In this document: positions 1 to 64,000 of the stretch, piece by piece
Layout: every line of letters starts with the position of its first letter
Position numbering within the stretch: position 1 is the stretch's first letter
From: Candidatus Levyibacteriota bacterium
Lineage (GTDB): Bacteria; Patescibacteriota; Microgenomatia; Levybacterales; UBA12049
Reading direction: 5' to 3'
NCBI GenBank assembly: GCA_038254115.1
Contig: JBBSGK010000001.1
Coordinates: forward strand, 67,778 to 131,777
DNA: 64,000 nucleotides
Made by a program: the position numbers and the translations under genes
The notes under the pieces: model-generated
Databases searched by the model: none
What the model saw: the letters and a program-made list of their open reading frames with translations, nothing else
What the model was told of the DNA's origin: nothing

Positions 1-336
1 TTTAAACCCGAACTGCTTAACCGTTTTGATGATGTGATAACGTTTAAACCTCTTGGTGAGGAGCAGGTCACACAAGTAGTGCAATTGATGCTTAACAGTT
101 TGACAAAAGATATGGAGGAGCAGGACATAAAGTTGGTTTTTGAGCCGGCCGTGATTGAAAAAATCGGCCAAGAAGGTTTTGATCCGGAATTTGGCGCCCG
201 CCCATTACGGCGCTATATTCAGGACAATATTGAAGACATGATCGCGCAGAAAAAATTGACAAAAGAACTTGATAGGGGAAAAACAGCTACTTTCTCAATC
301 GACGGTACAGGGGCGCTTAAGCTTACGGTTTCATAG
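1..336 (+). CDS. Clp/Hsp100-family ATPase (ClpB/ClpC-like), C-terminal fragment; the gene starts upstream of the window
   Basis: Frame 1 from base 1 reads FKPELLNRFDDVITFKPLGEE...GARPLRRYIQDNIEDMIAQ, matching the D2-small/C-terminal domain of Clp ATPases. Stop codon at 334-336. Confidence 0.8.
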   Translation, partial: FKPELLNRFDDVITFKPLGEEQVTQVVQLMLNSLTKDMEEQDIKLVFEPAVIEKIGQEGFDPEFGARPLRRYIQDNIEDMIAQKKLTKELDRGKTATFSIDGTGALKLTVS

Positions 337-344
337 GTCTTAAT

Positions 345-703
345 CGTCATTCTGGCTTGTCCAGAATCTCTAATATGAAAGGTGGTTATGTTTACGTCAT
401 GTCAAATATTAGTCAAACCTTATATACAGGAGTTACTAGTAATCTAATAGGAAGAATCTATCAACACAAAAATAATCAGGTAAAAGGGTTTACTCAAAAA
501 TACAATCTACATATGCTGGTTTATTATGAGGTTCTGGACGGAATAACTTCAGCCATAATAAGAGAGAAACAAATCAAAGATATGAATAGAGCAGAAAAAT
601 TAAATATGATTTATAAATTTAATCCAGAGTTTAAAGATTTATACGATCAAATAATAACGTGAGAGATTCTGGAGTCGTCGCTTCACTTCTCCCCAGAATG
701 ACG
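345..703. mobile_element. Inverted-repeat/hairpin-bounded cassette carrying a single GIY-YIG gene (candidate miniature mobile element)
   Basis: Left end cgtcATTCTGGcttgtCCAGAATctc (345-370) is the exact reverse complement of the arms of the right end gagATTCTGGagtcgtcgcttcacttctccCCAGAATgacg (663-703). Each end is itself a 7-bp hairpin. A related solo copy (attctgttccagaatgac) lies at 15866-15883. Confidence 0.4.
375..662 (+). CDS. GIY-YIG nuclease superfamily protein (YhbQ/UPF0213-like), about 95 aa
   Basis: GGYVYVMSN...LYTGVTSNLIGRIYQHK matches the GIY-YIG/URI domain. The ORF track gives 357..662; the start is set here at MKGG. The gene ends with TGA. Confidence 0.75.
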   Translation: MKGGYVYVMSNISQTLYTGVTSNLIGRIYQHKNNQVKGFTQKYNLHMLVYYEVLDGITSAIIREKQIKDMNRAEKLNMIYKFNPEFKDLYDQIIT

Positions 704-754
704 ATAGATACTGTTTATTGATTTAAAAGTCAAGGTTGTTAGATTGAGCTTAAT

Positions 755-1933
755 TTGTTATACTGTAGACCAATTATGCCAGCCATACAACGATCAGAAT
801 TTTCATTAGCGCTTAATCAGGTAGCCTCCGAGCGGGGGGTTGATGTTGATGTTGTTTTGGACACCGTCAAGAACGCTATTTTGGCTGCGTACCGCAAGGA
901 TCATTCGGGTGTTGAGATTGAAGAATTTGATGCAGAATTGAACCCAAATACAGGCGAAGCACACATCCTGCATAATGGAAAAGATGTAACACCACCTGGA
1001 TTTGGCAGGATCGCTGCCCAAACAGCAAAGCAGGTAATCTTGCAGAAAATCCGCGAAAAAGAAAAAGAGGCTATCTTTACAGACTACCGTGTAAAAATAG
1101 GTACAGTTATAAATGGTATGGTTCTGCGGTTTGCGGGAGTAAACATCATCGTAGACATAGGAAAAACTGAGGCCATCATGCCACTTTCTGAGCAAGTACC
1201 AAATGAAAAATACCACCTAAATCAGCGGCTCGGATTTTACATGCTTGATATAAGAGAGGGAATGAAGGGTGACGAGATAGTGGTATCACGGGCAGCAAAC
1301 GGTTTGGTTGAGGGGTTATTTAAAAGAGAAGTTCCTGAGATAGCCCAAGGAAGTGTTGAGATAAAAGCAATTGTGCGTGAACCGGGAAATAGATCCAAAG
1401 TCGCCGTTTTTTCCGCACAACCGGGTATTGATCCTGTCGGGTCTTGTGTCGGACAAAAAGGCGTACGGGTCCAGGCAATTATCCAGGAACTGGGCGGACT
1501 TGAAAAAGTCGATATTATCCAGTGGGCAGATGAGCCAAAGACATATATCGCTCAAGCTCTGTCTCCAGCCAAAAATGTACGGGTAGAGATTAATGAAGAG
1601 GAAAAAATTGCGCGGGTTTTTGTACCTACTGAGGAATTGTCTTTGGCGATTGGCAAAGAAGGTCAAAATGTACGCCTCGCACACAAGCTTACAGGATATA
1701 GAATTGAAATAGAAGGCAAAGAGGAAGCGGGAGAGATAGAAGGGTCTGCGTCAAACGCGGCTGAGGCAGAAGAGACCAAGCCTTCGTCAAAGGCTTCGGT
1801 GGGCGAGACGAAAGTTGAAGCAGACTCTAAAGATTTAGAAAAAGAAGAAGCAAAGCCAAAGGCAGCAAAAGCCAAAAAAGCACCAGCCAAAACAAAAAAA
1901 GTAAAAGAGGAAAAAGTAGAAGAGGAAAAATGA
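755..1933 (+). CDS. nusA: Transcription termination/antitermination factor NusA with a K/E/A-rich C-terminal tail
   Basis: NusA N-terminal domain, S1 and KH domains are recognisable (e.g. GKEGQNVRLAHKLTGYRIEI). The start may instead be at the internal Met at 776. Confidence 0.9.
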   Translation: MLYCRPIMPAIQRSEFSLALNQVASERGVDVDVVLDTVKNAILAAYRKDHSGVEIEEFDAELNPNTGEAHILHNGKDVTPPGFGRIAAQTAKQVILQKIREKEKEAIFTDYRVKIGTVINGMVLRFAGVNIIVDIGKTEAIMPLSEQVPNEKYHLNQRLGFYMLDIREGMKGDEIVVSRAANGLVEGLFKREVPEIAQGSVEIKAIVREPGNRSKVAVFSAQPGIDPVGSCVGQKGVRVQAIIQELGGLEKVDIIQWADEPKTYIAQALSPAKNVRVEINEEEKIARVFVPTEELSLAIGKEGQNVRLAHKLTGYRIEIEGKEEAGEIEGSASNAAEAEETKPSSKASVGETKVEADSKDLEKEEAKPKAAKAKKAPAKTKKVKEEKVEEEK

Positions 1934-2107
1934 ATAACGTGGGAATTTTCAATTTGAAATTTGAAATTACCTTGTCATGCTGAACTTGTTTCAGTATCTC
2001 ATATAAATCGCATGGATCCCGAAATAAATTCGGGAGGACAAGAATAGAAGTGAAAATTCAATGAAAATTAAAAATTTTAAATTAAAAATTAGATTAGGAT
2101 ACAAACT

Positions 2108-3586
2108 ATGGATAAGAAGAGCAATTCAACTTCGACAAATAACTCCCATTTCCCACCTGTCGTAGCAGTTCTTGGTCATGTTGATCATGGCAAAACAACA
2201 CTTCTTGATGCAATCCGAAAAACATCACAGGCAGAGCGGGAAAAAGGAGGTATCACGCAGAAAATTGGAGCATCCCAAGTAGAGATAGTCCATGACGGCA
2301 AAACCCGGAAAATTACTTTTATTGATACCCCGGGGCATGCTGCTTTCACCAAAATGCGCGGACGCGGCGCCACAGCGTCTGATATTGTTCTTCTTATAAT
2401 TTCCCTCGCTGATAGTGTAAAACCCCAGACAAAAGAAAGTATTGAAATTCTCAAAGAATCCAAGACACCCTTTATAGTAGTACTGACAAAAGCAGATTTG
2501 CCTGATCTTATTCCTGAAAAAAGTAAAAAAGATCTTTCCAAAGAAGGGATTTTGCTTGAGGGCTACGGTGGAGATGTGCCGTATATTGAAGTATCTGCCA
2601 AGACAGGAAGCAACATCAAAGAGCTTCTGGATCTGATTCTTCTTATGTTTGATATGCACAAAAAGCCGGAATACGTAAAGGAAGTTTCAGAGACAAATCC
2701 TTTTCAGGCAATTGTCATTGAGGCTAAATTGGATTCCAGAATCGGTCCAAAAGCGACAATTGTTATAAAAAACGGGAGTGTTGTGGCGCGGGATGTACTC
2801 AAGGCCGAAGGCCAGACATTTAAAGTAAGGACCATGCTCAATGACATGGGCAAGCCGGTTGAGAAAGCAACAGTTGGTGATGCAGTCGAGCTTTTTGGAT
2901 TTATGAAAGTGCCTGAAGTTGGAAGTATAGTAACTCACGAATCAAATGCAGCGCAAGCTGTCGTTGCGGAAGAAAAAGCGCCTCTTATGAAAGAAGTTAT
3001 GTATAAAAGGGATGAGGAACACAAGGGGCTTTCTGTTATTTTGGTAGCTGATACTCAGGGTTCACTTGAAGCAATTGCCAATGCCTTGCCTGAGGGAGTT
3101 AAGATAGTTGGTCAGAAGACAGGAGAAGTAAGTGATGCGGATATTATCCTTGCCAAGTCGACTCACAGTATAATCCTGAGTTTTAATACCAAGCTGAAGC
3201 CCGCAATAATGACTATGGCAAAGAGCGAAAAAATACTTCTTCGAAATTATGAAATTATCTATGAGCTATTGGAAGAAGTGAAAGATGCACAGGAGGGAAA
3301 ATTATTTTCTCAAATGGAACAAATTTTCGGTACAGCAAAAATACTTCAGAAATTTCCCTACGAAAAAACATTTGCATTCGGTGTGTCTATAACTGATGGA
3401 CGTCTTGCACGGGGTGACCGCGTCCGGATAATGCGGGGTGAATCAATAGTCGGTGAAACCAATATTGTTTCTTTGAGAATCGGGAAAGAGCCAACTTCAA
3501 AAGTTGAGAGCGGAAAAGAGGCAGGAGCAGTTCTCAACAACCCCCTTGACATAATGGTAGGAGATGTGATACTATCCCATAGTTAA
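2108..3586 (+). CDS. infB: Translation initiation factor IF-2, short form (492 aa) lacking the N-terminal extension
   Basis: G-domain motifs VAVLGHVDHGKTTLLD and DTPGHAAF. Synteny nusA-infB. Confidence 0.9.
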   Translation: MDKKSNSTSTNNSHFPPVVAVLGHVDHGKTTLLDAIRKTSQAEREKGGITQKIGASQVEIVHDGKTRKITFIDTPGHAAFTKMRGRGATASDIVLLIISLADSVKPQTKESIEILKESKTPFIVVLTKADLPDLIPEKSKKDLSKEGILLEGYGGDVPYIEVSAKTGSNIKELLDLILLMFDMHKKPEYVKEVSETNPFQAIVIEAKLDSRIGPKATIVIKNGSVVARDVLKAEGQTFKVRTMLNDMGKPVEKATVGDAVELFGFMKVPEVGSIVTHESNAAQAVVAEEKAPLMKEVMYKRDEEHKGLSVILVADTQGSLEAIANALPEGVKIVGQKTGEVSDADIILAKSTHSIILSFNTKLKPAIMTMAKSEKILLRNYEIIYELLEEVKDAQEGKLFSQMEQIFGTAKILQKFPYEKTFAFGVSITDGRLARGDRVRIMRGESIVGETNIVSLRIGKEPTSKVESGKEAGAVLNNPLDIMVGDVILSHS

Positions 3587-3617
3587 TCTTTTCTGGTGGC
3601 AGAAATAGATATAAAAT

Positions 3618-4742
3618 ATGGATAATAATACAATACAACAAATCAAAGATACTATTGCTCAAAGCAACAGTATTGGGATAACAGCTCCAATTAATCCATC
3701 TGTGGATGAAATGGCAGCGGCCCTATCACTCTATCTTATACTAAAAAGCTCCGGTAAAAACGTGTCTATAGCATCTCCAAAGGATCCTCTGGTTGAGGTG
3801 TCTTCACTTGTAGGAATCAATAAAGTTGAGAAAACACTAAAAGGCAGTGGTGGCGGAACAGGAGATTTGACGGTATCATTTCCTTATACAGAAGGCGAGA
3901 TTGAAAAAGTATCTTATACTCTTGAGGAAGGATATCTAAATATAATTGTCAAAGCTTCTGAACAGGGATTAACATTTGATGAAAAAGACGTAGAATACAC
4001 AAGAGGCAGCACAAATCTTGACCTTGTTTTTACAGTCGGTACCAAAAACCTAGCTGATCTGGATCCTGTTTTTGATACACAAAATCTGGATATAAAGATA
4101 GTTAATATAGATAACAAAGAGGATAATGAGCAATTTGGTGATATTGTTTTGATATCTCCAAAGTTATCATCCCTTAGTGAGGCAGTTGCTGATCTCGCCT
4201 TGTCTCTTGGTCTTAACATAGATCAGGATAGCGCGCAGAATTTACTCAACGGTATTTCCAGTGCAACCGGGAACTTTCAAGACACAAAAACAAGCTCACT
4301 TGCTTTTGAAATGGCAGCGCTTCTTATGAAAAAAGGAGCCCAAAGGGAAGCATCCGCAAGCGCAAGACAGGGAATAAGACAACCTGAAGAACAAGCCCAG
4401 CAACAGGCACGACCTCAGCAAAGAAACGCTCAGCAACAGCCACAGCAACAGCCACAAAAACGCGCACAAAATCCAGTAGCCGGACAGGAAAAAACCTTCA
4501 GCAACGCTCAGGATAAGCGTGAGCAGGACAGAATAAAGTTTGAAGAAAACCTGCAAAAAAGAGTTGCAGAAGAAAAAGCACGGGAAGCCCAAGCTGGTCA
4601 AGCAAAACCTCAAAGACAAGCATCTCAACCTCAAAATCAGCCGGTAAATAATCAAGTGCAAGATGCAGATATAGTTGATGATGAAGAAACGCCAACTGAT
4701 TGGCTCGCCCCAAAAGTCTACAAAGGCTCTTCAGAGGTTTAA
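3618..4742 (+). CDS. DHH-family (NrnA-like) protein with degenerate catalytic motifs and a Q/P/A-rich C-terminal tail
   Basis: The N-terminus IGITAPINPSVDEMAAALSLYLIL resembles NrnA motif I (H-NPDGDALGS) but lacks the Asp pair. No DHH or GGGH motifs are found. Position after infB mirrors the infB-rbfA-nrnA synteny of other bacteria. Confidence 0.45.
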   Translation: MDNNTIQQIKDTIAQSNSIGITAPINPSVDEMAAALSLYLILKSSGKNVSIASPKDPLVEVSSLVGINKVEKTLKGSGGGTGDLTVSFPYTEGEIEKVSYTLEEGYLNIIVKASEQGLTFDEKDVEYTRGSTNLDLVFTVGTKNLADLDPVFDTQNLDIKIVNIDNKEDNEQFGDIVLISPKLSSLSEAVADLALSLGLNIDQDSAQNLLNGISSATGNFQDTKTSSLAFEMAALLMKKGAQREASASARQGIRQPEEQAQQQARPQQRNAQQQPQQQPQKRAQNPVAGQEKTFSNAQDKREQDRIKFEENLQKRVAEEKAREAQAGQAKPQRQASQPQNQPVNNQVQDADIVDDEETPTDWLAPKVYKGSSEV

Positions 4743-4797
4743 ATCTACCATAAATAAAGCATTGATATTTCCCAAATAATTACTTATAATCCACAAT

Positions 4798-5253
4798 ATG
4801 AGTGAAGCAGATCTTAGTAGGGCAAATGGAAGCTGCTTTGGTGCCTATGGGATTGGAGAGAAGGTAAAATTTTCCCTTACTATAGATGGTGATGGAAACC
4901 CTACCATAAAATGCCCGAAACGTGATGACAATGATGGTAGTTGCGGAAATACCGGAAACACATCAGACGGCGCGTGTATTTATAATATATTGCGTCACTC
5001 CAATGTAGCCGTGACGAATAATGCAGTATCTTCTAGGCATACAGGTCAAGTTGTACTCAACCATATTGGAAGGAATCCTGGTACAAGCGTAGAGGCGATA
5101 GCCCAAGCTATAGGAACTGTAGTACAGACAGTACGTGGGCCAGTGCAACAGTTGGTTAAGAGAGGAAAAGCGAAATATGATACCCCCCCAGTAAAGGAGG
5201 GATTGCCTCTGCCTGAAGACGCTGTAAGACTTACTCGAAGACCTAGGCGTTAG
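4798..5253 (+). CDS. Hypothetical protein (151 aa); the C-terminal half is a possible winged-helix
   Basis: ORF only. There are 4 Cys in the N-terminal half and a basic C-terminus. No family recognised. Confidence 0.3.
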   Translation: MSEADLSRANGSCFGAYGIGEKVKFSLTIDGDGNPTIKCPKRDDNDGSCGNTGNTSDGACIYNILRHSNVAVTNNAVSSRHTGQVVLNHIGRNPGTSVEAIAQAIGTVVQTVRGPVQQLVKRGKAKYDTPPVKEGLPLPEDAVRLTRRPRR

Positions 5254-5353
5254 ATGGGTTGACCTGTTAATACGGGAAACAAATCCTTCCTACTTGTACC
5301 AAAACTCAATACCTGCTATAATGCATTCAATAAGAATTAAGTAAAGATAATTT

Positions 5354-5623
5354 ATGCCGCTTAGCACTACACAGAAACAGGAAATCATAAATGAATATCA
5401 GACAGGCAAAGGAGATACCGGATCGCCCGAGGTGCAGATAGCGCTTCTGACAAAAAGAATCACCAGGCTTGCCGAGCATCTCAAAGATCACGCGCACGAT
5501 GTGCACTCAAGACGCGGACTTCTCTCAATGATCGCCAAGAGACGAAGACTTATCAACTTTCTTAAAAAGGTTGACGAAGTACGTGTTGACGGGATCTTGA
5601 AAAAGATCGGGATGAAGGATTGA
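5354..5623 (+). CDS. rpsO: 30S ribosomal protein S15
   Basis: LSTTQKQEIINEYQ...GDTGSPEVQIALLTKRITRLAEHLKDH..HSRRGLL matches the S15 family. It sits upstream of pnp, as is typical. Confidence 0.9.
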   Translation: MPLSTTQKQEIINEYQTGKGDTGSPEVQIALLTKRITRLAEHLKDHAHDVHSRRGLLSMIAKRRRLINFLKKVDEVRVDGILKKIGMKD

Positions 5624-5723
5624 CTCTGACTTCAAAAATTGTCATGCTGGATTAACTTCAGCATCTCCAGATTCTGAAAAGATCAGGATGGCAACCAAGA
5701 AGGACGAAAGAACAGAAATATAA

Positions 5724-8123
5724 ATGAAAGACAATAAAACCTCAGTAAGTTTTGAATTTGCAGGAAAACAAATGACCCTTGAAACAGGCCAGCTTGCCGT
5801 GCAGGCAACAGCATCGATTTTTGCCAGGCTTGGGGACACAGTAGTTCTTGCAACCGTCGTTGAGGGCGGAAAAAGAGCCGATATTGATTATTTCCCACTG
5901 AGTGTTGATTATGTTGAAAGACTTTATGCCGGAGGTAAGATCAAAGGCAGCCGCTGGGTGAAAAGAGAAGGACGTCCAAGCGATGAAGCTATATTGTCAG
6001 GCAGACTCATTGACCGTTCCATAAGACCTCTTTTTCCCAAGTCATTTAAAAACGAAGTCCAGGTAATAGTCACTGTTTTATCAGTTGATTCAGAGAATGA
6101 AGCTGACATTCTAGCTCTTAATGCTGTCAGCGCAGCTTTGGCAATGTCCAGGATTCCATGGAACGGTCCTGTTGCCGCTGTGAGAATGGGTTATATTGAA
6201 GATAAAGATGGAGCACAAGCCGCATATCTCCCAAATCCAACGACAACTGAGGCAGAGCATTCTGTCCTGGATGTAGTTGTTTCACAAAGCAGCGAAAAAA
6301 CAGTCATGGTTGAGTCAGGAGCGCTGCAAGTGACAGAAGACGTCATGGCTTTGGCTATTGAGAAAGCGCATGATGAGACAAGAAAAGTTCTGAAAGGAAT
6401 TGAGGAGCTTGTCAAAAAAGCAGGACAGAAAAAAATAGTAGTTGAAGAAGACAAATCGCTTCAGGATGCGATTGCCCTTTTTGAAAAGACATACAAAAAA
6501 GATATAGATTCCCTCATCAAATCACGTGTCAGTAAAGAAGGAGCGGGCGATGAAACAGCTGAATTAATTACCCGTGTTACAGAAGATATAAAAGCTAAAG
6601 ATCCCAAAGCAGAAGTTGACAAAAAAATGCTTGCAAAAGCTTTGGAATATGTCATGTTCAAGATAATCCGTTCAGAGACAGTAAGTAAGAAAAAACGCGT
6701 TGACGGGCGGGGACTTGACGAGATCCGCGAAATCGGCGCGACTGTCGGGATTTTGCCAAGAACTCACGGGTCAGCGCTTTTTGAGCGTGGAATCACACAA
6801 GCCTTGAGCATCGTGACACTGGGTTCACCAAGACTTGAGCAGCTTATTGAATCAGCAGAAGGTGAGGAGATAAAGCGCTATATTCATCATTACTCAGGTC
6901 TTCCATATTCATTTGGACAAGCAGGAAGAATGGGTTTTACCTCAAGGCGTGAAATCGGACACGGAGCATTGGCGGAGCGGGCTCTTAAAGCAGTTATTCC
7001 AACGCAGCAAGACTTTCCATACACCATAAGAGTTGTATCGGAAGTTTTGTCACAAAACGGATCCAGCTCTATGGCATCAACTTGTGGCTCAACACTTGCT
7101 CTTATGGATGCAGGGGTGCCAATTACAGCGCCTGTTGCCGGAATCTCAATCGGGATGATGAGTGAGGGAGACAAATATGTTTTGTTGACAGATATTATCG
7201 GGCTTGAAGATTTTTCAGGAGATATGGATTTTAAAGTCGCCGGAACTGAAAAGGGAATTACAGCAATCCAGCTTGATGTAAAAATAGACGGATTAACTGA
7301 TGCACAGGTTGTTGAGATTCTTGCCCGGGCCAAGACTGCACGTATGCAGATTCTTGAAAAGATGCTCGCGTCTATCCCGGAGTCACGAAAAGACGTTTCT
7401 GAATACGCACCGAAGATTGAGCAAATTCAGGTGCCGGTTGATAAGATCGGTGAAATTATCGGACCCGGGGGCAAAAATATTAAAGCTATTATCGCCCAGA
7501 CCGGTGCAGATGTAGATGTAGATGACGACGGAATAGTGAGTGTTTCAGGAATTTCTGAGGAATCAGTCAGAAAAGCAGTTGATTGGATAACGGGTATGAC
7601 ACGGGACGTGACACCGGGTGAGGAATTTGAGGGAACAGTGAAAAGAATTCTTCCCTTCGGAGCTTTCGTTGAATATTTACCCGGACGTGAGGGAATGGTA
7701 CATGTCAGTAAAATGAAAAGGGGAGCTTTTGTAAAAGATCCATCTGAAGTTGTAAAAGTCGGGCAAACTGTAAAGGTAAAAGTGGAAGAGCGTGATCAGC
7801 AAGGTCGGATAAATCTAACAATGCTTGTTGATGGAGATGATAATGGTGCCCCTCCGGGCCAGGGATTTGACAGACCCAGAGAGCCTAGAGATGAAGGCCA
7901 AGGCGGTGGAGGATTCCAATCTAGACCCCAGGGTGACAGATTTAGCGGAGCATCTCACGATAGACCATTTAATAATAGAAATTCAGGCGACAGATCATTC
8001 AACAGAGATTCCGGATCAGCTCCGAAATCAGATCATCCATTGTCACAGCAGCTAAGACGTGAAAGTTCTGCAAAAGCGGCAGGAGGCCGCAAATTCCCCC
8101 CGAAAAAAAGATTTAGTAGATAA
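5724..8123 (+). CDS. pnp: Polyribonucleotide nucleotidyltransferase (PNPase) with an RG/G-rich basic C-terminal tail
   Basis: Two RNase PH domains, KH (IGPGGKNIKAI) and S1 domains. Size and rpsO-pnp synteny fit. Confidence 0.95.
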   Translation: MKDNKTSVSFEFAGKQMTLETGQLAVQATASIFARLGDTVVLATVVEGGKRADIDYFPLSVDYVERLYAGGKIKGSRWVKREGRPSDEAILSGRLIDRSIRPLFPKSFKNEVQVIVTVLSVDSENEADILALNAVSAALAMSRIPWNGPVAAVRMGYIEDKDGAQAAYLPNPTTTEAEHSVLDVVVSQSSEKTVMVESGALQVTEDVMALAIEKAHDETRKVLKGIEELVKKAGQKKIVVEEDKSLQDAIALFEKTYKKDIDSLIKSRVSKEGAGDETAELITRVTEDIKAKDPKAEVDKKMLAKALEYVMFKIIRSETVSKKKRVDGRGLDEIREIGATVGILPRTHGSALFERGITQALSIVTLGSPRLEQLIESAEGEEIKRYIHHYSGLPYSFGQAGRMGFTSRREIGHGALAERALKAVIPTQQDFPYTIRVVSEVLSQNGSSSMASTCGSTLALMDAGVPITAPVAGISIGMMSEGDKYVLLTDIIGLEDFSGDMDFKVAGTEKGITAIQLDVKIDGLTDAQVVEILARAKTARMQILEKMLASIPESRKDVSEYAPKIEQIQVPVDKIGEIIGPGGKNIKAIIAQTGADVDVDDDGIVSVSGISEESVRKAVDWITGMTRDVTPGEEFEGTVKRILPFGAFVEYLPGREGMVHVSKMKRGAFVKDPSEVVKVGQTVKVKVEERDQQGRINLTMLVDGDDNGAPPGQGFDRPREPRDEGQGGGGFQSRPQGDRFSGASHDRPFNNRNSGDRSFNRDSGSAPKSDHPLSQQLRRESSAKAAGGRKFPPKKRFSR

Positions 8124-8176
8124 GTTAGATCTTCAATCTTTTGCAATGTCTTTTCCCAATAGTGTAATATAGGTAT

Positions 8177-9511
8177 ATGGATCCTACTGCTCAAACGCCT
8201 GCAATTCCATCTACAGATCAACCAGTTGCCACGCCCACTCCTGTTGTCAATCCCGAAGAGCAGGCGGCCGCTGCGCGCGGGGATATCCCGATGAATTCAG
8301 ATAGCAGTATTGCTGCTCAAAACGCTGCAGATAGTGCTGCATTGAGCAAACTGGAAGACATAAATACAGCACAGATGGTCAATAACGACACCACCCAGCA
8401 GGAAATAAATGGGGCATCTGGGGCTACTCAAAAGATATCGGATCATGGAAAGTCATCTGATCAGATCCGCTCTCTTGGTGAAAAAATAGAAAATGCTCCT
8501 ATTCCTCCTGATTTTAAGCAAGAATTGATTGATAGGATTTCACGTCTTGCTATGATCCGCTCATCTGCAGGGTTCCTAAGCTCTACCTACATCATGGAAT
8601 ATGAATCAACACAGCGTTATGTCAACTGGATAATAGGTATGCCATGGGATAAAAAAAGCGAAGATATACTTGATCTGACAAAAGCCCGTGAAATTATGGA
8701 TAAGAATCACTACGGTCTGGGGCCGCTCAAGCAAAGAGTGTTGGAATACATAGCAACTCTTATGTTAAATATTAAAAATTATGGGGATACAGGGAATATT
8801 ATCAAGTCCCCGATTCTTTGTATTGTAGGTTTGGCAGGAACCGGAAAAACTACATTTGCTTACTCTTTGGCTCAAGCACTGGGACGGGCTTTTGAAAGAA
8901 TTCCATTTGGAGGAATGGCTGATTCCAGAGTTCTCCGGGGACAGTCGCGTTACTTTCCGGATGCTGAGCCCGGACAGATTATAAAGCGTCTGGTTCACAG
9001 CAACACTAAGAATCCTGTAATTCTTCTTGATGAATTGGACCGTGTGACAGATACCGCAAGAGCCGATATCATGGGGGTTTTGATTGAGGTTCTGGATCCT
9101 GAACAGAATGCGCGCTTCACAGATCATTACGTTGATTATCCTTTCAATTTGCAAAACACTCTTTTTATCGCAACAGCCAACAACGTCTCAAGCGTCGCGA
9201 CAGCCGTTCTTGACCGTCTTGAGATTATTCAGATGCCCTCCTACAATGATGAGGAAAAGACAGTGATCGGGAGGGATTATGTACTTCCCAAAACAATGAC
9301 GCTTACAGGTCTGCTTCCTGAGCAATTGATTATCGACCCAACTGTTTGGGAGGGACTTATCAGACCGCTTGGATATGATCCCGGCATCCGTGGACTTGAT
9401 AGATTGATTACAGGAATGTGCCGCAAAGCAGCCACGCAAATAGTTCTGGGTCAAGCCCAAACTGTAAAAATAACCAATGAGAATGTAAAACAATTTTTAC
9501 CGGAGTGGTAA
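8177..9511 (+). CDS. Lon-like AAA+ ATPase module without N-domain or S16 peptidase domain; low-complexity P/T/A/Q N-terminus
   Basis: Collinear with E. coli Lon residues about 250-590: HYGLGPLKQRVLEYI, Walker A GLAGTGKT, Walker B ILLDELD, EVLDPEQN, ATAN..LDR. The ORF ends at TAA 9512-9514 and the next gene is unrelated. Confidence 0.8.
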   Translation: MDPTAQTPAIPSTDQPVATPTPVVNPEEQAAAARGDIPMNSDSSIAAQNAADSAALSKLEDINTAQMVNNDTTQQEINGASGATQKISDHGKSSDQIRSLGEKIENAPIPPDFKQELIDRISRLAMIRSSAGFLSSTYIMEYESTQRYVNWIIGMPWDKKSEDILDLTKAREIMDKNHYGLGPLKQRVLEYIATLMLNIKNYGDTGNIIKSPILCIVGLAGTGKTTFAYSLAQALGRAFERIPFGGMADSRVLRGQSRYFPDAEPGQIIKRLVHSNTKNPVILLDELDRVTDTARADIMGVLIEVLDPEQNARFTDHYVDYPFNLQNTLFIATANNVSSVATAVLDRLEIIQMPSYNDEEKTVIGRDYVLPKTMTLTGLLPEQLIIDPTVWEGLIRPLGYDPGIRGLDRLITGMCRKAATQIVLGQAQTVKITNENVKQFLPEW

Positions 9512-9618
9512 TAAAAATTAAATATTAAAAATAATTTGTTATCCTGAATTTATTCCTCTAAACCTTATTTCTCATGCGTGTTTAATTTTATGTTTATCTA
9601 CTGTATAATTACTCAAGT

Positions 9619-10539
9619 ATGAAATTAGGTTTTATCGGTCTTGGGAAAATGGGAAGCCGGATGGCTCTCAAGCTTCTCAAAGAAGGTCATGATGTAACAG
9701 TTTGGAACCGCTCGCCTCAGCCGGTTGAGGCTCTCAAATCATATATTCCGGATTTGAAGTCAGCACCGACTATTGAAGAGTTGGTAAAAAGTTTGGAAAA
9801 GCCCCGCGTTGTATGGCTTATGCTGCCTGCAGGAGAATCAACTGAGGGGATTTTGTCCCAAGTTGAGAAGCTTGTTGAGAAAGATGACATCGTAATTGAC
9901 GGAGGAAATTCCAAATTTAGCGATACTGACAGACATTTTGAAAATTTCAAGAGTCAGGGCGTGCGTTTCCTGGGAATTGGTGTATCAGGAGGGGTGGTCG
10001 CTGAGAAGACAGGTTATCCTCTTATGGCAGGAGGAGATAGATCTGCTTACGATTATATAACTCCAATTCTGGGCTCTCTCGCAAAGTCTCAGGGAGGACA
10101 TGAGTATTTCGGAACTGGTGGAGCGGGACATTATGTAAAAATGGTGCACAATGCTATAGAGTATGGATATATGCAGTCAATTGGTGAAGGATTTGGCGTG
10201 ATGGAAAAATCATCTTATGATTTGGATTTACTAAAAGTAGCCAAGATTTATGACAGTGGGTCGTTGATCTCAGGATTTATGATGCAGCGCACGATCGAAG
10301 CGCTTGAGAGCGATCCGCATTTGGATACATTCGCAGGTGTCATTGGTTCGGCATCAGGAGAAACAATCTGGACAATTGAAGAAGCGAAGAAAAATAATTT
10401 ATTGATCGATATTATTGATAGGTCTCAGAAAATAAGAACAGAGTCAGAGACAGATGGGAAGATCCAGAACTCCTTTGCTGCCAAAATGGTAGCAGCTCTT
10501 CGGGCCGCCTTCGGCGGTCACCCTGTTAAGAAGAAATAA
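9619..10539 (+). CDS. 6-phosphogluconate dehydrogenase (decarboxylating)-like, short YqeC-type NAD(P)-binding protein
   Basis: MKLGFIGLGKMGSRMALKL Rossmann motif. Length of 306 aa is typical of short Gnd-like enzymes. Confidence 0.75.
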   Translation: MKLGFIGLGKMGSRMALKLLKEGHDVTVWNRSPQPVEALKSYIPDLKSAPTIEELVKSLEKPRVVWLMLPAGESTEGILSQVEKLVEKDDIVIDGGNSKFSDTDRHFENFKSQGVRFLGIGVSGGVVAEKTGYPLMAGGDRSAYDYITPILGSLAKSQGGHEYFGTGGAGHYVKMVHNAIEYGYMQSIGEGFGVMEKSSYDLDLLKVAKIYDSGSLISGFMMQRTIEALESDPHLDTFAGVIGSASGETIWTIEEAKKNNLLIDIIDRSQKIRTESETDGKIQNSFAAKMVAALRAAFGGHPVKKK

Positions 10540-10566
10540 GGAGTTTGTAAAGAATTAAACTGTATT

Positions 10567-11061
10567 GTTTTCAGAATACTCGGAAAACTCGGTAGGCCTG
10601 AAGATCGGATATTCAGAATTTTCGGAAAGTCTGATAAGATGAGAGCATGATTAGAGATGTTACTGATCTGGAGGTTTATGGAGAATCTTTGAGATTATTA
10701 CGAAAACTCTATGAGTTTTTAAAAAAACTACCTAAATCTGAATATGACACGATAGTACAATGTAGAAAATGTGGAAAATCTATACCTGCAAACACTGCGG
10801 AAGGGTGGGCAAAAAGATCATCAGCTCCAGAGTTCAAGAGGTTTTTAAAAATTGCAATCGGATCAAGCGATGAATTAATTAGTCATCTGCGGACAGTTGC
10901 AATAATAGTTCCTCGACTATTTCAGGAATCAAAGGAGCTTGCCGGAGAATATAAAGTTTTGTCAAAAAGATTAAATACTCTTCATAAAAACTGGAAATCT
11001 GGCGTTTTCTGATTTATCTGAATGTCTTTTTTTCTGAGTATCATCTGAGTTTTCTGAAAAG
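10567..11061. repeat. Short inverted-motif arrays flanking the four-helix-bundle gene
   Basis: Left TTTTCAGAATACTCGGAAAACTCGG and ATTCAGAATTTTCGGAAAG (10567-10629). Right TTCTGA/TCTGAG repeats ending TTTTCTGAAAAG (11005-11061). The reverse complement of the right matches the left in about 16 of 18 positions over TTTTCAGAA-ACTC-G. Confidence 0.35.
10647..11012 (+). CDS. Four-helix-bundle protein (23S rRNA intervening-sequence protein / DGR Avd-like family)
   Basis: TAEGWAKRS...FLKIAIGSSDELISHL is the signature of this family. Length 121 aa. Confidence 0.7.
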   Translation: MIRDVTDLEVYGESLRLLRKLYEFLKKLPKSEYDTIVQCRKCGKSIPANTAEGWAKRSSAPEFKRFLKIAIGSSDELISHLRTVAIIVPRLFQESKELAGEYKVLSKRLNTLHKNWKSGVF

Positions 11062-11091
11062 ATGTATGTTATAATTATGATTAAGTAAATC

Positions 11092-12846
11092 ATGGACGAG
11101 AATAAGATACCTTCACCACCACCAATACCACAAAATTTACAATCACCAAATCTGCCTACTCCGGATTCTGTTTCTTTTATAGCGCTTGGAGGCCTCGAAG
11201 ATGTTACGCGTAATCTTTATGTTTATGATTATAAAGATCAGATCCTCATCGTTGATTGCGGGCTTGGATTTCCTGATGAATCGATGCTTGGCGTAGATCT
11301 TCTTCTTCCTGACATCACATATTTACTTGATGTTATAAAGACAGGCAAGAAAAAGATTATCGGTATGCTTCTCACACATGGTCATGAGGACCACATCGGA
11401 GGTACTCCATTTATTCTGCCTCAATTGATGCCAACTGGCCGGGATGATTTGAAATTCCCTATTTATGCATCGCCCCTGACAGCAGCGCTGACTAATGCAA
11501 AACTTAAAGAATACAATCTCCCTTTTTCAGTTTCAACAGTAAAATTTGAAGATCCGGATGTCAAGATCGGTCCATTTATCATCTCTTTTATACATGTTAC
11601 TCATTCTGTGCCGGATAGCGCCAACTTTTTCATCAAATCTCCTGCTGGGAATTTCTTTCATGGGAGTGATTATAAATTTGATCTGACTCCGGCAAATGGA
11701 AAAAGATCTGATTTTATCAAGATGATGAAGGCAGCTGATGAAGGCGTGACGTGCCTTATGTCTGATTGTCTGGGATCTGACAGGCCGGGACACACAAAGT
11801 CCGAGGGGAAGCTGGGGCAGAATTTTGAGCGGGCAATGCGCGACGTTAGGGGAAAATTTTTGATAACCACTTATTCCTCAAATATTTCAAGACTTAATCA
11901 AGCAATCCAAGCTGCAGAGCGTGTAAACAGGAAAGTTTGTTTTGTCGGACGGTCAATTCTTAAAGTCAAAGAAATCGGCCAAAACTTGGGGTATTTGAAA
12001 ATAAAACCGGGAACTGAAATTGATATGAGAGATGTGGGAAAATTCAAAGGCAATCAGCTGGTTTTACTCGTTGCCGGTTCCCAAGGACAGGAAAATTCAG
12101 CAATGACAAGAATCGCCAATGGCGAGCATAAAGACGTAAGGATTGGCCCGGGCGACGCCGTTGTTTTCTCAAGTGACACTATTCCTGGAAATGAGATAAA
12201 TGTAAATTCATTGGTGGACGCTATCACCAAAAGAGGCGCTCGGGTTATTGATTCAGATCCAAGCGGTTCTTTTCATGTTTCAGGACACGGATCCAAAAGT
12301 GATCATGAACTACTTGTCGCGCTCACCAAGCCCAAATATCTTCTTCCGATAAGCGGAACATATAGGCACATGGGTTATTACAAAACAATGGCTGAGGATA
12401 TGGGATATGATAAGCGGGATATTTTTCTTGTTGAGAACGGCCAGGAAGTGAGATTCAGCAAAAACTCGGTAAGACTCGGAAACAAAATCGGAATCAGAAA
12501 TATTTATGTTGATCAGGTATCAGGTGAGGAGGTAGAGAATTTTGTGATCCGCGACCGCGAGAGATTGGCAAAGGAGGGAATTGTGATAGTAATGGCTGAG
12601 ATCCGAGCGCAGGATGGGCAACTTGCTGAGAAGCCTATCATTGTTGCCCGTGGATCCTCACTGGTTGATTCTAAGGAAATAACTGATTCTATAACCTCGG
12701 AATTGGAAAGGGTGCTAGCGCCGAACAAAAGTAGGGTTACAAACTGGGTGCATTTGAGACGCTTGGTAAGCGAAACAGCACAAAAACACTTATTTAAAAA
12801 ATTCCGTACCCGTCCTCTCGTCATGCCGGTAGTAATAGAGGTATAA
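11092..12846 (+). CDS. rnj: Ribonuclease J (metallo-beta-lactamase/beta-CASP)
   Basis: LLTHGHEDHIGG motif, beta-CASP region and C-terminal domain. Length 584 aa. Confidence 0.9.
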   Translation: MDENKIPSPPPIPQNLQSPNLPTPDSVSFIALGGLEDVTRNLYVYDYKDQILIVDCGLGFPDESMLGVDLLLPDITYLLDVIKTGKKKIIGMLLTHGHEDHIGGTPFILPQLMPTGRDDLKFPIYASPLTAALTNAKLKEYNLPFSVSTVKFEDPDVKIGPFIISFIHVTHSVPDSANFFIKSPAGNFFHGSDYKFDLTPANGKRSDFIKMMKAADEGVTCLMSDCLGSDRPGHTKSEGKLGQNFERAMRDVRGKFLITTYSSNISRLNQAIQAAERVNRKVCFVGRSILKVKEIGQNLGYLKIKPGTEIDMRDVGKFKGNQLVLLVAGSQGQENSAMTRIANGEHKDVRIGPGDAVVFSSDTIPGNEINVNSLVDAITKRGARVIDSDPSGSFHVSGHGSKSDHELLVALTKPKYLLPISGTYRHMGYYKTMAEDMGYDKRDIFLVENGQEVRFSKNSVRLGNKIGIRNIYVDQVSGEEVENFVIRDRERLAKEGIVIVMAEIRAQDGQLAEKPIIVARGSSLVDSKEITDSITSELERVLAPNKSRVTNWVHLRRLVSETAQKHLFKKFRTRPLVMPVVIEV

Positions 12847-12860
12847 ATTTAGTTTCCGGC

Positions 12861-12889
12861 TTGACAACTATAGGACTTTATGATATAAT
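12861..12889 (+). promoter_or_regulatory. Consensus sigma70-type promoter TTGACA-17-TATAAT upstream of ftsK
   Basis: TTGACA (12861-12866), a 17-nt spacer, then TATAAT (12884-12889). A second TATAAT lies immediately before the ftsK start codon. Confidence 0.5.
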
Positions 12890-12977
12890 ACGAATTGATG
12901 CTTCAATCTTCAATTATTCTACTTTCTTCAGAAAAATCTATTTGCCTACTCATTTATAAAGCTCTATAATATAATTT

Positions 12978-15101
12978 ATGCCCAAGAGAAGACGAAGTAG
13001 CGGAAGACGCAGGAAACCGTTTAAGCTAAAACTCAAAACAAAAACAATCTATACGATATTTGGTATAGGATTTTTCCTGCTCGGCGTATTTTTACTTCTG
13101 GTCTATATCAAGCCTACAGATTCTACAACCGTTTTGACAAATAAGCTTAATGAAATGTTCGGATCCTTGACGATTTTGGCCCCTCTTATTTTGGTTCTCA
13201 TAGGATTCTTATTCCTGCATCTAAAATTCTATTTATCACGTTTGAATGTAACAATTGGATATATCCTGCTTTTTGTTTCGCTCATAGGACTCACAAAGAG
13301 TGGTTCTATAGGAAATGGGATTTTCTCAATTCTTAAAGAGATTATTACAGTGCCTGGTGCTGACATGGTTTTTATCACAGGAATTCTTGTCGGTATTATT
13401 GTTCTTTTGGATACATCCATTGATGAGATGATTAGTTTTATCGGGAGCGTTTTCAGTACCTTAAATAAATTAATTCCAAGAAAAATATTTTCATCTTTTA
13501 AAAAAGATAAAAACTTGTTTGATAGAAATAAGCCAATGACCATAAAAGGCGGAAAGAGAGAGGAAGAGCCATTGTCTCCAAAAATTAATCAGCCTCCGGT
13601 AATACAAAAAAAGGAGCTTGAAATGCTTCCTCAGACGCTAGTAAGTAATGTTTTGGGCGGAGATACACCCGGGGTTTGGGAATATCCACCTCTTTCTCTT
13701 TTGTCTGAGGAACCCGGGAAGAAAGCCGAGCGGGGAGATATCAAGGAGATTGCCGGAACTATTGAAAAAACGCTTGATAGTTTTGGAATAGCGGCCCGCG
13801 TAGCCGAGGTCAATTTGGGTCCTGCCGTTACGCAGTATGCGCTTGAGATTGCGCAAGGTACAAAAATTTCAAAGATCACCTCTCTTACCAATGATTTGGC
13901 GCTGGCAACAGAGGCACCAACCGGTCAGATCAGAATTGAAGCACCTATTCCGGGGCGGAACTTAATTGGTATAGAAATACCTAACAGATCGCTTGAGGTA
14001 GTGACGCTTAGAACAATGCTTGCATCAGCCGCCATGCAAAAATCAAAATCCAAACTTACAGTTGCCTTGGGACTTGATGTATCAGGTAGTCCGATCGTTG
14101 TAGATATCGCAAAAATGCCACACGTTTTGGTTGCCGGTACGACGGGATCCGGAAAATCAGTACTTATCAATTCATTCATATCAAGTCTTCTATTTAGAGC
14201 ATCTCCTCAGGAAGTCCGTCTTATTCTGATTGATCCAAAGAGGGTTGAGTTCACAGGATACAATGGGATTCCGCATCTTTTGACACCTGTAATCGTTGAG
14301 TCGGATAAGATCCTTTCCGCTTTGAAATGGGCAATGGGTGAGATGGATAAAAGGTATAAAATTTTTGCAGAACGGGGAGTGCGTAACATTGATTCTTATA
14401 ACGAGCTTTCAGGATTTCAGGCACTTCCTTATATTGTTATTTTTATAGATGAGCTTGCCGATCTTATGATGTTTGCGCCGGTTGAGGTGGAGGATGCAAT
14501 AGCGCGTCTTGCGCAAATGGCCCGTGCAACCGGTATTCACTTGGTGATTGCGACCCAGAGACCATCAGTTAACGTCATCACAGGTCTTATAAAGGCCAAC
14601 GTGCCAGCTCGTATAGCATTTAGCGTTTCGTCAATGATTGACTCCCGCGTAATAATTGACTCCCCTGGTGCTGAAAAACTCCTAGGCCGTGGGGACATGC
14701 TTTATATACCGCCTGATCAGGCAAAGCCCACCCGTATTCAAGGCGCATATATTGAAAAAGAAATAAAACTACTGGTTGATTTTCTCAAATCCAAAAATTA
14801 CCCTGTTGAGTATACAGAAGAAGTAACAAGTCAGCCCTTAATAATTAAAAAAGGAGGAGCTGCTCAGGAAGGAAAGGATGGAGAGCTTGAGGAAGCGATA
14901 AGAGTTGTATGTCAGTTCAATACAGCATCCGCATCTTTTTTGCAGCGGAAAATGTCAATTGGTTACGCAAAAGCTGCCCGCATTCTTGATCAGCTTGAAG
15001 AGATGGGCATTGTCGGAATGGCAGAAGGTTCAAAACCACGGGATGTATTGGTCAGAAACGCTGAGGAATTTCTAGCCTCACAACAGCAGGGAGGGCAATA
15101 A
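12978..15101 (+). CDS. ftsK: DNA translocase FtsK/SpoIIIE
   Basis: N-terminal TM segments, Walker A GTTGSGKSV, the motor domain, and a C-terminal gamma winged-helix. Confidence 0.9.
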   Translation: MPKRRRSSGRRRKPFKLKLKTKTIYTIFGIGFFLLGVFLLLVYIKPTDSTTVLTNKLNEMFGSLTILAPLILVLIGFLFLHLKFYLSRLNVTIGYILLFVSLIGLTKSGSIGNGIFSILKEIITVPGADMVFITGILVGIIVLLDTSIDEMISFIGSVFSTLNKLIPRKIFSSFKKDKNLFDRNKPMTIKGGKREEEPLSPKINQPPVIQKKELEMLPQTLVSNVLGGDTPGVWEYPPLSLLSEEPGKKAERGDIKEIAGTIEKTLDSFGIAARVAEVNLGPAVTQYALEIAQGTKISKITSLTNDLALATEAPTGQIRIEAPIPGRNLIGIEIPNRSLEVVTLRTMLASAAMQKSKSKLTVALGLDVSGSPIVVDIAKMPHVLVAGTTGSGKSVLINSFISSLLFRASPQEVRLILIDPKRVEFTGYNGIPHLLTPVIVESDKILSALKWAMGEMDKRYKIFAERGVRNIDSYNELSGFQALPYIVIFIDELADLMMFAPVEVEDAIARLAQMARATGIHLVIATQRPSVNVITGLIKANVPARIAFSVSSMIDSRVIIDSPGAEKLLGRGDMLYIPPDQAKPTRIQGAYIEKEIKLLVDFLKSKNYPVEYTEEVTSQPLIIKKGGAAQEGKDGELEEAIRVVCQFNTASASFLQRKMSIGYAKAARILDQLEEMGIVGMAEGSKPRDVLVRNAEEFLASQQQGGQ

Positions 15102-15233
15102 CTAATTTCTAAATACTAATTACTAATTTCTAAATAATATCTAAATTCAAATATCAAAACCCGTTTGCAGTTAGTAATTGAAACATTTGTATTTGTTTAG
15201 GATTTAGATATTAGGTATTAGATTTTTAATGAT

Positions 15234-15860
15234 ATGATTAGGTTTGGGCAAAGACTGAAAGACGAAAGAATTAGGCGTATGCTGACGCTTGATGACGTTT
15301 CGGTTGCCACCAAAATCAAGCGCGATTTTCTTGCTGCCATTGAGCGCGAAGCTTACGATGAGTTGCCTTCTCCTGCGTATGCAAAAGGCTTTGTCCAAAA
15401 TTATGCGGATTTCCTCGGACTTCCAAAAATCCAAAGCTCAGCACTTTTCAAACGTGATTTTGATGAAAAAAGAGCAATGAAAGTATTGCCTGAGGGAATG
15501 ACAAATTCGCGGACCATTCCTTTAAAACGAGTCAATATAAGAAGTTTTGTTGTTGGAGGATTAATTCTATTAATGCTAGCCGGTTTTTTCTTATTCCAAA
15601 CCCGGGATATGTTATTCGCGCCTTCAATCCATATTACATCACCAAAAGAAGGAAGCGTTGTTTCGCGTGATGTTGAGGTAGCGGGTACGACAAGCAGCAA
15701 CGGTATAGTTACAATAAACAATAATCCGGTATTTGTAAAAGATAGTGGAGTGTTTGTTAAAAAAATTACACTTTTCCCAGGTAAAACAACAATAATAATA
15801 AAATCAAAAAACAGATTGGGTAAAGAGTCCTCTCAAACTGTAAACCTGATTGTGAAATAA
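15234..15860 (+). CDS. RodZ-like HTH (XRE) membrane protein
   Basis: The N-terminal HTH FGQRLKDERIRRMLTLDDVSVATKIKRDFLAAIE is followed by a TM segment and a C-terminal beta domain. Confidence 0.65.
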   Translation: MIRFGQRLKDERIRRMLTLDDVSVATKIKRDFLAAIEREAYDELPSPAYAKGFVQNYADFLGLPKIQSSALFKRDFDEKRAMKVLPEGMTNSRTIPLKRVNIRSFVVGGLILLMLAGFFLFQTRDMLFAPSIHITSPKEGSVVSRDVEVAGTTSSNGIVTINNNPVFVKDSGVFVKKITLFPGKTTIIIKSKNRLGKESSQTVNLIVK

Positions 15861-15955
15861 TATAAATTCTGTTCCAGAATGACTACAAATGAATACAATT
15901 GATTCTAATTGTTTTGCTTGACAGTCCACTTTTCATAAGGTAACGTATATAGACT

Positions 15956-16258
15956 ATGGTAGATCCTGTCCAAATAATCCTCTTAATTGTTATTGTTATC
16001 TTAACAACTCTCCTAGTTATTTTGGGAGTCCAGATATTTTTTATCTTAAAAGAACTTAGAAAGACTGTCAAAAAAGCAAACAGAATTTTGGATAATGCAA
16101 ATTCAATTACGGAAAATATCGAAGGACCGCTTGAAGCACTCTCTTCAGTACTTGTGGGTTTTAAGGCTGGGTCTTTATTATCAGTATTGAAATTTGCGAA
16201 GGGTTTCATTGGACGGGATAAAGAAGACTTGGATAAGCGGCGGAGCGAAAATTTTTAA
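15956..16258 (+). CDS. DUF948-like small membrane protein (YtxG-like)
   Basis: N-terminal TM segment plus a coiled-coil. It is paired with a YtxH-like gene, as in the Bacillus ytxGH operon. Confidence 0.5.
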   Translation: MVDPVQIILLIVIVILTTLLVILGVQIFFILKELRKTVKKANRILDNANSITENIEGPLEALSSVLVGFKAGSLLSVLKFAKGFIGRDKEDLDKRRSENF

Positions 16259-16260
16259 TA

Positions 16261-16616
16261 TGGAAGACAGACATAATCATAATCACAACCAACCGCCAAG
16301 CAATGGATTTTTAATGGGAGTGATTATTGGTGGTGTTGCAACGCTTATTTTTACCACAAAAAAAGGTCGGGAAATAGTTAAAGATCTGGCAGATAAAGGA
16401 CTTGAAAAGTATTACGAATTTGAAAAAAAACTTGAAGATACTAAAGAAGACTATGAAGAGATTATAGAAGGGGAAGATTATATTGCGCCAGTTGAGAGTG
16501 AAAAAGTTAAGTTAGCAAAGGAATCAAAGCAGGAAAAAATAAGTACTGTGAAAGAAGATAAAGCGGCTTCAGCAAAAACAAAAGTAAAAAGATATTTTAG
16601 ATTGAATAAGAATTAA
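16261..16616 (+). CDS. YtxH-like protein
   Basis: GFLMGVIIGGVATLIFTTKKGRE matches the YtxH N-terminus. The start is chosen at ATG 16261; the ORF track's 16194 start overlaps the preceding gene. Confidence 0.55.
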
Positions 16617-16662
16617 ATTAAAAAATTAAATTTTATCTGATAAAGCCTCGGAGATTCAGGAG

Positions 16663-17622
16663 TTAGAGTCCGTATTTTTTTATATTTGCGTTGTGTTCCT
16701 CAAGAGTTCTTGCATAATGGTTTTGTCCCGATTTATCTGAGATATAATAAAGATAATTTGTGTTGGAAGGATTAAGAACGGCGCTTAGAACATCAATACC
16801 CGGATTGGAAATCGGACCCGGTGGAAGTCCACTATGCTCATAGGTATTGTATGGTGAAGAAATTTTGAGGTCATCAAAAGTCAGTTCTTTTTTCCACCAT
16901 GTTTTGCTGCTTGGCTGGTAACCTAGGGCGTATTGGATTGTTGCATCAATCTGAAGAGGCATTCCTTGCTTTAGACGGTTTAAGACAACGGAGGCCACAA
17001 TCGGGCGGTCTTTATCGTGTTTTGCCTCTCTTTCTACCATAGAGGCGACTATAACTACTTGATCTTTGGACAATTTATTTTGACTACCTGCATTTATGCT
17101 ACTATATTTTTTCTCAAAATTGGCTCTCATAATATCTATGATTTGTTCAATTGTTGATTCTTTGGGAAATGAGTAAGTGTCTGGAAAAAGGTATCCCTCA
17201 TAAATAATTAATTTGCCGCGCCAACTTTCCTGAAATGTTGGGAATCTTTCACTCAATTTATCGGCAATTTCCTGTGCTCTTTTACCCTCTGGGATTACAA
17301 TATGAAAATCAGATGTACCAACCTGGAGAGCTTTTGCGATATCGACAGCGCTCATTGAGGGGGATAATTGGAAATCTCCGGCTTGAATTTTTTGATCAAG
17401 TCCGAATTTCTTGACAACTATAAAAAATATAACAGGATCTTTTATGAGATCCTCAGATTTCAAATGGCTGGCAATTTCCCGGACTCCTTCACCCTTTTTA
17501 ATAATAAAAGTTTTTTGACTTTTGTCCGATATATCAGCTGCAGCAGTAGCATTGACCCACCAAGCAAGTATTCCTCCTAGAATCAAAACTAAAAATACTA
17601 TTAAAAAGGAAAATTTTCTCAT
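16663..17622 (-). CDS. mltG: Endolytic murein transglycosylase MltG (YceG-like)
   Basis: N-terminal TM segment and YceG-family body (VIVASMVEREA, GLPPGPISNPG). Confidence 0.85.
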   Translation of the reverse strand: MRKFSFLIVFLVLILGGILAWWVNATAAADISDKSQKTFIIKKGEGVREIASHLKSEDLIKDPVIFFIVVKKFGLDQKIQAGDFQLSPSMSAVDIAKALQVGTSDFHIVIPEGKRAQEIADKLSERFPTFQESWRGKLIIYEGYLFPDTYSFPKESTIEQIIDIMRANFEKKYSSINAGSQNKLSKDQVVIVASMVEREAKHDKDRPIVASVVLNRLKQGMPLQIDATIQYALGYQPSSKTWWKKELTFDDLKISSPYNTYEHSGLPPGPISNPGIDVLSAVLNPSNTNYLYYISDKSGQNHYARTLEEHNANIKKYGL

Positions 17623-17629
17623 AATCCAA

Positions 17630-18898
17630 TCAATACTCCAATATAGGAAATTGTTTAAGTGAATCTACCGCCTCTTTAAGATTGTAAGCGCTTTCACTAT
17701 AAAGCGTATATATAGGTTTTCCGGCTATTACTTCCTCACCAATTTTTTTATCAAGATATATACCGCTTTTTTTCTGAGCTGGCGCGCCCAAAATTTTGGC
17801 GATTGCGGTTATATATCTGCTATCTACTTTTTTAACGACACCATGTATTTTGGATAAAACCACATGTGAATGATTTCCCGGTTTCATATCTTTGCTCATT
17901 ATACCAGATTCACCGCCTTGGGCTTTTATTATTTGTTTCATTTTCAAATGAGCATGCCCGTTGGACAAGATGTATTCAGCCCATTTGTGTCCTGTTCCAA
18001 ATTCTTTTTTAATTCTGTTATTTAGGGAGTTTGATGCATCTTTTAGGCAAAGATCCAAGAGGGCGCCTGCAAGATGCACCGCTTTTTGCTCAAGATCTAC
18101 CGGTCTATCAGGATTTTGCTCAAGAACCATCATTGCGTCCCGCGCTTCAAGAAGAGGGCCGATTCCCCGGCCGGCCGGTTGTTCTGTATTATGAATTAAA
18201 ATTTTTATTTTAACGTTGAATTTATGAGCCAAATACTCAAATTTTCTTTTGACCTCTTCAGCGTCCCTAAGTGAATGAACCTTTACGTGTTCGCCGTATG
18301 GTAAATCAATAACGATGTGATTTGACCCGAAAGCGATTTTCTTTGCCATTATTGAAACCAAAATCTTATCAAAACTCTCAAGGCCTAGTGGTTCTTCTAC
18401 TTTTATCAACTCATCATCCGCTGGTGCTATATCGACTCCTCCTCCCCATACGATGCATGCGTTTGTTTTATCGACAATTCTATAAATATGTTCTTTATCA
18501 AATGTCACAGGACTTATGACTTCCATATCATCCGCAGTCCCGCCAGGAGTTGTAATTGCGCGGCTTGAGCTTTTGGGAATTGTAAATCCTGCTGCAGCAA
18601 CAATGGGCACGACGATCATGGTCGTTCTGGTACCAGGTACTCCTCCTATTGAATGTTTGTCGGCAACCAGACCTTTGAATTTGAGTGTTTCGCCCGTTTT
18701 GATCATCGCCTCTGTTAGAAAATAGAGTTCTTCATTGTTAAATCCTTGTGCGTATCCTGAGGCTGCGAAATAAGTCGTAAGAACTGTGCCCAATTGATGG
18801 CGGCTAATCTCATCCATGACCGCGAAAATTTGTTGGTAGTTTAGTCTCTTTCCGCCTAGTTTGGTTTGAATGGCATCAACTGCTTTCTGATCAATCAT
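17630..18898 (-). CDS. Thymidine/pyrimidine-nucleoside phosphorylase family enzyme (possible AMP phosphorylase)
   Basis: DKHSIGGVPGTRTTMIVVPIVAAAG and TTPGGTADDMEV correspond to the DKHSTGGVGD motif of glycosyltransferase family 3 phosphorylases. Confidence 0.8.
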   Translation of the reverse strand: MIDQKAVDAIQTKLGGKRLNYQQIFAVMDEISRHQLGTVLTTYFAASGYAQGFNNEELYFLTEAMIKTGETLKFKGLVADKHSIGGVPGTRTTMIVVPIVAAAGFTIPKSSSRAITTPGGTADDMEVISPVTFDKEHIYRIVDKTNACIVWGGGVDIAPADDELIKVEEPLGLESFDKILVSIMAKKIAFGSNHIVIDLPYGEHVKVHSLRDAEEVKRKFEYLAHKFNVKIKILIHNTEQPAGRGIGPLLEARDAMMVLEQNPDRPVDLEQKAVHLAGALLDLCLKDASNSLNNRIKKEFGTGHKWAEYILSNGHAHLKMKQIIKAQGGESGIMSKDMKPGNHSHVVLSKIHGVVKKVDSRYITAIAKILGAPAQKKSGIYLDKKIGEEVIAGKPIYTLYSESAYNLKEAVDSLKQFPILEY

Positions 18899-19058
18899 AA
18901 TAATTATTCGCCTTTTATCATGGCAATTGCGTTTTTAAAGAAGTACTTGATAATGCCTAAAATGAAATAAAAAGTAGAATTAAGTACACGGTAAATAAAC
19001 GGCCAAATCTTACGTAAAAAAATTATAAATTTTGATTGCTGAGAATTTTCTTCCATAT

Positions 19059-19802
19059 TTATGATTTTTCGAGTTTTGATTTAACTATCAATCTTTTCCA
19101 AGTCGTACCAGGGGGTGTACAAGTAACAATATCAAGATAATTTGAATCGTAGCCTTGTGTCAAATAGGACGTATCCTCAGGCTCGGTAATTAGCATAGTA
19201 AAAATTTTATATGTATACAAAGTATTATTTGCACTTACGATAATATTGTCTCCAATGCTGAGTTGATGTATATTGGCAAAAATGGTTTTGTAATTTTTGC
19301 TGTCATAAAGCTGAGGTAGCGTTGAATGGCCAAAGACAGCAGCAGTTCCCTTATTCGGCGGAATCGCAGTGCCCGGGAAATGGACAAGATGAGAGGAAAG
19401 ATCCGTATCAACCGTTGAAACAATCGCATTTTCTATATTCAATTTTGGTATAGATATAAAATAAGTTGACACATTCTCAACAGTAGATGTCTCTTTATAT
19501 GTAGGCGGAAGCCAATTTGCAGCATTATTATAATCAATTCCGGACAAATTATTTGTGGTGTTCGCAATAAGACTTCCCATATAATCTTTACTTAAAATTG
19601 TATTTTTAGGAATTGGTGAAGCGTAAGATTTAGTTGAAAATTCAGGACTTATGTAAATCTCCCACGATAGCAATGGAAAAAATATATATAATCCGATCAC
19701 AAAACCGATAATAGAAATACCAAGTCCTAAGAAGCGCACCATTTTTTTGACATTTTTTTTCTTTGTTTTTTTGTAAACGTGATTACTCATTGGGTTTAAC
19801 AA
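19059..19802 (-). CDS. Sortase (class A/E-like transpeptidase)
   Basis: N-terminal TM segment, catalytic His context VFGHST, and the TLxTC motif as LDIVTCTPPG. Confidence 0.8.
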   Translation of the reverse strand: MLNPMSNHVYKKTKKKNVKKMVRFLGLGISIIGFVIGLYIFFPLLSWEIYISPEFSTKSYASPIPKNTILSKDYMGSLIANTTNNLSGIDYNNAANWLPPTYKETSTVENVSTYFISIPKLNIENAIVSTVDTDLSSHLVHFPGTAIPPNKGTAAVFGHSTLPQLYDSKNYKTIFANIHQLSIGDNIIVSANNTLYTYKIFTMLITEPEDTSYLTQGYDSNYLDIVTCTPPGTTWKRLIVKSKLEKS

Positions 19803-22101
19803 TTATGCTTATATTCTTAGGAAGCATCGGGAAAAGACTGGATAGAAACAAAATATTTGGAGAGAACTTTATTTCAGATTCGGCAATTTGGGGAAGGCTA
19901 TTCAAAATCTCTTTTGCATTTTTTGGAGATTTATTTTTCAATTTGCTAACTACTTCATTGTTGTCAATTTTTGGAAGAAGGCCAGTAGTGATTTTAAGCT
20001 TTGCAGAAATCTCATTGTCATTTTTTATTTTTGAGTCTTTAACTTCATTTTTCAAACTCTTGTCAGCAAAGCTTATGTCTTGTGAATAATGATCTTTTAA
20101 AACAGATTTATCATAGTTTTCCAAATCATCATTTTGATAACTCATCCCATCAAAACTCACCGTTGCCACTAATTTAACTTCCTTTGCTTCATCATCCACT
20201 CCCTTGTCAAATTTTGTTTTTCCTAATGTGATTTTTGAGAAACCCGGAAGAAGAGTCTCACTGGGCCCGATTTTTTTTGAAAGCTCATCCGCTGCTTTTT
20301 TTTCAAGACTTTTGGGTAAGTCCGATTTTAATTTTGCAAGATCAGCTGCACTTACAACTGTTATATTCTTTTTACTTCCTCCCGAAAAAGCGCTGTCATT
20401 TTTTCCGGCAAGACTGCTGTTGCTGCCGATCGCAAATTTTGCATTTGATGGAAGATTTGATTCAGTACCCAAATCTTTTGCAGTTACACCTACCTGAGCA
20501 GTTCCCGGTTTGGTTCCTGAAAAAATATCACCCGATGCTGACGCGATGTTTATATCCTTATCAGTTGTAAAAATTATTCCGTTACTTGATTTAAGACTTG
20601 TCCCGCTGCTAAGTTGGACAGGGTTTTCAGAATTATTATAAATGGTTACACTGCCTTTAGCTTTATTTCCTGCGTCTTTCTTACCGGTTGCAGGAGTGGA
20701 TAATTCGCCGTCAATATCCGTTGAAATACTGTGCGCGGCAATGATATTTTTGGAAAAATCATTCGCGCCTGTTGTTGAAAAAGTGACATTGGAGTCTTGT
20801 GTAACAATTTTGGGTTTAACAGTTAGGATTATTTGAGCTTTTACGCTATAAAAATAAAATAGGGATAAAGCGACAACAAATATTAAAATAGCGCCAATAA
20901 TTATAAGAGGAAGTTTCAAGCTTTTATTTTTGGCAAAAAAATTAGAAACGCTTTTTATCCTTGGAAATGAAAATTGGGGCACCATAGCTAATGCACCCGC
21001 GAACGTGCTATTCTTTTCTCTTTTGGATTTTGGGGTATTATCGTTTTCATAAGTATTTATTTCAGCGTTTGTGCCATTTAAGTTTACATTAGATTCTTCA
21101 CCGGAAATAGTTTCATTTTTTTGTACTTCAATTTTCGGCGATTGATCAATAGCTTCATCTGCTGCAATTTCCACCACACTTTCTTTGACCGACTGTTTGG
21201 CAATATCCTGATCTTGAACAAAACCAAAATTGCCGGGCTCCGCAGGAGATGGGGTAGTAGGCTCGATATATTTTTCCTCTTGGATTTGATCATTTTTATC
21301 CAGTAAATTTTCGTCAGATTGTACTTTTTCCAGCAATCCGAGTATCTCAAATCCCATTTGTTGGCCGGCTCCATATGTTACCGCTCGGGTATCATAGTCT
21401 TTGGGTAAAACGCTTACAAGCGGCGGGTGTAGAAAAGGTAAGCTTTTACTCCATTCGTGATTTATGAAATGATGAGACAATTCCTTGGCATCTTTTGTGT
21501 GGAAAAGCAGAATTTTAGTTGGTAGCACTGCAGCGGTAAAATTTTTGAGCAGTGAATCAACTGTCGCAGGAATAGAGTGCGCAATTAAGCCTGAAATCGA
21601 TTCACTTACTTTTCCCCCCCTGAAAAGGGTGAGGTGAGCTGTTTTTTTGCCTACATCAATCAAAATAGCCGATAGAGGAGATCCTTCCTCATGCGCCAAT
21701 AAATTTGCAATAGCTTCATTTATTACTATAAAGCCAATTGGATTTAGATCAAGCTCATCACATACTTTTTTGAGTTTTATAAGGTATTCTTTTTTTATTT
21801 TTTTAGATTCAGTATCTACCCAATTTTCTTTTACACCAAAAATTGTTTTGTGAGTTTCTATATTTGGAGGTAAAACTTCCTCCGCTTTTGAGATAGTTTT
21901 GTCGATGAGCGTTATTAGTTCATCTTGCGGGATGGTTTCCAGAGTTAATTCGAAGTGCTCAGTATGTTTACCGACAATTTTTAGTTTCCCCTCCTCTTCT
22001 TCCAGAATTACACTGCTTGTTTTTTCATAATCCAAAATAAGCGCCAGGTAATACCCTTTGTCTTTACCCTTTTTATTTAAAAATGGAATAGGCAGCTTCA
22101 T
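19783..22101 (-). CDS. Actin-fold (FtsA/PilM-like) N-domain fused to a single TM segment and an S/G/T/N/K-rich extracellular region
   Basis: LALILDYEKTSSV and ILIDVGKKTAHLTLF resemble the two phosphate-binding motifs of FtsA/PilM. A TM segment is at LPLIIIGAILIFVVALSLFYF. The gene overlaps the sortase start by 20 nt. Confidence 0.5.
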   Translation of the reverse strand: MKLPIPFLNKKGKDKGYYLALILDYEKTSSVILEEEEGKLKIVGKHTEHFELTLETIPQDELITLIDKTISKAEEVLPPNIETHKTIFGVKENWVDTESKKIKKEYLIKLKKVCDELDLNPIGFIVINEAIANLLAHEEGSPLSAILIDVGKKTAHLTLFRGGKVSESISGLIAHSIPATVDSLLKNFTAAVLPTKILLFHTKDAKELSHHFINHEWSKSLPFLHPPLVSVLPKDYDTRAVTYGAGQQMGFEILGLLEKVQSDENLLDKNDQIQEEKYIEPTTPSPAEPGNFGFVQDQDIAKQSVKESVVEIAADEAIDQSPKIEVQKNETISGEESNVNLNGTNAEINTYENDNTPKSKREKNSTFAGALAMVPQFSFPRIKSVSNFFAKNKSLKLPLIIIGAILIFVVALSLFYFYSVKAQIILTVKPKIVTQDSNVTFSTTGANDFSKNIIAAHSISTDIDGELSTPATGKKDAGNKAKGSVTIYNNSENPVQLSSGTSLKSSNGIIFTTDKDINIASASGDIFSGTKPGTAQVGVTAKDLGTESNLPSNAKFAIGSNSSLAGKNDSAFSGGSKKNITVVSAADLAKLKSDLPKSLEKKAADELSKKIGPSETLLPGFSKITLGKTKFDKGVDDEAKEVKLVATVSFDGMSYQNDDLENYDKSVLKDHYSQDISFADKSLKNEVKDSKIKNDNEISAKLKITTGLLPKIDNNEVVSKLKNKSPKNAKEILNSLPQIAESEIKFSPNILFLSSLFPMLPKNISIIVKPNE

Positions 22102-22118
22102 ACAAATTTATATTTCAA

Positions 22119-24002
22119 TCAAAATTGACCAACAGTTGCATAAATTCTCCGTTGTTTGTTACCGATATTTTCCTGCCTTATAATCTTAAACGATTTTAAC
22201 TTTGATGTAAAATCAACATGAGGTCCTCCACAGAACTCAATTGAATATACTTCTCTCAGATTCTTGGAATCGCCTCCGATAAAATAAATTTTGGATGTAT
22301 CTTGATAAGTATCTGTAAATAATCCGATTGCCCCCATTTTTCCGGCCGTTTCTGTCGGAATCATTTCAAAATGAACCGGTAAATTCTCCTTTATCTTTTT
22401 TATCACTGTTTGTTCCAACTGCTTTATCTCATCATCCGTCAACTTACGGTCAAAGTTAAAATCAAATCTTACCCGCTCGGTTGTGATATTGGATCCTGTC
22501 TGGTGAAGTTGTTTTCCAAACATATCACGAAGCGCCTGATGCACAAGATGAGTTGCGGTGTGTCCCATGATTGTCCGTTCCTGATGGTCTGCAAGCCCGC
22601 CTTTAAATTTTTGTCCTGCCCCCGCTTTTGATAAATCTTTATGACCTTTCATCTTTTCAGCAAATGCTTTTTCATCAAAAGTGTATCCTAGGCTTTTAAT
22701 TTGTGTAGGAGATAGTCCATGAGTTGTATAAATAATAAACGTATCTTCTGCTGAAATTTCAATTGATCCCATTAGTTCGTCTTCAGTTTGTTTGGACGGT
22801 GGATATTTTTTAATCAAAAATAACTGGGCCCTCGTCAAGCTTTGCTGATATTTATTTGTTTCCTCAAGAATTGTATTCTTAATATTTTCAAAATTTGTTA
22901 CTAGGTCAGGATCTGTTTCTTTATATTGGTCAACTATTATTTCAATAATTTGATCTAGACCATGCCTGCCGGCAGGCAGGTTTTTTCCCTCCAATTTATT
23001 AATACTGTCAATAGATCTTCTTATCAACCGCCTTAAAATATACCCTTGTTCGGTGTTTGAGGGATTTACGCCTGCGTTAACTATAAATACGCTTGATGAG
23101 AGATGCGCAGTGATCATGCGCATTTCGCGAATATTTTCCTGATATTTTTTGCCTGATAGTTTTTCAACAGATTGAATAACAGGTTTGAATAAGGAAGTTA
23201 AAAAAACATCGGATTGATTTTCAGCCGCCATTAACAACCGCTCAACACCTGCTCCATGATCGACATTCCTTTGGGGAAGCTTGGCAAAACTGCCATCGTT
23301 TTGTTTTATAAATTCCATAAAAACATTATTACTGATTTCGAGATAACGTCCGCAGTCACAATTGATATGGCATTTATAATTTCTATATTGAGAATTTTCG
23401 TGAAGTTTTAATTCCGCTCCGAAGTCATAAAAAATTTCACTATCAGGTCCACCCAATTCACCTGAGGGCATGTTTTCCGGTACTCCCGCTCTTGACCACC
23501 AGTTTTTTTCGGGACCATAGGGAAATATTTTGCTTTTCGGATCCAACCCAATTCCGTTAAATATTTCAGTCCAGATTGAAATTGCTTCCTGATCTTTTGG
23601 AAATTCTTTATACTCATCAAAAACACTAACATAAATTTTCTTCGGATCAATTCCCAAATCTTTTGTGATATATTCAAAAATCCAGTTAAGCTGTTCTTTT
23701 TTGAAATAGTCACCCAGTGACCAATTGCCAATCATTCTAAAAAAAGTAAGGTGCCTGTTGTCGCCGACTTCATCAATGTCATCAAGCGCTCCTTGACCCC
23801 GAAAAACATTCTGGACATTAACAAATCTTTTCCCCTGCGGATGCGGCTCCCCAGCAAGATATGGAATGAGTGGCTGCATGCCGGAGTTGGTAAAAAGTGT
23901 TGTCGGGTCGTTAAGTGGCACAAGAGGAGAGTTGGGGATTTTTTTATGCCCCCTTTTTTCAAAAAATTTTATATATTTATCAATAATATCAAACGCCGTC
24001 AT
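22119..24002 (-). CDS. alaS: Alanyl-tRNA synthetase, short form ending after the editing domain (no C-Ala domain)
   Basis: LFTNSGMQP, FFRMIGNWSLGDYFK, and editing motifs HTATHLVH / CGGPHV. Length 627 aa. Confidence 0.9.
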   Translation of the reverse strand: MTAFDIIDKYIKFFEKRGHKKIPNSPLVPLNDPTTLFTNSGMQPLIPYLAGEPHPQGKRFVNVQNVFRGQGALDDIDEVGDNRHLTFFRMIGNWSLGDYFKKEQLNWIFEYITKDLGIDPKKIYVSVFDEYKEFPKDQEAISIWTEIFNGIGLDPKSKIFPYGPEKNWWSRAGVPENMPSGELGGPDSEIFYDFGAELKLHENSQYRNYKCHINCDCGRYLEISNNVFMEFIKQNDGSFAKLPQRNVDHGAGVERLLMAAENQSDVFLTSLFKPVIQSVEKLSGKKYQENIREMRMITAHLSSSVFIVNAGVNPSNTEQGYILRRLIRRSIDSINKLEGKNLPAGRHGLDQIIEIIVDQYKETDPDLVTNFENIKNTILEETNKYQQSLTRAQLFLIKKYPPSKQTEDELMGSIEISAEDTFIIYTTHGLSPTQIKSLGYTFDEKAFAEKMKGHKDLSKAGAGQKFKGGLADHQERTIMGHTATHLVHQALRDMFGKQLHQTGSNITTERVRFDFNFDRKLTDDEIKQLEQTVIKKIKENLPVHFEMIPTETAGKMGAIGLFTDTYQDTSKIYFIGGDSKNLREVYSIEFCGGPHVDFTSKLKSFKIIRQENIGNKQRRIYATVGQF

Positions 24003-24360
24003 ACTGCATAATTATAGCATGAATTATTGTCCGGGATAAGTTATGGGGTTATGGGGTGCCTATCTACCTTTTGACCTGATTATTACGGTTTCGCTAGCTG
24101 GCCTAGTACGTAAGCGAGCGTTTCTTTCTGTCTGGTCAACTTCTCTAAGATCGTCTTTAAGTCTTTTAAGTCCTGGGCTATTGGGTTTTAATCCCAGCCA
24201 ATCACTTAAATTTCGACCTAATCTTATTCCTGGCATCTCAATAACACGAGAAGCAGGTGGGGTTTGCGAAGACACATTTCTCTCAATAGCCATAAACTTA
24301 TATTATCATAGAATTTCGATAAATCAAGTTTCAAGTTAGTTTTTATGGTATTATGTAGTC

Positions 24361-25869
24361 ATGAATATTCTATTTGTTTCGGCTGAAGTTGCCCCTTTTG
24401 TATCTGTGGGAGGATTGTCCCAAGTTATGCGTTTTTTGCCTCAATCCCTCATAAAGTTGGGTCATGATGTCCGTGTATTTACTCCAAAATACGGGACGAT
24501 GGATGAGACGCTTCCTAAAAAAAAGTGGGAGCTTTCAACGGAATTTAGCCAATTAGTTCTGCCTGTTGAAGACACACCTGATACAGGAAAGACTTTGATT
24601 TGCAATGTAAAATCATACAAAGATAAGAAGGAAAAAATTACCGCTTATTTTCTTGAGAACCGAGAATATTATGAACTCCGTGCCAATGTTTACGGTTATA
24701 AAGATGATCACATCCGATTTGCGCTTTTATCAAAAGGAGCGCTTGAATGGCTATATCAGACCCGGGAAAAAACTGATTGGTGGCCTGATATCATCCATTG
24801 TAATGATTGGCATACTGGATATCTAGTTGATTTTGCAAGAAGGAGTTCAAGATATGCACATGTTTTTAATAAAACATCTTTTGTTTTTACTGTCCATAAT
24901 TTTTCATTGCAGGGAAACTACGATTTCCGCTACGGTGTAAAGGAAGACTATGATAATGGAGAATCAAAACTGGCTCCTATACTTTCACCAAAACTTCAGG
25001 CCCAAAATCCGCTGAAACGGGGACTTCTTTATTCAGATGCCATTAACACAGTAAGCCAGACTCACGCGGTTGAGGTGATGACCCCGGAATACGCTGCGGG
25101 CTTGAGCGATGAACTTCAAGTTGTCCGTGGCAAGCTTACAGGGATACTCAATGGACTTGATACAAATAAATTTAATCCCAAAACAGATAAGTTAATAAAA
25201 AAACAATATGATGTCAGCTCAGGTATTCGCGCGCGGAAAGACAATAAAAAAGAATTACAAAAGTTGTTTGATTTACCTGTTGATACAAAAAGTCCTCTTC
25301 TATCTTTCAGCGGCCGGTTGGTTGAGCAGAAAGGAATAGATCTAATTATTAAAGTACTGCCGCATCTTTTCCAGGAAAGACCTGATGTGCAGCTGGTTGT
25401 CCTTGGCAGCGGTACGGAGAGGTATAGACTTGAATTAACTGTCCTCCAGAAAAAATTTCCGATGCAGGTTGGTCTTCATCTCCGTCCTGATTTTACGATG
25501 CCCCGGAAAATATTTGCAGGCTCCGATATGATGCTAATTCCAAGTATATTTGAACCGGGTGGAATTATAGCTCTTGAGGCAATGAGATATGGATGTGTTC
25601 CGATAGTCCGCCGGACGGGTGGACTCAATGATATTGTCGATGATTTTAATCCCAACACAAATTTGGGAAATGGATTTTCATTTAAAAGTGTTGATTCATG
25701 GGCGCTTTATGGTGCGATAATTGAGTCACTCACTATATATAATGCCCCGTCTTTATGGAAGGAGCTGGTCAAAAATTGCATGCTGTCTGATTTTTCCTGG
25801 AATCATGCAGCAAAAGAATATGATGCGTGGTACAAAACAGTAATTGAAGACAAAAATTCACATGAATAA
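24361..25869 (+). CDS. glgA: Glycogen/starch synthase (GT5)
   Basis: MNILFVSAEVAPFVSVGGLSQV matches the GlgA N-terminus. Confidence 0.9.
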   Translation: MNILFVSAEVAPFVSVGGLSQVMRFLPQSLIKLGHDVRVFTPKYGTMDETLPKKKWELSTEFSQLVLPVEDTPDTGKTLICNVKSYKDKKEKITAYFLENREYYELRANVYGYKDDHIRFALLSKGALEWLYQTREKTDWWPDIIHCNDWHTGYLVDFARRSSRYAHVFNKTSFVFTVHNFSLQGNYDFRYGVKEDYDNGESKLAPILSPKLQAQNPLKRGLLYSDAINTVSQTHAVEVMTPEYAAGLSDELQVVRGKLTGILNGLDTNKFNPKTDKLIKKQYDVSSGIRARKDNKKELQKLFDLPVDTKSPLLSFSGRLVEQKGIDLIIKVLPHLFQERPDVQLVVLGSGTERYRLELTVLQKKFPMQVGLHLRPDFTMPRKIFAGSDMMLIPSIFEPGGIIALEAMRYGCVPIVRRTGGLNDIVDDFNPNTNLGNGFSFKSVDSWALYGAIIESLTIYNAPSLWKELVKNCMLSDFSWNHAAKEYDAWYKTVIEDKNSHE

Positions 25870-27538
25870 TTACTTATCTTGGTTTGAAGAATTCCGAAAG
25901 AGCGAGCATTTTAGTTTTTTACAAAAAAAGCCAATTGCTTACTTTTCGGTAGAGTATGCCCTATCTGACGTACTGCCCACTTATGCCGGAGGACTTGGAG
26001 TTTTGGCTGGAGATTATGTCCGGGAACTCGGTGATCAGAAGATACCGGCTGTTGCAATCGGACTTTTCTACCAAAATAAATATGGAGTACTCGATGTTCC
26101 CCATGCAAAGACGAATTCTGTTCCACTTAGTCCCGAGGAACAGGGGCTGCAGCCAGTAATGGATGAAGATAAAAAGCCTATCCTTGTTGCTGTTCCTATC
26201 CAGGACCGGGAAGTTTTTGTAAAAGCCTGGGTGTGGCAAAAAGATAGCATTCCTGTCTACCTACTGGACACAGATGTTGAAGAAAATTCCCACGTTGATA
26301 GGCAAATTGTGTATCAGTTGTATGACTCTGATAAAGAAACCAGATTGAAGCAGGAAATTATACTTGGAATTGGGGGATTTAGGTTACTTGAAAAACTTAA
26401 AATAGAGCCGTCAATTTATCATATGAACGAAGGTCACTCAGCTATGCTTTATTTGGAAATTATCCGCCACGAAATGCAGAAACGTAAAATCGGATTTAAA
26501 GATGCTATTTCTCTCTCAACACATCATGTTGTTTTTACAAATCATACATTGGTTGCATCGGGAAATGAAATATTCAGTAATGAATTGTTTACATTTTTAT
26601 TAAACCGGTATGCAGCAGAGCTTGAAGTTCCAATGACAGATCTTCTGGCTCTGGGTACTATCCAGGAGTCAAACAGTTTCTCAATGTCTCTGATGAGTCT
26701 TAAATTGGCTGGAAAAATAAATGCTGTGAGTACTCTTCATGCCAAAGAGGCATCCAAATCCTGGTCTGATTACAAAATTGAGTCAGTTACAAATGGCATT
26801 CATATAGCATCCTGGGATAAAGTAAAAGATAATGATTTGCCACACACCCACCAGGAAAATAAGAAAACTCTACTTGAGTATATAAAAAAAGAAACCGGAC
26901 AAATGTGGGGAGAAGATGAGTTAATGATTGGTTGGGCAAGAAGGATGGTCCGCTATAAAAGACCTCTAAGTTTGTTTGGTGATATTAGCCGCTTAAAAAA
27001 TATTACGATAAAAACACCTGTAAGAATTGTAATGGCAGGTATTGCGCATCAATCGGATGATGACGGTCGGAAAATGGTTGAGGAAATAAAAGAAATCATG
27101 CAAAAAGAGCTTCCGGATACAGCAGTGTTTTTAAATAATTATAGTGTTACTTTGGCACGCTTGCTAAATACAGGATGTGATATTTGGCTTAATACCCCGG
27201 TAATTGGTTCTGAAGCGTGCGGGACAAGCGGGATGAAAGCATCTCTAAATGGAACCCTAACAATGAGTACCAAAGACGGGTGGGTTTACGAAGTAAATAC
27301 ATCTGAAATCGGTTGGGATATAGATAGTGAAAGCGTTGAGAAAAGTATATTGGATGTGCTTGAGCACAATGTTTTGCCTATGTATTACTCTCAAGACAAA
27401 AGTCATATAGAAACACTTATGAAGAATTCCCGCAGTCTAATATTGGAAAAATTCAGTGCAACTAGAATGCTGAAAGAATATTTTGAAAAATTGTATTTGC
27501 CGACACTTACTTCCTCATATCCCCATTATTTTTCCTAA
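25844..27538 (+). CDS. glgP: Alpha-glucan (glycogen/maltodextrin) phosphorylase, short GT35-related family
   Basis: FSVEYALSDVLPTYAGGLGVLAGDYV. It overlaps glgA by 26 nt. Confidence 0.85.
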   Translation: MKTKIHMNNYLSWFEEFRKSEHFSFLQKKPIAYFSVEYALSDVLPTYAGGLGVLAGDYVRELGDQKIPAVAIGLFYQNKYGVLDVPHAKTNSVPLSPEEQGLQPVMDEDKKPILVAVPIQDREVFVKAWVWQKDSIPVYLLDTDVEENSHVDRQIVYQLYDSDKETRLKQEIILGIGGFRLLEKLKIEPSIYHMNEGHSAMLYLEIIRHEMQKRKIGFKDAISLSTHHVVFTNHTLVASGNEIFSNELFTFLLNRYAAELEVPMTDLLALGTIQESNSFSMSLMSLKLAGKINAVSTLHAKEASKSWSDYKIESVTNGIHIASWDKVKDNDLPHTHQENKKTLLEYIKKETGQMWGEDELMIGWARRMVRYKRPLSLFGDISRLKNITIKTPVRIVMAGIAHQSDDDGRKMVEEIKEIMQKELPDTAVFLNNYSVTLARLLNTGCDIWLNTPVIGSEACGTSGMKASLNGTLTMSTKDGWVYEVNTSEIGWDIDSESVEKSILDVLEHNVLPMYYSQDKSHIETLMKNSRSLILEKFSATRMLKEYFEKLYLPTLTSSYPHYFS

Positions 27539-27555
27539 TTATTTATTTTTGCTGG

Positions 27556-27585
27556 TTGACAGGTTAAAGTATTGGAAACTACAAT
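27556..27585 (+). promoter_or_regulatory. Candidate promoter TTGACA-18-TACAAT upstream of corA; an AGGAGG Shine-Dalgarno sits at 27655-27660
   Basis: Sequence match only. Confidence 0.4.
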
Positions 27586-27669
27586 TAAGGCTAGTGGGTA
27601 GCATTAAAACACTTAATATAGTATAATTAGCTTGCATCCCCAGGAAGATTCAATTAGGAGGTAATACTT

Positions 27670-28686
27670 ATGAACATTCCAACAGTTACACACAACGGTC
27701 TTTCTTTTATTAATCTAAATAAACCAACAGAGGCGGACATAAAATTTCTTAATAAAAATTTTGGTTTTAGCATGCTTAATCTTGAGGATTATCTGTACAA
27801 AACTCAAATCCCAAAGTTTGAGACATATAAGGATTATTCTTTACTTGTGCTGGATGTTCCTTTTATCCCGCAAGCAGGTAAGTCAAAAAAAGAAAGATCA
27901 GCAAACAAACCTTTTTTTATTCCAAATGCTATCTCAAATAGAATATCTCTCCCGATTTTTCCAAAAGCAGCAAGGAAAAAACGGATAAGCGTCGGTGAGG
28001 TAGATTTTTTTATTGGGAAAGACTATGTTGTAGTTCTTCACGACGAGAGTACACCGCAAATTGATGAGCTATTTGAGATGTGTAAGATTACATCAAAGCA
28101 CAGGGAAGAGTTGATGGGACGAGGCGCTGTTTATCTTCTATACCGCATTATAGATATTTTGGTTGACGGCGCTTTTTCATATATTGAGGATATTACAACG
28201 ACAATTGATGTGATTGACCGCCAGATTGAGGACAGCAAGTCTGCATCAGTCATTGAAGATATTTCCATGACTCGGCGCAATATTGTTGTTTTTGAAACTA
28301 TGATCAAGCCTGCACTTCCGATATTTGCAGACTTGGAAAAGGGGAGATATAAGGAATTGAATGGTGAGATGATGCCTTACTGGTCAAATATCCTAGACCA
28401 TTTGCAGAAAATTTGGGAGAGACTTGAGGACAATAAAGAGTTGATTCAAGGTATCTCATCAAGTCACGAATCCATTCTTTCAAATAGAAGTAACGAGCTA
28501 GTTAAATTTTTTACAGTACTTACTGCGATGTCCTTCCCATTTGTTATCGTTAACAATTTGTATTCTATGAATGTTAAGGGGCTGCCGTATGCTAATTCTC
28601 CCTGGATTGTTTGGGTGTTATTTTTGGTGATACTTGCCGGGGCAATGGTTGTAGTTGCTTATTTTAAATACCGCGACTGGCTCTAA
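27670..28686 (+). CDS. corA: CorA-family magnesium/cobalt transporter
   Basis: Two C-terminal TM segments with the YSMNVKGLP loop (GMN-motif variant). Confidence 0.85.
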   Translation: MNIPTVTHNGLSFINLNKPTEADIKFLNKNFGFSMLNLEDYLYKTQIPKFETYKDYSLLVLDVPFIPQAGKSKKERSANKPFFIPNAISNRISLPIFPKAARKKRISVGEVDFFIGKDYVVVLHDESTPQIDELFEMCKITSKHREELMGRGAVYLLYRIIDILVDGAFSYIEDITTTIDVIDRQIEDSKSASVIEDISMTRRNIVVFETMIKPALPIFADLEKGRYKELNGEMMPYWSNILDHLQKIWERLEDNKELIQGISSSHESILSNRSNELVKFFTVLTAMSFPFVIVNNLYSMNVKGLPYANSPWIVWVLFLVILAGAMVVVAYFKYRDWL

Positions 28687-29792
28687 ACTCTTACCTTAAG
28701 GCTTTCTCCTTTGAAGATAATTTTTTTAGGTTTTATAATCACTTGTCTTTCTCCAGTTTCTACATAGCCCGCATTCAAGCTTTCAAAACCATTTTTATTA
28801 ACGATTTCTTGAGCTTTCGCTATATCCTTTTCAGGAAGGAAAATTGCGTAGTCCATTCCCATATTATAAGTGTCATACATTTCATAATCGGTTAAGCCTG
28901 CATGTTCCTGAATAAATACAAATATTTCATGTGGCTCAATAATTTTATCAATAAAATATGTATAATCTTGTCTTGCACGCATTAATTTCCTCATCCCATG
29001 TCCGGTTATGTTTGAGACATAATGAATGTCGATATTTTCATCCAATAAACCCTGAATTAATTTTGCATAAATATTTGTTTTTGTTAAAAGTACCTCTCCA
29101 TATGTTTTACCGCTTGGTAATTTTGTACTATAACCTTTTGGTAGTTGTTTGGCAACTGCGCGTGTTAATGAAATTCCGTTGGCATTTACGCCACTGCTTT
29201 TAACCATCAGTATCCTGTCGCCTGATTTTAATTTTTTATCGGTTATTAATCTATCTTTACTTTTAATCATTCCAATCGCCGATCCTCCAAGCTCTGATGT
29301 TCCGGGGACAACAATACCCTTCATCGTTGGAGTTTCTCCACCGCCCCATGAGACTCCGGCGATATCGCACGCATTCTTCCATCCGTTAATAAGATCCGTC
29401 ATCCTTTTTTCATCAGATAGCCACTCATTGTCCTCAATAGCCCAGTAAGCATGAAGAACAAGAGGTGTTGCGCCTACAGTTATTAAATCATTGATAACTG
29501 TTGCGACAGTATCATGACCGATGTTGTCGTAGTAGGTTTTACCTGTAATTTTTCTGGTGTCGTCTGCGATAAGATTTTTAGTACCCAATCCTTCAATAAC
29601 CGATGCCATGAATACATTCCCTTGTTTCCAAACATATGCTGACTCACCACGGGAGTCTGAAACTTCTTCAAAACCATGTTTCTTTAGATTGATACCGGTA
29701 TTTGCTGCAGCAGATTGAGCCAGTACTTTGACTGGGTCTTTTGTGTCATAGTTATCTCCAACTTCTGAATAAGTAATTTTGTTATTTTTCAT
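28683..29792 (-). CDS. purM: Phosphoribosylformylglycinamidine cyclo-ligase (AIR synthetase)
   Basis: GLGTKNLIADD...DTVATVINDLITVGATPL is collinear with E. coli PurM GVGTKLRLA...LVAMCVNDLVVQGAEPL. Confidence 0.8.
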   Translation of the reverse strand: MKNNKITYSEVGDNYDTKDPVKVLAQSAAANTGINLKKHGFEEVSDSRGESAYVWKQGNVFMASVIEGLGTKNLIADDTRKITGKTYYDNIGHDTVATVINDLITVGATPLVLHAYWAIEDNEWLSDEKRMTDLINGWKNACDIAGVSWGGGETPTMKGIVVPGTSELGGSAIGMIKSKDRLITDKKLKSGDRILMVKSSGVNANGISLTRAVAKQLPKGYSTKLPSGKTYGEVLLTKTNIYAKLIQGLLDENIDIHYVSNITGHGMRKLMRARQDYTYFIDKIIEPHEIFVFIQEHAGLTDYEMYDTYNMGMDYAIFLPEKDIAKAQEIVNKNGFESLNAGYVETGERQVIIKPKKIIFKGESLKVRV

Positions 29793-30436
29793 AGTGATTG
29801 TATTATAGCAGGTGTTAGTTCATCAAAAGATGTAATAATTTTATCAGCACTTTTTAGTTCTTTAGGATGATGCGTTGTGGTAATTGCAATGCATTTCATG
29901 CCAGCACTTTTTGCCGATTTTATACCGTTTGAAGAATCTTCAATCACAATACAATTTTTTGGATCAACATTTAGCATTTTTGCAGTAAGTAGAAATAATT
30001 CAGGATTTGGTTTGCCTTCTGAAACCTGATCACCTCCTGAAACAACTCTAAATTTATCACGGATTCCTAGTATCTTTAAAACTAATTCTACAAAATGAGT
30101 TGGTGATCCGGAGGCAACTCCTAGTTTGTAACCCTTTAATCTATTAATCAAATCAATTATACCTGGAATTGATATAATTTGGTCGTGTGGTATTTTTTTC
30201 ATTTTCAGCCATTTTTTTCTTACTGCCTCGCTAGGAGAGTAGTTAACTGAATGTTTTATAAATTCATTTTTAAACTGTACACCGTCTTTTGTTCCTGAGT
30301 ACAATAAAGTTATTTCTTTTTCTGAGATGTCTATACCATAACTTAAAAAGATTGCGCTTTCAATTTTAGCGTGAATCCTTTCAGTATCGGAGATGACCCC
30401 ATCCATGTCAAAAATAACTGCTCTTATTTTCGTCAT
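29789..30436 (-). CDS. HAD-superfamily hydrolase (beta-phosphoglucomutase/phosphatase-like, subfamily IA)
   Basis: AVIFDMDGVISDTE motif I, and the later motifs IEDSSNG and K. Confidence 0.75.
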   Translation of the reverse strand: MTKIRAVIFDMDGVISDTERIHAKIESAIFLSYGIDISEKEITLLYSGTKDGVQFKNEFIKHSVNYSPSEAVRKKWLKMKKIPHDQIISIPGIIDLINRLKGYKLGVASGSPTHFVELVLKILGIRDKFRVVSGGDQVSEGKPNPELFLLTAKMLNVDPKNCIVIEDSSNGIKSAKSAGMKCIAITTTHHPKELKSADKIITSFDELTPAIIQSL

Positions 30437-31404
30437 ATTTTTTTGCTTAAATTCTTCATTATTCTATCTTCAATCGGGTAATCAAAAGCTTTGAAATTTT
30501 TTCCTGTTATTTTTTCGTAGACGCTGATGTAGCGTTGAGAAGTTGCTAAGATTAATTCCTGGGCCATTTCTGGTGGTCTGCCGTTGCCAGAGTAGCCCTT
30601 TTCTGCGTACCAGAGCCTTATAAATTCTTTGTCAAAATTTTCAGGTTCCAAGTTTTTGCTAAACCTTTCATCGTAAGTATTTGCTATCCAAAATCTTGAT
30701 GAATCTGGAGTATGAATTTCATCTATTAGTATAAGTTTGTCGTCATACAAACCAAATTCGTATTTTGTATCGACAAGTATTAGTCCACTTCTTTTGCATA
30801 GCCTTTGTCCATATTCAAACAATTTAAGCGAGACTTCTTCCATTTGCTCATATAGATTTTGGGGGACCAATTTTTTTCCGATAATTTCTTTTTTGGTCAA
30901 CCGCGTATCATGCCCTCCTTTACCGGTCATATCTCCGTGATATGTAGGTGTAATAACGGGTATAGGAAGTTTTTGATTTTTTTTCAAGCCGTTCGGAAAA
31001 TTAATTCCATAAATTTCCCTCTCACCTTTTTTGTATGAATCCCAAATTGATGTGACAGTAACTCCTGTCATGTATCCGCGTACTACAATTTCAATTGGAA
31101 TCAGTTCGCAGTTTTTTGAAATCAAAACATTTGGATCGGGGACTGAGATCATATGATTTGGAACAATATTTTTTGTTTTCTCAAACCAAAACTCAGCAAG
31201 CTGATTGAGTACGGCCCCTTTGAATGGAACGTATCCAAGCATGACATCAAATGCCGACTGTCGGTCAGTTGTGATAGTTATTCTTTTATCATTTTTAATA
31301 TAAAAGTCGCGGACTTTCCCCTGATGTTTTCTGCCGAGGTTTGGGAGATTTATTGTCTTTAATACATTTGGAAGTGATGTTAGAATTGTTTGTTCATTTA
31401 CCAT
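30433..31404 (-). CDS. purC: SAICAR synthetase (long form)
   Basis: GKVRDFY...TTDRQSAFD match PurC motifs. Confidence 0.9.
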
Positions 31405-31891
31405 CTTGTTTCAATTTTTCATTTTTCGCTTTTACTGTCGATTCCATATTCTTCTTGTACTGTTCGATTTTTGATTGTAACTGCGGATTTGATGTCCCCA
31501 AAATTTCAATTGCCAAAAGTCCTGCATTTTTGGCGCCATTTACAGCTACTGTCGCAACGGGTATTCCGGCCGGCATTTGGGCAATGGATACCAAAGAGTC
31601 CAGACCATCCATAGTACTTGTTTTGATAGGTACCCCAATTGTTGGTAAAGAGGTGAATGACGCGGTCATACCGGGTAAATGTGCAGCCCCCCCGGCTCCT
31701 GCTATTATTACCTTAAGGCCTTTGCCGATAGCGGACTTAGCGTATTCAGACATATAATCCGGTGTTCTGTGGGCCGAAACAATTTCCAGCTCAAAAGAAA
31801 CGCCGAACTCCTCCAACACTTTGGCTGCTTCTTGCATAACAGGGAGATCGGAATCCGAACCCATTATTATGCCGACAAGTGGTTTATTCAT
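31394..31891 (-). CDS. purE: N5-CAIR mutase
   Basis: [14 protein letters not shown]...[10 protein letters not shown]. Confidence 0.9.
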
Positions 31892-33015
31892 ATAGTTATA
31901 TAACTTCCCGCAAGTTTTGCGTTTTTTAAAGCCTCTTCAAGTGTATCCGCAACGGCTGTAATGTGTCCCATTTTACGCTCTGGTTTCGTCTCCAGTTTAC
32001 CATAAATATGTACCTTTACGCCAGGTATTTTTTCAGCAATTTCTACGCCTTTCGGATCTGCATTTCCAGTTCTATTGCCCAAGATATTTATCATAACAGC
32101 AGCAGGAGAGGTTGTCTTGGTTGATCCAAGATTCATTCCTGTTACTGCCCTTATGTGCTGCTCGAACTGGGAAGTTTCATTTGCTTCAATTGTGTGATGT
32201 CCTGAGTTATGAACTCGTGGTGCAATTTCATTAATTAGTACTTCACCATCCTCTGTCAAAAACATTTCAATCCCGAAGACTCCTGCTCCCTTGAGGTGTT
32301 TCATAACTTCAATTCCTAATGCTTTTGCTTTATCTGCAATTTTTTTATCCATAGGTGCAGGGGAGAGAAGATAGTGCAAAATATTATTTTTATGAATTGT
32401 TTCAACCACTGGATAAGTTACAATTTCGCCATTTGTGCTACGTCCTACAATAATAGCCAGTTCTTTAATAAATGGTACAAATTTTTCTACGTACAATTTT
32501 CTTCCTCCAAGTTTGCCTAATGCACTATCAATTTGCGACTCATCTTCTATTAAGGCATTACCCCGCCCATCATATGCATCAAAGCGTGCTTTTAATAAAA
32601 TAGGGTAGCCGAATTTTTCAGCTGATTTTAAAACATCTTTTTTAGTGTTTATATCGAGAAAGTCAGAAACAGGTAGATTATTTGTCTTCAAAAACTGCTT
32701 TTGCAAAAATTTATCACGGATAATCTCAAGAGTTTCAGGAGATGGGTTTATCTTAACGCCTTTTTCTTCGAGTTCTTTTAAAATGTCGGAGTTTGCCAGT
32801 TCAATCTCAAATGTCAGATAATCAGAAATATCTCCAAGCTCCCGGATCGCTTTCTCGTCTTTAAAATCTGCTATTATCTGGCTATCTGCTATTTGACCTG
32901 CAGGACTCTTGGGGGTTGGGTCGATGATATTAACTGTGAAGCCTAATTTTTTTGCAGGAGCGGTCAGCATTCTACCAAGTTGCCCGCCGCCAACAATTCC
33001 AATTCTTTTTTTCAT
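31888..33015 (-). CDS. purK: N5-carboxyaminoimidazole ribonucleotide synthetase (ATP-grasp)
   Basis: [14 protein letters not shown] with an ATP-grasp body. It sits directly upstream of purE. Confidence 0.85.
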
Positions 33016-34409
33016 CTACTGCAAAGATTTTTTATATTTTCAGCTAATTTTTTTGCTCTCTCGGGGGCGTCGCCAGTGTGGGATTTTACATCTAGCAATT
33101 CTTCAATTTCTTTTTTATTGAGATATTTGTTAATTGTTTGATCAGACAATAATAAATCTTTCATTGGGTTTGGATTGCCATTTGATACTTCTTCCCAAGC
33201 TTTCATTGAAATTTCTCGAAGCACCTCGTGCGTCTCCTGGCGGTCTGCGCCTTTTTTAACTGATTCAATTATTATCAGCTCAGTTGCCGAGAAAGGAGCA
33301 TATTGATTAAGGTTTTGCATGATTTTGTTTTCATTAATAACCATTCCGCCAATTAATTTTTTTGCAGTTTCCAAAATATCATCTGTTGCTAGAAAAGCTT
33401 CGGGCATAATAACACGTTTGTTGGCAGAATCGTCAAGAGTTCTTTCAAGAAGTGAAACAGAGGCATTCTCTAGCGCAACCGGAGGGAGCGATCTAACATA
33501 TCTTGCAAGTGAACAAACTTTTTCAGATGTAAAAGGATTTCTTTTAAAAGGCATTGCCGATGATCCGACTTGTTTTTTACCAAACGGCTCAGACCATTCA
33601 CCAAAACCGGGGGATTGCATAATACGCAAATCAAATGCAAACTTTGAGATGCTGGATGCAATTGATGCCAGCGAAGATAGAATAAAGTAATCAAATTTTC
33701 TAGGATTAACCTGGCTTGAGATTAGAACAGCATCAAGGTCCAAGTCTTTCAAGAATTTTTCTTCAAGTTGGGCCGGTGTGGTAGTAGTTCCTTTCAATAA
33801 TGCTGAGTAACTTGCCGCTGTGCCGACTGCGCCTTTTAAACCTTTTCCTTTGATGGTTTGTTTAATAAAACGCAATTGTCCAAGATCCAGCAAAAGGTCT
33901 TGCGCATAAAAAGCAAATCTATATCCGAGAGTTGTCGGTTCTGCCGGCTGCAAATGAGTGTATCCCATGCATGCATGATCTGCATATTTTGAGATTTTTT
34001 CCTCAAGAAGTTTTAATACACTTATTAATTTTTCTTCAATTATATTTAGCGCTTCTTTGTTACGGAGTGTTTCTGCATTGTCAACAATGTCCTGACTTGT
34101 TGCACCCAGATGAATTTTTCCACCGCCAATTTTTGCTTTTTCTGAAAATTCTTTCAGAGCTGAAACTACATCATGATTTGTGTCTTTTTCAATTTCAAGT
34201 ATACGCCCGATGTCAAAATCGTCTACATTTTTTTCCAGATCCTTCAGTTCCTCAGTACTTACCAATCCCGTAGAGTTTTGTGCTTTTGCAAGTGCCACCC
34301 AGAGTTTTCTCCAGGTCCTGTATTTATTTTCCTCACTAAAAATACCTCTCATTTTTTCAGATCCGTATCTCCAGCTAAAAGGCGATTGATATGTTTTAAA
34401 ATTTATCAT
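33012..34409 (-). CDS. purB: Adenylosuccinate lyase
   Basis: Fumarate-lyase signature GATSQDIVDNA. Length 465 aa. Confidence 0.9.
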   Translation of the reverse strand: MINFKTYQSPFSWRYGSEKMRGIFSEENKYRTWRKLWVALAKAQNSTGLVSTEELKDLEKNVDDFDIGRILEIEKDTNHDVVSALKEFSEKAKIGGGKIHLGATSQDIVDNAETLRNKEALNIIEEKLISVLKLLEEKISKYADHACMGYTHLQPAEPTTLGYRFAFYAQDLLLDLGQLRFIKQTIKGKGLKGAVGTAASYSALLKGTTTTPAQLEEKFLKDLDLDAVLISSQVNPRKFDYFILSSLASIASSISKFAFDLRIMQSPGFGEWSEPFGKKQVGSSAMPFKRNPFTSEKVCSLARYVRSLPPVALENASVSLLERTLDDSANKRVIMPEAFLATDDILETAKKLIGGMVINENKIMQNLNQYAPFSATELIIIESVKKGADRQETHEVLREISMKAWEEVSNGNPNPMKDLLLSDQTINKYLNKKEIEELLDVKSHTGDAPERAKKLAENIKNLCSR

Positions 34410-35497
34410 GAAATTATTGAATCTAGCTTATTTGATTCTGCTGCTTCTTTTATTTCCATAGCTACCCGTTTACCGACATTGATTGGCTCTCCAAATAAAT
34501 ATCCGCTGTAGGGAGTTGCTGTAATTCCCGGAGATCCGGGGAATCTTGGCGAGACATCAATTACAACAATATCCTTTTTTGGAGGACCCGGTATTATAAA
34601 AGATTGAAGTGCAAAGGGTCCAATTATACCGGGATTCTTTAGTTTATTGCATGCTGTCACAAATCTTTCTCCTATTTCAAATACCTGCTCAAGCATAGAT
34701 TCAAGAACAGTAACTGCAGTATGGCTTGCTTCCTCATATGAGATGGTTACTTTTTTTAATAATTCCTCCTGGTAATTTAGAGGAAGTTTCGTGATGCCGT
34801 CAAAATTTGTCTGTCGTCTGGTATCTGTTCCTAGTAATTCCAAGCGGTTATGGATAGGAGAATAGAAAAAATTAAAATTTACTTGGACTCCAACAATAAA
34901 TTCTTCAATTACTGCTTTCTTTAGCAAGTCTTCTGTGATTAGACCAAGATATAATTTTTGCTCTGTTTGCTTAATATAGTCTTCATAACTATCAACTATA
35001 AAAAATGCCCTCTCAAACTCTCGCTCCTTTTCAAGAACTTTCACAAGACACACCCTGTCAATTTTTTTGGGATCCTTGAATTGTTTCGGATAGCGTATCC
35101 CTGCTGCGTCTAAGAGATCGTATTGATTTGGTTTGGCCCCTCTTTCTTCAATTCTTAACAATTTTTTGTTGCCAAACATAGGAACTGAGAATTTGTTTTC
35201 AATTGCATCATAGTCATTTATATAAACTTCAAATGACCTGTTGGGAATAAATATTGCGTTTTTACTCTTTAACTTTTCCTGAATAGGTGGTGTTAGAATA
35301 TCAGAAAATTTATCAACCAATAAAATTTCATCAACGCATCCAAGATTGCCTTTGGTTTTATAATAATTTGCATACGTTTTTTCCCTTCCTTTTTGGCATA
35401 CAATTATATTCTTAAATCCGATGTCCTTGGCGCCGCGGGCAACTTCAAGTGCTGAATGGCTGCCTATTGTTGCGATAGTTATGTTTTTATTATTCAT
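34406..35497 (-). CDS. PurP-like ATP-grasp protein; divergent paralog of archaeal FAICAR synthetase
   Basis: IATIGSHSALEVARGAK, SVPMFGNKKLL and NFNFFYSPI are collinear with M. jannaschii PurP TLGSHTSLHILKGAK, LVPMFGNRRIL and IHYFYSPL. Confidence 0.6.
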   Translation of the reverse strand: MNNKNITIATIGSHSALEVARGAKDIGFKNIIVCQKGREKTYANYYKTKGNLGCVDEILLVDKFSDILTPPIQEKLKSKNAIFIPNRSFEVYINDYDAIENKFSVPMFGNKKLLRIEERGAKPNQYDLLDAAGIRYPKQFKDPKKIDRVCLVKVLEKEREFERAFFIVDSYEDYIKQTEQKLYLGLITEDLLKKAVIEEFIVGVQVNFNFFYSPIHNRLELLGTDTRRQTNFDGITKLPLNYQEELLKKVTISYEEASHTAVTVLESMLEQVFEIGERFVTACNKLKNPGIIGPFALQSFIIPGPPKKDIVVIDVSPRFPGSPGITATPYSGYLFGEPINVGKRVAMEIKEAAESNKLDSIIS

Positions 35498-36144
35498 TGG
35501 TGATGATGCTTGATAGGTTCTAATCCGTCGACTTCTTCAATGAAAAAATCAACGCCATCAGTTTTTATCTTGATATATGCGGTATTTGCAATTGAATAAT
35601 CGGCAAGCTCCTTGTATGTTTTATATCCCAAGTGAACTAAGAACGTTCTCATAATTGAGGTGTGACTGATTGTCAAAACGGTCTTGTTAGGGTAGGAAAT
35701 AGCAATTTCCCGGAGCGCAGTTATAAATCGTGACATAACTTCCTCATCAGTTTCGCGTCCAACGGCAAGAGTTTTACTTTTCCATTCATCATAAGGAATG
35801 TTATACATTGTATCTATAATTTCCTTTATTTCTTTTTTTGCTTCAGCTGTAGGGCGTCCTTCCAATACTCCATGAAACCTTTCTTTCAAGTGTTCTTTGG
35901 TAAGAACGGCGAGCTTATGTTCCTCAGCAATAATTTTGGCGGTTTGCTGTGCTCTTACCAAAGGTGATGCAAAAATGACATCAAATTTAATTTTTTTAAG
36001 GTTTTTTGCCGCATCTTTCGCCTGCTCTTGCCCTTTTTCAGTTAATTCTTTATCTAGTCCGTAGGTATCAACAGGATGGTTTCCATGGGATTGTCCATGG
36101 CGTACTAGATAAATTGTGCAATAGTTTTTATCTTTCATAGTCAA
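35494..36144 (-). CDS. Histidine phosphatase (phosphoglycerate-mutase superfamily) protein
   Basis: IYLVRHGQSHGN with the RHG catalytic motif. Confidence 0.8.
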   Translation of the reverse strand: MTMKDKNYCTIYLVRHGQSHGNHPVDTYGLDKELTEKGQEQAKDAAKNLKKIKFDVIFASPLVRAQQTAKIIAEEHKLAVLTKEHLKERFHGVLEGRPTAEAKKEIKEIIDTMYNIPYDEWKSKTLAVGRETDEEVMSRFITALREIAISYPNKTVLTISHTSIMRTFLVHLGYKTYKELADYSIANTAYIKIKTDGVDFFIEEVDGLEPIKHHHQ

Positions 36145-37685
36145 TGTTTAAATGCTCTTATTCCTGTCATTATCATAGCAACTCCTGATTCATTACATGC
36201 ATCAATTGTTTCTTGGTCTCTTATCGATCCGCCCGGCTGAATAATAGCTATTATGCCAGCTTTTATCAGTATATCAGGTCCATCCCGGAAGGGAAAAAAT
36301 CCATCAGTTGCAGCGACTGCACCGGTTAGGGGTTTAACGGCTTTACTTACGCATAATTCACAGCAGCGTTTCCGGTCTTGCTGCCCGACACCCGATGCCA
36401 AAAGTACACCATTTTTTACAGCTACAACACAATTTGATTTACTGACTTGGGATATACTCCATGCAAATAATAAGTCATCCAGTTGTTCTTTAGTTGGTTT
36501 TATTTTTGTAACACATTTCAGATCTTTTTTGGTCAATTCATATGTATCTGTGTCTTGCATAATATAACCGCCCCTGATTTTTTTCTGCTCTTTATAATTT
36601 TTGAGATATGGCTTTGATAACTGGGTATTCTCCAGCAATTGCAATTTAGGTTTTTTGGATAAAGCTTCTAGTGCTTTTTTTGAAAACCCAGGCGCCGCAA
36701 TCACCTCGAAGAATTTTTTATCCAAAAGCATGAGAGTGGCCAAATCTTGCGTAACGGCTCTATTGAAAATTATAACTCCGCCGAATGCTGCCAGAGGATC
36801 GCCATCAAACCATGCTTTTTGAAATGCATCTTCTACGGTTTCAGAAACAGCAGCTCCGCAGGGATTGGTGTGTTTGAGAATTACACAAGCCGGGGATTTT
36901 TGTCCTATTAAAGAAATTGCCTGAAGACCTGCATCCAGATCAAGATAATTATTGTATGATGTTTCTTTCCCCTGCAAAACTTTGTAATTTCCCAGTCCCA
37001 ATCCATCTTTGTTTTTAGCATCTTTGAAAAATTCTGCGCTTTGATGCGGGTTTTCTCCATAGCGTAATTTTTTTCCATTTTGCAGCGTAATAAATTTATC
37101 AGTTCCGTCTATTTCTTTCTGAAAATAATTTGCTATTATTTCATTATACTGCGCAACGTAAGAAAAGGCTTTGGCGGCCAGTGCTTTACGAAAATCTTCA
37201 TTAGTCACGTTAGTTTTTTCAATTTCTTTTGCGACAGATTTATAATCTCTAGGATCGGTAACTACAGTTACACTTTTATAATTTTTGGCAGCGGATCTCA
37301 CCATTGTTGGACCGCCTATATCGATCATTTCAATACCCGGTTGATCAGCGAAAGGATAAAAATTGCAAATAACAAAATCTATAATAGGAGTTTGAAGTTC
37401 TGCTGCTTGTTTTGCATGAGTTTTATTGCCGCGGTCAAACAAAAGGCCTGATGCAATTTGAAAGCTTATTGTTTTTACACGTCCATCAAAACTCTCAGGA
37501 GATTTGGTTATTTCTTCGATCGGAATTATTTTTATACCGTTTTTAATTAAATACTTTGCCGTCCCGCCTGTTGAAATAATATTGATTCCATTTTTGAGGA
37601 GTATTTTTGCCAGATCTAAGATACCTGTTTTGTCATAAACACTAATTAGAGCGTATTTTTGATTTACTGTTTGGTTCTTCTTCAT
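36141..37685 (-). CDS. purH: Bifunctional AICAR transformylase / IMP cyclohydrolase
   Basis: ALISVYDKTGI MGS-like domain, and AICARFT domain motifs. Confidence 0.9.
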   Translation of the reverse strand: MKKNQTVNQKYALISVYDKTGILDLAKILLKNGINIISTGGTAKYLIKNGIKIIPIEEITKSPESFDGRVKTISFQIASGLLFDRGNKTHAKQAAELQTPIIDFVICNFYPFADQPGIEMIDIGGPTMVRSAAKNYKSVTVVTDPRDYKSVAKEIEKTNVTNEDFRKALAAKAFSYVAQYNEIIANYFQKEIDGTDKFITLQNGKKLRYGENPHQSAEFFKDAKNKDGLGLGNYKVLQGKETSYNNYLDLDAGLQAISLIGQKSPACVILKHTNPCGAAVSETVEDAFQKAWFDGDPLAAFGGVIIFNRAVTQDLATLMLLDKKFFEVIAAPGFSKKALEALSKKPKLQLLENTQLSKPYLKNYKEQKKIRGGYIMQDTDTYELTKKDLKCVTKIKPTKEQLDDLLFAWSISQVSKSNCVVAVKNGVLLASGVGQQDRKRCCELCVSKAVKPLTGAVAATDGFFPFRDGPDILIKAGIIAIIQPGGSIRDQETIDACNESGVAMIMTGIRAFKH

Positions 37686-37687
37686 AA

Positions 37688-38704
37688 CTAATCCAGAATA
37701 ATTGAAAGTTTGTCTTTCTTAATAGCATTTTTTATTTCCCTGGCAATTCTCCGGCCTGTACTCATCGGTTCATTGTAATAAAGCCAAGAGTAAGCAGAGC
37801 CGTTGATAAATAAGTTTGTTCCGGCGACGATTCTTGCGGAAATTTCCAAAACAAAAAACCTGCCGTCAGGAGTGATAATTGTCTCAAGACAGAAAGGACC
37901 AAAAATTCCCCTTTTATCAATCACTTTTTTTGATTGCGCTATCGTTTTTTTGGCCATATTATATGCCTCAGAAAGCATACTTTCACGTAGTACCAAATCG
38001 CTGTTCCCGACAACAACGTAGCTTGGCTCAATATCTAGCTCTTCTTGTCCGAGGAGTGGAATTCTTCCTATGCCATCAGCATTGGTTTCATAGCGCCTAT
38101 CCATACTCATGATTTCAAGTTTATTGGATAGAGGGGAGTAAAAATAGTGAATATATAACGGGACACCTATGACATATTCTTGTATTACAAATTGTTTATT
38201 CTCAAAAACGCTTATTTTATTTTCAAAATCACTTCTGTTTTTTGCGTAGAAATATCCTTTGCCGCCTGATGCACCATATGACTTAACAATGATAGGGTAT
38301 TTTACCGGCTCGTGCTCAAAATCAAATTGGTGGGGCACATTGATTCCTGCATTTACAAGCCACTCGCGCTGCTTTTGTCTGTCTTCTTCCCAGTCGAGGA
38401 CATTTTTATTGCCATAATACAAAACGTTCATACTCTTATTCTTCTCAGCGCCGAGATAGGCAACAAATGAGCCGTGAGGAATTAGAATTACATTCTTATC
38501 TATTAATTCTTTCTCAATCGTCGGGAATTCAGAAAAAGAGGGGAGAGTTATAAATTCATCAATAAAGGGAAATGTTTTATAAAACTCTTCTTTTCCTGGA
38601 GTTGTTATTATTAGAGTTCTGAATCCTTCATCTTTTGCACCTTTTAATATCTGAAGCGCCGAGTGGCTTCCAAGTGTCGAGATTATGTATTTTTTATTAT
38701 TCAT
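37688..38704 (-). CDS. purP: 5-formaminoimidazole-4-carboxamide ribonucleotide synthetase, archaeal-type (formate-dependent)
   Basis: ISTLGSHSALQILKGAKDEGF, IPHGSFVAYLG, YIHYFYSPL and FVLEISARIVAGTN are collinear with M. jannaschii PurP. Confidence 0.8.
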   Translation of the reverse strand: MNNKKYIISTLGSHSALQILKGAKDEGFRTLIITTPGKEEFYKTFPFIDEFITLPSFSEFPTIEKELIDKNVILIPHGSFVAYLGAEKNKSMNVLYYGNKNVLDWEEDRQKQREWLVNAGINVPHQFDFEHEPVKYPIIVKSYGASGGKGYFYAKNRSDFENKISVFENKQFVIQEYVIGVPLYIHYFYSPLSNKLEIMSMDRRYETNADGIGRIPLLGQEELDIEPSYVVVGNSDLVLRESMLSEAYNMAKKTIAQSKKVIDKRGIFGPFCLETIITPDGRFFVLEISARIVAGTNLFINGSAYSWLYYNEPMSTGRRIAREIKNAIKKDKLSIILD

Positions 38705-38705
38705 G

Positions 38706-39551
38706 TTATTTAAAGTATTTTACAGCATTTTTGAATATTTGTAACCCTGGTCCATCAACCGGAAGTTTTTGTCCCTCTCTATTATACTTTTCTTTCAGCA
38801 ATTGCCAATTGGGAATTTGATTAAAAAACATTCCCCGTTCAGGATGGGGCATAAGACCCAAGATTTTACCTGTGCTGTCAGTAATGCCTGCAATATCATC
38901 AATTGAGCCATTAGGATTGGCAGGAAGATCCAGATAAATACTCATTTCTCCCAGTGTATACTGTAGTGCAATTTGTCTGTTTTTATGTAATTCCTTGAGA
39001 TCTTTTTTGTCTACGAAAAACTTTCCTTCACCATGTGCGATTGGTAGGGACAGAGTATCAATTCCCAAGAGCCAGGGAGTATCGGATACGACCCTCAGGT
39101 CTACCCAGCGGGTAATAAACCGAGCCGATTGGTTGTAAACCTGTGCAACCTGTCTTTCACCGTAGTTTTGAGAAAGGGCCGGAATAAGGCCAAGATTTGT
39201 AACAATCTGGCAGCCATTACATATTCCAATGATAAGCTTATCTTTCTCAAGAAACTTTTGTATTTGCACCCAAAGATGATTACGTACTTTATTTGCGTAT
39301 GCATTTCCGGCACCTGTGTCATCTCCATATGCAAAACCGCCCGGGAAGGACAATATTTGGTATTTATCCAGTTTTTCCCGCCCATCAACGATATCATTGA
39401 TATGAACAATGTCTGAGCTAGCCCCTGCTAATTCAAAGCCATATGCGGTTTCTTCTTCTGAATTTAGTCCGTATCCTGAAAAAACTAAAACTTTTGGTTT
39501 GTTCATAATATTAATAATCCGCAAATGTTTTTCTATACGCGTTTGTTGCAT
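38706..39551 (-). CDS. purQ: FGAM synthase glutaminase subunit (class I glutamine amidotransferase)
   Basis: VFSGYGLN..., GGFAYGDD, IGICNGCQI with a catalytic Cys, and the MPHPER His. It overlaps the purL 3' end by 41 nt. Confidence 0.8.
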   Translation of the reverse strand: MQQTRIEKHLRIINIMNKPKVLVFSGYGLNSEEETAYGFELAGASSDIVHINDIVDGREKLDKYQILSFPGGFAYGDDTGAGNAYANKVRNHLWVQIQKFLEKDKLIIGICNGCQIVTNLGLIPALSQNYGERQVAQVYNQSARFITRWVDLRVVSDTPWLLGIDTLSLPIAHGEGKFFVDKKDLKELHKNRQIALQYTLGEMSIYLDLPANPNGSIDDIAGITDSTGKILGLMPHPERGMFFNQIPNWQLLKEKYNREGQKLPVDGPGLQIFKNAVKYFK

Positions 39552-42537
39552 CTTTCAAATTCAAGTTAATTATCTCCTCTCCTTTTAGTCCATTAATTTT
39601 TATGGTTGGTTCTTTGACTATTTTTCCAATTTGGGATATCGCGTTTCCTAGCATAGCTTTTTCAAATATTTTTTTATTGCTTGGCGCAATTGTCACTAAA
39701 ATTCTTCCCTGGCTTTCCGAGTATAGTGCAAAATCATTTCTGTTTACGCTGCCCGGTAAATTTTTCAAATAAATATCTGCCCCAAGCTGTCCACCTATTA
39801 TTTTTTTGGCAAGTGCAACAGCGAGTCCTCCGCGCCCAATGCTAATGCTTGATGCGATAAGTTTTTGCTGAATTGCATTATAGTAAGAAGCATATAATTT
39901 TTTATTTTTCTCGGCATCTACATCCGGCACGATACTTCCTGTTTGATTAATCATCGAAAAATATTCAGATCCACCTAATTCTTCGTGTGTTTCTCCCAAA
40001 ATGTAAATTATGTCTCCAGCAAATTTTGCATCAAGTGAAACGGTTTTTGTTATGTCATCAATCACACCAATTGATGAAATGAGAAGAGTGGGGGGGACTG
40101 AGATTTTGATAGGCAAGCCATTATTATCAAATCCTTTAAAGTCATTGAACATGCTATCTTTTCCTGAAATAAAAGGAGTGCCATATGATACTGCATAATC
40201 GTAGCAAGCTTTTGCGGTTTGTTTTAATTGCCATAAGCGTTCCGGTTCAAAGCTTTCGCACCAGCAAAAATTGTCCAAAAGCGCGATTATGTCAGGCTTG
40301 GCTCCTGCGGCAATAACATTTCTTACTGCGCTATCGATACAAACTGCACCCATTTTGTAAGGATCAATTTCAGAATAACTAGGATATAAAGCTTGGGACA
40401 TTACTACTCCCTTTTGGCTTTTTAAAATAGGTTTGATTACCGATGCATCAGCATTCACTCTGCCCCGCCCCTGAAGCGGCCCCAGGACTGCGTTACTTTG
40501 AACGATATTATCGTATTGTTGTGATATAAATTTAAAACTTGTTAGATTCATACGCGACAACATTGAAAGCAATATTTTTTTTTGATCTTTTGGTTCTGCA
40601 ATGCTTAATTCTTGCTTCTTAATGCTTAATTCTTTGGTTTCAAGTTGGCGCTTAGGAAGACCGTCGTGTAAAAACTCTAAATCAACATCCATTATTTTTT
40701 TACCGTTATAGTCGACAACACACCGGCCGCTTCTTGTAAATTCACCAATTATAGTTGCCTCAACACCCCGCCTCTTCATAAGATCTGAAAATTTCTTCCA
40801 GTTATTTTTGGGAATGGCAAGTGTCATACGCTCCTGGGATTCCGAGATCCAAATTTCCCAGGGATCAAGGCCTGCATACTTAAGTGGTACTTTTTCAAGA
40901 TCTACAATGCAGCCGCCTGATTCTTTTGCCATTTCCGAAACTGAGCAGGAAAGTCCGCCGGCTCCATCGTCTGTGATGCTGTTGTACAGCAACTGATCAC
41001 GCGCTTCTTTTATGATAGCATCACTCATTTTTTTCTGAGTAATCGGATCACCAATTTGTACTGCAGCAGCAGGGCTTCCACTGTCTAGCCCAACTGATGA
41101 AAAAGTAGCTCCGTGAATTCCATCCTTACCGACTCGCCCCCCGGTCATTACTATCAAGTCGCCAGGTAGGGATTTTTTAATGTGTGATAATTTGCCTTTA
41201 ATTTTTTTCGGGATTAGTCCGATTGTACCGGCAAACACCAAAGGTTTACCCCTATAACGCTCATCAAAGTATATAAATCCCTGAGGTGTCGGAATTCCTG
41301 ATTGATTCCCTCCTGCATTTACACCGTCTATTACTCCGTCCATTATCCTCCTGCTGGAGAGTATTGGATTTTTGAGGTCTTTATCACGATATAAAATTAT
41401 TTCATCCGATGGATCTCCTGCCCGCAACGCTCTCGCTTGCGAGGCGGGCGGGGCGAGACAAAACCCGTAAAAATTGGCAATAGGTTTGGCACCTAGACCA
41501 AATCCGATCGTATCGCGGTTAACGCCTACAATCCCGGTTATGGATCCCCCATATGGGTCAAGAGCTGATGGGCTATTATGTGTTTCTACTTTGTGAGTTA
41601 TTAAATAATTATCATCAAAAACAATTGCTCCTGAGTTATCTGTAAAAACAGAAACACAGAAATCCTTTTTGCCTTTCTTTTTTCTAATCTCTTCCGTTGC
41701 CCGCTTAATATAAGTTTTGTAAAGCCCGCCTTTTATTTTATCAATTGGTCCTCCAAAAATTGTATGCTTGCAATGTTCAGACCATGTCTGGGCAATTGAC
41801 TCCAGCTCAATATCAGTGGGATTACGTCCTAGCTTTTTAAAATATTTTTGAATTGCTTTCATAAATAGAAGATCAAGAGCAAGAGGACCACGCCGGGTCT
41901 CATCAGAATTTAAAATTCCAGATTTTCCAATTTTTATCAACTCCTCGTCTGATATATTGAGATTAACATCTGTTACTTGAGGTTTTTTAATAAGTTTTAC
42001 TTTGGAAGTAACGATATCCATCCCTCCGTCTTTAATAAACTGCCCGCAGCTTTTTATAAGTGTTCTCTGAATTAGAGGATTATGAAGACTTAGTGCGATT
42101 TGTTCTGCATCCGCTTTTGAAATTTTTCCATTAATGAATGTGACTTGGGAAGTGTAAACATCTTCATCGTTTGAAAATTTTATTTTCAAAGTGTCTTCAA
42201 TTATTTCTTTCGCAGTGTGCGCTATGTTATCGGTCACTCCCGGAAGAAATCCAATTTCTATTGCAAAACTAAACTGGTTTTCTAGTTTTGCCTTTTTGTT
42301 TTTTGTTCGAAATATAAAATTCTGAGTGACAGGATTGGATAATGCTTGTGCAATTGATTCGAGATGTTTTTCTGAAAATGATTTGTCAACAGTATATACA
42401 TCGATTATCCAAAGATCTGAAATATTTTTAAAGCCAAAACCATTTAGCTTTTTTTGCCGAGTTTGCGCTCTTGCATCAAAATCTTTTACTATAATTCCTA
42501 TCCTTGTTGTCATATCTTTCCAATGTCCAATCTGCAT
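39511..42537 (-). CDS. purL: FGAM synthase, large (E. coli-type) N-domain plus synthetase domains but without a glutaminase domain
   Basis: Two PurM-like repeats with glycine-rich motifs. Length 1008 aa. Confidence 0.9.
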   Translation of the reverse strand: MQIGHWKDMTTRIGIIVKDFDARAQTRQKKLNGFGFKNISDLWIIDVYTVDKSFSEKHLESIAQALSNPVTQNFIFRTKNKKAKLENQFSFAIEIGFLPGVTDNIAHTAKEIIEDTLKIKFSNDEDVYTSQVTFINGKISKADAEQIALSLHNPLIQRTLIKSCGQFIKDGGMDIVTSKVKLIKKPQVTDVNLNISDEELIKIGKSGILNSDETRRGPLALDLLFMKAIQKYFKKLGRNPTDIELESIAQTWSEHCKHTIFGGPIDKIKGGLYKTYIKRATEEIRKKKGKKDFCVSVFTDNSGAIVFDDNYLITHKVETHNSPSALDPYGGSITGIVGVNRDTIGFGLGAKPIANFYGFCLAPPASQARALRAGDPSDEIILYRDKDLKNPILSSRRIMDGVIDGVNAGGNQSGIPTPQGFIYFDERYRGKPLVFAGTIGLIPKKIKGKLSHIKKSLPGDLIVMTGGRVGKDGIHGATFSSVGLDSGSPAAAVQIGDPITQKKMSDAIIKEARDQLLYNSITDDGAGGLSCSVSEMAKESGGCIVDLEKVPLKYAGLDPWEIWISESQERMTLAIPKNNWKKFSDLMKRRGVEATIIGEFTRSGRCVVDYNGKKIMDVDLEFLHDGLPKRQLETKELSIKKQELSIAEPKDQKKILLSMLSRMNLTSFKFISQQYDNIVQSNAVLGPLQGRGRVNADASVIKPILKSQKGVVMSQALYPSYSEIDPYKMGAVCIDSAVRNVIAAGAKPDIIALLDNFCWCESFEPERLWQLKQTAKACYDYAVSYGTPFISGKDSMFNDFKGFDNNGLPIKISVPPTLLISSIGVIDDITKTVSLDAKFAGDIIYILGETHEELGGSEYFSMINQTGSIVPDVDAEKNKKLYASYYNAIQQKLIASSISIGRGGLAVALAKKIIGGQLGADIYLKNLPGSVNRNDFALYSESQGRILVTIAPSNKKIFEKAMLGNAISQIGKIVKEPTIKINGLKGEEIINLNLKDATNAYRKTFADY

Positions 42538-43784
42538 TGCATGCCTTCAAAATGAATTCCATTTTTTCCAATTGCAGAATAAGCTTTTTTCAGTGCCTCA
42601 TTAAGTGTTTTACCTATTGCAGTTATACCAAGAACGCGACCCCCGTTTGTCAAAATTTTTCCATTTGCTTTTTTTGTTGCGAAGTGAAAAACAAAAATAT
42701 CTTCGTTTTTAATATTATTTAATCCATGAATTTCAATATTTTTTTTGTAACTTCCCGGGTATCCTGGGGATGCAAGGATGATGCAGCATGCAGATTGTTT
42801 AGCCCACTTTATATTTAACTCAGATAAATTTCCTTCTACGCAGGCAACTAGAATATCATAGAAATCTGTTTGCAGAAGTCTCATGTACGATTCCATTTCA
42901 GGATCTCCAAATCTTGAATTAAATTCAATTACTTTGGGTCCATCTTTTGTCATCATGAGTCCGGGATAAAGACAACCTACAAATGGTATGCCTTTTTTCT
43001 TAAGCCCGTTTAATGCCGGCTCAACAATTTTTTTCTTTATAGTTTCCAGATCATTTTTTGTAATATCCGGAACCGGTGCGATGGTTCCCATACCGCCTGT
43101 ATTTGGTCCGAGGTTTCCATCATGGATTGGTTTGTGATCACGTGATGCGGGCCATATTGAAAAAATATTTCCATCTGAAAAAACATGAATTGATATCTCT
43201 TTGCCTTGTAGAAATTCCTCTATCACCACTTCGTTCCCGGCTTCTCCAAATATCTTTTTTACCATAAGTTCATTAATTGTCCCCAAGGCTTGGTCTAAAC
43301 TCCGGGCAATTATTACCCCTTTTCCTAGCGCTAAACCCGATGCTTTGATAACTACGGGAAATGTGTGGTTTTTGAGATATGTCTTTGCATCAGCGGCATT
43401 TTTAAAAGTTGAAAATTTTGCAGTTGGAATTTTTTCATCTTTCATTAAATCTTTGGCAAATGATTTTGACCATTCTATCTTTGCCGCTTCTTTTGTGGGG
43501 CCAAAAATCTTTAATCGTTTTTTCTGAAACGCATTTACAATCCCGGCGGCAAGTATATCATCAGGTCCTGCAATGGTTAGAGCAATTTTATTTGTTATCG
43601 CAAATTTAATTAGTCTATCAAAATCGAGCGGATTAATACTTGTATTCTCACCAACAGTTTCCGTTCCTGCAGTGCCAGGGGAAAAGTAAATTTTCCCAAC
43701 TTTTGGAGATTGCTTCAATTTCCATCCCAACGCATGCTCCCGCCCGCCTGAACCGATAATTAAAACATTATTTTTTTTCACCAA
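42510..43784 (-). CDS. purD: Phosphoribosylamine--glycine ligase
   Basis: VLIIGSGGREHALGWKL. Confidence 0.9.
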   Translation of the reverse strand: MVKKNNVLIIGSGGREHALGWKLKQSPKVGKIYFSPGTAGTETVGENTSINPLDFDRLIKFAITNKIALTIAGPDDILAAGIVNAFQKKRLKIFGPTKEAAKIEWSKSFAKDLMKDEKIPTAKFSTFKNAADAKTYLKNHTFPVVIKASGLALGKGVIIARSLDQALGTINELMVKKIFGEAGNEVVIEEFLQGKEISIHVFSDGNIFSIWPASRDHKPIHDGNLGPNTGGMGTIAPVPDITKNDLETIKKKIVEPALNGLKKKGIPFVGCLYPGLMMTKDGPKVIEFNSRFGDPEMESYMRLLQTDFYDILVACVEGNLSELNIKWAKQSACCIILASPGYPGSYKKNIEIHGLNNIKNEDIFVFHFATKKANGKILTNGGRVLGITAIGKTLNEALKKAYSAIGKNGIHFEGMQCRLDIGKI

Positions 43785-45904
43785 ATAAATTCTCCTTTGC
43801 TGATATCAATACCATTTTTTATTACATGAAGAACTCGCTTTATTGCAGTTGGTAGAATTACATGTTCAGTTTCATGTATTTTTTTCTCCCATGATTCAAA
43901 TGTATCTTCAGGTCTTCTTCTTATCTCAGATTTCATAATAATTGGTCCCATGTCAAAGTGATTGCCTGCAACTATCTGATGAATTGTTATTCCTGAAACC
44001 GGCCACTCTTTTTCGAACGGAGGTTTAATTACTTGCATGCCCCATCCTCTAAGGACCGGAATTCTACCACGTGATGTTTGAACTGTTTCATCAAATTCTT
44101 TTGTAATTAGTGCGGGATGTAAGTTGATTGCACCAATTTGCATTTGTTGTATTTTTTCCCAAAATGGTTCTCCCAATATCATTGACCAGCCTGCTAATAC
44201 AATTAGATCAGGACGGTTTTTTTCTACATAATCAATTAATTTTATCTCATAATTTTCTCTTCCCAATTTATCAGATAATTTTCCTTCGTAAGGAATTACA
44301 ACCGACGGGATTTTATGTTTTTTTGCCCGGACCAGCCCATAAGCATCTTTTTTATTGGATACAACGCTAATTTTTGCATCAATATTCCCATTTTCTACCT
44401 GGTCAATTATTGCTTGCAAGTTTGTGCCGCCACCGGAAATGAACACTGCAATTTTTGGCTTTCCTGTTATTTTTTTATTTAATTTTGGAAGAGGTTTTTG
44501 TTTATCCCTGATTGGATGCGGACCGCCAAACGGGGCATAGTAAAAGTCTTCTTTCACGCCACCCATTGCTTCGGCAGTTTGTTCGATCGGTAGGTATATA
44601 ACTTTGTCCGCTTTTATGAGTTCTGCGATATTTTTTTCTATTCTATCAAACGGTTCTTTTTCAAATAGCGCAGCAGGCAATTCTTTCTTCGATCTCATGT
44701 CAATTCCCATATCGCACTGATCTACAACAGGAGGTGAGGCAAATGCCATATATATTTCTGTTGCTCCTGCTTTTTTGAGCTCCCTAGCCAAAATTTTACT
44801 TGTTGTAAGTCTTACCGCAGAGTCATCTACAACAACAACTTTTTTGCCTATCACCTCATCGGGAACTACGTTATGTTTGTGTCCGACAGCTGCCTCTCTT
44901 TTTTTCTGACCTGGTTGTATAAAGGTGCGCCCAATATAATGACTTGTCATGATTGCATCAACAAGTGGAAGTCCCAATGCCTTTGAAACTCCTTTTGCTG
45001 CAGGGTATCCAGAATCAAATACAGGAACTACAATATCAGGTTTAATATTTTTTTGTTTGATCCTCCGAGCCAAAAATGTTCCACTTCTTTCACGTCCAGC
45101 CTTAACCCGCCTTCCGTTAATAAAACTGTCTGGTCTTGTAAAATAAATATATTCAAGTATACAGAATTGGTGACGTTTGGGAACTCCGAAAAAGTAGGAA
45201 TTCAGTGATCCATCTTTACTTATTTTTATTATCTCACCGGGCGCAACATCGCGGACAAAATCAGCGCCCGTTGTATCTATGGATACGGATTCTGATGCGA
45301 TAATCCAGCCCTTGGGTAGTTTGCCAAGGCAAAGCGGGCGGATGCCAAAAGGGTCACGTACAGCGAAAATTGATCCATCTTCTGTCAGAATAGTCAAATT
45401 ATATGCCCCTTCAAAAAAGGGAAGGGTGTGCACAAGAGTTTCCTCCCAGCTATTAAAAGATTTGCGTTCTTTTATAAGAAGTTTGGCCATAAGCGTTGTA
45501 TCGCTGTTCGCTTTTTCGTGTCCTCCCAAATGCTTTTTAAGATTCGATACATCAGGAATGTTTCCGTTGTGGCCTATGCTTATTTGATATTTGTCATTTG
45601 TTATATCCAATGGTTGGGCATTTGAAAATGAGGATTCGCCGGAAGTTCCATAGCGGTTTTGTCCGATCACGGATTGGCTTTTACCCAAATTTTGAATAAT
45701 AGTATCAGTAAGCACATGAGGAACAAGCCCCATGCCTTTATATGTAACAATTTTATTTTTTGGAGTATAAACAGAGAGGCCTGCACTTTCAAGTCCGCGG
45801 TGCTGGAGAGCTGCTAGGGCTAGGCGTGCAAGGTATGGCGCATGACCGTTTGCATCCCATACTGCAATTACACCGCATTTCTCTCTTAAATCAATATTAC
45901 TCAT
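43778..45904 (-). CDS. Fusion protein: amidophosphoribosyltransferase (PurF, N-terminal) plus phosphoribosylglycinamide formyltransferase (PurN, C-terminal)
   Basis: N-terminus M-SNIDLREK-CGVIAV carries the Ntn Cys with a propeptide, followed by PRTase motifs. The C-terminus KIAVFISGGGTNLQAIID...NLHPAL is collinear with E. coli PurN. Confidence 0.85.
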   Translation of the reverse strand: MSNIDLREKCGVIAVWDANGHAPYLARLALAALQHRGLESAGLSVYTPKNKIVTYKGMGLVPHVLTDTIIQNLGKSQSVIGQNRYGTSGESSFSNAQPLDITNDKYQISIGHNGNIPDVSNLKKHLGGHEKANSDTTLMAKLLIKERKSFNSWEETLVHTLPFFEGAYNLTILTEDGSIFAVRDPFGIRPLCLGKLPKGWIIASESVSIDTTGADFVRDVAPGEIIKISKDGSLNSYFFGVPKRHQFCILEYIYFTRPDSFINGRRVKAGRERSGTFLARRIKQKNIKPDIVVPVFDSGYPAAKGVSKALGLPLVDAIMTSHYIGRTFIQPGQKKREAAVGHKHNVVPDEVIGKKVVVVDDSAVRLTTSKILARELKKAGATEIYMAFASPPVVDQCDMGIDMRSKKELPAALFEKEPFDRIEKNIAELIKADKVIYLPIEQTAEAMGGVKEDFYYAPFGGPHPIRDKQKPLPKLNKKITGKPKIAVFISGGGTNLQAIIDQVENGNIDAKISVVSNKKDAYGLVRAKKHKIPSVVIPYEGKLSDKLGRENYEIKLIDYVEKNRPDLIVLAGWSMILGEPFWEKIQQMQIGAINLHPALITKEFDETVQTSRGRIPVLRGWGMQVIKPPFEKEWPVSGITIHQIVAGNHFDMGPIIMKSEIRRRPEDTFESWEKKIHETEHVILPTAIKRVLHVIKNGIDISKGEFIW

Positions 45905-45916
45905 AATTAAAAGAAC

Positions 45917-45939
45917 AAAAAAACCCGCTCGTTAGCGGG
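45917..45939 (-). terminator. Intrinsic-terminator-like hairpin followed by a T7 run in the purF 5' leader, 12 nt upstream of the start codon
   Basis: On the minus strand: CCCGCU-aacg-AGCGGG followed by TTTTTTT. No convergent gene exists for it to terminate. Confidence 0.5.
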
Positions 45940-46093
45940 GTTATGTTTTTATGCTTCGGCACTGAGCATTCTAATTTAATTATAATATATCTCTTTTGTT
46001 GTTTCAATAGGATTTTTGCTACCTCCATATGGTATTATAGCACAATTACTCATAAATTACATTAAATTGGGCCCGATATGTTAAAATCAGTCC

Positions 46094-47095
46094 ATGGATA
46101 ACATAAGGGAAAGGGCTGAAAAATTGATTGAAAAAGTAGACGCTGAAAGTAAGCGGGAAAAGATAAGAGAGCTCGAGGGGGAGAGTTCAAAGCCCAATTT
46201 TTGGCAAGATCATCAAAAGGCAGCCCTTGTAATGAAAGAGCTGTCGGATCTCCAGAAAGAGCTTGAGGACATAGAGCTCTTGCAAATGTATGTGAGTGAG
46301 GGGGAGGATGAAGAGGCAGCTAAGCTCCTAAAGAAATTAGAACTGTTGTTATTTTTTGGCGGAGTAAATGATCAGGCGAATGCTATTATGGGTATTCACT
46401 CAGGGCAAGGAGGAGTTGAGGCAATGGACTGGGCAGAGATGCTTTTTAGAATGTACACCAGATTTTTTGAGAAAAAGGGATGGAAATATGAGATTTTGGA
46501 TCAGACGCAGGGTGAGGAAGCAGGGATAAAAAGTATAACAATTGCAGTGAGCGGTAAATATGCATTTGGATACCTCAAACATGAAGGAGGCGCGCACCGA
46601 TTGGTACGGCAATCGCCTTTTAACGCAGATAAGCTCCGTCAAACCTCTTTTGCACTTGTTGAAATTTTGCCTGAAGTTGCAAAAGAAGTGCTGGATCTTA
46701 AAGATGATGACATAGAATTTGAAGCATTCCGATCAGGAGGACATGGCGGACAAAATGTAAATAAGGTTTCAACGGCAGTCCGCATCAAACACAAGCCAAC
46801 GGGAATCGCAGTTACCGCCTCAGTTGAGCGCTCCCAAATCCAAAACCGGGAATTTGCAATGAAGCTTCTCCGTGCAAAGTTGTGGGCGATTCAGGAAGAG
46901 GAAAGAAAGAAAAAAGAAGCGGAATTAAAGGGCGGTTACAAAACGCCCGGCTGGGGGAATCAGATCCGGTCATATGTCCTGCACCCTTATAAAATGGTAA
47001 AGGATTTGCGGACTGGTGTTGAGACAGGTAATACGGATGCTGTTTTGGATGGAGATTTGGATATGTTTATTGAAGAAGAGCTTCGGGTTTTATAA
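46094..47095 (+). CDS. prfB: Peptide chain release factor 2 (single ORF, no programmed frameshift)
   Basis: SPF motif (VRQSPFNAD) and GGQ motif ([11 protein letters not shown]). Confidence 0.9.
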
Positions 47096-47197
47096 TTGCA
47101 TATAGTTTTTTCTTACGCGACCTTTACTCCGTCCTAGTATATATCTTAATGTTACCTGATTAAATGGATTATCAACGGGAAAGGAGGTGGATAATCT

Positions 47198-47479
47198 ATG
47201 GCAAAAAGAACAAGCCGGGGACTAGGTTCAAGTAAAATTGATCCTCAAAAAAAACGTGATATTCAAAGTAAGGGTGGACAGGTGAGTTCCATGCAGCAGG
47301 ACATGAGCGCATTGGGTCAAAAAGGCGGACAGGCAGCGCAAAGAAGCGGTCACGCGCATAAGCTGACTAATGCCGAAAGAAGCCGAGGTGGGCAGAAAAG
47401 CTCAGTATCTTTTACAAATATTTCAAGAGATGAATTAGCGGAAGGAGATAGCATGCGAAGTGACAGTAGGCAGTTGTGA
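47198..47479 (+). CDS. KGG-repeat stress-induced protein (YciG/GsiB-like)
   Basis: Repeated SKGGQ, QKGGQ and SRGGQ motifs. A strong Shine-Dalgarno GGAAAGGAGG lies 7 nt upstream of the start. Confidence 0.7.
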   Translation: MAKRTSRGLGSSKIDPQKKRDIQSKGGQVSSMQQDMSALGQKGGQAAQRSGHAHKLTNAERSRGGQKSSVSFTNISRDELAEGDSMRSDSRQL

Positions 47480-47549
47480 TTTTTTAGAACAAAAAGTTTT
47501 GGGTTATTTGTGACAGACAGTTGCGGGCTATCTGTTTGAAGTTATTTAG

Positions 47550-48086
47550 TTATATTTTTATTTGAGGTTCCATAGAAATTAGACTCTCAGTAAATATAGG
47601 TTTATAATCATCCACCTTAACATCTTGCAAAATTTCCGTAAGCAGCGTGGTGCTTTTGTATAAAGCAAGATCTATTAGCTCTTTATCCTCATGTCCGGTA
47701 TCGATTTCTATCCGGAAAACCCCCCGCGGATCTTTATTCCAATTCCAGCTGGTCAGTCCATTATAGATGTGGTTTTTAGACTCCTGGTTGTATTTTAGTT
47801 CGCTTAAGTTCTCAAGGATTATATGTTCAAAAAGATGTCCTATTTCAGTATTTAGAACTTCTTTTGAAAATTTGTAATCATTACCATTAAAACATTTGGA
47901 GCACATGATACTTGGCAATTGTTTTTTTAGTAAATAGGAAGTCCCCGGTAAATTTTCAGTAGTAAGTATTGATACCAGCATTTCCATGCGGATTTTAGTA
48001 GATTTTGCTCTTGTCACTACATCAAGAGTGAACAAGTCGTTTTTATATAAAACAGGCTGTTTAACCTGCGCAGTGATTATAGACAT
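47550..48086 (-). CDS. Hypothetical protein
   Basis: ORF only. Confidence 0.4.
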   Translation of the reverse strand: MSIITAQVKQPVLYKNDLFTLDVVTRAKSTKIRMEMLVSILTTENLPGTSYLLKKQLPSIMCSKCFNGNDYKFSKEVLNTEIGHLFEHIILENLSELKYNQESKNHIYNGLTSWNWNKDPRGVFRIEIDTGHEDKELIDLALYKSTTLLTEILQDVKVDDYKPIFTESLISMEPQIKI

Positions 48087-48168
48087 AGATAAATTCTTTC
48101 CGTTTTATTACGGGTTACATAGATAATACACAGAATTAAAATAACTTTGCAAACATATGAAGCGGCAA

Positions 48169-48618
48169 TTAGAAGATTTTTTTAAAATGATAGCCTTCAT
48201 TTTTATATCCCAAAGATTCATAAAATTCATGAGCTGCTGTACGGTCATAAACTGATTCGATAAACATGTTTAAGCAATCAAGCGCTTTAGCTTTTTCCTC
48301 AACAGCTTCCATAAGTTTTTTTCCAATTCCATGTTTTCTATATTCTTCTATAATAAATAATTCATCCAGTTCTGCGATCGGTTTGGGATATCTTATAACC
48401 AGCCTTATGGAAAATGTGGTAAAGCCTACTAATTTATTATTTTCTTCAGCCACAAATACGAAATTATTGGAGCTATCCAATACTTTTTCAAATGAATCAT
48501 TATTTTTTGTGGAAAATCTTTTCTTTCCTACAAATAAATTATAGAGATTAATTAGTTCTTCGTAGTCGGATAATTTTGCCAGCCTTATTTTCATTTTCCC
48601 CCTCCGCCTTTTTTCCAT
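48169..48618 (-). CDS. GNAT family N-acetyltransferase
   Basis: ELFIIEEYRKHGIGKKLMEAVEEKA is the acetyl-CoA-binding motif A. Confidence 0.8.
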   Translation of the reverse strand: MEKRRRGKMKIRLAKLSDYEELINLYNLFVGKKRFSTKNNDSFEKVLDSSNNFVFVAEENNKLVGFTTFSIRLVIRYPKPIAELDELFIIEEYRKHGIGKKLMEAVEEKAKALDCLNMFIESVYDRTAAHEFYESLGYKNEGYHFKKIF

Positions 48619-49346
48619 TCAACTGAGGTCAGGAGTTTGCCATATAAGTCTTTTTCGATCGGAAATATTACTGCATTCAATTCATCCGGTGTAGGGATTC
48701 TATCCTGAAACTTTACAAAAGATAAATCAGTAAGGATAGCAAGAGGAGTTTGTTCGTTTGTTTCGCCAATTACAACCACAGCTGATACGGCGAGGGATTC
48801 GATCACACTCACCTGAGTAAACATTATTTGTCTTCCGAAGATATCATTTTTGCCGACAAAGCTATTGATCGCTTCAAACCCGCACCAGCTGAGGCAACTG
48901 CCAATAACGCCTGTCCTGACAGGAATAATTCCACTGTCTGTTACAATTACGCCAAGATTTTTTATATTACGTTTTTCTCTTAGATACTGCCATATTTTAT
49001 CCGTAATCTCCTGCAGATTTTTTGGCCATAAAACATACCCTTCGTCTGTATTGGATTCGTCAATTCCGGCAGTGAATACAATAAGTCCGTTCTTGCGCGT
49101 GAGAAAGATTTTTCCATACTCAGAATCTTTATCATTCTCTATGTAATAGTCGGATTCTTTTTTTATAAGTTCCTCCTTTGTTATGGCTCCATCGTTTTTG
49201 ACAATATCCCCCTGGGTAATACTTACAATTTTTGAGGTAATAGCAACTACTGAATTTTCATTAAGAGGCGGTAGATATTTATCGAGAATTTTATAAAGAT
49301 CCTCACCGGCTTTTATTTTGTGGGTTTTGTAGGATCTGACTATCAT
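48591..49346 (-). CDS. CofE-like (F420-0:gamma-glutamyl ligase family) protein
   Basis: VVAITSKIVSITQGDIV...GIDESN...GVIVTDS matches the PF01996 pattern. The start is set at the internal Met (MIVRSY); the ORF track's upstream extension to 49550 looks non-coding. Confidence 0.55.
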   Translation of the reverse strand: MIVRSYKTHKIKAGEDLYKILDKYLPPLNENSVVAITSKIVSITQGDIVKNDGAITKEELIKKESDYYIENDKDSEYGKIFLTRKNGLIVFTAGIDESNTDEGYVLWPKNLQEITDKIWQYLREKRNIKNLGVIVTDSGIIPVRTGVIGSCLSWCGFEAINSFVGKNDIFGRQIMFTQVSVIESLAVSAVVVIGETNEQTPLAILTDLSFVKFQDRIPTPDELNAVIFPIEKDLYGKLLTSVEWKKGGGGK

Positions 49347-49449
49347 GCGGAAATTATAACATAATCTAAATCTGGCAATTATTTTATCGTCATTCAGAAG
49401 AAAATATATAATTGACTTTAGCCTATAGCAATGGTATACTATCGGTCTT

Positions 49450-51045
49450 ATGGCAGTACAAATTGAACTGAGACCTGGACATTCTGATGGTAGACCTCCT
49501 ACGCTAAAAGAAAGAGTGGCTAGAATAGGAAAGCGGAGAATCCCATCCAATGCTGTTGGTGAGTTCTGGCAACTTCGTGGTGAGCGTAACCCCGGTCATA
49601 TCTTCGGTGGCGTGATCTTAAGAAGTATGGAGGATCTGGCGATACAAGGTGCTGTTCCTTCTCTTCCTGCATTTCAAGATATTAACGAAGGTAATCGAAT
49701 CGATTCCATGGAGCTAGGAACAGATATTAATATAAACGCTCTGTCTCCGGACGCTCAGGAGGAGATTTCCTTAAGAAAATCTCAAATTGACGGACTTATT
49801 ACAGCAGACACATCTACTATGGATGATGGCGAGAGAAAAGAGCATGAGGCAAAGCTAAAAGCAGTTAGAATATTCATAGATGGATTATCATATGAAATGA
49901 AGCCGGCAATACTTCGCTCATTGGGTTTCGATGTTCCCCAAGGCACGTATGATGTAGATCCCCGTGAGTTCAGGACAAGCATAGAAAACCGTATCAAATC
50001 TAACGGCGAACCGGTAAGCAGACAGTTTGTAGCATTAGCGGGATATGTAAATGCAAGAGACCGTGTGCACACCGACTTATTGTTTGAGCGTTTCAAAAAC
50101 GAAAGGATGGAAATATTCAGAGAGCAAACAAACAGGCTTATAGACGAGGGTGTACTTCCGTTGGACCGTGAAGTCTTTGATGACCGCCTGAGGCGGGAGG
50201 CAGATTGGTATTTGACCGATGAGATATCAGAAGTGCTTACATACGATTTTCCGTATGTCTCACGTGGTTGGGCAGTCGCAGCACAAGGATTCATTACTTT
50301 TACTAAAAATTCCTATGACCTTGCTCCTTCCGAGAATGTATCACACGCAACAAGAGGTAATTTTGCAGATCATGAACTTGTCCACACATACATAGCGGGT
50401 AAAAGGTTTGTTAAAAAGGAGGGAGAAATAGTCGTTGCAACAAAAAAAGGATTTTATGAATTTGTTGAAAAAAGTGAAGGAGCTAGCTTTAGTACTAATC
50501 ATTGGATAGATGAAGGAATTACTGAATACCTCATGGTTTTACTCGGCAGAGATGAGAGAGTACGAGAAGAGCGCGCAGACGAAAAAAAGCATATCTATGA
50601 TACAGCTTATATTCCTGTCTTCAAAGCACTTGCTGAGGAGATAGGCTATGAGCCATTTCTTAAGTACTTTGTGATGGACCGTGATCCGGATGATCCCGAT
50701 CCTTTTAACCAAGCGCGAAGGAATCTGGTAAAAAAGCTTGATAATGAATTTGGGCACGCGACCCTGATTCGTTTGTCTGAATATATGGATGGATATGTTT
50801 TAGACGGGGCAGACGATGCAAATAAGGCAATACTAGCCGGATCAAAGAAATTACTTGGTGCAATGGCCGAGGATAAATCCACAATAAGTGAGCGATTTGC
50901 AGATGAGGAATTGAGAGAGTATAGTAAAAATCCAAGTCCAGCTGTTGCCCGTGAACTTTATCCAAAGTTCAATGAATTACTGGATCAAGCAATTGAATGG
51001 TCAAAAAAACAAAGAAAAGAGCGGCTTGCTACATTACCTGAATAA
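49450..51045 (+). CDS. Hypothetical cytoplasmic protein with an HExxH motif (possible zincin-like)
   Basis: HELVH is followed about 40 aa later by DEGITEY. There is no signal peptide. Local GC is higher than in neighbouring genes. Confidence 0.4.
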   Translation: MAVQIELRPGHSDGRPPTLKERVARIGKRRIPSNAVGEFWQLRGERNPGHIFGGVILRSMEDLAIQGAVPSLPAFQDINEGNRIDSMELGTDININALSPDAQEEISLRKSQIDGLITADTSTMDDGERKEHEAKLKAVRIFIDGLSYEMKPAILRSLGFDVPQGTYDVDPREFRTSIENRIKSNGEPVSRQFVALAGYVNARDRVHTDLLFERFKNERMEIFREQTNRLIDEGVLPLDREVFDDRLRREADWYLTDEISEVLTYDFPYVSRGWAVAAQGFITFTKNSYDLAPSENVSHATRGNFADHELVHTYIAGKRFVKKEGEIVVATKKGFYEFVEKSEGASFSTNHWIDEGITEYLMVLLGRDERVREERADEKKHIYDTAYIPVFKALAEEIGYEPFLKYFVMDRDPDDPDPFNQARRNLVKKLDNEFGHATLIRLSEYMDGYVLDGADDANKAILAGSKKLLGAMAEDKSTISERFADEELREYSKNPSPAVARELYPKFNELLDQAIEWSKKQRKERLATLPE

Positions 51046-51052
51046 AGCAACT

Positions 51053-51703
51053 TCATTTATCCTTTTTGAGCCAGTTGACGCCGAGATAGACGAGGGGGGT
51101 CTCGATGATAGACATGAAGCAGCGGAGAAGATAATAGGGAATTGCCAGGCCAATTATAAAGCTTAAATTACTTGCAAATGGTTTATCAAGAGCATAGAAA
51201 GCAAGCGTCATAAAAATAGCAGTATCCAGAAGTTCTGAGCCAAAGTTTGATAGATTTGTTCTGAGCCAGAGTTTGGTTTTGCCAAATTTTTTCTGAAGCC
51301 TGGCAAAAATATAGATATCTGAAAATTCACTAATTATAAAAGCAATCAGACTGGCTGCAGAGAATCTTGCAGAAATCCCAAAGATTGTATTGTAAGCTGT
51401 GTTGGTAGGCAAGAATCTTTTACTTGGCGGTAGATAAGTTACAAGAAGGGAAAAAAGCAAAATAAATAAAATCATAAAAAGGCTCGATCTCACAACGCTT
51501 TGGGCCCGTTCTTTACCAAAGACTTCAACGATAATATCATTGATTGAATAAATGAGAGGTAGGACAAAAAGCGCAACAGTTGCATTCAGGTGAAACGTTC
51601 CGATAGTTGCAATGGGGAAAGTTTTGGCTCCCATGAGTTCGGAGAGGATGACACAGGTTGTGTAAAAAGCGATAAGGAAATCTAATTTGTTGATTTTAAA
51701 CAT
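51053..51703 (-). CDS. YhhQ/VUT-family (DUF165) queuosine-precursor transporter
   Basis: Polytopic, 216 aa, with FHLNATVALFVLPLIYSINDIIVEVFG as in YhhQ. Confidence 0.75.
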   Translation of the reverse strand: MFKINKLDFLIAFYTTCVILSELMGAKTFPIATIGTFHLNATVALFVLPLIYSINDIIVEVFGKERAQSVVRSSLFMILFILLFSLLVTYLPPSKRFLPTNTAYNTIFGISARFSAASLIAFIISEFSDIYIFARLQKKFGKTKLWLRTNLSNFGSELLDTAIFMTLAFYALDKPFASNLSFIIGLAIPYYLLRCFMSIIETPLVYLGVNWLKKDK

Positions 51704-51765
51704 AATTGGGTAAGCGGAGCAACAAAAACATTATAGCAAAAGAGGCTAGGAATATAAAGTGGGAT

Positions 51766-52323
51766 TTATCTGGGTTGTCTTCTCGGATCAGGAGTAACCG
51801 CCCTAAGCAATAGGGCAATATCTTTTGCTCTATCAACAGTATTCGCTTCATTTTCCATAGGAATAACCAAGTTTTTGCCATCAGAATAGCGAATAACTGA
51901 AAGTGTGTTATTGACTCCGCTATAGCCTCTACCCCCAAATATGGAAGATCTTGCAAAGTCTGAAGGATTACGCTCTGGATCAACAGTGCGTGATCCAATA
52001 GCTATAGCTAGTTGCGTTTTGCCTGAGCGTAATCTATGGCGAACTACAAGAATGGAGGGCACCTCAGTTTCAGATGTTTCTCTCTCTAAATGTTCTAAAT
52101 GGTCAGCAATAAAAGACGATGAACCTCTTCTAATTCCCCTCGCAGTCCTATTGGAAATATCATGGAATACAGCGGTCCTACCACCTCTTCCCAAAATCTC
52201 AGCAAGCCTAATATTGCTTGCCGCATCTGTACTTTCTACAAGATCTCGTTCTCTAATTGTATGTAAAACCGCATTTTCTATTAGGACATTTGGCGGTGTC
52301 AATCCATCATTTTCTCCTGCCAT
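51766..52323 (-). CDS. Hypothetical protein (185 aa, Arg-rich, GC-richer)
   Basis: ORF only. It is preferred over the overlapping + strand ORF 51941..52402. Confidence 0.35.
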   Translation of the reverse strand: MAGENDGLTPPNVLIENAVLHTIRERDLVESTDAASNIRLAEILGRGGRTAVFHDISNRTARGIRRGSSSFIADHLEHLERETSETEVPSILVVRHRLRSGKTQLAIAIGSRTVDPERNPSDFARSSIFGGRGYSGVNNTLSVIRYSDGKNLVIPMENEANTVDRAKDIALLLRAVTPDPRRQPR

Positions 52324-52330
52324 ATCGGGC

Positions 52331-52347
52331 TATTCTAGCATAGAATA
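52331..52347. promoter_or_regulatory. Perfect 7-3-7 palindrome TATTCTAgcaTAGAATA in the divergent promoter region (candidate operator)
   Basis: Read directly from the sequence. Confidence 0.35.
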
Positions 52348-52428
52348 TTTTTCTTTACAACTTGCAGAGGGTTGTTTGAAAATGATTTACAGTCGTAGTT
52401 AAGTAAATAACTTATGTGATAAAATATT

Positions 52429-54366
52429 GTGAAGAACATGATTGGAAGCTTTTCTCTTAGCGACTTCTATTTTTGGCTCAATTTTATTTATTTTATACCG
52501 GTAGTATTTATCTCAAATTATATTCCGGGGAATTTGTTACTAAATAAATTAAAAATTGACAGATTTTCCAAAATAATATTAAGCATAGTGACCGGAATGG
52601 TTTTATGGGGATATCAGGGATACATTTTTGGATATATTGGATTTAGATTTGGAACATATATTTATCTTTTTGCCTGTTTAGTATTTTGGCTAATACAGTT
52701 TAGAAAGTTCGATACTAATTTCCCTGAGGTAAGAATCTCAAAACAAACAATATTATTATCGCTTCTTCTTCTAGCAGGTACAGCCGTTCAACTAGTAAGC
52801 ATATGGTTTACAGGTATTAACATACCTCAGGGGCTGAGTTTGTGCTGCGGGATTGATAGTATTTATCATCTTTCTTTAACTCATGAGATTGTAAAACAAT
52901 TTCCACCAATGGAACCGGGTACTTTTGGTACAGTCGTAAAAAACTATCATTATTTTTCAAATATGATAGTTGCAGAATGGATACGGGTTTTTAAATTACC
53001 ACTGACAGCGACATATTTTCAATTCTCAACAGTACTACTTTCTTTTTTGATGGGAGGAACTGCTGTAGCATTTGGAAGAGTACTTGGATTAAGCAGGAAA
53101 TATATTTATTGGTTATTATTTTTCATTTATTTTAGCGGTAGCGCTACTTACCTTATTATTTTATTCTCAAAACATATTCTTGATTTCAGAACTCTGGTAT
53201 TACATGAATCGACTATTCTTTGGGCAAGTCCATCCAGAGTGTATGGAATAGTTATTTTCCTGACGGGATTAACATTTCTAAATTTGTTTTTAAAAAGTAA
53301 GGATACTTTTCTGGGAGTTATATGCGGGATTATATTTGGATGCCTTATCAGTGTGAAGGTTTATTTCGGTTTATTTGTGGTAGCGGGATTTTTTGTACTT
53401 GATCTTTATTTTCTTGTTAAAAGAGATCTAAAAGCATTTCTGCCTTCAATAATAACTCTGATTTTTTCACTATTACTTTACTTACCTGTAAATACCGGCT
53501 CCGGAGGATTGGTCTTTACCGGTATGTGGAGGTTTGAAAATTTTATCGTTTTCCCGCCTCTTGGACTAGAAAGATTAGAATTAGCAAGAGTTATTTATTT
53601 GAACCACAATAACTGGCTGCGTGTTTTTATATATGAAATATTCTTTGTGATTTTATATTTTATTGCCACTTTTGGAACGCTATTAATAGCAGTTTTTCAG
53701 ACACGGAAATCATTAAGTTCAATCAGGAAAGAGATACACTTTTTTCTATTGGGAGGTGTTATTATCTCTCTGATTGCAGGATCATTTTTTATACAAGAAG
53801 TGGGCGGTAGTAATTCTGCCCAATTCATTATTACCGTAATAGCAATAATATCTATATATGCAGCTTTATCTGCTGAATTCTGGACAGAGAGGACAAATAA
53901 TAAAGGGTTTAAGTTAGCATTAATTGCATTATTAATTATATTTACTGTACCCCGCGCATTACATGATACAATTTTTAAAATTAAGGATATACCTCACCCA
54001 ACCAATCTAATTGTAAGTAATGATGAGCTCGAGGCGCTCGCATACTTAAGAAAGGCACCGGACGGAGTAATATTAAGCCCGGTATCGGATTGTCTATACA
54101 TAACACTTCTTGCAGATAAGCCTGTATATGCTTGTAATGATGCCAATGTACTTACAGACCATCAGGTAAAAAATGGAAAAGAAAGGCTTAAAACAGCCAA
54201 ATATATTTTTTCGGATATTAATATTGAAAATATAACCGGATTTTTAAAGAAGCAAAACATCAGCTATATATACATAAAAAAAGATTCAAAAAACACTCTG
54301 AAAAGTTACGCATTGCCTGTAGTGCTTGATAATAAATCAACAACTATCCTAAAACCACGTTTTTAA
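52429..54366 (+). CDS. Polytopic membrane protein, possibly a GT-C-type (ArnT/PMT-like) glycosyltransferase
   Basis: More than 10 predicted TM segments and a C-terminal soluble domain. No confident motif found. Confidence 0.45.
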   Translation: MKNMIGSFSLSDFYFWLNFIYFIPVVFISNYIPGNLLLNKLKIDRFSKIILSIVTGMVLWGYQGYIFGYIGFRFGTYIYLFACLVFWLIQFRKFDTNFPEVRISKQTILLSLLLLAGTAVQLVSIWFTGINIPQGLSLCCGIDSIYHLSLTHEIVKQFPPMEPGTFGTVVKNYHYFSNMIVAEWIRVFKLPLTATYFQFSTVLLSFLMGGTAVAFGRVLGLSRKYIYWLLFFIYFSGSATYLIILFSKHILDFRTLVLHESTILWASPSRVYGIVIFLTGLTFLNLFLKSKDTFLGVICGIIFGCLISVKVYFGLFVVAGFFVLDLYFLVKRDLKAFLPSIITLIFSLLLYLPVNTGSGGLVFTGMWRFENFIVFPPLGLERLELARVIYLNHNNWLRVFIYEIFFVILYFIATFGTLLIAVFQTRKSLSSIRKEIHFFLLGGVIISLIAGSFFIQEVGGSNSAQFIITVIAIISIYAALSAEFWTERTNNKGFKLALIALLIIFTVPRALHDTIFKIKDIPHPTNLIVSNDELEALAYLRKAPDGVILSPVSDCLYITLLADKPVYACNDANVLTDHQVKNGKERLKTAKYIFSDINIENITGFLKKQNISYIYIKKDSKNTLKSYALPVVLDNKSTTILKPRF

Positions 54367-54469
54367 AGCGTAGGGGAAGAAGTTGAGATATTGCTTCAAT
54401 CTGACAATTACAAAAACTTCTGAATCTTAATTGTGGTTTGGGAAGAAGAAGTAATGGTTTCTAGAAAAG

Positions 54470-54874
54470 TTATTTATCTGCGGGGAGACTTTCGCATGCT
54501 TCATCATCTTTATCCCCATCGAGGCGGTTGGTGTCTTTACTCTGTCCACCCGCATTAGTAAAAAAGGTCTGTGCTTCTTTTTGGGTTTGAAAGTCATCGC
54601 AATTGTACTCATCTGTGAGTTTTCCACCGCTTGTTACTACTTTACCTGATTTATCCCTCATAACGTTTCCCTTTTCATCTCTAGCGACTTTTGATTCAGA
54701 CATTGATGAACCCGACAAAAGCTTCCCCAGATCAAAGTCATTGTTACTGGCTTCAAGTCCAAATGCGCCAAGAAGCAATGCAACTACTCCAATCAGCACA
54801 GCTTTTATCACATTTTTTGTTCCACCACTGGCATTATCCAGTGGTTTTAATTTAGGTATTTTTGGTATAGCCAT
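54470..54874 (-). CDS. Excalibur calcium-binding domain protein with an N-terminal TM anchor
   Basis: The C-terminal DGDKDDEACE matches the Excalibur DxDxDGxxCE motif. Confidence 0.7.
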   Translation of the reverse strand: MAIPKIPKLKPLDNASGGTKNVIKAVLIGVVALLLGAFGLEASNNDFDLGKLLSGSSMSESKVARDEKGNVMRDKSGKVVTSGGKLTDEYNCDDFQTQKEAQTFFTNAGGQSKDTNRLDGDKDDEACESLPADK

Positions 54875-55027
54875 ATATTTTTACCAGACAGAGTACAACA
54901 AGTAAGCCGCGATTATTAGCAAAAGCGCAATCACAATAAGCCTGGTGTTTTTATTATCTCGTAACTTGTTGATAGTAGCCATTATCTAGTAAATTATATC
55001 ACACATTTTAAATATTTGGAATACCCT

Positions 55028-55870
55028 TTATTTAAAAGTATCACATGCAGATAGTGAGCCTTGCTGATATCCTTTATCAAACCAGTTCCGGCGCTGTTCA
55101 GAGGACCCATGGGTCCATGATTCAGGATTTACGTAACCTGTAATTTTTTTTTGGATACGGTCATCTCCAACTGCTGATGCTGCATCCATTGCCTCATGAA
55201 TTTCCCCCGGTTCCAAAACGCCTCTATCTTTAATAGAATTTACCCAAAGGCCTGCAAAACAATCCGCCTGAAGCTCAAGTTTTATTGATAAATTATTTCT
55301 GAGGTCAGGGCTCGACCCCATTTCTTTTTGCTGCTCCCCCATGATTCCCAATTCATTCTGGGCATGGTGGGCTACTTCATGGGCGATAATATACGCCTCA
55401 GCAACATCTCCTCCATTAGCCCCAAATCGCCCTGTTAATTCATCAAAAAAAGTTTCATCAAGGTAAATTGTCTTGTCCAGCGGACAATAATGCGGCCCTA
55501 CCTCAGAAGTAGCCGCCCCGCACATTGATTCAGTTGCACGCCGGAATAATACTAATTTTGGTTCAGTATAGGTCTTGTTTGTACCGGTAAATATCTGCTT
55601 CCACATTTCATTATTCGATCCAAGGACTGTTGAAGCAAACTCTTCATAACTATCTTTTCCCTCAAATTCTTGAGTGGTAATATTTTGCTGTTGCTTAACG
55701 GGGATATTTTGTAATTCATTTAAGAAGTCTGTAGTGTTTCCACCGGACAAGACATTGAACAAAAAAAGCAACGCAACACCAGTCAGGCTAATTCCACCAA
55801 TTGCAGCAGGTGCAAAAGACCTTCTATCTTCAACATTTCCACGATTTAATATCTTGCTCCAATTTGCCAT
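55028..55870 (-). CDS. YpfJ-family putative neutral zinc metallopeptidase (membrane-anchored)
   Basis: GPHYCPLDKTIYLDETFF and AYIIAHEVAHHAQN are collinear with E. coli YpfJ. Confidence 0.8.
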   Translation of the reverse strand: MANWSKILNRGNVEDRRSFAPAAIGGISLTGVALLFLFNVLSGGNTTDFLNELQNIPVKQQQNITTQEFEGKDSYEEFASTVLGSNNEMWKQIFTGTNKTYTEPKLVLFRRATESMCGAATSEVGPHYCPLDKTIYLDETFFDELTGRFGANGGDVAEAYIIAHEVAHHAQNELGIMGEQQKEMGSSPDLRNNLSIKLELQADCFAGLWVNSIKDRGVLEPGEIHEAMDAASAVGDDRIQKKITGYVNPESWTHGSSEQRRNWFDKGYQQGSLSACDTFK

Positions 55871-55989
55871 AATAGTTAATGCAGATTGATTTTATGCTGT
55901 ATTGTTAGAAATTGCATGCAACATTGGATAATTGGCACTACTTGAATTGTCAGCCAAATAGGGTACCACATGAAGCTGAAGTTCTACAA

Positions 55990-57114
55990 TTATTTCTTTT
56001 TTATTGGTAATGAAAACGAAAATGTCGAGCCTTTTCCTTCAACACTCTCAACCTTTATTTGTTCTCCATGCTGTTTGATTATCTGCGCGGCGATATATAA
56101 GCCCAATCCATATCCTGACAGACTTTTTGTCTTTACGTTTTCGCTTCTGTAAAATCTGTCAAACACTCTCTTTTTCTGCTCCTTCGGAATACCCATACCA
56201 AAATCTTCGACACTGACAGTTACACTCTTTTTATTCTCAAACAGCCGAACAATAACCTTTTTAGCTTCGGGTGAGTACTTTATGGCGTTGGTAAGAAAGT
56301 TCGTCAAAACCTGTCCAATATGCTCTTTAATGGCACTAACCTTATGGGAGGTTTTCCCTTCGACCACAATAGTGTGAGTTGGTGCGGTAGCTTCCAGCTC
56401 TTTTGCCGTGTCCTTCACTAAACTATCAAGGTTAAATTCTTCAGTCTGGTAATCTGCCATGCCAGATTGGATTTTGGAAACATTAAGCAAATCGCGAATC
56501 AGGTTCTCCTGTTTGGTTATCTGCTCCTGCATTTTAGTAAGGTGTGATAGACCTTTGGTTTCCTTAATCTGCTCAAGGTGTTTGTGGAGTATCTCAGCAT
56601 AAAGCTTAATGCTTGTCAGGGGTGTTTTAAGCTCATGGCTTGCCATACTAATAAAATCATCTTTTTGCTGTTCAAGCTCTTTTCGTTCTGATAAATCCCG
56701 TATTATTTTGGCAAATCCAAGTAAGTTTCCTGCCTTATCCCTTAAAGGCGTTGACATGCCACTCGCCCAGAATTGGCTTTTATCGCGTCTTACAAGCCAG
56801 TTTTCGTCATCACCTGTGCCTGTTTCCAGCGCTTGTTCTAATTCTAACTTTGGCTTACTCGCTTTTCTGTCTTCAAGGGTAAAAAGTCTTGAAAAGTGTT
56901 TGCCGACAATTGCTTTTTCCTTGTACCCCAAAAGGTTTTCTGCTCCGATATTCCACCCTATTACGTATCCTTTTAAATCAAGCATAATCATTGCGTATTC
57001 TTTAACACCCTCTACAAATAAGCGGTATCCCTCGTCATCTCCCACGACTGAAACCTCACGAGCATTTTTTGTAGTTGTTTTATTCGTAAATGGAACTTTT
57101 ATTTTTTTATCCAT
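55990..57114 (-). CDS. Cytoplasmic PAS sensor histidine kinase
   Basis: PAS domain, HisKA (SHELKTPLTSI) and HATPase_c (GYGLGLYIA). No TM segment. Confidence 0.85.
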   Translation of the reverse strand: MDKKIKVPFTNKTTTKNAREVSVVGDDEGYRLFVEGVKEYAMIMLDLKGYVIGWNIGAENLLGYKEKAIVGKHFSRLFTLEDRKASKPKLELEQALETGTGDDENWLVRRDKSQFWASGMSTPLRDKAGNLLGFAKIIRDLSERKELEQQKDDFISMASHELKTPLTSIKLYAEILHKHLEQIKETKGLSHLTKMQEQITKQENLIRDLLNVSKIQSGMADYQTEEFNLDSLVKDTAKELEATAPTHTIVVEGKTSHKVSAIKEHIGQVLTNFLTNAIKYSPEAKKVIVRLFENKKSVTVSVEDFGMGIPKEQKKRVFDRFYRSENVKTKSLSGYGLGLYIAAQIIKQHGEQIKVESVEGKGSTFSFSLPIKKK

Positions 57115-57127
57115 ACTTTTCTCTAAT

Positions 57128-57508
57128 TCATTTAGTGTATTTTTCTACTTTTGCTAATAAGTCTTGCATCTCAAACGGTTTAGCAATAAAGTCATCTGCA
57201 CCCGCCTCTTTGGCAATATCTCTTGTGTCTTTATTAGCTGAAATCATGATAATTGGGATATGCTTTGTTTTCTTTTGACTCTTCAATTGTTTACAAATCT
57301 CCTTGCCATCAATACCCGACATCCATATGTCCAGTAAAACAAGGTCAGGCAACTCATTTTGTACTTTCTGCACAGTTTCACCATCTAATGTTGAGGTAAC
57401 CTCATATCCATCGTCTTCAAGCATTAAAGTCATAACATGTAAAATAGCAGTATCATCATCTGCAACTAATATCTTTTTCTTGTTTGTAGAAGAGCTGTGC
57501 TTATTCAT
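57128..57508 (-). CDS. Single-domain response regulator (CheY-like receiver)
   Basis: ILVADDD...LVLLDIWM...ISA and K. Confidence 0.85.
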   Translation of the reverse strand: MNKHSSSTNKKKILVADDDTAILHVMTLMLEDDGYEVTSTLDGETVQKVQNELPDLVLLDIWMSGIDGKEICKQLKSQKKTKHIPIIMISANKDTRDIAKEAGADDFIAKPFEMQDLLAKVEKYTK

Positions 57509-59018
57509 GTTTTAATTCCTCCTCAACAAGGGTATTCGTTTGTTTCTTCCGCATTCCTTTTTTAATAGGCAAACTGAAACAGAATGTTGAGCCTTTTTTC
57601 ACGTCACTTGCAACCCAAATACGACCACTATGTCGCTTGATAATTTCTCCTGCAATGTACAAACCAAGCCCAAGTCCGGCAAAGGTATCTCTCTTCTTTC
57701 CGCCGACTCGAAAGAAGCGGTCAAACACTTTATCTTGTTTTTCTTTTGGTACTCCTACGCCGAAATCCTGCACACAAAGCGTTACAGTTTCTTTATCTTC
57801 AGACGTTGTGACAATAATTTTATTAGAATGAGGAGAGTATTTTATTGCGTTTGAAATGAGATTGGTAATCACCTGACCAATTCTGTCACGGTCACCATAA
57901 ATGGTTTTTGTAGTTGCTAGTTTCTTGACAATCGTATGTTTGGTTGATGTGAGCCGCATTTCATCAACAATCTCTGTTGTCAGTTCGTTAAAATCAAAAT
58001 ATCCTTCGTGAAACTGAAGTTTCCCGCCTTCAATCTTGGTTGAGTCAAGTAAATCAGCAATAAGGCTGGTTAGTTTGTTAATTTGACCGTCCATTCTTGA
58101 TAAGAGTTCAACTGCTTTTATATTTCCATCTTTTCGAAATCTGTTTTGTAATACTTGAGTGTATCCCTTAATACTTGTAACAGGTGTTTTTAATTCGTGA
58201 GAAGCAATACCAATAAACTCATCTTTTTGGATTTCAAGCTCTCTTCTTTTATTTATATCACGGTAATTTATGACTACTGCATAAACGTTAGGGTCGAAAA
58301 GCAGATTGGTCATAACAGACTCTAACCATATGAAACTACCGTTCTTGTGCTTAATTCTATGTGTTGTATGTCCACTACTGCCTCGTTTTTTGAGGACTTG
58401 TTCAAACAGTGTTGTGACTGGTTTTCTCTCGTCTGGGGGGACAAGTTCAAATGGATTTTTTAGTTTTTGAATCTCCTCTGGGGTATAGCCCATCACCCTT
58501 ATTGTGGAAGGGCTGGCATACAATACTTTACCAGCGGCATTAACAAGTGCAATCGCATCGTCACTTTTTTCAATCATTGCACGAAAACGTTTCTCATCTC
58601 TTTCCCTTGCCTCTTCCGCTTGCCTTTGTGCAGTAATGTCTTCAAGTGACAATAAAATAAGCTCAATGCCAGCAATCTTTCGGGCATTCAGTAGCATTGT
58701 TTTTTTCCCTATATCGGGAAAGTCATGCGTCACTTCTAAACCCGTTAACCGTTCTTTTTTTGGTAACACTTCTTCAAGGATTTTCCGTAGCTCTGGTATA
58801 TCCCACTGATGATTTCCTAACTTATAGACAAGTGTTCCTTCGGTATCCTTTTTGGATACTTTATACATTTTGTAAAAAGCAGCGTTTGCACTCACTACCT
58901 TGAGCGCGTCATTAAGGACGAGAAATGGCTCTCTGACAATATCAATAATGTCTTGTGCGTGTTTTATAGCATCACTTTGGTTATTATTACGCAACTCTTT
59001 TGTTGATTTTTTATTCAT
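57501..59018 (-). CDS. Cytoplasmic sensor histidine kinase with two PAS domains
   Basis: Two PAS domains, HisKA (SHELKTPVTSI) and HATPase_c. Confidence 0.85.
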   Translation of the reverse strand: MNKKSTKELRNNNQSDAIKHAQDIIDIVREPFLVLNDALKVVSANAAFYKMYKVSKKDTEGTLVYKLGNHQWDIPELRKILEEVLPKKERLTGLEVTHDFPDIGKKTMLLNARKIAGIELILLSLEDITAQRQAEEARERDEKRFRAMIEKSDDAIALVNAAGKVLYASPSTIRVMGYTPEEIQKLKNPFELVPPDERKPVTTLFEQVLKKRGSSGHTTHRIKHKNGSFIWLESVMTNLLFDPNVYAVVINYRDINKRRELEIQKDEFIGIASHELKTPVTSIKGYTQVLQNRFRKDGNIKAVELLSRMDGQINKLTSLIADLLDSTKIEGGKLQFHEGYFDFNELTTEIVDEMRLTSTKHTIVKKLATTKTIYGDRDRIGQVITNLISNAIKYSPHSNKIIVTTSEDKETVTLCVQDFGVGVPKEKQDKVFDRFFRVGGKKRDTFAGLGLGLYIAGEIIKRHSGRIWVASDVKKGSTFCFSLPIKKGMRKKQTNTLVEEELKHE

Positions 59019-59196
59019 GATTTCCCTTCACCATCTTGAGCAAATCCTCTTTAGTAAACCGCCAGTCTCCCCGCGTACCTACCTTAATTCCGTTAAGCTG
59101 GTTTGTTTTCGCCCATCTGCGGATCGTACTTGCACTGATACCAAGAAATGCTGCTGACTGTTGAATATTTAGTAAATTGGAGTTTATTGTAGCCAT
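59011..59196 (-). CDS. Excisionase/MerR-type HTH DNA-binding protein (HTH_17-like)
   Basis: LNIQQSAAFLGISASTIRRWAKTNQL. It overlaps the kinase start by 8 nt. Confidence 0.6.
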   Translation of the reverse strand: MATINSNLLNIQQSAAFLGISASTIRRWAKTNQLNGIKVGTRGDWRFTKEDLLKMVKGNHE

Positions 59197-59414
59197 AAAT
59201 GTTTTTAAACTTGTCTAAACTAGACTAAAACTTACTATACTTTACCATGGTTATATAATAAAGGAGTAAGAGTATAGCTGATATTTGCGCAAGAGTGGAT
59301 ACCTTTTATTTCAAACTTACTTTTTACAATCTTTGTTCCGACAATCCTAAGGAATGTTGGGGTAGTGGCACTTTTTCTCCTCCATAGCTTTTGCTTCGGT
59401 GGACAAAGCATTTT

Positions 59415-62156
59415 TTATGATAAATTAGGATAATGACATTTTTTCCACTTTTTACCACTTCCGCACCAGCAGGGGTCATTTCTACTTAATTTATTTTGCG
59501 CTTTTGCTTTTGGTTTTTTAGCATCTTGTGAGACTTCACTTTCAGGCGTGTTGGTTACTGCATTGGCAAGAGGGTTTGTCTTCGGAATTTGGGGAGCGTT
59601 TCCTGTCTGCGCCGGACCCTGATGTACAGTTCCATCTTCATGCGTGTGCTGCTCCTGGACCTGAAGCTTGTATATTCTGTGCGCGACCTCATCATTTATT
59701 GATGACATAAGACCTTCAAACATATTGAATCCTTCATTTTTATATTCAACCAGCGGATCTTTTTGCGCATATCCTCGGAGTCCAATACCTGATCTTAAGT
59801 TGTCCATTGCATCAAGATGGTTCATCCAGAGATTATCAATTACAGAAAGCAATACAAACTTCTCGACTTGGCGCATAAGAGTAGTTCCAACCTGAGCCTC
59901 GCGCTGATCATATATATCGCTTGCCATTTTGGTCAGAAATTCAGTCTTTTCCTCGATAGTATGCAGCTGCTCAAGTTGTTTGACCAACTGTTTTCTCGAC
60001 TGCTCATCAAAAGGTATGATTGTCCCGAATTCCTCTATTATTTTTTCGTTGTGTAGTTCTTGTTGGGCATCTTTTGCAATTGCTACAGCCACAATGGTAC
60101 TGATGGCAACGGAGATGCGGTTTTTAACTTCTTCTTTTAAGTTGGCATCTCCATCCTTTGCGGTTTCGAGAATTTTTCTTCTGAGTTGATAAATTATCTC
60201 CCGTTGTTTATTCAAAACATCATCGTATTCGACGAGATGTTTTCTGGTGTCAAAATTAAATCCCTCTACTTTTACCTGAGCGTTTTCAATTGATTTTGAA
60301 ACAAGCGGATGTTCAAGAGGAACGTCCTCAGGCATATTAAAGCGTGTCATAATCCCGGCAATTTTGTCACCGCCAAATAAGCGCATTATCTCATCATCCA
60401 AGGCAACAAAGAATCTGGACGCGCCGGGGTCACCTTGTCTGCCCGATCTTCCTCTTAGCTGGTTATCAATTCTCCGAGATTCGTGACGCTCTGTTCCGAT
60501 TACATACAATCCGCCAAGCCTGAGAACCTCATCATGTTCTTTTTCCCATTTTTTATATTCGGCTGAGCTTTTATTGGTTGTGCCGTCTTTATTCTTTGGT
60601 GTTTCTCCACCCAGTACGATATCAACTCCCCGGCCTGCCATGTTGGTCGCAACAGTTACTGCTCCCATTTTACCGGCCTCCGCGATAATCTCAGCTTCTC
60701 TTATATGGTTTTTGGCATTTAGTAGTTCAAATTTTATTTTCTTCCTTTTCAAATACTCCGCAACAATCTCATTCTTCTCAATTGATGTGGTACCGACCAG
60801 AACAGGCTGTTTCTTTTTGTGCGCTTCTTCAATTGCATTGACAACAGCTGCGTATTTAGCACGGGTTGTTTTATAAACTGCATCTGAATTGTCGATTCTA
60901 ACCATGGGATTGTGGGTTGGGATTACTACAACATCCAGCTCATAAATTTTTCTAAATTCCTCGGCTTCAGTAACAGCTGTTCCTGTCATTCCTGCCAATT
61001 TTTCATAAAGTCTAAAATAATTTTGGAGCGAAACAGTAGCAAGAGTTTTGGACTCCCGTTGAATCGGCACGTTTTCCTTGGCTTCAATTGCCTGGTGTAT
61101 TCCTTCAGATAGCCTTCTTCCCTCCATCAGGCGGCCTGTAAATTCGTCAACCAAAATCACCTGGTTGTCCTTAACGATATATTCTTTTTCTTTATGGAAT
61201 AAAGTACGCGCCTTAAGAGCGGCTTCCAAATGATAAACAACGTCAAAATCTTTTTCATAGATATCCGACACGCCGTAAAGCTTTTCAACTTTACCGATTC
61301 CATGATCTGTAAGATGTGCGGTGCGGAGTTTTTCATCAATTATGAAATCTGTGTCGGGAGCCAGCTTATCCACAACTTTGGCGTATTCATAATACCGCTG
61401 ACTTGGCTCCTCATCAGGTGCTGAGATGATGTGAGGGGTTCTGGCTTCATCGATAAGGACTGAATCGACCTCATCAACAATTGCATAGTAATAGCCCCGC
61501 TGAACCAGCTGATCAAGTTCCTGTGCCATATTGTCACGAAGGTAATCAAAACCAAACTCTGAATTAATACCATACGTTACATCGGCGAGATATGCTTCTT
61601 TGCGTGATACAGGTTTTAAATGAAGCAAGCGGTAATCAAAAGCATTTTCCTGTGTAAATTTGGGGTCATAGATAAATGATTGGTCATTTATAATTGATGA
61701 AACAGATACCCCAAGAAAGTCAAAAACAGGAGCGTTCCATCCTGCATCCCGTCTTGCCAGATAATCATTAACGGTAACCAGATGGACACCTTTTCCGGTT
61801 AGGCTGTGAAGATATAACGCAGGAATTGCTGAAATTGTCTTTCCCTCTCCCGTTTTTTGCTCGGCAATTTTACCGCTTGCAAGCGTAATTGCTGCCATAA
61901 GTTGAACGTCAAAATGGCGCATTCCCAAAGTACGTCTTGTTGCTTCACGGGCCAGCGCAAAAGCCTCAGGCATTATTTGTTCAAGAGTTTCTCCTTTTTT
62001 AAGTCTCTCTTTAAATTCTTTAGTTTTTTTGGGAAAGTCTGAGTCTTTTAACTTTTCAACCGTTTTCTCTAGATTGTTGATTTCATCAACGATTGGCTGG
62101 ATTTTTCCGACCTCCCGGTTGTTGGAATCAAAAAATTTATTTAAAATACCTAACAT
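59415..62156 (-). CDS. secA: Preprotein translocase ATPase SecA
   Basis: DEAD motor, PPXD, and a C-terminal Zn finger CWCGSGKKWKKCH. Confidence 0.95.
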   Translation of the reverse strand: MLGILNKFFDSNNREVGKIQPIVDEINNLEKTVEKLKDSDFPKKTKEFKERLKKGETLEQIMPEAFALAREATRRTLGMRHFDVQLMAAITLASGKIAEQKTGEGKTISAIPALYLHSLTGKGVHLVTVNDYLARRDAGWNAPVFDFLGVSVSSIINDQSFIYDPKFTQENAFDYRLLHLKPVSRKEAYLADVTYGINSEFGFDYLRDNMAQELDQLVQRGYYYAIVDEVDSVLIDEARTPHIISAPDEEPSQRYYEYAKVVDKLAPDTDFIIDEKLRTAHLTDHGIGKVEKLYGVSDIYEKDFDVVYHLEAALKARTLFHKEKEYIVKDNQVILVDEFTGRLMEGRRLSEGIHQAIEAKENVPIQRESKTLATVSLQNYFRLYEKLAGMTGTAVTEAEEFRKIYELDVVVIPTHNPMVRIDNSDAVYKTTRAKYAAVVNAIEEAHKKKQPVLVGTTSIEKNEIVAEYLKRKKIKFELLNAKNHIREAEIIAEAGKMGAVTVATNMAGRGVDIVLGGETPKNKDGTTNKSSAEYKKWEKEHDEVLRLGGLYVIGTERHESRRIDNQLRGRSGRQGDPGASRFFVALDDEIMRLFGGDKIAGIMTRFNMPEDVPLEHPLVSKSIENAQVKVEGFNFDTRKHLVEYDDVLNKQREIIYQLRRKILETAKDGDANLKEEVKNRISVAISTIVAVAIAKDAQQELHNEKIIEEFGTIIPFDEQSRKQLVKQLEQLHTIEEKTEFLTKMASDIYDQREAQVGTTLMRQVEKFVLLSVIDNLWMNHLDAMDNLRSGIGLRGYAQKDPLVEYKNEGFNMFEGLMSSINDEVAHRIYKLQVQEQHTHEDGTVHQGPAQTGNAPQIPKTNPLANAVTNTPESEVSQDAKKPKAKAQNKLSRNDPCWCGSGKKWKKCHYPNLS

Positions 62157-62282
62157 ATGTAATTATTTTCCATTTATCATTTACCATTTTCCATTGATTT
62201 TAGAATTTGAAGACTGGCCAATTGAAGATAAATGGTAGGTGGAAAATGTACACTGGCAAATCGTATATCTATCTTACCACAA

Positions 62283-62322
62283 ATTAGGTTCAAAAAAAAC
62301 CCCGCTCATTTATTTTAATAAG
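62283..62322 (-). terminator. Rho-independent terminator (10-bp GC-rich stem containing one G-U pair, followed by T8)
   Basis: ccccgctcat...atgggcgggg on the + strand. On the minus strand it is followed by TTTTTTTT. Confidence 0.6.
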
Positions 62323-62378
62323 ATGGGCGGGGCTTACCAATTGATCAGTTGGTAATGTGTTTTAAACATTAACCAAAA

Positions 62379-62429
62379 CTATTTCTTTTTCTTTGTAGCT
62401 GTTTTCTTTGCTTTTTTCTTTGCTGGCAT
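62379..62429 (-). CDS. Candidate 16-aa Lys-rich micro-ORF (MPAKKKAKKTATKKKK) with a strong Shine-Dalgarno sequence
   Basis: GGGAGGTGA lies 6 nt upstream of the ATG. A TTGACA -35 box lies further upstream, and the terminator follows about 40 nt downstream. Confidence 0.25.
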   Translation of the reverse strand: MPAKKKAKKTATKKKK

Positions 62430-62644
62430 GTAAAATCACCTCCCTTGTCTCGCCGAAGTTCGCACGAAGGCGTACTCCAAACCTTAGGATAATTTAATAG
62501 TGTAATTAATAACTTAATTTGTCAAGAAAATTTCATTGCTTCAAAAGTGGCAAATTAGCTTGATAATGCAACAAAAATTATGAATAGGAAATTATTACTT
62601 TTTTCTAACAAAATGAGGCTAAAAAATATTATTTTTTTAAAATA

Positions 62645-63511
62645 TTATTTATATTTTTGTATATATTGTTTGTAGGCTCTTGGGAACCGGAGAGCTGAGA
62701 AAAATGAGAATACGAGTCCCTGCCAAGAGTCGAGAAACCCTTTGTGCCGTATAAACGTATTTAAAAACCATCCAACAGGAAGAATTACCAAATACTTAAC
62801 TGCAGTTATTGGATCTTTACCGGTTTTTTTGATTTTAAGTTCCTGCGCTATAAGGTCAACATATCTATTGTTACGTTTTATATATCTTGAAAAGGTGGGG
62901 TCCGCCAGATGTATCAGGTCATTTTCCAGCCAGCCGACTCTGCCATTCACGCTAAATTGTTCATGGACGTCAACGCATGGAAGAAAAGCTTTGCTCTTTT
63001 TAATAAGTCTTATTACCCCATCTGGATAGACTCCGCCGTAACGCAGGTACCTACCCAGAAAATAATTAAGACGCGGAACAAAAAATGCAACATAAGGGTC
63101 CTCCTGTATTCCAATAGAACCATCCCTTTTTTCCAATAGTTGCTGATGCCTTAGGAATAATTTTCTTTTTGGAAGATATTCCTGATATTTTTTTAATTCT
63201 TTTTCCGTCATGTCAATAACTTTTTTTATCTCATGGCCCAACTCCGGGCTTACCTGCTCATCGGCATCAAGTTGCAGGACCCACTCATTTGTTGATAAAT
63301 CTATGGCTTTTTGTTTGTTAATATGAAAGATTGGGGGATTATCAGTAATTTTTATATGGGCGCCGTATTTTTTGGCAATTTCGGCTGTTTTGTCAGTTGA
63401 GGATCCGTCAACTATTATGATCTCAGAAGCAATATCTTTTACCGAATCAAGACAATCTCCGAGATCCTCCTCTTCGTTAAATGTAGCGAGCGCAACAGTT
63501 AATTTGGCCAT
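62645..63511 (-). CDS. Family 2 glycosyltransferase
   Basis: VALATFNEEEDLGDCLDS...IIVDGSSTD...LDADE (DxD). Confidence 0.85.
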   Translation of the reverse strand: MAKLTVALATFNEEEDLGDCLDSVKDIASEIIIVDGSSTDKTAEIAKKYGAHIKITDNPPIFHINKQKAIDLSTNEWVLQLDADEQVSPELGHEIKKVIDMTEKELKKYQEYLPKRKLFLRHQQLLEKRDGSIGIQEDPYVAFFVPRLNYFLGRYLRYGGVYPDGVIRLIKKSKAFLPCVDVHEQFSVNGRVGWLENDLIHLADPTFSRYIKRNNRYVDLIAQELKIKKTGKDPITAVKYLVILPVGWFLNTFIRHKGFLDSWQGLVFSFFSALRFPRAYKQYIQKYK

Positions 63512-63514
63512 ATG

Positions 63515-64000
63515 CTACTTTTTCTCAATTACTTTCTTGCCCATATATTTTTGCAGCACCTCAGGAATAAGTACGCTTCCATCAACTTGCTGATAGTTTT
63601 CAAGGATCGCTCCCAAAAGACGCGGCGTTGCAACAACTGTGTTGTTAAGGGTGTAAACATATTTCGTTGTGCCGTCTGAAGCATGATACTTCATGCTAAG
63701 TCTTCTTGATTGGAAGTCGTTGAAATAACTCGCCGAATGTGTTTCGCGGTATTTATTTTGTGAGGGGAACCACGTTTCTATGTCATATTTTTTGCGCTGT
63801 CCTGCTCCCATGTCACCCGTACACATAAGTAGAATTTGGTAGGGGAGATTTAGTTCTTGAAGGATCTGTTCTGAGAATCCGAGCATTTTTTCATGCCAAT
63901 CACGGGTGATTTTTTCATCCGCAACCGTTAATACAACCTGTTCAACTTTGTTAAATTGATGAACCCGGAAAAATCCCTTTGTATCTTTTCCGTATGTTCC
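63515..64000 (-). CDS. serS: Seryl-tRNA synthetase, 3' part; the gene continues past the window end
   Basis: GKDTKGFFRVHQFNKVEQ (class II motif 2) and GAGQRKKYDIETWFPSQNKYRE. The frame stays open to base 64000. Confidence 0.85.
   Translation of the reverse strand, partial: GTYGKDTKGFFRVHQFNKVEQVVLTVADEKITRDWHEKMLGFSEQILQELNLPYQILLMCTGDMGAGQRKKYDIETWFPSQNKYRETHSASYFNDFQSRRLSMKYHASDGTTKYVYTLNNTVVATPRLLGAILENYQQVDGSVLIPEVLQKYMGKKVIEKK

What the first reader, a model, noticed from the sequence alone, without database searches (positions are those of the whole stretch)
34406..38704. Two archaeal-type PurP paralogs flank purH
ORF 37688-38704 is strongly collinear with the M. jannaschii formate-dependent FAICAR synthetase. 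ORF 34406-35497 is a more divergent copy. Both coexist with folate-dependent PurH, while the GAR step uses folate-dependent PurN and no PurT is present. This gives redundant or alternative formyl sources for step 9 in a bacterium, and the divergent paralog may have another substrate.
Basis: partly seen in the sequence, partly recalled or inferred. Interest (0 to 1): 0.55.

Follow-up and report, generated by a model that had tools for sequence, protein, structure and literature searches.

The report
Archaeal-type PurP enzyme pair in bacterium
A candidate-phyla-radiation bacterium carries, inside a complete purine-synthesis operon, the two-gene PurP pair so far described only in archaea; this is a new host for a known pair, and the pair's exact biochemistry is still unsolved.

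Summary
ORFs 37688-38704 (A, 338 aa) and 34406-35497 (B, 363 aa), both on the minus strand, are full-length PurP-family ATP-grasp proteins. They bracket purH inside a tightly packed 14-gene pur operon.

They are not a local duplicate plus a drifting copy. A carries the cluster I marks (PurP II, PF1517-like): Asn258 and a Gly-rich loop. B carries every cluster II mark (PurP III): His258 and a loop two residues longer without the glycines.

In 80 genome loci that hold a B-type gene, an A-type gene sits on the same strand in 70. These loci come from Microgenomates, Peregrinibacteria, Chloroflexi, DPANN archaea and Methanosarcinales. The A and B subtrees are largely congruent.

purH and a histidine phosphatase are lineage-specific insertions between the partners. 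PurH and the PurN domain keep their catalytic motifs.

Most likely A and B act together as a formate- and ATP-dependent AICAR formyltransferase, running alongside the folate-dependent PurH. This is inferred, not shown: the P. furiosus homologues were each inactive alone.

The PurP II + III + PurH combination is already known in archaea. Bacterial PurP contradicts a 2019 survey but is already auto-annotated in databases. Verdict: a new member of a known kind, of moderate interest.

The parts
37688..38704 (-). PurP copy A: cluster I (PurP II, PF1517-like) ATP-grasp protein, 338 aa
   Evidence: Pfam DUF1246 + DUF1297. Matches 2r84 at 1.1e-99 and 2r7k at 2.2e-85. Has Asn258 and the loop GASGGKGYF; H27, S94, S266 and R314 are kept. 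Groups with PF1517 in NJ trees. Below the NCBIfam equivalog cutoffs (376 bits against 580).
36141..37685 (-). purH: bifunctional AICAR formyltransferase / IMP cyclohydrolase, 514 aa
   Evidence: NF002049 577 bits against a cutoff of 402. The KH motif ILKHTNPCG is present. Relative to the two closest PurH relatives (L024, L014), the AICARFT domain is at least as conserved as the IMPCH domain (74/64% against 64/58%).
35494..36144 (-). Histidine-phosphatase superfamily (branch 1) gene inserted between purH and copy B, 216 aa
   Evidence: Pfam His_Phos_1 6e-41. Best solved-structure matches are phosphoserine phosphatase and CobC-type enzymes, at about 1e-15 or weaker. Found in none of the 80 related loci at E <= 1e-5, so probably not part of the PurP system.
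34406..35497 (-). PurP copy B: cluster II (PurP III) ATP-grasp-fold protein, 363 aa
   Evidence: Pfam DUF1246 + DUF1297. Matches 2r7k at 1e-69. Has His in place of Asn258 and a loop two residues longer, LEKEREFERAFF, without the glycines; H27, S94, S266 and R314 are kept. AlphaFold model pLDDT 85.5; best fold matches are M. jannaschii PurP, TM 0.74. Homologues at 66-86% identity are found across CPR.
43778..45904 (-). purF-purN fusion, first gene of the operon: amidophosphoribosyltransferase plus folate-dependent GAR formyltransferase
   Evidence: TIGR01134 purF on residues 10-461 and TIGR00639 PurN on residues 484-693. The PurN catalytic motif N-L-H-P and the Asp in FDMGP are present.
38706..43784 (-). 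purD, long purL (1008 aa) and purQ, upstream of copy A
   Evidence: TIGR00877 482 bits, TIGR01736 531 bits, PurQ models.
28683..34409 (-). purB, purK, purE, purC, a HAD phosphatase and a divergent purM, downstream of copy B
   Evidence: Gene junctions overlap by 4-11 nt, which fits one operon.

Best explanation
Copies A and B are the bacterial counterparts of the archaeal PurP II (cluster Ib) and PurP III (cluster II) pair. The host is a candidate-phyla-radiation bacterium of the Microgenomates group.

Shown:
- the family and subfamily identity of each copy;
- near-universal same-strand adjacency of the two types;
- largely congruent A and B trees;
- embedding in purine operons;
- conserved ligand-contact residues in both copies.

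Inferred: the two proteins work as one unit, most likely a hetero-oligomer. PurP I and II crystallise as dimers of trimers, as summarised in PMC6486802. The unit would use ATP and free formate to formylate AICAR to FAICAR (step 9). A, which has the Gly-rich phosphate loop and Asn258, would be the canonical ATP-grasp catalytic subunit. B, with His258 and the ExxRxFERAFF loop, would be a nucleotide-binding partner that A needs for activity.

In this organism the pair would give a folate-independent route for step 9, in parallel with the AICARFT domain of PurH. PurH would supply the IMP cyclohydrolase step. GAR formylation would stay folate-dependent through the PurN domain.
For: Subfamily assignment:
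- Every published cluster II mark is present in B, and every cluster I mark in A: residue 258 and the length and composition of the loop at 161-165 (PMC3261824).
- The marks hold in all 81 B-type and all 68 A-type sequences sampled.

Linkage:
- An A-type gene is on the same strand in 70 of 80 loci that hold a B-type gene. It is within 210 nt in 55 of those 70. This holds across CPR, Chloroflexi, DPANN and Methanosarcinales.
- The A and B subtrees have matching clades.

Purine context:
- Typical Microgenomates operons read purF purN purD purL purQ A B purB (purK) purE purC purM.
- The genes identified between A and B are purH (window, L014, L024) and purA (L014 and L017 by Pfam; a gap of the same size in L018, L019, L021 and L029). 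One DPANN locus, L054, instead has an unrelated S-layer-like gene there.

Functional constraint:
- H27, K156, E265, S266 and R314 are at least 90% conserved in both types. The acidic residue at 310 is invariant in each type (Glu in A, Asp in B).
- CPR homologues of both copies are 66-89% identical.

Literature:
- PF1517 and PF0421 each lacked activity alone.
- PurP II and III always co-occur in archaea, which led Cruz et al. to propose a heterohexamer (PMC6486802).
- PurP II + III + PurH coexist in 10 archaeal genomes.

Folate route:
- The PurH KH motif and the PurN N-x-H...D motif are intact.
- A FolD gene sits in the pur operon of a related Daviesbacterium, L002.
Against: - No activity has ever been shown for any PurP II or PurP III protein, alone or together. 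The P. furiosus proteins were inactive singly.
- No A-B fusion protein turned up among the representatives sampled.
- Seven B-type loci, mostly Thermoplasmatota, have no A-type gene within 3-10 kb.
- In this lineage A lacks the first basic residue of the P-loop (GASGG rather than GAKGG). B has Leu where M. jannaschii PurP has Arg264, next to the conserved Glu265-Ser266. Either protein could therefore be catalytically impaired here.
- If PurH is fully functional, the pair looks redundant. That is unexpected in a small CPR genome.
Confidence: 0.55

Rival explanations
1. A alone is the formate-dependent FAICAR synthetase, as NCBI's pipeline names its CPR homologues. B catalyses a different ATP-grasp ligation on a related purine intermediate.
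For: - A keeps the full set of cluster I active-site marks.
- PGAP names A-type CPR proteins 'formate--phosphoribosylaminoimidazolecarboxamide ligase' and B-type proteins only 'DUF1297 domain-containing protein'.
- B differs from A at 22 positions that are each conserved within their type. These include residue 258, which contacts the AICAR carboxamide.
Against: - The closest characterised relative of A, PF1517, bound ATP and AICAR but had no activity alone (PMC6486802).
- A is below every NCBIfam equivalog cutoff.
- Independent functions would not predict the tight adjacency and congruent trees.
- B keeps the residues that contact the formyl group and the AICAR phosphate (H27, R314, S94, S266), so its ligand is probably AICAR- or FAICAR-like.
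Confidence: 0.2
2. The pair carries out both final steps. A formylates AICAR, and B closes the ring (FAICAR to IMP) using His258 at the carboxamide. B would then be the 'missing' IMP cyclohydrolase of organisms that lack PurH2 and PurO.
For: - Brown et al. raised this possibility because many archaea with two PurP genes lack any known cyclohydrolase (PMC3261824).
- 37 archaeal genomes have only PurP II + III (PMC6486802).
- Several otherwise complete Microgenomates pur operons have no purH within 10 kb (L002, L004, L005, L007, L008, L015). For L002, L007, L008 and L015, most of the unassigned neighbouring ORFs were also scanned against Pfam and none was PurO-like or purH-like.
- The only universal change at a substrate-contact position is Asn to His at the carboxamide.
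Against: - This window has a full-length PurH whose IMPCH motifs look intact.
- purH sits right next to the pair in at least 10 CPR loci.
- The published phyletic pattern is imperfect: Archaeoglobus has PurJ and Methanosarcinales have PurH.
- B keeps the ATP-grasp Lys and acidic residues, which a cyclohydrolase would not need.
- Whole genomes could not be checked for purH elsewhere.
Confidence: 0.12
3. The pair mainly salvages or detoxifies AICAR (ZMP) that comes from histidine synthesis or from the environment or host. It would not primarily serve the de novo pathway.
For: - In most DPANN loci (Woese-, Nano- and Micrarchaeota) the pair has no other pur gene nearby.
- K. cryptofilum has only the pair plus purB (PMC3261824).
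Against: In this window, and in most Microgenomates and Chloroflexi loci, the pair sits in the middle of a de novo pur operon. Salvage and de novo use are also not mutually exclusive.
Confidence: 0.08
4. One or both copies are decaying remnants of a horizontally acquired archaeal cassette and no longer function.
For: Apparent redundancy with PurH. Loss of the first basic P-loop residue in A and of the Arg264 equivalent in B.
Against: - Both ORFs are intact and translationally coupled to their neighbours.
- Identity is 66-89% across several CPR classes.
- Dozens of positions are invariant.
- The same substitutions are shared by the whole Microgenomates + Chloroflexi clade, so they are old and have been maintained.
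Confidence: 0.03

Closest known systems
Pyrococcus furiosus PF1517 (PurP II / cluster Ib) with PF0421 (PurP III / cluster II)
   Same: The same two paralogue types with the same diagnostic residues, both encoded near other pur genes. A matches the PF1517 structure at 1.1e-99.
   Different: The host here is a bacterium, and the pair sits with a full PurH in one operon. A has Ser in place of the first basic P-loop residue. B has Leu at the Arg264 position.
Methanocaldococcus jannaschii MJ0136 PurP (PurP I, EC 6.3.4.23)
   Same: Same fold and family. H27, S94, S266 and R314 are conserved in both window copies. MJ0136 is the best structural and sequence match for B.
   Different: MJ0136 is a single-copy, stand-alone active enzyme in organisms without PurH1. 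At the 22 positions that separate the A type from the B type, it agrees with A at 14, with B at 4 and with neither at 4.
Methanosarcinales gene set: PurP II + PurP III + full-length PurH
   Same: The same three-way coexistence of the pair with a folate-dependent bifunctional PurH and with PurN (PMC3261824; PMC6486802).
   Different: The gene order is B then A in the Methanosarcinales loci sampled, and A then B here. The host is archaeal.
E. coli PurN / PurT duality at step 3
   Same: A folate-dependent transformylase and an ATP-grasp, formate-dependent ligase serve the same formylation step in one cell. This comparison rests on established knowledge of the pathway.
   Different: That duality is at GAR, not AICAR. 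PurT is a single polypeptide from a different ATP-grasp subfamily. No PurT is present in this window.

Membership tests
PurP family (Pfam DUF1246 + DUF1297, ATP-grasp fold) | Both PurP-specific domains match over the full length, above Pfam's cutoffs | tested here: met
   A: 147 and 227 bits. B: 146 and 198 bits. Cutoffs are 25 and 23.8.
PurP family (Pfam DUF1246 + DUF1297, ATP-grasp fold) | PurP three-dimensional fold | tested here: met
   Tested for B only. The model (pLDDT 85.5) matches 2r7m/2r7l/2r7k at TM 0.74, E about 1e-33. Other ATP-grasp families reach only about 1e-10. The signature regions around 156-165 and 255-259 are the low-confidence parts of the model.
PurP family | Residues that contact the formyl group (His27, Arg314) and the AICAR 5'-phosphate (Ser94, Ser266), in M. 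jannaschii numbering | tested here: met
   All four are present in A and in B. The residue list comes from PMC3261824.
PurP cluster I (Ia/Ib; PurP I/II) | Asn at position 258 | tested here: met
   A has N234, aligned to N258. All 68 A-type sequences have Asn. B does not.
PurP cluster I (Ia/Ib; PurP I/II) | P-loop with the consensus (K/R)GG(K/R)G | tested here: inconclusive
   A has SGGKG. The glycines and the second basic residue are kept, but the first basic residue is Ser. It is Ala or Ser throughout Microgenomates and Chloroflexi.
PurP cluster II (PurP III) | His instead of Asn at position 258 | tested here: met
   B has H259. All 81 B-type sequences have His.
PurP cluster II (PurP III) | Loop 161-165 is two residues longer, lacks the glycines and carries charged residues | tested here: met
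   B has LEKEREFERAFF against FPGARGGRGYF in M. jannaschii PurP, with a two-residue insertion. Glu162 and Arg163 are invariant in the family alignment A1.
PurP II / PurP III pair | The two types co-occur in the same genome | tested here: met
   Both are in this operon. An A-type gene is next to or near the B-type gene in 70 of 80 related loci.
Formate--phosphoribosylaminoimidazolecarboxamide ligase, EC 6.3.4.23 (NCBIfam equivalogs NF009778-NF009783) | Score at or above the curated equivalog cutoff | tested here: not met
   A's best score is 376 bits against 580. B's best is 287 bits against 556.
Formate--phosphoribosylaminoimidazolecarboxamide ligase, EC 6.3.4.23 | ATP- and formate-dependent conversion of AICAR to FAICAR | not testable with these tools
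   This needs an enzyme assay. It has been shown only for MJ0136. PF1517 and PF0421 were negative singly (PMC3261824, PMC6486802).
Bifunctional PurH | AICARFT catalytic Lys-His motif and both domains present | tested here: met
   ILKHTNPCG is at residue 269. MGS and AICARFT_IMPCHas domains are present. NF002049 scores 577 bits against a cutoff of 402.
PurN (folate-dependent GAR formyltransferase) | Catalytic Asn-x-His and Asp (E. coli N106, H108, D144; residue numbers recalled from memory) | tested here: met
   INLHPAL and FDMGP are in the C-terminal domain of the PurF-PurN fusion. The domain scores 135 bits, below the TIGR00639 cutoff of 150.

The most novel reading that the evidence does not exclude
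The A-B pair is a self-sufficient two-subunit module for both last steps of purine synthesis. A would be the formate ligase. B would be a previously unrecognised IMP cyclohydrolase, or a FAICAR-channelling subunit, that uses His258. That would explain the 'missing cyclohydrolase' of Crenarchaeota, Pyrococcus and the many Microgenomates whose pur operons lack purH. The module would also have moved between archaea and bacteria as a unit at least twice.
Probability: 0.12. Interest if true: 0.7.

Novelty: new member of a known kind. Interest (0 to 1): 0.42.

Why it matters
PurP has been treated as an archaeal signature enzyme. A 2019 survey of 1,403 complete genomes found it in no bacterium and dated its origin to after the archaea-bacteria split (PMC6486802).

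Here the PurP II/III pair turns out to be a standard part of the purine operons of Microgenomates. It is also present in Peregrinibacteria and in Anaerolineae-type Chloroflexi. That weakens the survey's evolutionary conclusion.

The function of PurP II and III has been open since 2008. Compact bacterial operons with the two genes side by side are convenient material for co-expression and complementation experiments. These could settle whether the two proteins form one enzyme and whether they replace PurH.

For CPR biology, the operon is a further example of a small-genome bacterium with complete de novo purine synthesis, possibly with a folate-independent formylation step.

Tried and rejected
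- Rfam scan of the whole window, plus a permissive scan of the purF leader, looking for a purine or ZTP riboswitch. Nothing was found beyond one chance-level hit.
- Search for A-B fusion proteins among 50%-identity representatives. None was found. The one long candidate, P0268, has an unrelated N-terminal part.
- Tested whether the two phosphatases belong to the system. The histidine phosphatase occurs only in this organism. The HAD gene recurs in only a few operons (L006, L010, L020). Both resemble generic sugar-phosphate or phosphoserine phosphatases. I treat them as passengers.
- Pfam scan of most of the unassigned ORFs around pur operons L002, L007, L008 and L015, which lack purH, looking for a PurO-like cyclohydrolase. 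Hits were only GltX, Sod, Era-like GTPase, PyrG, PurA, FolD and GDPD; one 316-aa ORF in L002 had no hit.
It was rerun with 13 sequences.
- The primary structural paper (Zhang, White and Ealick 2008) is not in the library. Its findings are cited second-hand from PMC3261824 and PMC6486802.
- Literature searches for PurP in CPR or Patescibacteria found nothing relevant.
- PurT was considered as a hidden identity of either copy and rejected on the profile scores.


Full report
**What is in the window**

Positions 45904 to 28683 on the minus strand hold 14 tightly packed genes. Junctions range from a 2-nt gap to a 41-nt overlap, and most overlap by 4 nt. In order they are:
- a purF-purN fusion
- purD
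- a long purL
- purQ
- PurP copy A (37688-38704)
- purH (36141-37685)
- a histidine-phosphatase-family gene (35494-36144)
- PurP copy B (34406-35497)
- purB, purK, purE and purC
- a HAD phosphatase
- a divergent purM

The surrounding genes are bacterial: nusA, infB, pnp, RNase J, ftsK, secA and prfB. Where homologues of both PurP copies carry a plausible source name, it is a Patescibacteria/CPR group such as Roizmanbacteria or Daviesbacteria. A few metagenome bins carry other labels, probably wrong. The host is therefore a candidate-phyla-radiation bacterium of the Microgenomates group.

Both ORFs match the two PurP-specific Pfam domains at 1e-43 to 1e-67. Both align end to end with solved PurP structures. 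A matches P. furiosus PF1517 at 1.1e-99 and M. jannaschii PurP at 2.2e-85. B matches M. jannaschii PurP at 1e-69 and PF1517 at 4.7e-46. A and B are 34% identical. An AlphaFold model of B (pLDDT 85.5) finds PurP structures first, at TM 0.74. Other ATP-grasp enzymes are far behind. Neither copy reaches any NCBIfam equivalog cutoff for the formate ligase.

**What the two copies are**

Brown et al. 2011 (PMC3261824) divide archaeal PurP-like proteins into two clusters.
- Cluster Ia/Ib has Asn258 and a (K/R)GG(K/R)G P-loop.
- Cluster II has His258 and a loop two residues longer that lacks the glycines.

Each species with a cluster Ib gene had exactly one cluster II gene. Cruz et al. 2019 (PMC6486802) call the groups PurP I, II and III. 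They report the same strict II/III co-occurrence.

I aligned the window copies with M. jannaschii PurP, PF1517 and 50%-identity representatives of the whole family.
- A has Asn258 and the loop GASGGKGYF.
- B has His258 and the loop LEKEREFERAFF, with the two-residue insertion.
- Both keep His27, Ser94, Ser266 and Arg314.

In neighbour-joining trees A sits with PF1517 and B sits inside the His258 clade. So A is a cluster I (PurP II-like) protein and B is a cluster II (PurP III) protein. B is not a recently diverged duplicate.

**The pair behaves as a unit**

A scan of one genome per species returned 80 loci that encode a B-type protein. Their sources were:
- Microgenomates: Davies-, Roizman-, Levy-, Gottesman- and Curtissbacteria
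- Peregrinibacteria/Peribacteria
- Chloroflexi: Anaerolineae, Caldilineae and Ardenticatenales
- DPANN archaea: Woese-, Nano- and Micrarchaeota
- Methanosarcinales/ANME and Thermoplasmatota

Linkage across these loci:
- An A-type gene lies on the same strand in 70 of the 80, and within 210 nt in 55 of those 70.
- Three of the ten loci without an A-type gene are contig-edge cases.
- The order is A then B in the bacteria and in Woese- and Nanoarchaeota. It is B then A in Methanosarcinales and Micrarchaeota.
- The A and B subtrees show the same clades. Microgenomates group with Chloroflexi. Peregrinibacteria are nested among Woese- and Nanoarchaeota.
- This is consistent with the two genes being inherited and transferred together, probably more than once between domains. 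It rests on neighbour-joining trees only.

The subfamily marks are absolute in this sample. All 81 B-type sequences carry His258, the loop ExxRx[FY]ER[AGSE]FF and D[VI]SxRx[PQ]GSP. All 68 A-type sequences carry Asn258, GAxGGxxY and E[IV]SxRIVAGT.

**'Flanking purH' is a derived arrangement**

The usual Microgenomates operon reads purF purN purD purL purQ A B purB (purK) purE purC purM. The position of purH varies:
- It lies between A and B only in the window organism and its nearest relatives, L014 and L024.
- In several Daviesbacteria it follows B.
- In Peregrinibacteria it precedes A.
- In many loci it is absent within 10 kb.

In L014 (Levybacteria) and L017 (Curtissbacteria) purA sits between A and B by Pfam. 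Four related loci (L018, L019, L021, L029) have a gap of the same size.

The histidine phosphatase occurs in none of the other loci. The HAD gene recurs in a few (L006, L010, L020).

**The folate-dependent enzymes look functional**

- The PurN domain keeps N-x-H and the Asp.
- PurH keeps the Lys-His motif.
- Relative to the two closest PurH relatives, its AICARFT domain is at least as conserved as its IMPCH domain. The motif is intact in all nine related PurH genes aligned from loci that hold the pair.
- A FolD gene sits in the pur operon of a related Daviesbacterium.

**How it most likely works**

The subfamily identities, the linkage and the purine context are shown. The mechanism is inferred.

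The only PurP with demonstrated activity is M. jannaschii PurP I. PF1517 (PurP II) bound ATP and AICAR but was inactive, and PF0421 (PurP III) was also inactive. Cruz et al. therefore proposed a II/III heterohexamer. The near-universal adjacency and the congruent trees found here, now extended to bacteria, are what that proposal predicts.

My leading explanation (0.55) has four parts:
- A and B together form the ATP- and formate-dependent AICAR formyltransferase.
- This runs in parallel with the AICARFT domain of PurH.
- PurH provides the cyclohydrolase step.
- PurN serves step 3.

One small supporting observation concerns the 22 positions that separate the A type from the B type. The stand-alone M. 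jannaschii enzyme agrees with B, not A, at four of them: L131, E199, Q297 and G317. It is also B's best match among solved structures.

Points against:
- There is no biochemical proof for any II/III pair.
- No fusion proteins were seen.
- There are lineage-specific losses of basic residues. The A P-loop reads GA(A/S)GG. B has Leu at the Arg264 position.

**Rivals**

- A acts alone and B has another substrate (0.20).
- The pair performs both last steps, with B as a cyclohydrolase (0.12). This is supported by operons that lack purH and by the Asn-to-His change at the carboxamide contact. It is weakened by the intact PurH here and by the ATP-grasp residues that B retains.
- The pair mainly salvages AICAR (0.08).
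- One or both copies are decaying (0.03). This is contradicted by 66-89% identity across CPR classes.

**Comparison with what is known, and novelty**

The pair, its diagnostic residues and its coexistence with PurH and PurN (in Methanosarcinales) are all described in archaea. What is new is the host.

The 2019 survey found PurP in no bacterium. I found no paper on bacterial PurP in the held library. Database pipelines already label the CPR proteins, with A as the formate ligase and B as a DUF1297 protein.

I therefore file this as a new member of a known kind, of moderate interest. It corrects an 'archaea-only' claim. It also offers compact bacterial operons in which the long-open PurP II/III question can be tested.

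Noticed in passing
window 43778-45904 (-): purF and purN are fused into one 708-aa ORF. In related Microgenomates loci such as L005, L007 and L008 they are separate adjacent genes. The PurN domain has an insertion between the N-x-H motif and the catalytic Asp, and it scores below the TIGR00639 cutoff (135 bits against 150).
   Followed up: partly
window 39511-42537 (-) and 38706-39551 (-): purL is 1008 aa. The small-PurL model TIGR01736 aligns only from residue 230, and an FGAR-AT linker domain lies at residues 216-258. The N-terminal ~230 aa therefore resemble the N-domain of large PurL, yet the glutaminase (purQ) is a separate gene. No separate purS ORF was noticed in the operon, though short ORFs were not searched for it.
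   Followed up: no
window 35494-36144 (-): A histidine-phosphatase-superfamily gene is translationally coupled (4-nt overlaps) between purH and PurP copy B. It is absent from all 80 related loci. Its nearest solved relatives are phosphoserine phosphatase and alpha-ribazole phosphatase types, at about 1e-15 or weaker. Its substrate is unknown.
   Followed up: partly
window 29789-30436 (-); also L006 12481-13119, L010 3667-4314, L020 12784-13398: A HAD-IA (beta-phosphoglucomutase-like) phosphatase sits inside the pur operon between purC and purM. Similar HAD genes recur in the pur operons of a few related CPR genomes, after purB. A phosphatase inside a nucleotide-synthesis operon is unexplained.
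   Followed up: partly
window 28683-29792 (-): The purM-like gene is divergent: TIGR00878 scores 191 bits against a cutoff of 236. It is nevertheless conserved at 42-67% identity in the related CPR operons.
   Followed up: partly
window 45905-46010 (-): An 11-of-12 sigma-70-like promoter (TTGAAA-17-TATAAT, 46007-45979) is followed by a GC-rich hairpin plus T-run (45939-45924), only about 12 nt upstream of the purF ATG. This looks like a leader terminator or attenuator. No Rfam family matches it.
   Followed up: partly
L017 8710-9996, L014 8731-10002, L002 7615-8889 and 1692-2513: In L017 (Curtissbacteria) and L014 (Levybacteria) purA sits between the two PurP genes. In Daviesbacterium L002 purA lies on the opposite strand just upstream of them, and a FolD gene sits between purD and purL in the same pur operon.
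   Followed up: yes
alignment of L001-L081, M. jannaschii positions 161 and 264: In the Microgenomates + Chloroflexi clade, two basic residues are lost together. The A type loses the first basic P-loop residue (GAAGG or GASGG against GAKGG). The B type loses the Lys/Arg before the conserved Glu-Ser (VTVLES against VTVKES). This is one shared evolutionary event, so it carries no statistical weight, but it may mark a change in how the two proteins handle phosphate groups.
   Followed up: partly
window 17630-18898 (-): A thymidine-phosphorylase-family ORF (422 aa) with weak Pfam scores. It may be the AMP-phosphorylase type of nucleoside salvage enzyme reported in CPR and archaea (this comparison is from memory).
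   Followed up: no
window 19783-22101 (-) and 22119-24002 (-): A 772-aa ORF with only a weak baseplate-J-like hit lies directly downstream of a 627-aa alanyl-tRNA synthetase ORF that is shorter than usual.
   Followed up: no
window 48591-49550 (-): An F420-0:gamma-glutamyl ligase-family (CofE-like) ORF in a CPR bacterium, with a Vut_1 vitamin or queuosine-precursor transporter nearby at 51053-51703.
   Followed up: no
L041 ('Desulfobacteria'), L024 ('Methylomirabilota'), L032 ('Dependentiae') and several 'uncultured Gammaproteobacteria' binchicken MAGs: The taxon labels of several metagenome bins disagree with gene content and tree position. L041 groups with Methanosarcinales. L024 and the 'Gammaproteobacteria' bins carry Microgenomates-type operons. 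These are probably mislabelled or mis-binned contigs.
   Followed up: partly

What the first reader, a model, noticed from the sequence alone, without database searches (positions are those of the whole stretch)
43778..45904. PurF-PurN fusion protein
A single 708-aa ORF carries a full Ntn-glutamine amidotransferase/PRTase (pathway step 1) followed by a complete formyltransferase domain (step 3, GGGTNLQAI...NLHPAL). PurD (step 2) is encoded separately immediately downstream. To my knowledge this architecture is unusual; eukaryotic GART fuses PurD-M-N instead.
Basis: partly seen in the sequence, partly recalled or inferred. Interest (0 to 1): 0.5.

Follow-up and report, generated by a model that had tools for sequence, protein, structure and literature searches.

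The report
Fused PurF–PurN purine enzyme
One gene in this small-genome bacterium really does join the first and third enzymes of purine synthesis into a single protein; the fusion is conserved across its whole lineage but undescribed in the papers searched, so it is a new arrangement of well-known enzymes, not a new kind of system.

Summary
Window 43778-45904 (-) is one uninterrupted 708-aa ORF. PurF covers residues 10-466, a 17-residue linker follows, and PurN covers 484-708. purD comes next and overlaps the stop codon.

It is not an assembly artefact. 117 full-length homologues (55-77% identical, many independent assemblies) share the architecture. The spacing across the junction is identical in 117 of the 118 aligned sequences, and the catalytic residues of both enzymes are invariant.

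The fusion is the norm in a clade of small-genome Patescibacteria/CPR bacteria (source labels Levyibacteriota, Roizmanbacteria), about 15 clusters at 50% identity. Two other PurF-PurN fusions with different linkers and PurN types look independent. Adjacent but separate purF and purN, the likely precursor state, occur in Solirubrobacterales and Armatimonadota.

AlphaFold2 gives pLDDT 90 and pTM 0.91, with an ordered linker. The gene heads a 14-gene operon that encodes every other step to IMP.

No paper found and no PDB chain has this architecture. Databases hold it under uninformative names.

Verdict: a real bifunctional step-1/step-3 enzyme and a new architectural variant of known multifunctional purine enzymes. 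It is "unusual" only relative to model organisms. Interest is moderate; its main value is as a natural handle on the PurF-PurD-PurN channelling question.

The parts
43778..45904 (-). purFN coding sequence: 708 aa plus TGA stop, a bifunctional amidophosphoribosyltransferase / GAR formyltransferase
45878..45904 (-). N-terminal propeptide (residues 1-9, MSNIDLREK) before the nucleophile Cys10. Its length varies across homologues: 1 to 60 residues, with Met-Cys directly in 12 of 118.
45185..45877 (-). Ntn glutamine amidotransferase domain of PurF (about residues 10-240; boundary approximate). Invariant residues: C10, R84/Y85/T87, H112-N113-G114-N115, D135.
44507..45184 (-). Type I phosphoribosyltransferase domain of PurF (about residues 241-466). 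The PRPP loop VVVVDDSAVRLTTS has D360, D361, S362, R365, T367, T368 invariant. The domain ends in FYYAPFGGPHPIR, where B. subtilis-type enzymes carry the CxxC iron-sulfur ligands.
44456..44506 (-). Inter-domain linker (residues 467-483, DKQKPLPKLNKKITGKP). Length is fixed across the family; Q469, F/L472, P473, K474, K476, I479, K482 are conserved; AlphaFold2 predicts it ordered (pLDDT about 90).
43781..44455 (-). PurN (GAR formyltransferase) domain, residues 484-708. It has the GAR phosphate loop SGGGTNLQ and the invariant catalytic N594, H596, D651.
44060..44104 (-). 15-residue insertion (601-615, TKEFDETVQTSRGRI) just after the catalytic His. T610, S611, G613 are conserved, and it is predicted to form a beta-hairpin. 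It makes the His-to-Asp spacing 54 residues instead of 35-40.
43778..43800 (-). Translational-coupling junction. The AGGAG Shine-Dalgarno sequence (43796-43792) lies inside the 3' end of purFN, and the purD start (TTG 43784 or GTG 43781) overlaps the purFN TGA (43780-43778).
   Evidence: The same 7-nt overlap is called in L083-L086.
42510..43784 (-). purD (step 2, GAR synthetase), a separate 424-aa gene with canonical length and domains
45905..46007 (-). Operon leader: promoter TTGAAA-17-TATAAT (46007-45979), a small 5' hairpin, and an intrinsic terminator CCCGCTAACGAGCGGG followed by seven T (hairpin at 45939-45924), 19 nt before the ATG. This is associated regulation, not part of the fusion itself.

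Best explanation
This is a genuine bifunctional enzyme. The N-terminal 466 residues form a PRPP amidotransferase: after removal of a 9-residue propeptide, Cys10 hydrolyses glutamine, and ammonia passes to the PRTase site to make phosphoribosylamine. The C-terminal 225 residues form a folate-type GAR formyltransferase using the Asn-His-Asp triad, which makes FGAR. The gene arose by loss of the stop codon and spacer between adjacent purF and purN genes. It has been kept through deep divergence of a Patescibacteria/CPR clade. It is the first gene of a tightly packed operon that encodes every other step to IMP. purD, the step between the two fused activities, is translated from a start codon that overlaps the purFN stop.

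Shown: the reading frame; the domain identities; conservation of the catalytic residues; the fixed and conserved linker; the synteny; and the distribution.

Inferred: that both activities are real; that the PurN domain is the cell's step-3 enzyme and uses 10-formyl-THF; and that the fusion gives 1:1 stoichiometry and a fixed relative geometry of the two active sites, into which PurD may dock.
For: Uninterrupted ORF. Full-length matches to the PurF and PurN profiles.

Residue-level alignment to B. subtilis PurF 1AO0/1GPH starts at mature Cys1 = C10. Alignment to the PurN structures 5CJJ, 2YWR and 3TQR also holds. Foldseek gives TM-scores (normalised to the target) of 0.86 to PurF and 0.76-0.87 to PurN structures.

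In the 118-sequence alignment (window plus 117 homologues) the following are invariant: C10, R84/Y85/T87, H112-N115, D135, D360/D361/S362/R365/T367/T368, and N594/H596/D651. Mean identity to the window protein is similar in both halves (0.61-0.71 for PurF, 0.55-0.58 for PurN). Both halves are therefore similarly conserved.

Linker length is identical in 117/118, with conserved hydrophobic and proline positions. AlphaFold2 gives pLDDT 90 and pTM 0.91, with linker pLDDT about 90. The only long disordered stretch, 323-342, lies where established PurF structural work places the PRTase flexible loop.

The operon contains purD, purL, purQ, purM, purK, purE, purC, purB and purH. There is no other PurN homologue in the 64-kb window.

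purFN-purD order with the same overlap recurs in relatives carried on contigs of 0.5-1.1 Mb.

Adjacent unfused purF and purN, with spacers of 9 and 53 nt, occur in L001 and L014. The L014 PurN already has a similar long loop.

A folate gamma-glutamate-ligase-like gene lies 2.7 kb away, and DHFR-like genes sit beside it in relatives.
Against: No enzymology exists. Both halves score just below NCBI's curated equivalog cutoffs: purF 327.6 against 350, PurN 134.9 against 150.1.

The 15-residue insertion sits right after the catalytic His, near where canonical PurN has its active-site loop. Substrate or formyl-donor specificity could therefore differ.

No 10-formyl-THF-producing gene (folD, fhs) was seen in the window. 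The rest of the genome could not be examined, so a purT or a second purN elsewhere is not excluded.

Two PurP-like, formate-dependent-type ATP-grasp genes in the operon leave room for folate-independent formylation.

One fused relative (P0149) has lost the His and Asp of the triad. The domain can evidently persist without catalysis.

Inter-domain rigidity rests on a predicted pTM only.
Confidence: 0.8

Rival explanations
1. The fusion is a selectively neutral by-product of genome compaction. Adjacent purF and purN lost their spacer in a lineage that shrinks intergenic DNA. The two domains work independently, with no kinetic or structural coupling to each other or to PurD.
For: The operon is extremely compact with overlapping genes. 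A second fusion, a PurS-like N-terminus on PurL, sits two genes downstream and is a separate gene in relative L081. Adjacent purF-purN pairs with 9-53 nt spacers exist elsewhere. PurN is fused to many different partners in other lineages: PurD, PurC-PurE and proteins of about 500 aa. PurF-PurN has arisen repeatedly. Fusion of pur genes therefore looks easy.
Against: A neutral tether would be expected to drift in length and sequence. Instead 117/118 sequences have exactly the same spacing, and Q469, F/L472, P473, K474, K476, I479, K482 are conserved. The linker is predicted ordered and the whole chain has pTM 0.91. The fusion is retained down to about 32% identity in the PurN domain.
Confidence: 0.3
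2. The C-terminal formyltransferase-like domain is not the GAR transformylase of the pathway. It has a changed role: a different formyl donor or acceptor, formyl-THF hydrolysis, or a purely structural or regulatory role. Step 3 would then be done by another enzyme, for example one of the PurP-like ATP-grasp proteins or a purT elsewhere.
For: The TIGR00639 score is below cutoff. A conserved 15-aa insertion next to the catalytic His gives a His-Asp spacing of 54 against 35-40. Two PurP-like genes of unproven function lie in the same operon (PMC3261824, which reports no demonstrated function for cluster II). P0149 keeps the domain with a broken triad.
Against: Asn-His-Asp and the GxGTNLQ phosphate loop are conserved in the window protein. 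The triad is invariant in all 118 aligned sequences. The best matches by sequence and fold are all PurN, not Fmt, PurU or ArnA. The long-loop PurN type also occurs as stand-alone genes, in L014 next to purF and purD. The operon otherwise lacks a step-3 gene.
Confidence: 0.1
3. Sequencing or assembly artefact: a lost stop codon or an indel in the A-rich junction (AAATAAAAAAATAACAGG) falsely joins two genes.
For: The junction contains an A7 run, a typical site for indel errors. Some relatives do show split genes that look like assembly indels: purD and PurL in L081, SecA in L082.
Against: The same in-frame architecture appears in 117 full-length homologues from different projects and technologies, with conserved residues on both sides of the junction and identical spacing. 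It also appears in metagenome contigs found independently (L088-L099).
Confidence: 0.01

Closest known systems
Bacillus subtilis-type glutamine PRPP amidotransferase (PurF; PDB 1AO0/1GPH)
   Same: 33-34% identity over the whole PurF part, TM-score 0.86. It has an N-terminal propeptide before the nucleophile Cys, the same glutaminase residues and the same PRPP loop.
   Different: The window protein lacks the C-terminal CxxC pair of [4Fe-4S] ligands: FYYAPF replaces CxxCF, and only C248 and C397 remain. Deeper fused relatives still have CxxC. It carries PurN on its C-terminus. It scores just below the TIGR01134 cutoff.
Stand-alone bacterial PurN, GAR transformylase (e.g. E. coli 1CDE, C. jejuni 5CJJ, C. 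burnetii 3TQR)
   Same: Formyl_trans_N fold (TM-score 0.76-0.87), GxGTNLQ loop and Asn-His-Asp triad.
   Different: A 15-residue conserved insertion after the catalytic His gives a His-Asp spacing of 54 against 35-40. It is fused behind PurF. It scores below the TIGR00639 cutoff. The long-loop type also exists unfused (P0131, P0133, P0136, P0143, L014).
Eukaryotic trifunctional GART (PurD-PurM-PurN)
   Same: PurN is covalently joined to enzymes of non-adjacent steps of the same pathway. Multifunctional pur proteins are a recurring theme (own knowledge; reviewed in PMC10912719).
   Different: The partners differ: steps 2 and 5 there, step 1 here. PurD is separate here. No sequence relationship exists beyond the shared PurN domain.
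Other prokaryotic PurN fusions: halobacterial PurN-PurH1 (PMC3261824); PurN-PurD (P0176) and PurN-PurC-PurE (P0165, P0201) seen here
   Same: PurN is a promiscuous fusion partner within the pathway.
   Different: In those, PurN is N-terminal and joined to other steps. None links it to the committed first step.
Independent PurF-PurN fusions P0145 (636 aa) and P0230 (703 aa)
   Same: Same domain order, PurF then PurN.
   Different: P0145 has a canonical short-loop PurN (spacing 36), CLAC iron-sulfur ligands and a linker of about 11 residues. P0230 has a divergent PurF and a different PurN loop. In a neighbour-joining tree of PurN domains, both fall outside the clade that holds the window protein. 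They are therefore probably separate fusion events.

Membership tests
PurF (glutamine PRPP amidotransferase, EC 2.4.2.14) | N-terminal nucleophile cysteine exposed at the mature N-terminus (Ntn hydrolase) | tested here: met
   C10 aligns with mature Cys1 of B. subtilis PurF and is invariant in 118/118. It is preceded by Met alone or by a propeptide of up to 60 residues. Processing itself was not tested.
PurF (glutamine PRPP amidotransferase, EC 2.4.2.14) | Glutaminase-site residues (R-Y-x-T, H-N-G-N oxyanion region, acidic residue in the SDT motif) | tested here: met
   R84, Y85, T87, H112, N113, G114, N115 and D135 are invariant in alignment A2 and align with the B. subtilis motifs.
PurF (glutamine PRPP amidotransferase, EC 2.4.2.14) | Type I PRTase PRPP-binding loop (hydrophobic run, DDS, x-V-R-x-TT) | tested here: met
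   VVVVDDSAVRLTTS aligns with VVMVDDSIVRGTTS. D360, D361, S362, R365, T367, T368 are invariant.
PurF (glutamine PRPP amidotransferase, EC 2.4.2.14) | Score above the curated equivalog cutoff (TIGR01134) | tested here: not met
   327.6 bits against a cutoff of 350, although coverage is 1-429 of 432 profile positions. This probably explains why sources name relatives only 'formyltransferase family protein' or 'hypothetical protein'.
PurF, B. subtilis-type [4Fe-4S] subfamily | Four cysteine ligands of the cluster, including the C-terminal CxxC | tested here: not met
   C248 (104/118) and C397 (114/118) are present. The CxxC position reads F454-Y455-x-x-P458-F459 throughout the close family. Deep fused members P0142, P0146 and P0151 keep CxxCFGG.
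PurN (GAR formyltransferase, EC 2.1.2.2) | Formyl_trans_N fold without the Fmt/ArnA-type C-terminal domain or the PurU ACT domain | tested here: met
   Pfam PF00551 at 112 bits against a cutoff of 26. Foldseek finds PurN structures only. Fmt and PurU models score 26-43 bits. The protein ends 15 residues after the domain.
PurN (GAR formyltransferase, EC 2.1.2.2) | Catalytic Asn-His-Asp (E. coli N106, H108, D144; numbering from own knowledge) | tested here: met
   N594, H596 and D651 are invariant in 118/118 and aligned with the same residues of solved PurNs.
PurN (GAR formyltransferase, EC 2.1.2.2) | N-terminal GAR phosphate-binding loop GxG(S/T)NLQ | tested here: met
   SGGGTNLQAI aligns with SGNGTNLQAI of 3TQR. 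S490 and G493 are invariant.
PurN (GAR formyltransferase, EC 2.1.2.2) | Score above the curated equivalog cutoff (TIGR00639) and canonical loop length after the catalytic His | tested here: not met
   134.9 bits against a cutoff of 150.1. The His-Asp spacing is 54 against 35-40 in canonical PurN, because of a 15-aa insertion.
PurN (GAR formyltransferase, EC 2.1.2.2) | Uses 10-formyl-tetrahydrofolate to formylate GAR | not testable with these tools
   Only context is available: a folate gamma-glutamate-ligase-like gene at 48591-49550, and DHFR-like neighbours in relatives. No folD or fhs gene is in the window.
GART-type multifunctional purine protein | PurD and PurM domains on the same chain as PurN | tested here: not met
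   Only the PurF and PurN domains are found. purD and purM are separate genes.

The most novel reading that the evidence does not exclude
PurFN is the scaffold of a minimal bacterial 'purinosome'. The fixed-length ordered linker holds the PurF and PurN active sites in a defined geometry. The translationally coupled PurD docks between them. The very labile phosphoribosylamine and then GAR are handed on without release. This would give the stable PurF-PurD channelling complex that could not be isolated from E. coli.
Probability: 0.15. Interest if true: 0.7.

Novelty: new variant of a known kind. Interest (0 to 1): 0.35.

Why it matters
Kinetic evidence for channelling of unstable phosphoribosylamine from PurF to PurD has existed since 1995. 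Yet no stable bacterial complex has been isolated, and a bacterial purinosome remains a hypothesis (PMC10912719, section 4.2).

This fusion is natural, ancient and tightly constrained. It ties the enzymes on either side of PurD into one chain, and PurD is made from an overlapping start codon. That makes it a ready system in which to look for such a complex by pull-down, kinetics or cryo-EM.

It also matters for annotation. Both halves fall just under curated cutoffs, so pipelines name these proteins 'formyltransferase family protein' or 'amidophosphoribosyltransferase' only. That can make purine synthesis look incomplete in CPR genomes, which are often described as unable to make nucleotides.

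If the domains simply act independently, the finding is only a catalogue entry.

Tried and rejected
- **GTDB genome scan with the full-length alignment.** No close relative was returned and the taxonomic spread could not be mapped that way. It did yield the unfused purF-purN neighbours L001 and L014. The apparent full-length hits L006, L010 and others are purF ... purN separated by another gene of about 1 kb, not fusions.
- **Context look-up of the window's own protein P0001.** It was not on record.
- **Cluster look-up for names.** It returned none.
- **Foldseek against AFDB.** This would have shown whether UniProt holds and names the architecture. The library was unavailable.
- **Rfam at gathering and at permissive thresholds.** Nothing credible turned up in the window or in the operon leader.
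- **Literature.** Five searches and four papers searched or read mention no PurF-PurN fusion. The Zhang/Morar/Ealick structural review (looked up under a PMC id recalled from memory) was not held.
- **A leader peptide in the operon leader.** Considered and dropped. The apparent peptide conservation is explained by the embedded promoter hexamers and the RNA hairpin.
- **Taxon labels.** Xanthomonadales, Limnocylindrales, Acidoferrales and Sulfotelmatobacter labels on third-party (TPA) MAG records were set aside as probable mis-binning. The same odd labels recur for SecA of this lineage next to Patescibacteria, Levyibacteriota and Saccharimonadales labels.
- **Complex prediction.** A PurFN + PurD complex model could not be run, because the structure tool takes single chains of window sequences only.
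Full report
**The observation**

The ORF listing shows a single ORF at 43778..45904 on the minus strand, 708 aa with an ATG start. Pfam finds the class-II glutamine amidotransferase domain (76-209), the phosphoribosyltransferase domain (276-385) and Formyl_trans_N (484-688, E 3e-32) on that one chain. NCBIfam aligns TIGR01134 (purF) to residues 10-461, covering 1-429 of 432 profile positions. It aligns TIGR00639 (PurN) to 484-693, covering 2-186 of 192 positions. Both enzymes are complete.

The next gene downstream is purD (42510..43784; 482 bits against a cutoff of 288). The DNA shows an AGGAG inside the 3' end of purFN. The purD start (TTG 43784 or GTG 43781) overlaps the purFN TGA at 43780-43778.

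**Artefact or real**

The junction contains an A7 run, so a sequencing indel was worth excluding. A search of 5.8 billion proteins returned 120 best hits. All carry both the amidotransferase and the formyltransferase Pfam domains, and 117 are full length (699-757 aa, 55-77% identical to the window protein). One further hit is the window protein itself and two are truncated. They come from NCBI, JGI, ENA and Logan assemblies.

In an alignment of the window protein with these 117, all but one of the 118 sequences have exactly 25 residues between the PurF motif HP464 and the PurN residue S490. Linker positions Q469, F/L472, P473, K474, K476, I479, K482 and K484 are conserved. Twelve metagenome contigs found through a family-specific motif show the same contiguous arrangement. 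The fusion is real and old.

**The PurF half**

The alignment to B. subtilis PurF (1AO0/1GPH, 33-34% identity) begins at the mature Cys1, which equals C10 here. Residues 1-9 are therefore a propeptide, as in the B. subtilis enzyme.

The following are invariant in all 118 sequences:
- the nucleophile C10;
- R84/Y85/T87;
- H112-N113-G114-N115;
- D135;
- the PRPP loop residues D360/D361/S362/R365/T367/T368.

Two of the four B. subtilis-type iron-sulfur ligands are missing. C248 and C397 remain, but the CxxC position reads F-Y-x-x-P-F. Deeply branching fused relatives (P0142, P0146, P0151) still have CxxCFGG, so the window's sub-clade lost these ligands after the fusion.

**The PurN half**

All PDB sequence matches are GAR transformylases, and Foldseek gives TM-scores of 0.76-0.87 to them. 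The phosphate loop SGGGTNLQ is present. The triad N594/H596/D651 is invariant.

The domain differs from canonical PurN by a 15-residue insertion right after the catalytic His (601-615, with T610, S611, G613 conserved). AlphaFold2 predicts it as a beta-hairpin.

I built a neighbour-joining tree of the 136 nearest PurN domains among 1.84 billion representatives. It shows that this 'long-loop' type (His-Asp spacing 50-56 against 35-40) is a wider subfamily that also occurs as stand-alone proteins. The insertion therefore predates the fusion and is not specific to it.

**Distribution and origin**

Among cluster representatives at 50% identity, about 15 proteins of 716-761 aa carry this PurN type at their C-terminus. 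The five checked with Pfam have the formyltransferase domain, and four of them (all but P0151) also have detectable amidotransferase domains.

Relatives sit on contigs of 0.5-1.1 Mb with the same purFN-purD order. SecA from the window has its closest named relatives in Levyibacteriota, the 'Patescibacteria group' and Saccharimonadales. One fused protein is labelled Roizmanbacteria. The short IF-2 and AlaRS in the window look typical of CPR genomes (own knowledge). The lineage is therefore CPR/Patescibacteria.

Adjacent but separate purF and purN, with spacers of 9 and 53 nt, occur in a Solirubrobacterales MAG and an Armatimonadota MAG. The latter's PurN already has a long loop. This is the plausible precursor state.

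Two further PurF-PurN proteins have different linkers and PurN types: P0145 (canonical PurN, CLAC ligands, linker of about 11 residues) and P0230. Both fall outside the main fused clade. The architecture has probably arisen at least three times.

PurN is also found fused to PurD and to PurC-PurE, and in Halobacteria to PurH1 (PMC3261824).

**Context**

The gene heads a 14-gene minus-strand operon (45904 down to 28683). In order:
- purFN;
- purD;
- purL (1008 aa, with a weakly PurS-like N-terminal extension);
- purQ;
- a PurP-like ATP-grasp gene;
- purH;
- a histidine-phosphatase gene;
- a second PurP-like gene;
- purB, purK, purE, purC;
- a HAD phosphatase;
- purM.

Every step to IMP is encoded. 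The PurN domain is the only formyltransferase homologue in the 64-kb window. A folate gamma-glutamate-ligase-like gene lies nearby (48591-49550), and DHFR-like genes sit beside its orthologues in relatives. No folD or fhs gene was seen in the window.

**Structure prediction**

With the 118-sequence alignment, AlphaFold2 gives mean pLDDT 90 and pTM 0.91 for the whole 708-residue chain. The linker is at about 90. The only internal low-confidence segment is 323-342, which lies where established PurF structural work places the PRTase flexible loop. A pTM this high for a two-enzyme chain suggests a defined relative orientation. I could not inspect PAE or coordinates, so this is suggestive only. No PDB chain covers both halves; the best TM-score normalised to the query is 0.58.

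**How it most likely works**

The sequence shows a chain with an intact PurF active-site set and an intact PurN active-site set. They are joined by a constrained linker. The chain is co-transcribed and translationally coupled with PurD.

From family knowledge I infer the following. The propeptide is removed. Cys10 releases ammonia from glutamine. Ammonia travels to the PRTase site and makes phosphoribosylamine. PurD converts this to GAR. The C-terminal domain formylates GAR with a folate formyl donor.

The fusion guarantees equal amounts and proximity of steps 1 and 3. Whether it also creates a docking site for PurD, and so channels the labile phosphoribosylamine, is a hypothesis. The fixed linker and the overlapping purD start motivate it. 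So does the long-standing, unresolved evidence for PurF-PurD channelling in E. coli (PMC10912719). I give it about 15%.

The main rival for why the genes are fused is neutral gene compaction in a streamlined genome. The rival that the PurN-like domain has another role is weakly supported by three things: the insertion, the sub-cutoff score, and one relative (P0149) with a broken triad.

**Novelty and score**

The parts are textbook enzymes, and multifunctional purine proteins are a known theme. This particular pairing of the committed step with step 3 is not in the papers I could search or in the PDB. It sits in databases under partial names.

I class it as a new variant of a known kind, with moderate interest (0.35). 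It is useful for annotating CPR metabolism and as a candidate system for testing channelling. It is not surprising in principle.

Noticed in passing
window 45905-46007 (minus strand); also L081, L083, L085/L092, L086, L089, L090, L093, L095, L096, L098, L099 upstream of purFN: In most of the 16 distinct loci examined, the pur operon has a conserved attenuator-like leader. A script confirmed the full layout in 11 distinct loci, and L098 and L099 fit by eye. A near-consensus promoter (TTGACA-17-TATAAA/T) is followed after 37-67 nt by an intrinsic terminator, (A)CCCGC-loop-GCGGG(T) plus T6-8, that ends 12-27 nt before the purFN ATG. The start of the transcript often forms a small ..ATGCy-loop-rGCAy hairpin. 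No Rfam family matches. What relieves termination is unknown. L084, L087 and L091 differ.
   Followed up: partly
window 39511-42537 (minus strand): PurL is 1008 aa, with an N-terminal extension of about 220 residues that gives a weak PurS-like hit (residues 21-74, E 2e-6). In relative L081 this part is a separate 217-aa gene before a 771-aa PurL. This is a second fusion in the same operon, and it varies among relatives.
   Followed up: partly
window 37688-38704 and 34406-35497 (minus strand): There are two archaeal-type PurP-like (DUF1246/DUF1297 ATP-grasp) genes, 34% identical to each other, in a bacterial operon that also has a full-length purH. The first has the cluster-I P-loop SGGKG. The second lacks it, like the archaeal 'cluster II' proteins of unproven function (PMC3261824). 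Both score below the NCBIfam cutoffs.
   Followed up: partly
window 48591-49550 and 51053-51703 (minus strand); L081 6441-8385, L085 1-946: A folate gamma-glutamate-ligase-like gene (TIGR04132, F420_ligase fold) and a Vut_1-family transporter lie next to the pur operon. In relatives a RibD_C/DHFR-like gene sits between them. This hints at a conserved folate-salvage module beside the folate-dependent purine genes.
   Followed up: no
P0149 (fragment of a fused homologue from the representative search): This fused relative has Asn-Cys-Asn in place of the Asn-His-Asp triad and a degenerate GxGTNLQ loop. The PurN domain is retained there but is probably inactive.
   Followed up: no
window 35494-36144 and 29789-30436 (minus strand): A histidine-phosphatase-family gene and a HAD-family (beta-phosphoglucomutase-like) hydrolase are embedded in the pur operon. 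The former is conserved at the same place in L081. Their role in purine synthesis is unclear.
   Followed up: no
name columns: Several third-party (TPA) MAG records carrying this lineage's purFN and SecA are labelled Xanthomonadales, Limnocylindrales, Acidoferrales or Sulfotelmatobacter. The neighbouring hits are labelled Patescibacteria, Levyibacteriota, Roizmanbacteria or Saccharimonadales. These are probably mis-binned or mislabelled contigs.
   Followed up: no
window 1-64000: Rfam reports no match at gathering thresholds anywhere in the 64 kb on either strand, not even a tRNA.
   Followed up: no
L081 12363-13390 and L082 3603-6388: In the 1.14-Mb relative, purD is called as two pieces (193 + 148 aa) that start 239 nt after purFN. 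In a second assembly of the same organism SecA is split. These are probably assembly indels rather than biology.
   Followed up: no

Follow-up and report, generated by a model that had tools for sequence, protein, structure and literature searches.

A candidate translation-gated attenuator ahead of the purine operon of Levybacteria

Introduction

Why does a textbook intrinsic terminator stand directly before purF, the first gene of a purine biosynthesis operon? The question arises in a 64-kb stretch of DNA from a Levybacteria genome, analysed here over its full length and hereafter called the window. A first-pass annotation, made from the sequence alone, had proposed that the hairpin is either an attenuator or part of a metabolite-controlled riboswitch. 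To our knowledge, gene regulation in the Candidate Phyla Radiation (CPR; Patescibacteria) is almost unknown, since its members are uncultured, and de novo purine synthesis is found in few of them. We therefore asked what kind of element the hairpin belongs to, how far it is conserved, and what might relieve it.

The purF locus and its terminator

In the window, purF is the first of 14 tightly packed purine genes, identified by Pfam domains and the ORF list, that run along the minus strand from 45904 to 28683. It encodes a PurF-PurN fusion of 708 aa (43778..45904, minus strand; Pfam GATase_6/7, Pribosyltran and Formyl_trans_N) and is followed by purD, purL, purQ, purP, purH, a His_Phos gene, a further purP, purB, purK, purE, purC, a HAD gene and purM (28683..43784, minus strand; Pfam). 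The ORFs overlap or abut, and the 17-kb purine operon that the first-pass annotation had placed downstream of the hairpin is real.

On the other side of the spacer lies prfB (46094..47095), whose RF2-like product carries PCRF and RF-1 domains. This gene is divergent from purF, and there is indeed no convergent gene for the hairpin to terminate. Its own promoter, TGtTAAAAT-N6-ATG (46079..46096, plus strand), sits at the far edge of the spacer and looks leaderless, judging from the sequence, the encoded domains and a table of -10 spacings. The proposed 190-nt leader needed revision: 189 nt is the length of the entire divergent intergenic spacer, and the predicted transcripts start inside it. Upstream of the purF ATG, the leader is predicted to measure about 124 nt from a first promoter, P1 (start at ~46028), or about 68 nt from a second, P2 (start at ~45972). 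The element as a whole is small, at ~130 nt.

The terminator, found both by reading the sequence and by a consensus scan, is CCCGCU-AACG-AGCGGG + U7 (45917..45939, minus strand). Its CCCGCU arm occupies 45939..45934, the AACG loop 45933..45930, the AGCGGG arm 45929..45924 and the U7 run 45923..45917. A further 12 nt (45916..45905) separate the end of the U-run from the purF ATG at 45904..45902, exactly as first described, and the minus strand of the spacer ends towards purF with ...AACCCCGCUAACGAGCGGGUUUUUUUGUUCUUUUAAUUAUG. As intrinsic terminators we counted G+C-rich stems of at least 5 bp with a loop of 3-9 nt and an immediate U-run of at least 5-6 nt on the transcribed strand. With a 6-bp stem that includes five G-C pairs and a loop of 4 nt, the purF hairpin is a predicted intrinsic (Rho-independent) terminator by this definition. 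Such structures are scarce around it: the whole 64-kb window holds three sites with perfect-stem terminators, the other two of which lie within ORFs, so that the purF hairpin is the sole intergenic canonical terminator of the window. The pattern CCCGC-N3-10-GCGGG occurs once, compared with 0.08 expected occurrences.

Conservation of the terminator in related leaders

At least 161 homologues of the PurF-PurN fusion were found at E <= 1e-100. For the best 120 of these at least 161, identity ranges from 55 to 100%, and wherever a label is informative it points to Levybacteria or Roizmanbacteria-type CPR MAGs. A genome scan (L002-L008), a metagenome scan (L009-L011) and exact-protein look-ups (L089-L106) yielded 22 distinct upstream regions from Levybacteria/Microgenomates MAGs, with PurF-PurN proteins that are 54-77% identical. 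The metagenome scan used the PurF-PurN alignment, and among the matches listed most were ordinary PurF (35-41% identity); L009-L011 were kept as relatives and the remainder served as negative controls.

One layout recurs in 22/22 leaders: a sigma-70 promoter, a leader of 45-125 nt, a (A)CCCGC/GCGGG(U) hairpin with its U-run, and then purF. The promoter is TTGACA-17-TATAAW and/or TGnTATAAT in all 22, the first AUG precedes the stem by 43-91 nt, and purF starts 4-16 nt past the U-run in most leaders. The stem is nearly invariant, with a single G-C swap (L010) and a single U-G pair (L106); the loop sequence varies freely. The U-run measures U5-9 in 22/22 leaders and U6-9 in 21/22. According to the first-pass annotation, a leader without conservation in related genomes would have spoken against a regulatory role; the hairpin is kept in all 22 orthologous leaders.

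The genes upstream of the element differ from locus to locus and include prfB, an adenosine deaminase, UDG, peptidoglycan-binding genes and a dehydrogenase, which indicates that the element travels with purF. We also considered a generic terminator for the upstream gene and rejected it, as the promoter sits between that gene and the hairpin and the upstream neighbours vary.

The association with purF is specific. Across 129 kb of related loci, searched on both strands, 19 of the 23 canonical-terminator hits are the purF hairpin, and two more are the same hairpin called on the opposite strand. In the window and these 129 kb, canonical terminators are barely used, yet a textbook one is kept before purF. 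Among 70 loci with ordinary purF (35-41% identity), none has such a terminator within 200 nt upstream of the gene.

Opposite-strand calls of this kind raise the possibility that the hairpin terminates a plus-strand antisense transcript leaving the 5' end of purF. In the window, the scan does call the plus strand too, with CCCGCTCGTTAGCGGG followed by GTTATGTTTT, and an A-run precedes the hairpin on the minus strand. However, in the window the plus-strand tail is interrupted, and that of relatives is not T-rich (e.g. L007, L100, L102); only 2/19 related hairpins score on the opposite strand, and the minus-strand U5-9 is present in 22/22. The U-run is thus conserved solely on the purF strand. 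An antisense terminator, which the first-pass annotation had named as a finding that would speak against its proposal, we regard as extremely improbable.

Reading the sequences directly, we found no promoter that fits into the 4-16 nt between the U-run and the purF ATG. With no room for a promoter past the U-run, transcription of purF must come by read-through, and the terminator would then be an attenuator. We consider this very probable from the arrangement of the leaders, and the attenuator first proposed for the locus is well supported in this respect: the hairpin is a predicted sense-strand terminator within the purF leader, conserved in 22/22, with no promoter after it.

Search for riboswitches and antiterminators

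If the hairpin is an attenuator, the most familiar arrangement before purine genes would be a riboswitch. At the gathering score, no Rfam family was found in the 64-kb window or in 20 related loci, and relaxing the threshold to E <= 10 on 45800..46200 returned only terminator-like junk matches. By covariance model, the leader is therefore not recognised as a purine riboswitch (RF00167), a ZTP riboswitch (RF01750), a member of the ykkC/PRPP/ppGpp group or a T-box, which bears out the earlier remark that no known purine, ZTP or PRPP aptamer is evident. A scan of 20 ordinary purF loci, meant as a positive control, also returned nothing and hence does not validate the Rfam scan.

We also looked for structure without reference to known families. 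An alignment of 17 leaders (MAFFT and RNAalifold) revealed no shared structure besides the terminator; it is conserved only at the 5' end and at the terminator, and the linker cannot be aligned between sub-clades. The comparison of orthologous leaders that had been recommended for finding covariation thus confirms the terminator, in 22/22, but adds no further shared structure in the 17 leaders aligned. We also folded the leaders with the 3' arm of the terminator removed; the 5' arm then paired with upstream RNA to no greater extent than in shuffles, so that this test gave no sign of an antiterminator. Judged from these alignments and folds, the leaders appear to lack both a conserved core and exclusive terminator/antiterminator pairing, the general marks of a riboswitch. 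The metabolite-controlled terminator/antiterminator of the first-pass annotation finds no support here, with no Rfam match, no shared aptamer and no competing helix.

Very small aptamers embedded in terminators have been reported, for example the HMP-PP riboswitch. A new riboswitch of this size could consist of a hairpin near the 5' end (described below) and the linker, binding guanine, PRPP, ZTP, ppGpp or an NTP and acting on the terminator as expression platform. Riboswitches typically occupy such a position ahead of purine genes. Set against this are the lack of any Rfam family at threshold in the window or the 20 related loci, and the absence of an alternative pairing with the terminator arm in our folds. 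Linker and loops are also unconserved between leader types, which share the terminator alone. As for the 5' hairpin, its predicted stability is low (-2.7 to -4.7 kcal/mol), its loop varies freely in sequence, and three leaders have lost it. On balance we think a miniature riboswitch improbable.

A sensor of NTPs that works without an aptamer, as in pyrG, was a further candidate. It would involve reiterative transcription, with G-slippage at an AUGGAR start and pairing to the CCCGC arm. We rejected it, as this start is not universal and the complementary tract is unconserved.

Promoters and leaderless gene starts

Promoter P1 (46034..46042, minus strand), found by reading the sequence, has the extended -10 element TGcTATAAT, and the first ATG follows exactly 5 nt on. 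The TGnTATAAT of P1 is invariant in the 8/8 leaders of the window group. P2 (45979..46007, minus strand), found by a promoter scan, is TTGAAA-17-TATAAT, matches 11/12 consensus positions and comes 45 nt after P1. Its consensus, TTGACN-17-TATAAW, is kept in 8/8 window-group leaders and is the sole promoter in the other leader types. These assignments also account for UAUAAUACCAUAUGG, to which the first-pass annotation had drawn attention. The sequence is present (46039..46025, minus strand), but it comprises the extended -10 element of P1 and the leaderless-type AUG that follows, rather than part of an aptamer.

The arrangement TGnTATAAT-N5-9-ATG is not peculiar to purF but shared by other genes of the window. 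At 15/50 genes the start is preceded, at a distance of 5-9 nt, by a -10-like hexamer (in many cases TGnTATAAT), against a background of 6.7%, and Shine-Dalgarno-like motifs occur at 4/50 gene starts in this genome, against a background of 7.4%. It had been noted that no Shine-Dalgarno sequence precedes purF. This is true, but it is a genome-wide trait and no peculiarity of purF, the 4/50 being equal to background. The first cistrons of this genome are evidently mostly leaderless mRNAs, as predicted from these spacings.

For a leaderless mRNA we looked for a start codon at or near the transcription start, a -10 element ~5-9 nt upstream and no Shine-Dalgarno sequence. The window leader, with TGcTATAAT-N5-ATG, has all three features at its predicted transcription start. 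An ATG exactly 5 nt after the -10 element was found in 14/20 leaders. In four leaders (L010, L009, L104 and L106) the ATG is 9-17 nt past the -10 element, and these are hence not strictly leaderless. Our literature search returned nothing relevant on leaderless translation in CPR.

A short open reading frame in the leader

The AUG at the predicted 5' end of the P1 transcript opens a putative leaderless short ORF (sORF) of 43 codons + TAA, MEVAKILLKQQKRYIIIKLECSVPKHKNITPLTSGFFCSFNYE (45897..46028, minus strand; ORF list). This sORF spans P2, the palindrome described below and the terminator, and its stop codon (45899..45897) lies 2 nt past the purF ATG (AUGAGUAA). In the long leaders, frame 0 extends much further than the other two frames do; in the window it is open for 129 nt, compared with 6 and 48 nt. 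Over the 8 window-group leaders, frame 0 has three stops, all of them terminal and 1-4 nt from the stem, while the other frames have 32 and 23. The group offers 84 substitution states and zero premature stops (P ~0.003), and its sole indel upstream of P2 is 3 nt long. We take these counts to show that selection keeps the sORF open in the window group.

The 43 codons of the window sORF compare with 9-43 in relatives. Read from the first ATG, the ORF ends past the terminator in 5/22 leaders, within the terminator loop in 2/22, 1-7 nt before the stem in 6/22 and 13-16 nt before it in 7/22. These ends were obtained by direct reading for L104 and L106 and counted from the N5 ATG for L005. In the remaining two leaders (L099 and L011) the ORF ends far upstream, and a second ATG brings both to 14-15 nt. 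The first-ATG ORF thus reaches to within 17 nt of the stem, into it or past it in 20/22 leaders, the 17-nt limit having been set post hoc, once the data were known. In these 20, stop positions range from 16 nt before the stem to 44 nt past its first base. If the sORFs are translated, as we infer, 20/22 leaders have the geometry of the E. coli pyrBI leader, with a stop near, in or beyond the hairpin. The short leader types say little about this by themselves: shuffled sequences reach the 17-nt limit with P 0.3-0.55, other frames often extend as far, and the test has low power.

Distances of this kind have been shown to matter in E. coli. When the distance between a stop codon and the terminator that follows it, tR2, was shortened from 28 to 5 bp, termination fell from ~90% to <10%, and removing translation restored it; with the stop at 17-18 bp, termination efficiency was 0.12 or 0.8, depending on sequence or construct, and termination was full only beyond ~30 bp (PMC4824070). 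By this yardstick, the stops 13-16 nt before the stem, found in seven leaders that represent six mutually unrelated sequence types, lie at the limit of the distances over which a ribosome that terminates there would block the hairpin.

The sORF peptides are not conserved between leader types, and no regulatory amino acid is enriched in them. A frequent K-H pair is the translated AAGCAU arm of the 5' hairpin. This lack of conservation agrees with a leader peptide that matters by being translated, not by its sequence. Amino-acid sensing of the trp/his type was considered as well and discarded: the leader peptides contain no run of end-product codons and no codon enrichment.

The sORF also bears on whether the terminator senses anything at all. 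It could be a constitutive element, either a fixed, leaky brake on a strong promoter or the end of an independent short transcript (an sRNA or the mRNA of the sORF). Such a role would fit the poor conservation of the leader, as it needs no specific recognition; our analysis brought up no sensor, and a terminated RNA of ~55-110 nt would be abundant. A weaker promoter would however do the same as a leaky brake at no cost. The hairpin is also confined to purF in genomes otherwise almost without such terminators, it stays with purF despite differing upstream neighbours, and the sORF is kept open under selection. A purely constitutive element therefore seems quite unlikely to us.

The AUGCU...AGCAU element

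The second hairpin of the first-pass annotation, AUGCU...AGCAU, is present, with AUGCU at 45969..45965 and AGCAU at 45955..45951. As read and folded, this AUGCU-N9-AGCAU element (45951..45969, minus strand) can be taken for a weak 5'-proximal hairpin with an AUG in it, or else for a DNA palindrome near +1 of P2. The hairpin has a predicted energy of about -3.6 kcal/mol in the window and -2.7 to -4.7 kcal/mol across leaders. In the window group and in L006, L007 and L008 its spacer is always 9 nt long, with no fixed sequence. The other leader types also anchor a stem on an AUG but with changed partners, namely UGCC/GGCA, AUGGA/UCCAU, AUGG/CCAU and AUGA/UCAU. These changed partners, together with one G-U pair, support an RNA hairpin, which could limit the access of ribosomes to the 5' AUG or stabilise the 5' end. 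In L004, L096 and L090 the element is destroyed and the promoters, sORF and terminator persist.

On the P2 transcript, the same AUG opens a mini-ORF, AUG CUC AGU GCC GAA GCA UAA (45949..45969, minus strand; read from the sequence). The mini-ORF is 4 codons long in 7/8 window-group leaders, and in this group P2's own 4-codon mini-ORF ends ~20 nt before the terminator. Within the sORF, P2 could act as a second start, or cause a sigma-dependent pause or a roadblock. We also asked whether the palindrome, or AATGCTC, marks a wider regulon, and dismissed this idea: only the purF-leader copies and chance hits within genes were found.

A palindrome at a predicted start site is also what a protein might bind. 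A purine-responsive regulator could recognise AATGCT-N9-AGCATT, either as a DNA operator at +1 that represses the promoter or as a 5' RNA hairpin whose binding hides the AUG or modifies the polymerase, with the terminator setting a low basal level or being overcome. The constant 9-nt spacer of free sequence (window group, L006, L007 and L008) is typical of operators for dimeric proteins, and the sequence of the palindrome is conserved beyond the needs of a 5-bp stem. In the other leader types, however, the spacer measures 3-8 nt and the arms differ and show both compensatory changes and a G-U pair (L094), a variation that fits RNA pairing and not a single DNA-binding protein. The loss of the element in L004, L096 and L090, where promoters, sORF and terminator remain, argues in the same direction, as does the lack of a second copy in a promoter context in ~203 kb of window and related loci. 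The operon has no linked regulator gene, and such a protein would leave the universality of the terminator unexplained. We consider protein-controlled regulation unlikely, though less so than a constitutive element or a new riboswitch.

Proposed mechanism

Of the ways in which the attenuator might be relieved, we tentatively favour translation. The purine operon may be controlled by translation-gated attenuation of the pyrBI type, without a ligand-binding RNA; we would give this reading somewhat less than an even chance. The stop codons, all in the repressing or borderline range, and the lack of an antiterminator make ribosome-mediated attenuation the most economical explanation of the leaders. 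Its premise, that the sORF is translated and that its translation relieves termination, is something we infer from this geometry.

Transcription would start at a strong promoter. In the window this would be P1, with the 5' end of the transcript at or next to the AUG, and this 5'-terminal AUG would serve as a leaderless start codon that opens the sORF. If no ribosome is close behind the polymerase, the hairpin would form and transcription would stop, leaving purF and the 13 further genes silent. If a pioneer ribosome follows closely, the hairpin would be occluded or sterically prevented, and the polymerase would read through. In the window, the ribosome would then terminate on the purF AUG, which may couple translation of purF to that of the sORF; in a genome that lacks Shine-Dalgarno sequences, ending at this codon is well suited to re-initiation. 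How accessible the 5' AUG is within the weak hairpin or palindrome may tune this process or add a further layer of control.

How purines might be sensed is the most speculative part. Our preferred guess is that low purine NTPs would slow the polymerase on an A-rich leader, so that the ribosome catches up and allows read-through. A makes up 44% of the leaders (~50% in the window group), compared with 36% of the operon's sense strand. This A-richness is not universal, L103 and L099 having ~33% A and L007 also not being A-rich, and for this reason ATP or GTP as the signal is only a guess. That the purine sensor has neither an aptamer nor an alternative fold, and consists purely of a race between polymerase and pioneer 70S ribosome on a leaderless sORF, is possible but rather doubtful. 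Translation-gated attenuation does not account for a conserved P2 within the sORF, nor for the palindrome's unvarying N9 spacing.

Comparison with known systems

The closest parallels are the E. coli pyrBI and pyrE leaders. There too, a strong promoter is followed by a short leader ORF that reaches or crosses an intrinsic terminator, with the first biosynthetic gene just behind it (PMC3641672, PMC4824070). In pyrBI no antiterminator helix is needed, since the ribosome itself blocks the hairpin of a nucleotide-biosynthesis operon, and NTP-sensitive coupling is provided by UTP-sensitive pausing, which lets the ribosome catch up on the leader ORF (PMC3641672, PMC4824070); for the purF leader, the same arrangement is proposed from sequence. 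The differences are considerable. Whereas pyrBI concerns pyrimidines and has a leader ORF with a Shine-Dalgarno sequence and a U-rich pause tract, the purF leader concerns purines and combines a predicted leaderless sORF with moderate, non-universal A-richness, tandem promoters (in the window) and a hairpin that contains the AUG.

Two other systems share single features of this design. The mgtM sORF in the leader of Salmonella mgtCBR has been proposed to read ATP in a similar way, through conserved adenines, with the speed of the polymerase on an adenine-rich leader set against the ribosome (PMC3641672). Unlike the purF leader, in which none were found and whose target is the purine pathway itself, the mgtM leader has alternative stem-loops and belongs to a virulence and Mg2+ locus. 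Leaderless sORF attenuators have been documented in mycobacteria, where polycysteine sORFs are the first cistrons of biosynthetic operons and their translation controls the downstream genes (bioRxiv 10.1101/834739). They sense cysteine by runs of Cys codons, whereas the purF sORF is from CPR, has no codon run and would act on a canonical intrinsic terminator.

The trp, his, leu and phe attenuators likewise place a leader peptide and a terminator before a biosynthetic operon. They depend on a 2:3 antiterminator and on codons for the amino acid that is the end product. We searched the purF leader for end-product codons and for an antiterminator and found neither. The purine, ZTP and PRPP riboswitches of Firmicutes and other bacteria resemble it in genomic position and in having a terminator as output before pur genes, but the purF leader shows no Rfam match, conserved core or switching helix. 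B. subtilis pyrG, where reiterative transcription sensitive to CTP gives rise to an antiterminator, has a short leader with a terminator near the gene and senses an NTP without an aptamer (PMC7039003); it needs a homopolymeric start complementary to the 5' arm of the terminator. In the purF leaders the conserved start is AUGGAR, which does not occur in all of them, and there is no conserved G-run or complementary tract. The element is best filed as a variant of pyrBI-like, ribosome-mediated attenuation, putatively leaderless, for purines and in CPR.

Conclusions

The purF leader is a clade-wide and sharply defined candidate control element for a 14-gene purine operon, and it is unlike the known purine riboswitches or PurR systems. 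It also suggests a genome-wide style of expression without Shine-Dalgarno sequences, with leaderless first cistrons and almost no intrinsic terminators, in which translation-gated termination would be a natural form of regulation. If our reading is correct, ribosome-mediated sensing of nucleotides would extend from the pyrimidines of enteric bacteria to purines in a deep bacterial lineage, and the purF leader, working by leaderless translation, would be for purines what pyrBI is for pyrimidines. In the Candidate Phyla Radiation, it would then be the first mechanism of regulation to be worked out.

The purF gene and its operon

The purF gene (43778..45904, minus strand) encodes, by its domain content, a PurF-PurN fusion of 708 aa, with glutamine amidotransferase, PRTase and formyltransferase domains in one product. 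The fusion is found in at least 161 CPR-type proteins (homologues at E<=1e-100), as well as in remoter metagenome loci with 38-39% identity (L014, L018, L023, L065, L075 and L088). Several related contigs carrying the Levybacteria-type locus (L001, L004 and L007), together with the homologous proteins P0003, P0023 and P0053, bear the names of non-Levybacteria MAGs (Lysobacterales/Xanthomonadales, Limnocylindrales, Gammaproteobacteria and Acidoferrales), probably through mis-binning or mislabelling.

Further genes on the minus strand of the operon were assigned by domain matches. PurL (39511..42537, 1008 aa) has about 200 residues N-terminal to its FGAR-AT linker domain, which may represent a fused PurS or another N-terminal extension. 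The PurH gene (36141..37685) shares the operon with two PurP-type genes (37688..38704 and 34406..35497), both with DUF1246/DUF1297 domains, known from the formate-dependent FAICAR synthetase family of archaea. Interspersed among the pur genes are genes for a histidine phosphatase and a HAD hydrolase.

Short ORF of the L009/L104 leader type

In the purF leaders of the type found at L009 (from the metagenome scan) and L104 (from a protein look-up), GGUCA lies directly at the start codon of the short ORF and can pair with a UGACC that contains its stop codon; all 12 codons of the ORF would then lie inside the predicted long-range helix. The length of 12 codons is constant in L009, L104 and the metagenome locus L011, despite nucleotide divergence of about 50%.

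Translation starts and transcript ends

Shine-Dalgarno sequences are essentially absent from the genome, with 4/50 gene starts in the window equalling background. As TGnTATAAT lies 5-9 nt upstream of the ATG in many first genes of the window, the sequence suggests that leaderless mRNAs are widespread in this genome; examples of such Shine-Dalgarno-free starts or TGnTATAAT-ATG contexts are at 4798, 8177, 12978, 22119, 24361, 28683, 46094 and 51766. The RF2-like release factor gene (46094..47095, plus strand, 333 aa, identified by domain match) appears to be leaderless, and is one continuous ORF that lacks the programmed +1 frameshift site which prfB genes usually have.

Canonical intrinsic terminators are nearly missing outside the purF leader, both in the window and in related loci (L002-L103). 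Beyond the purF-leader terminator, the 64-kb window gives two matches, both within ORFs, and 129 kb of related loci likewise contain two besides the purF-leader hairpin. Judging from this near-absence, most transcripts in these bacteria must presumably end by some other means.
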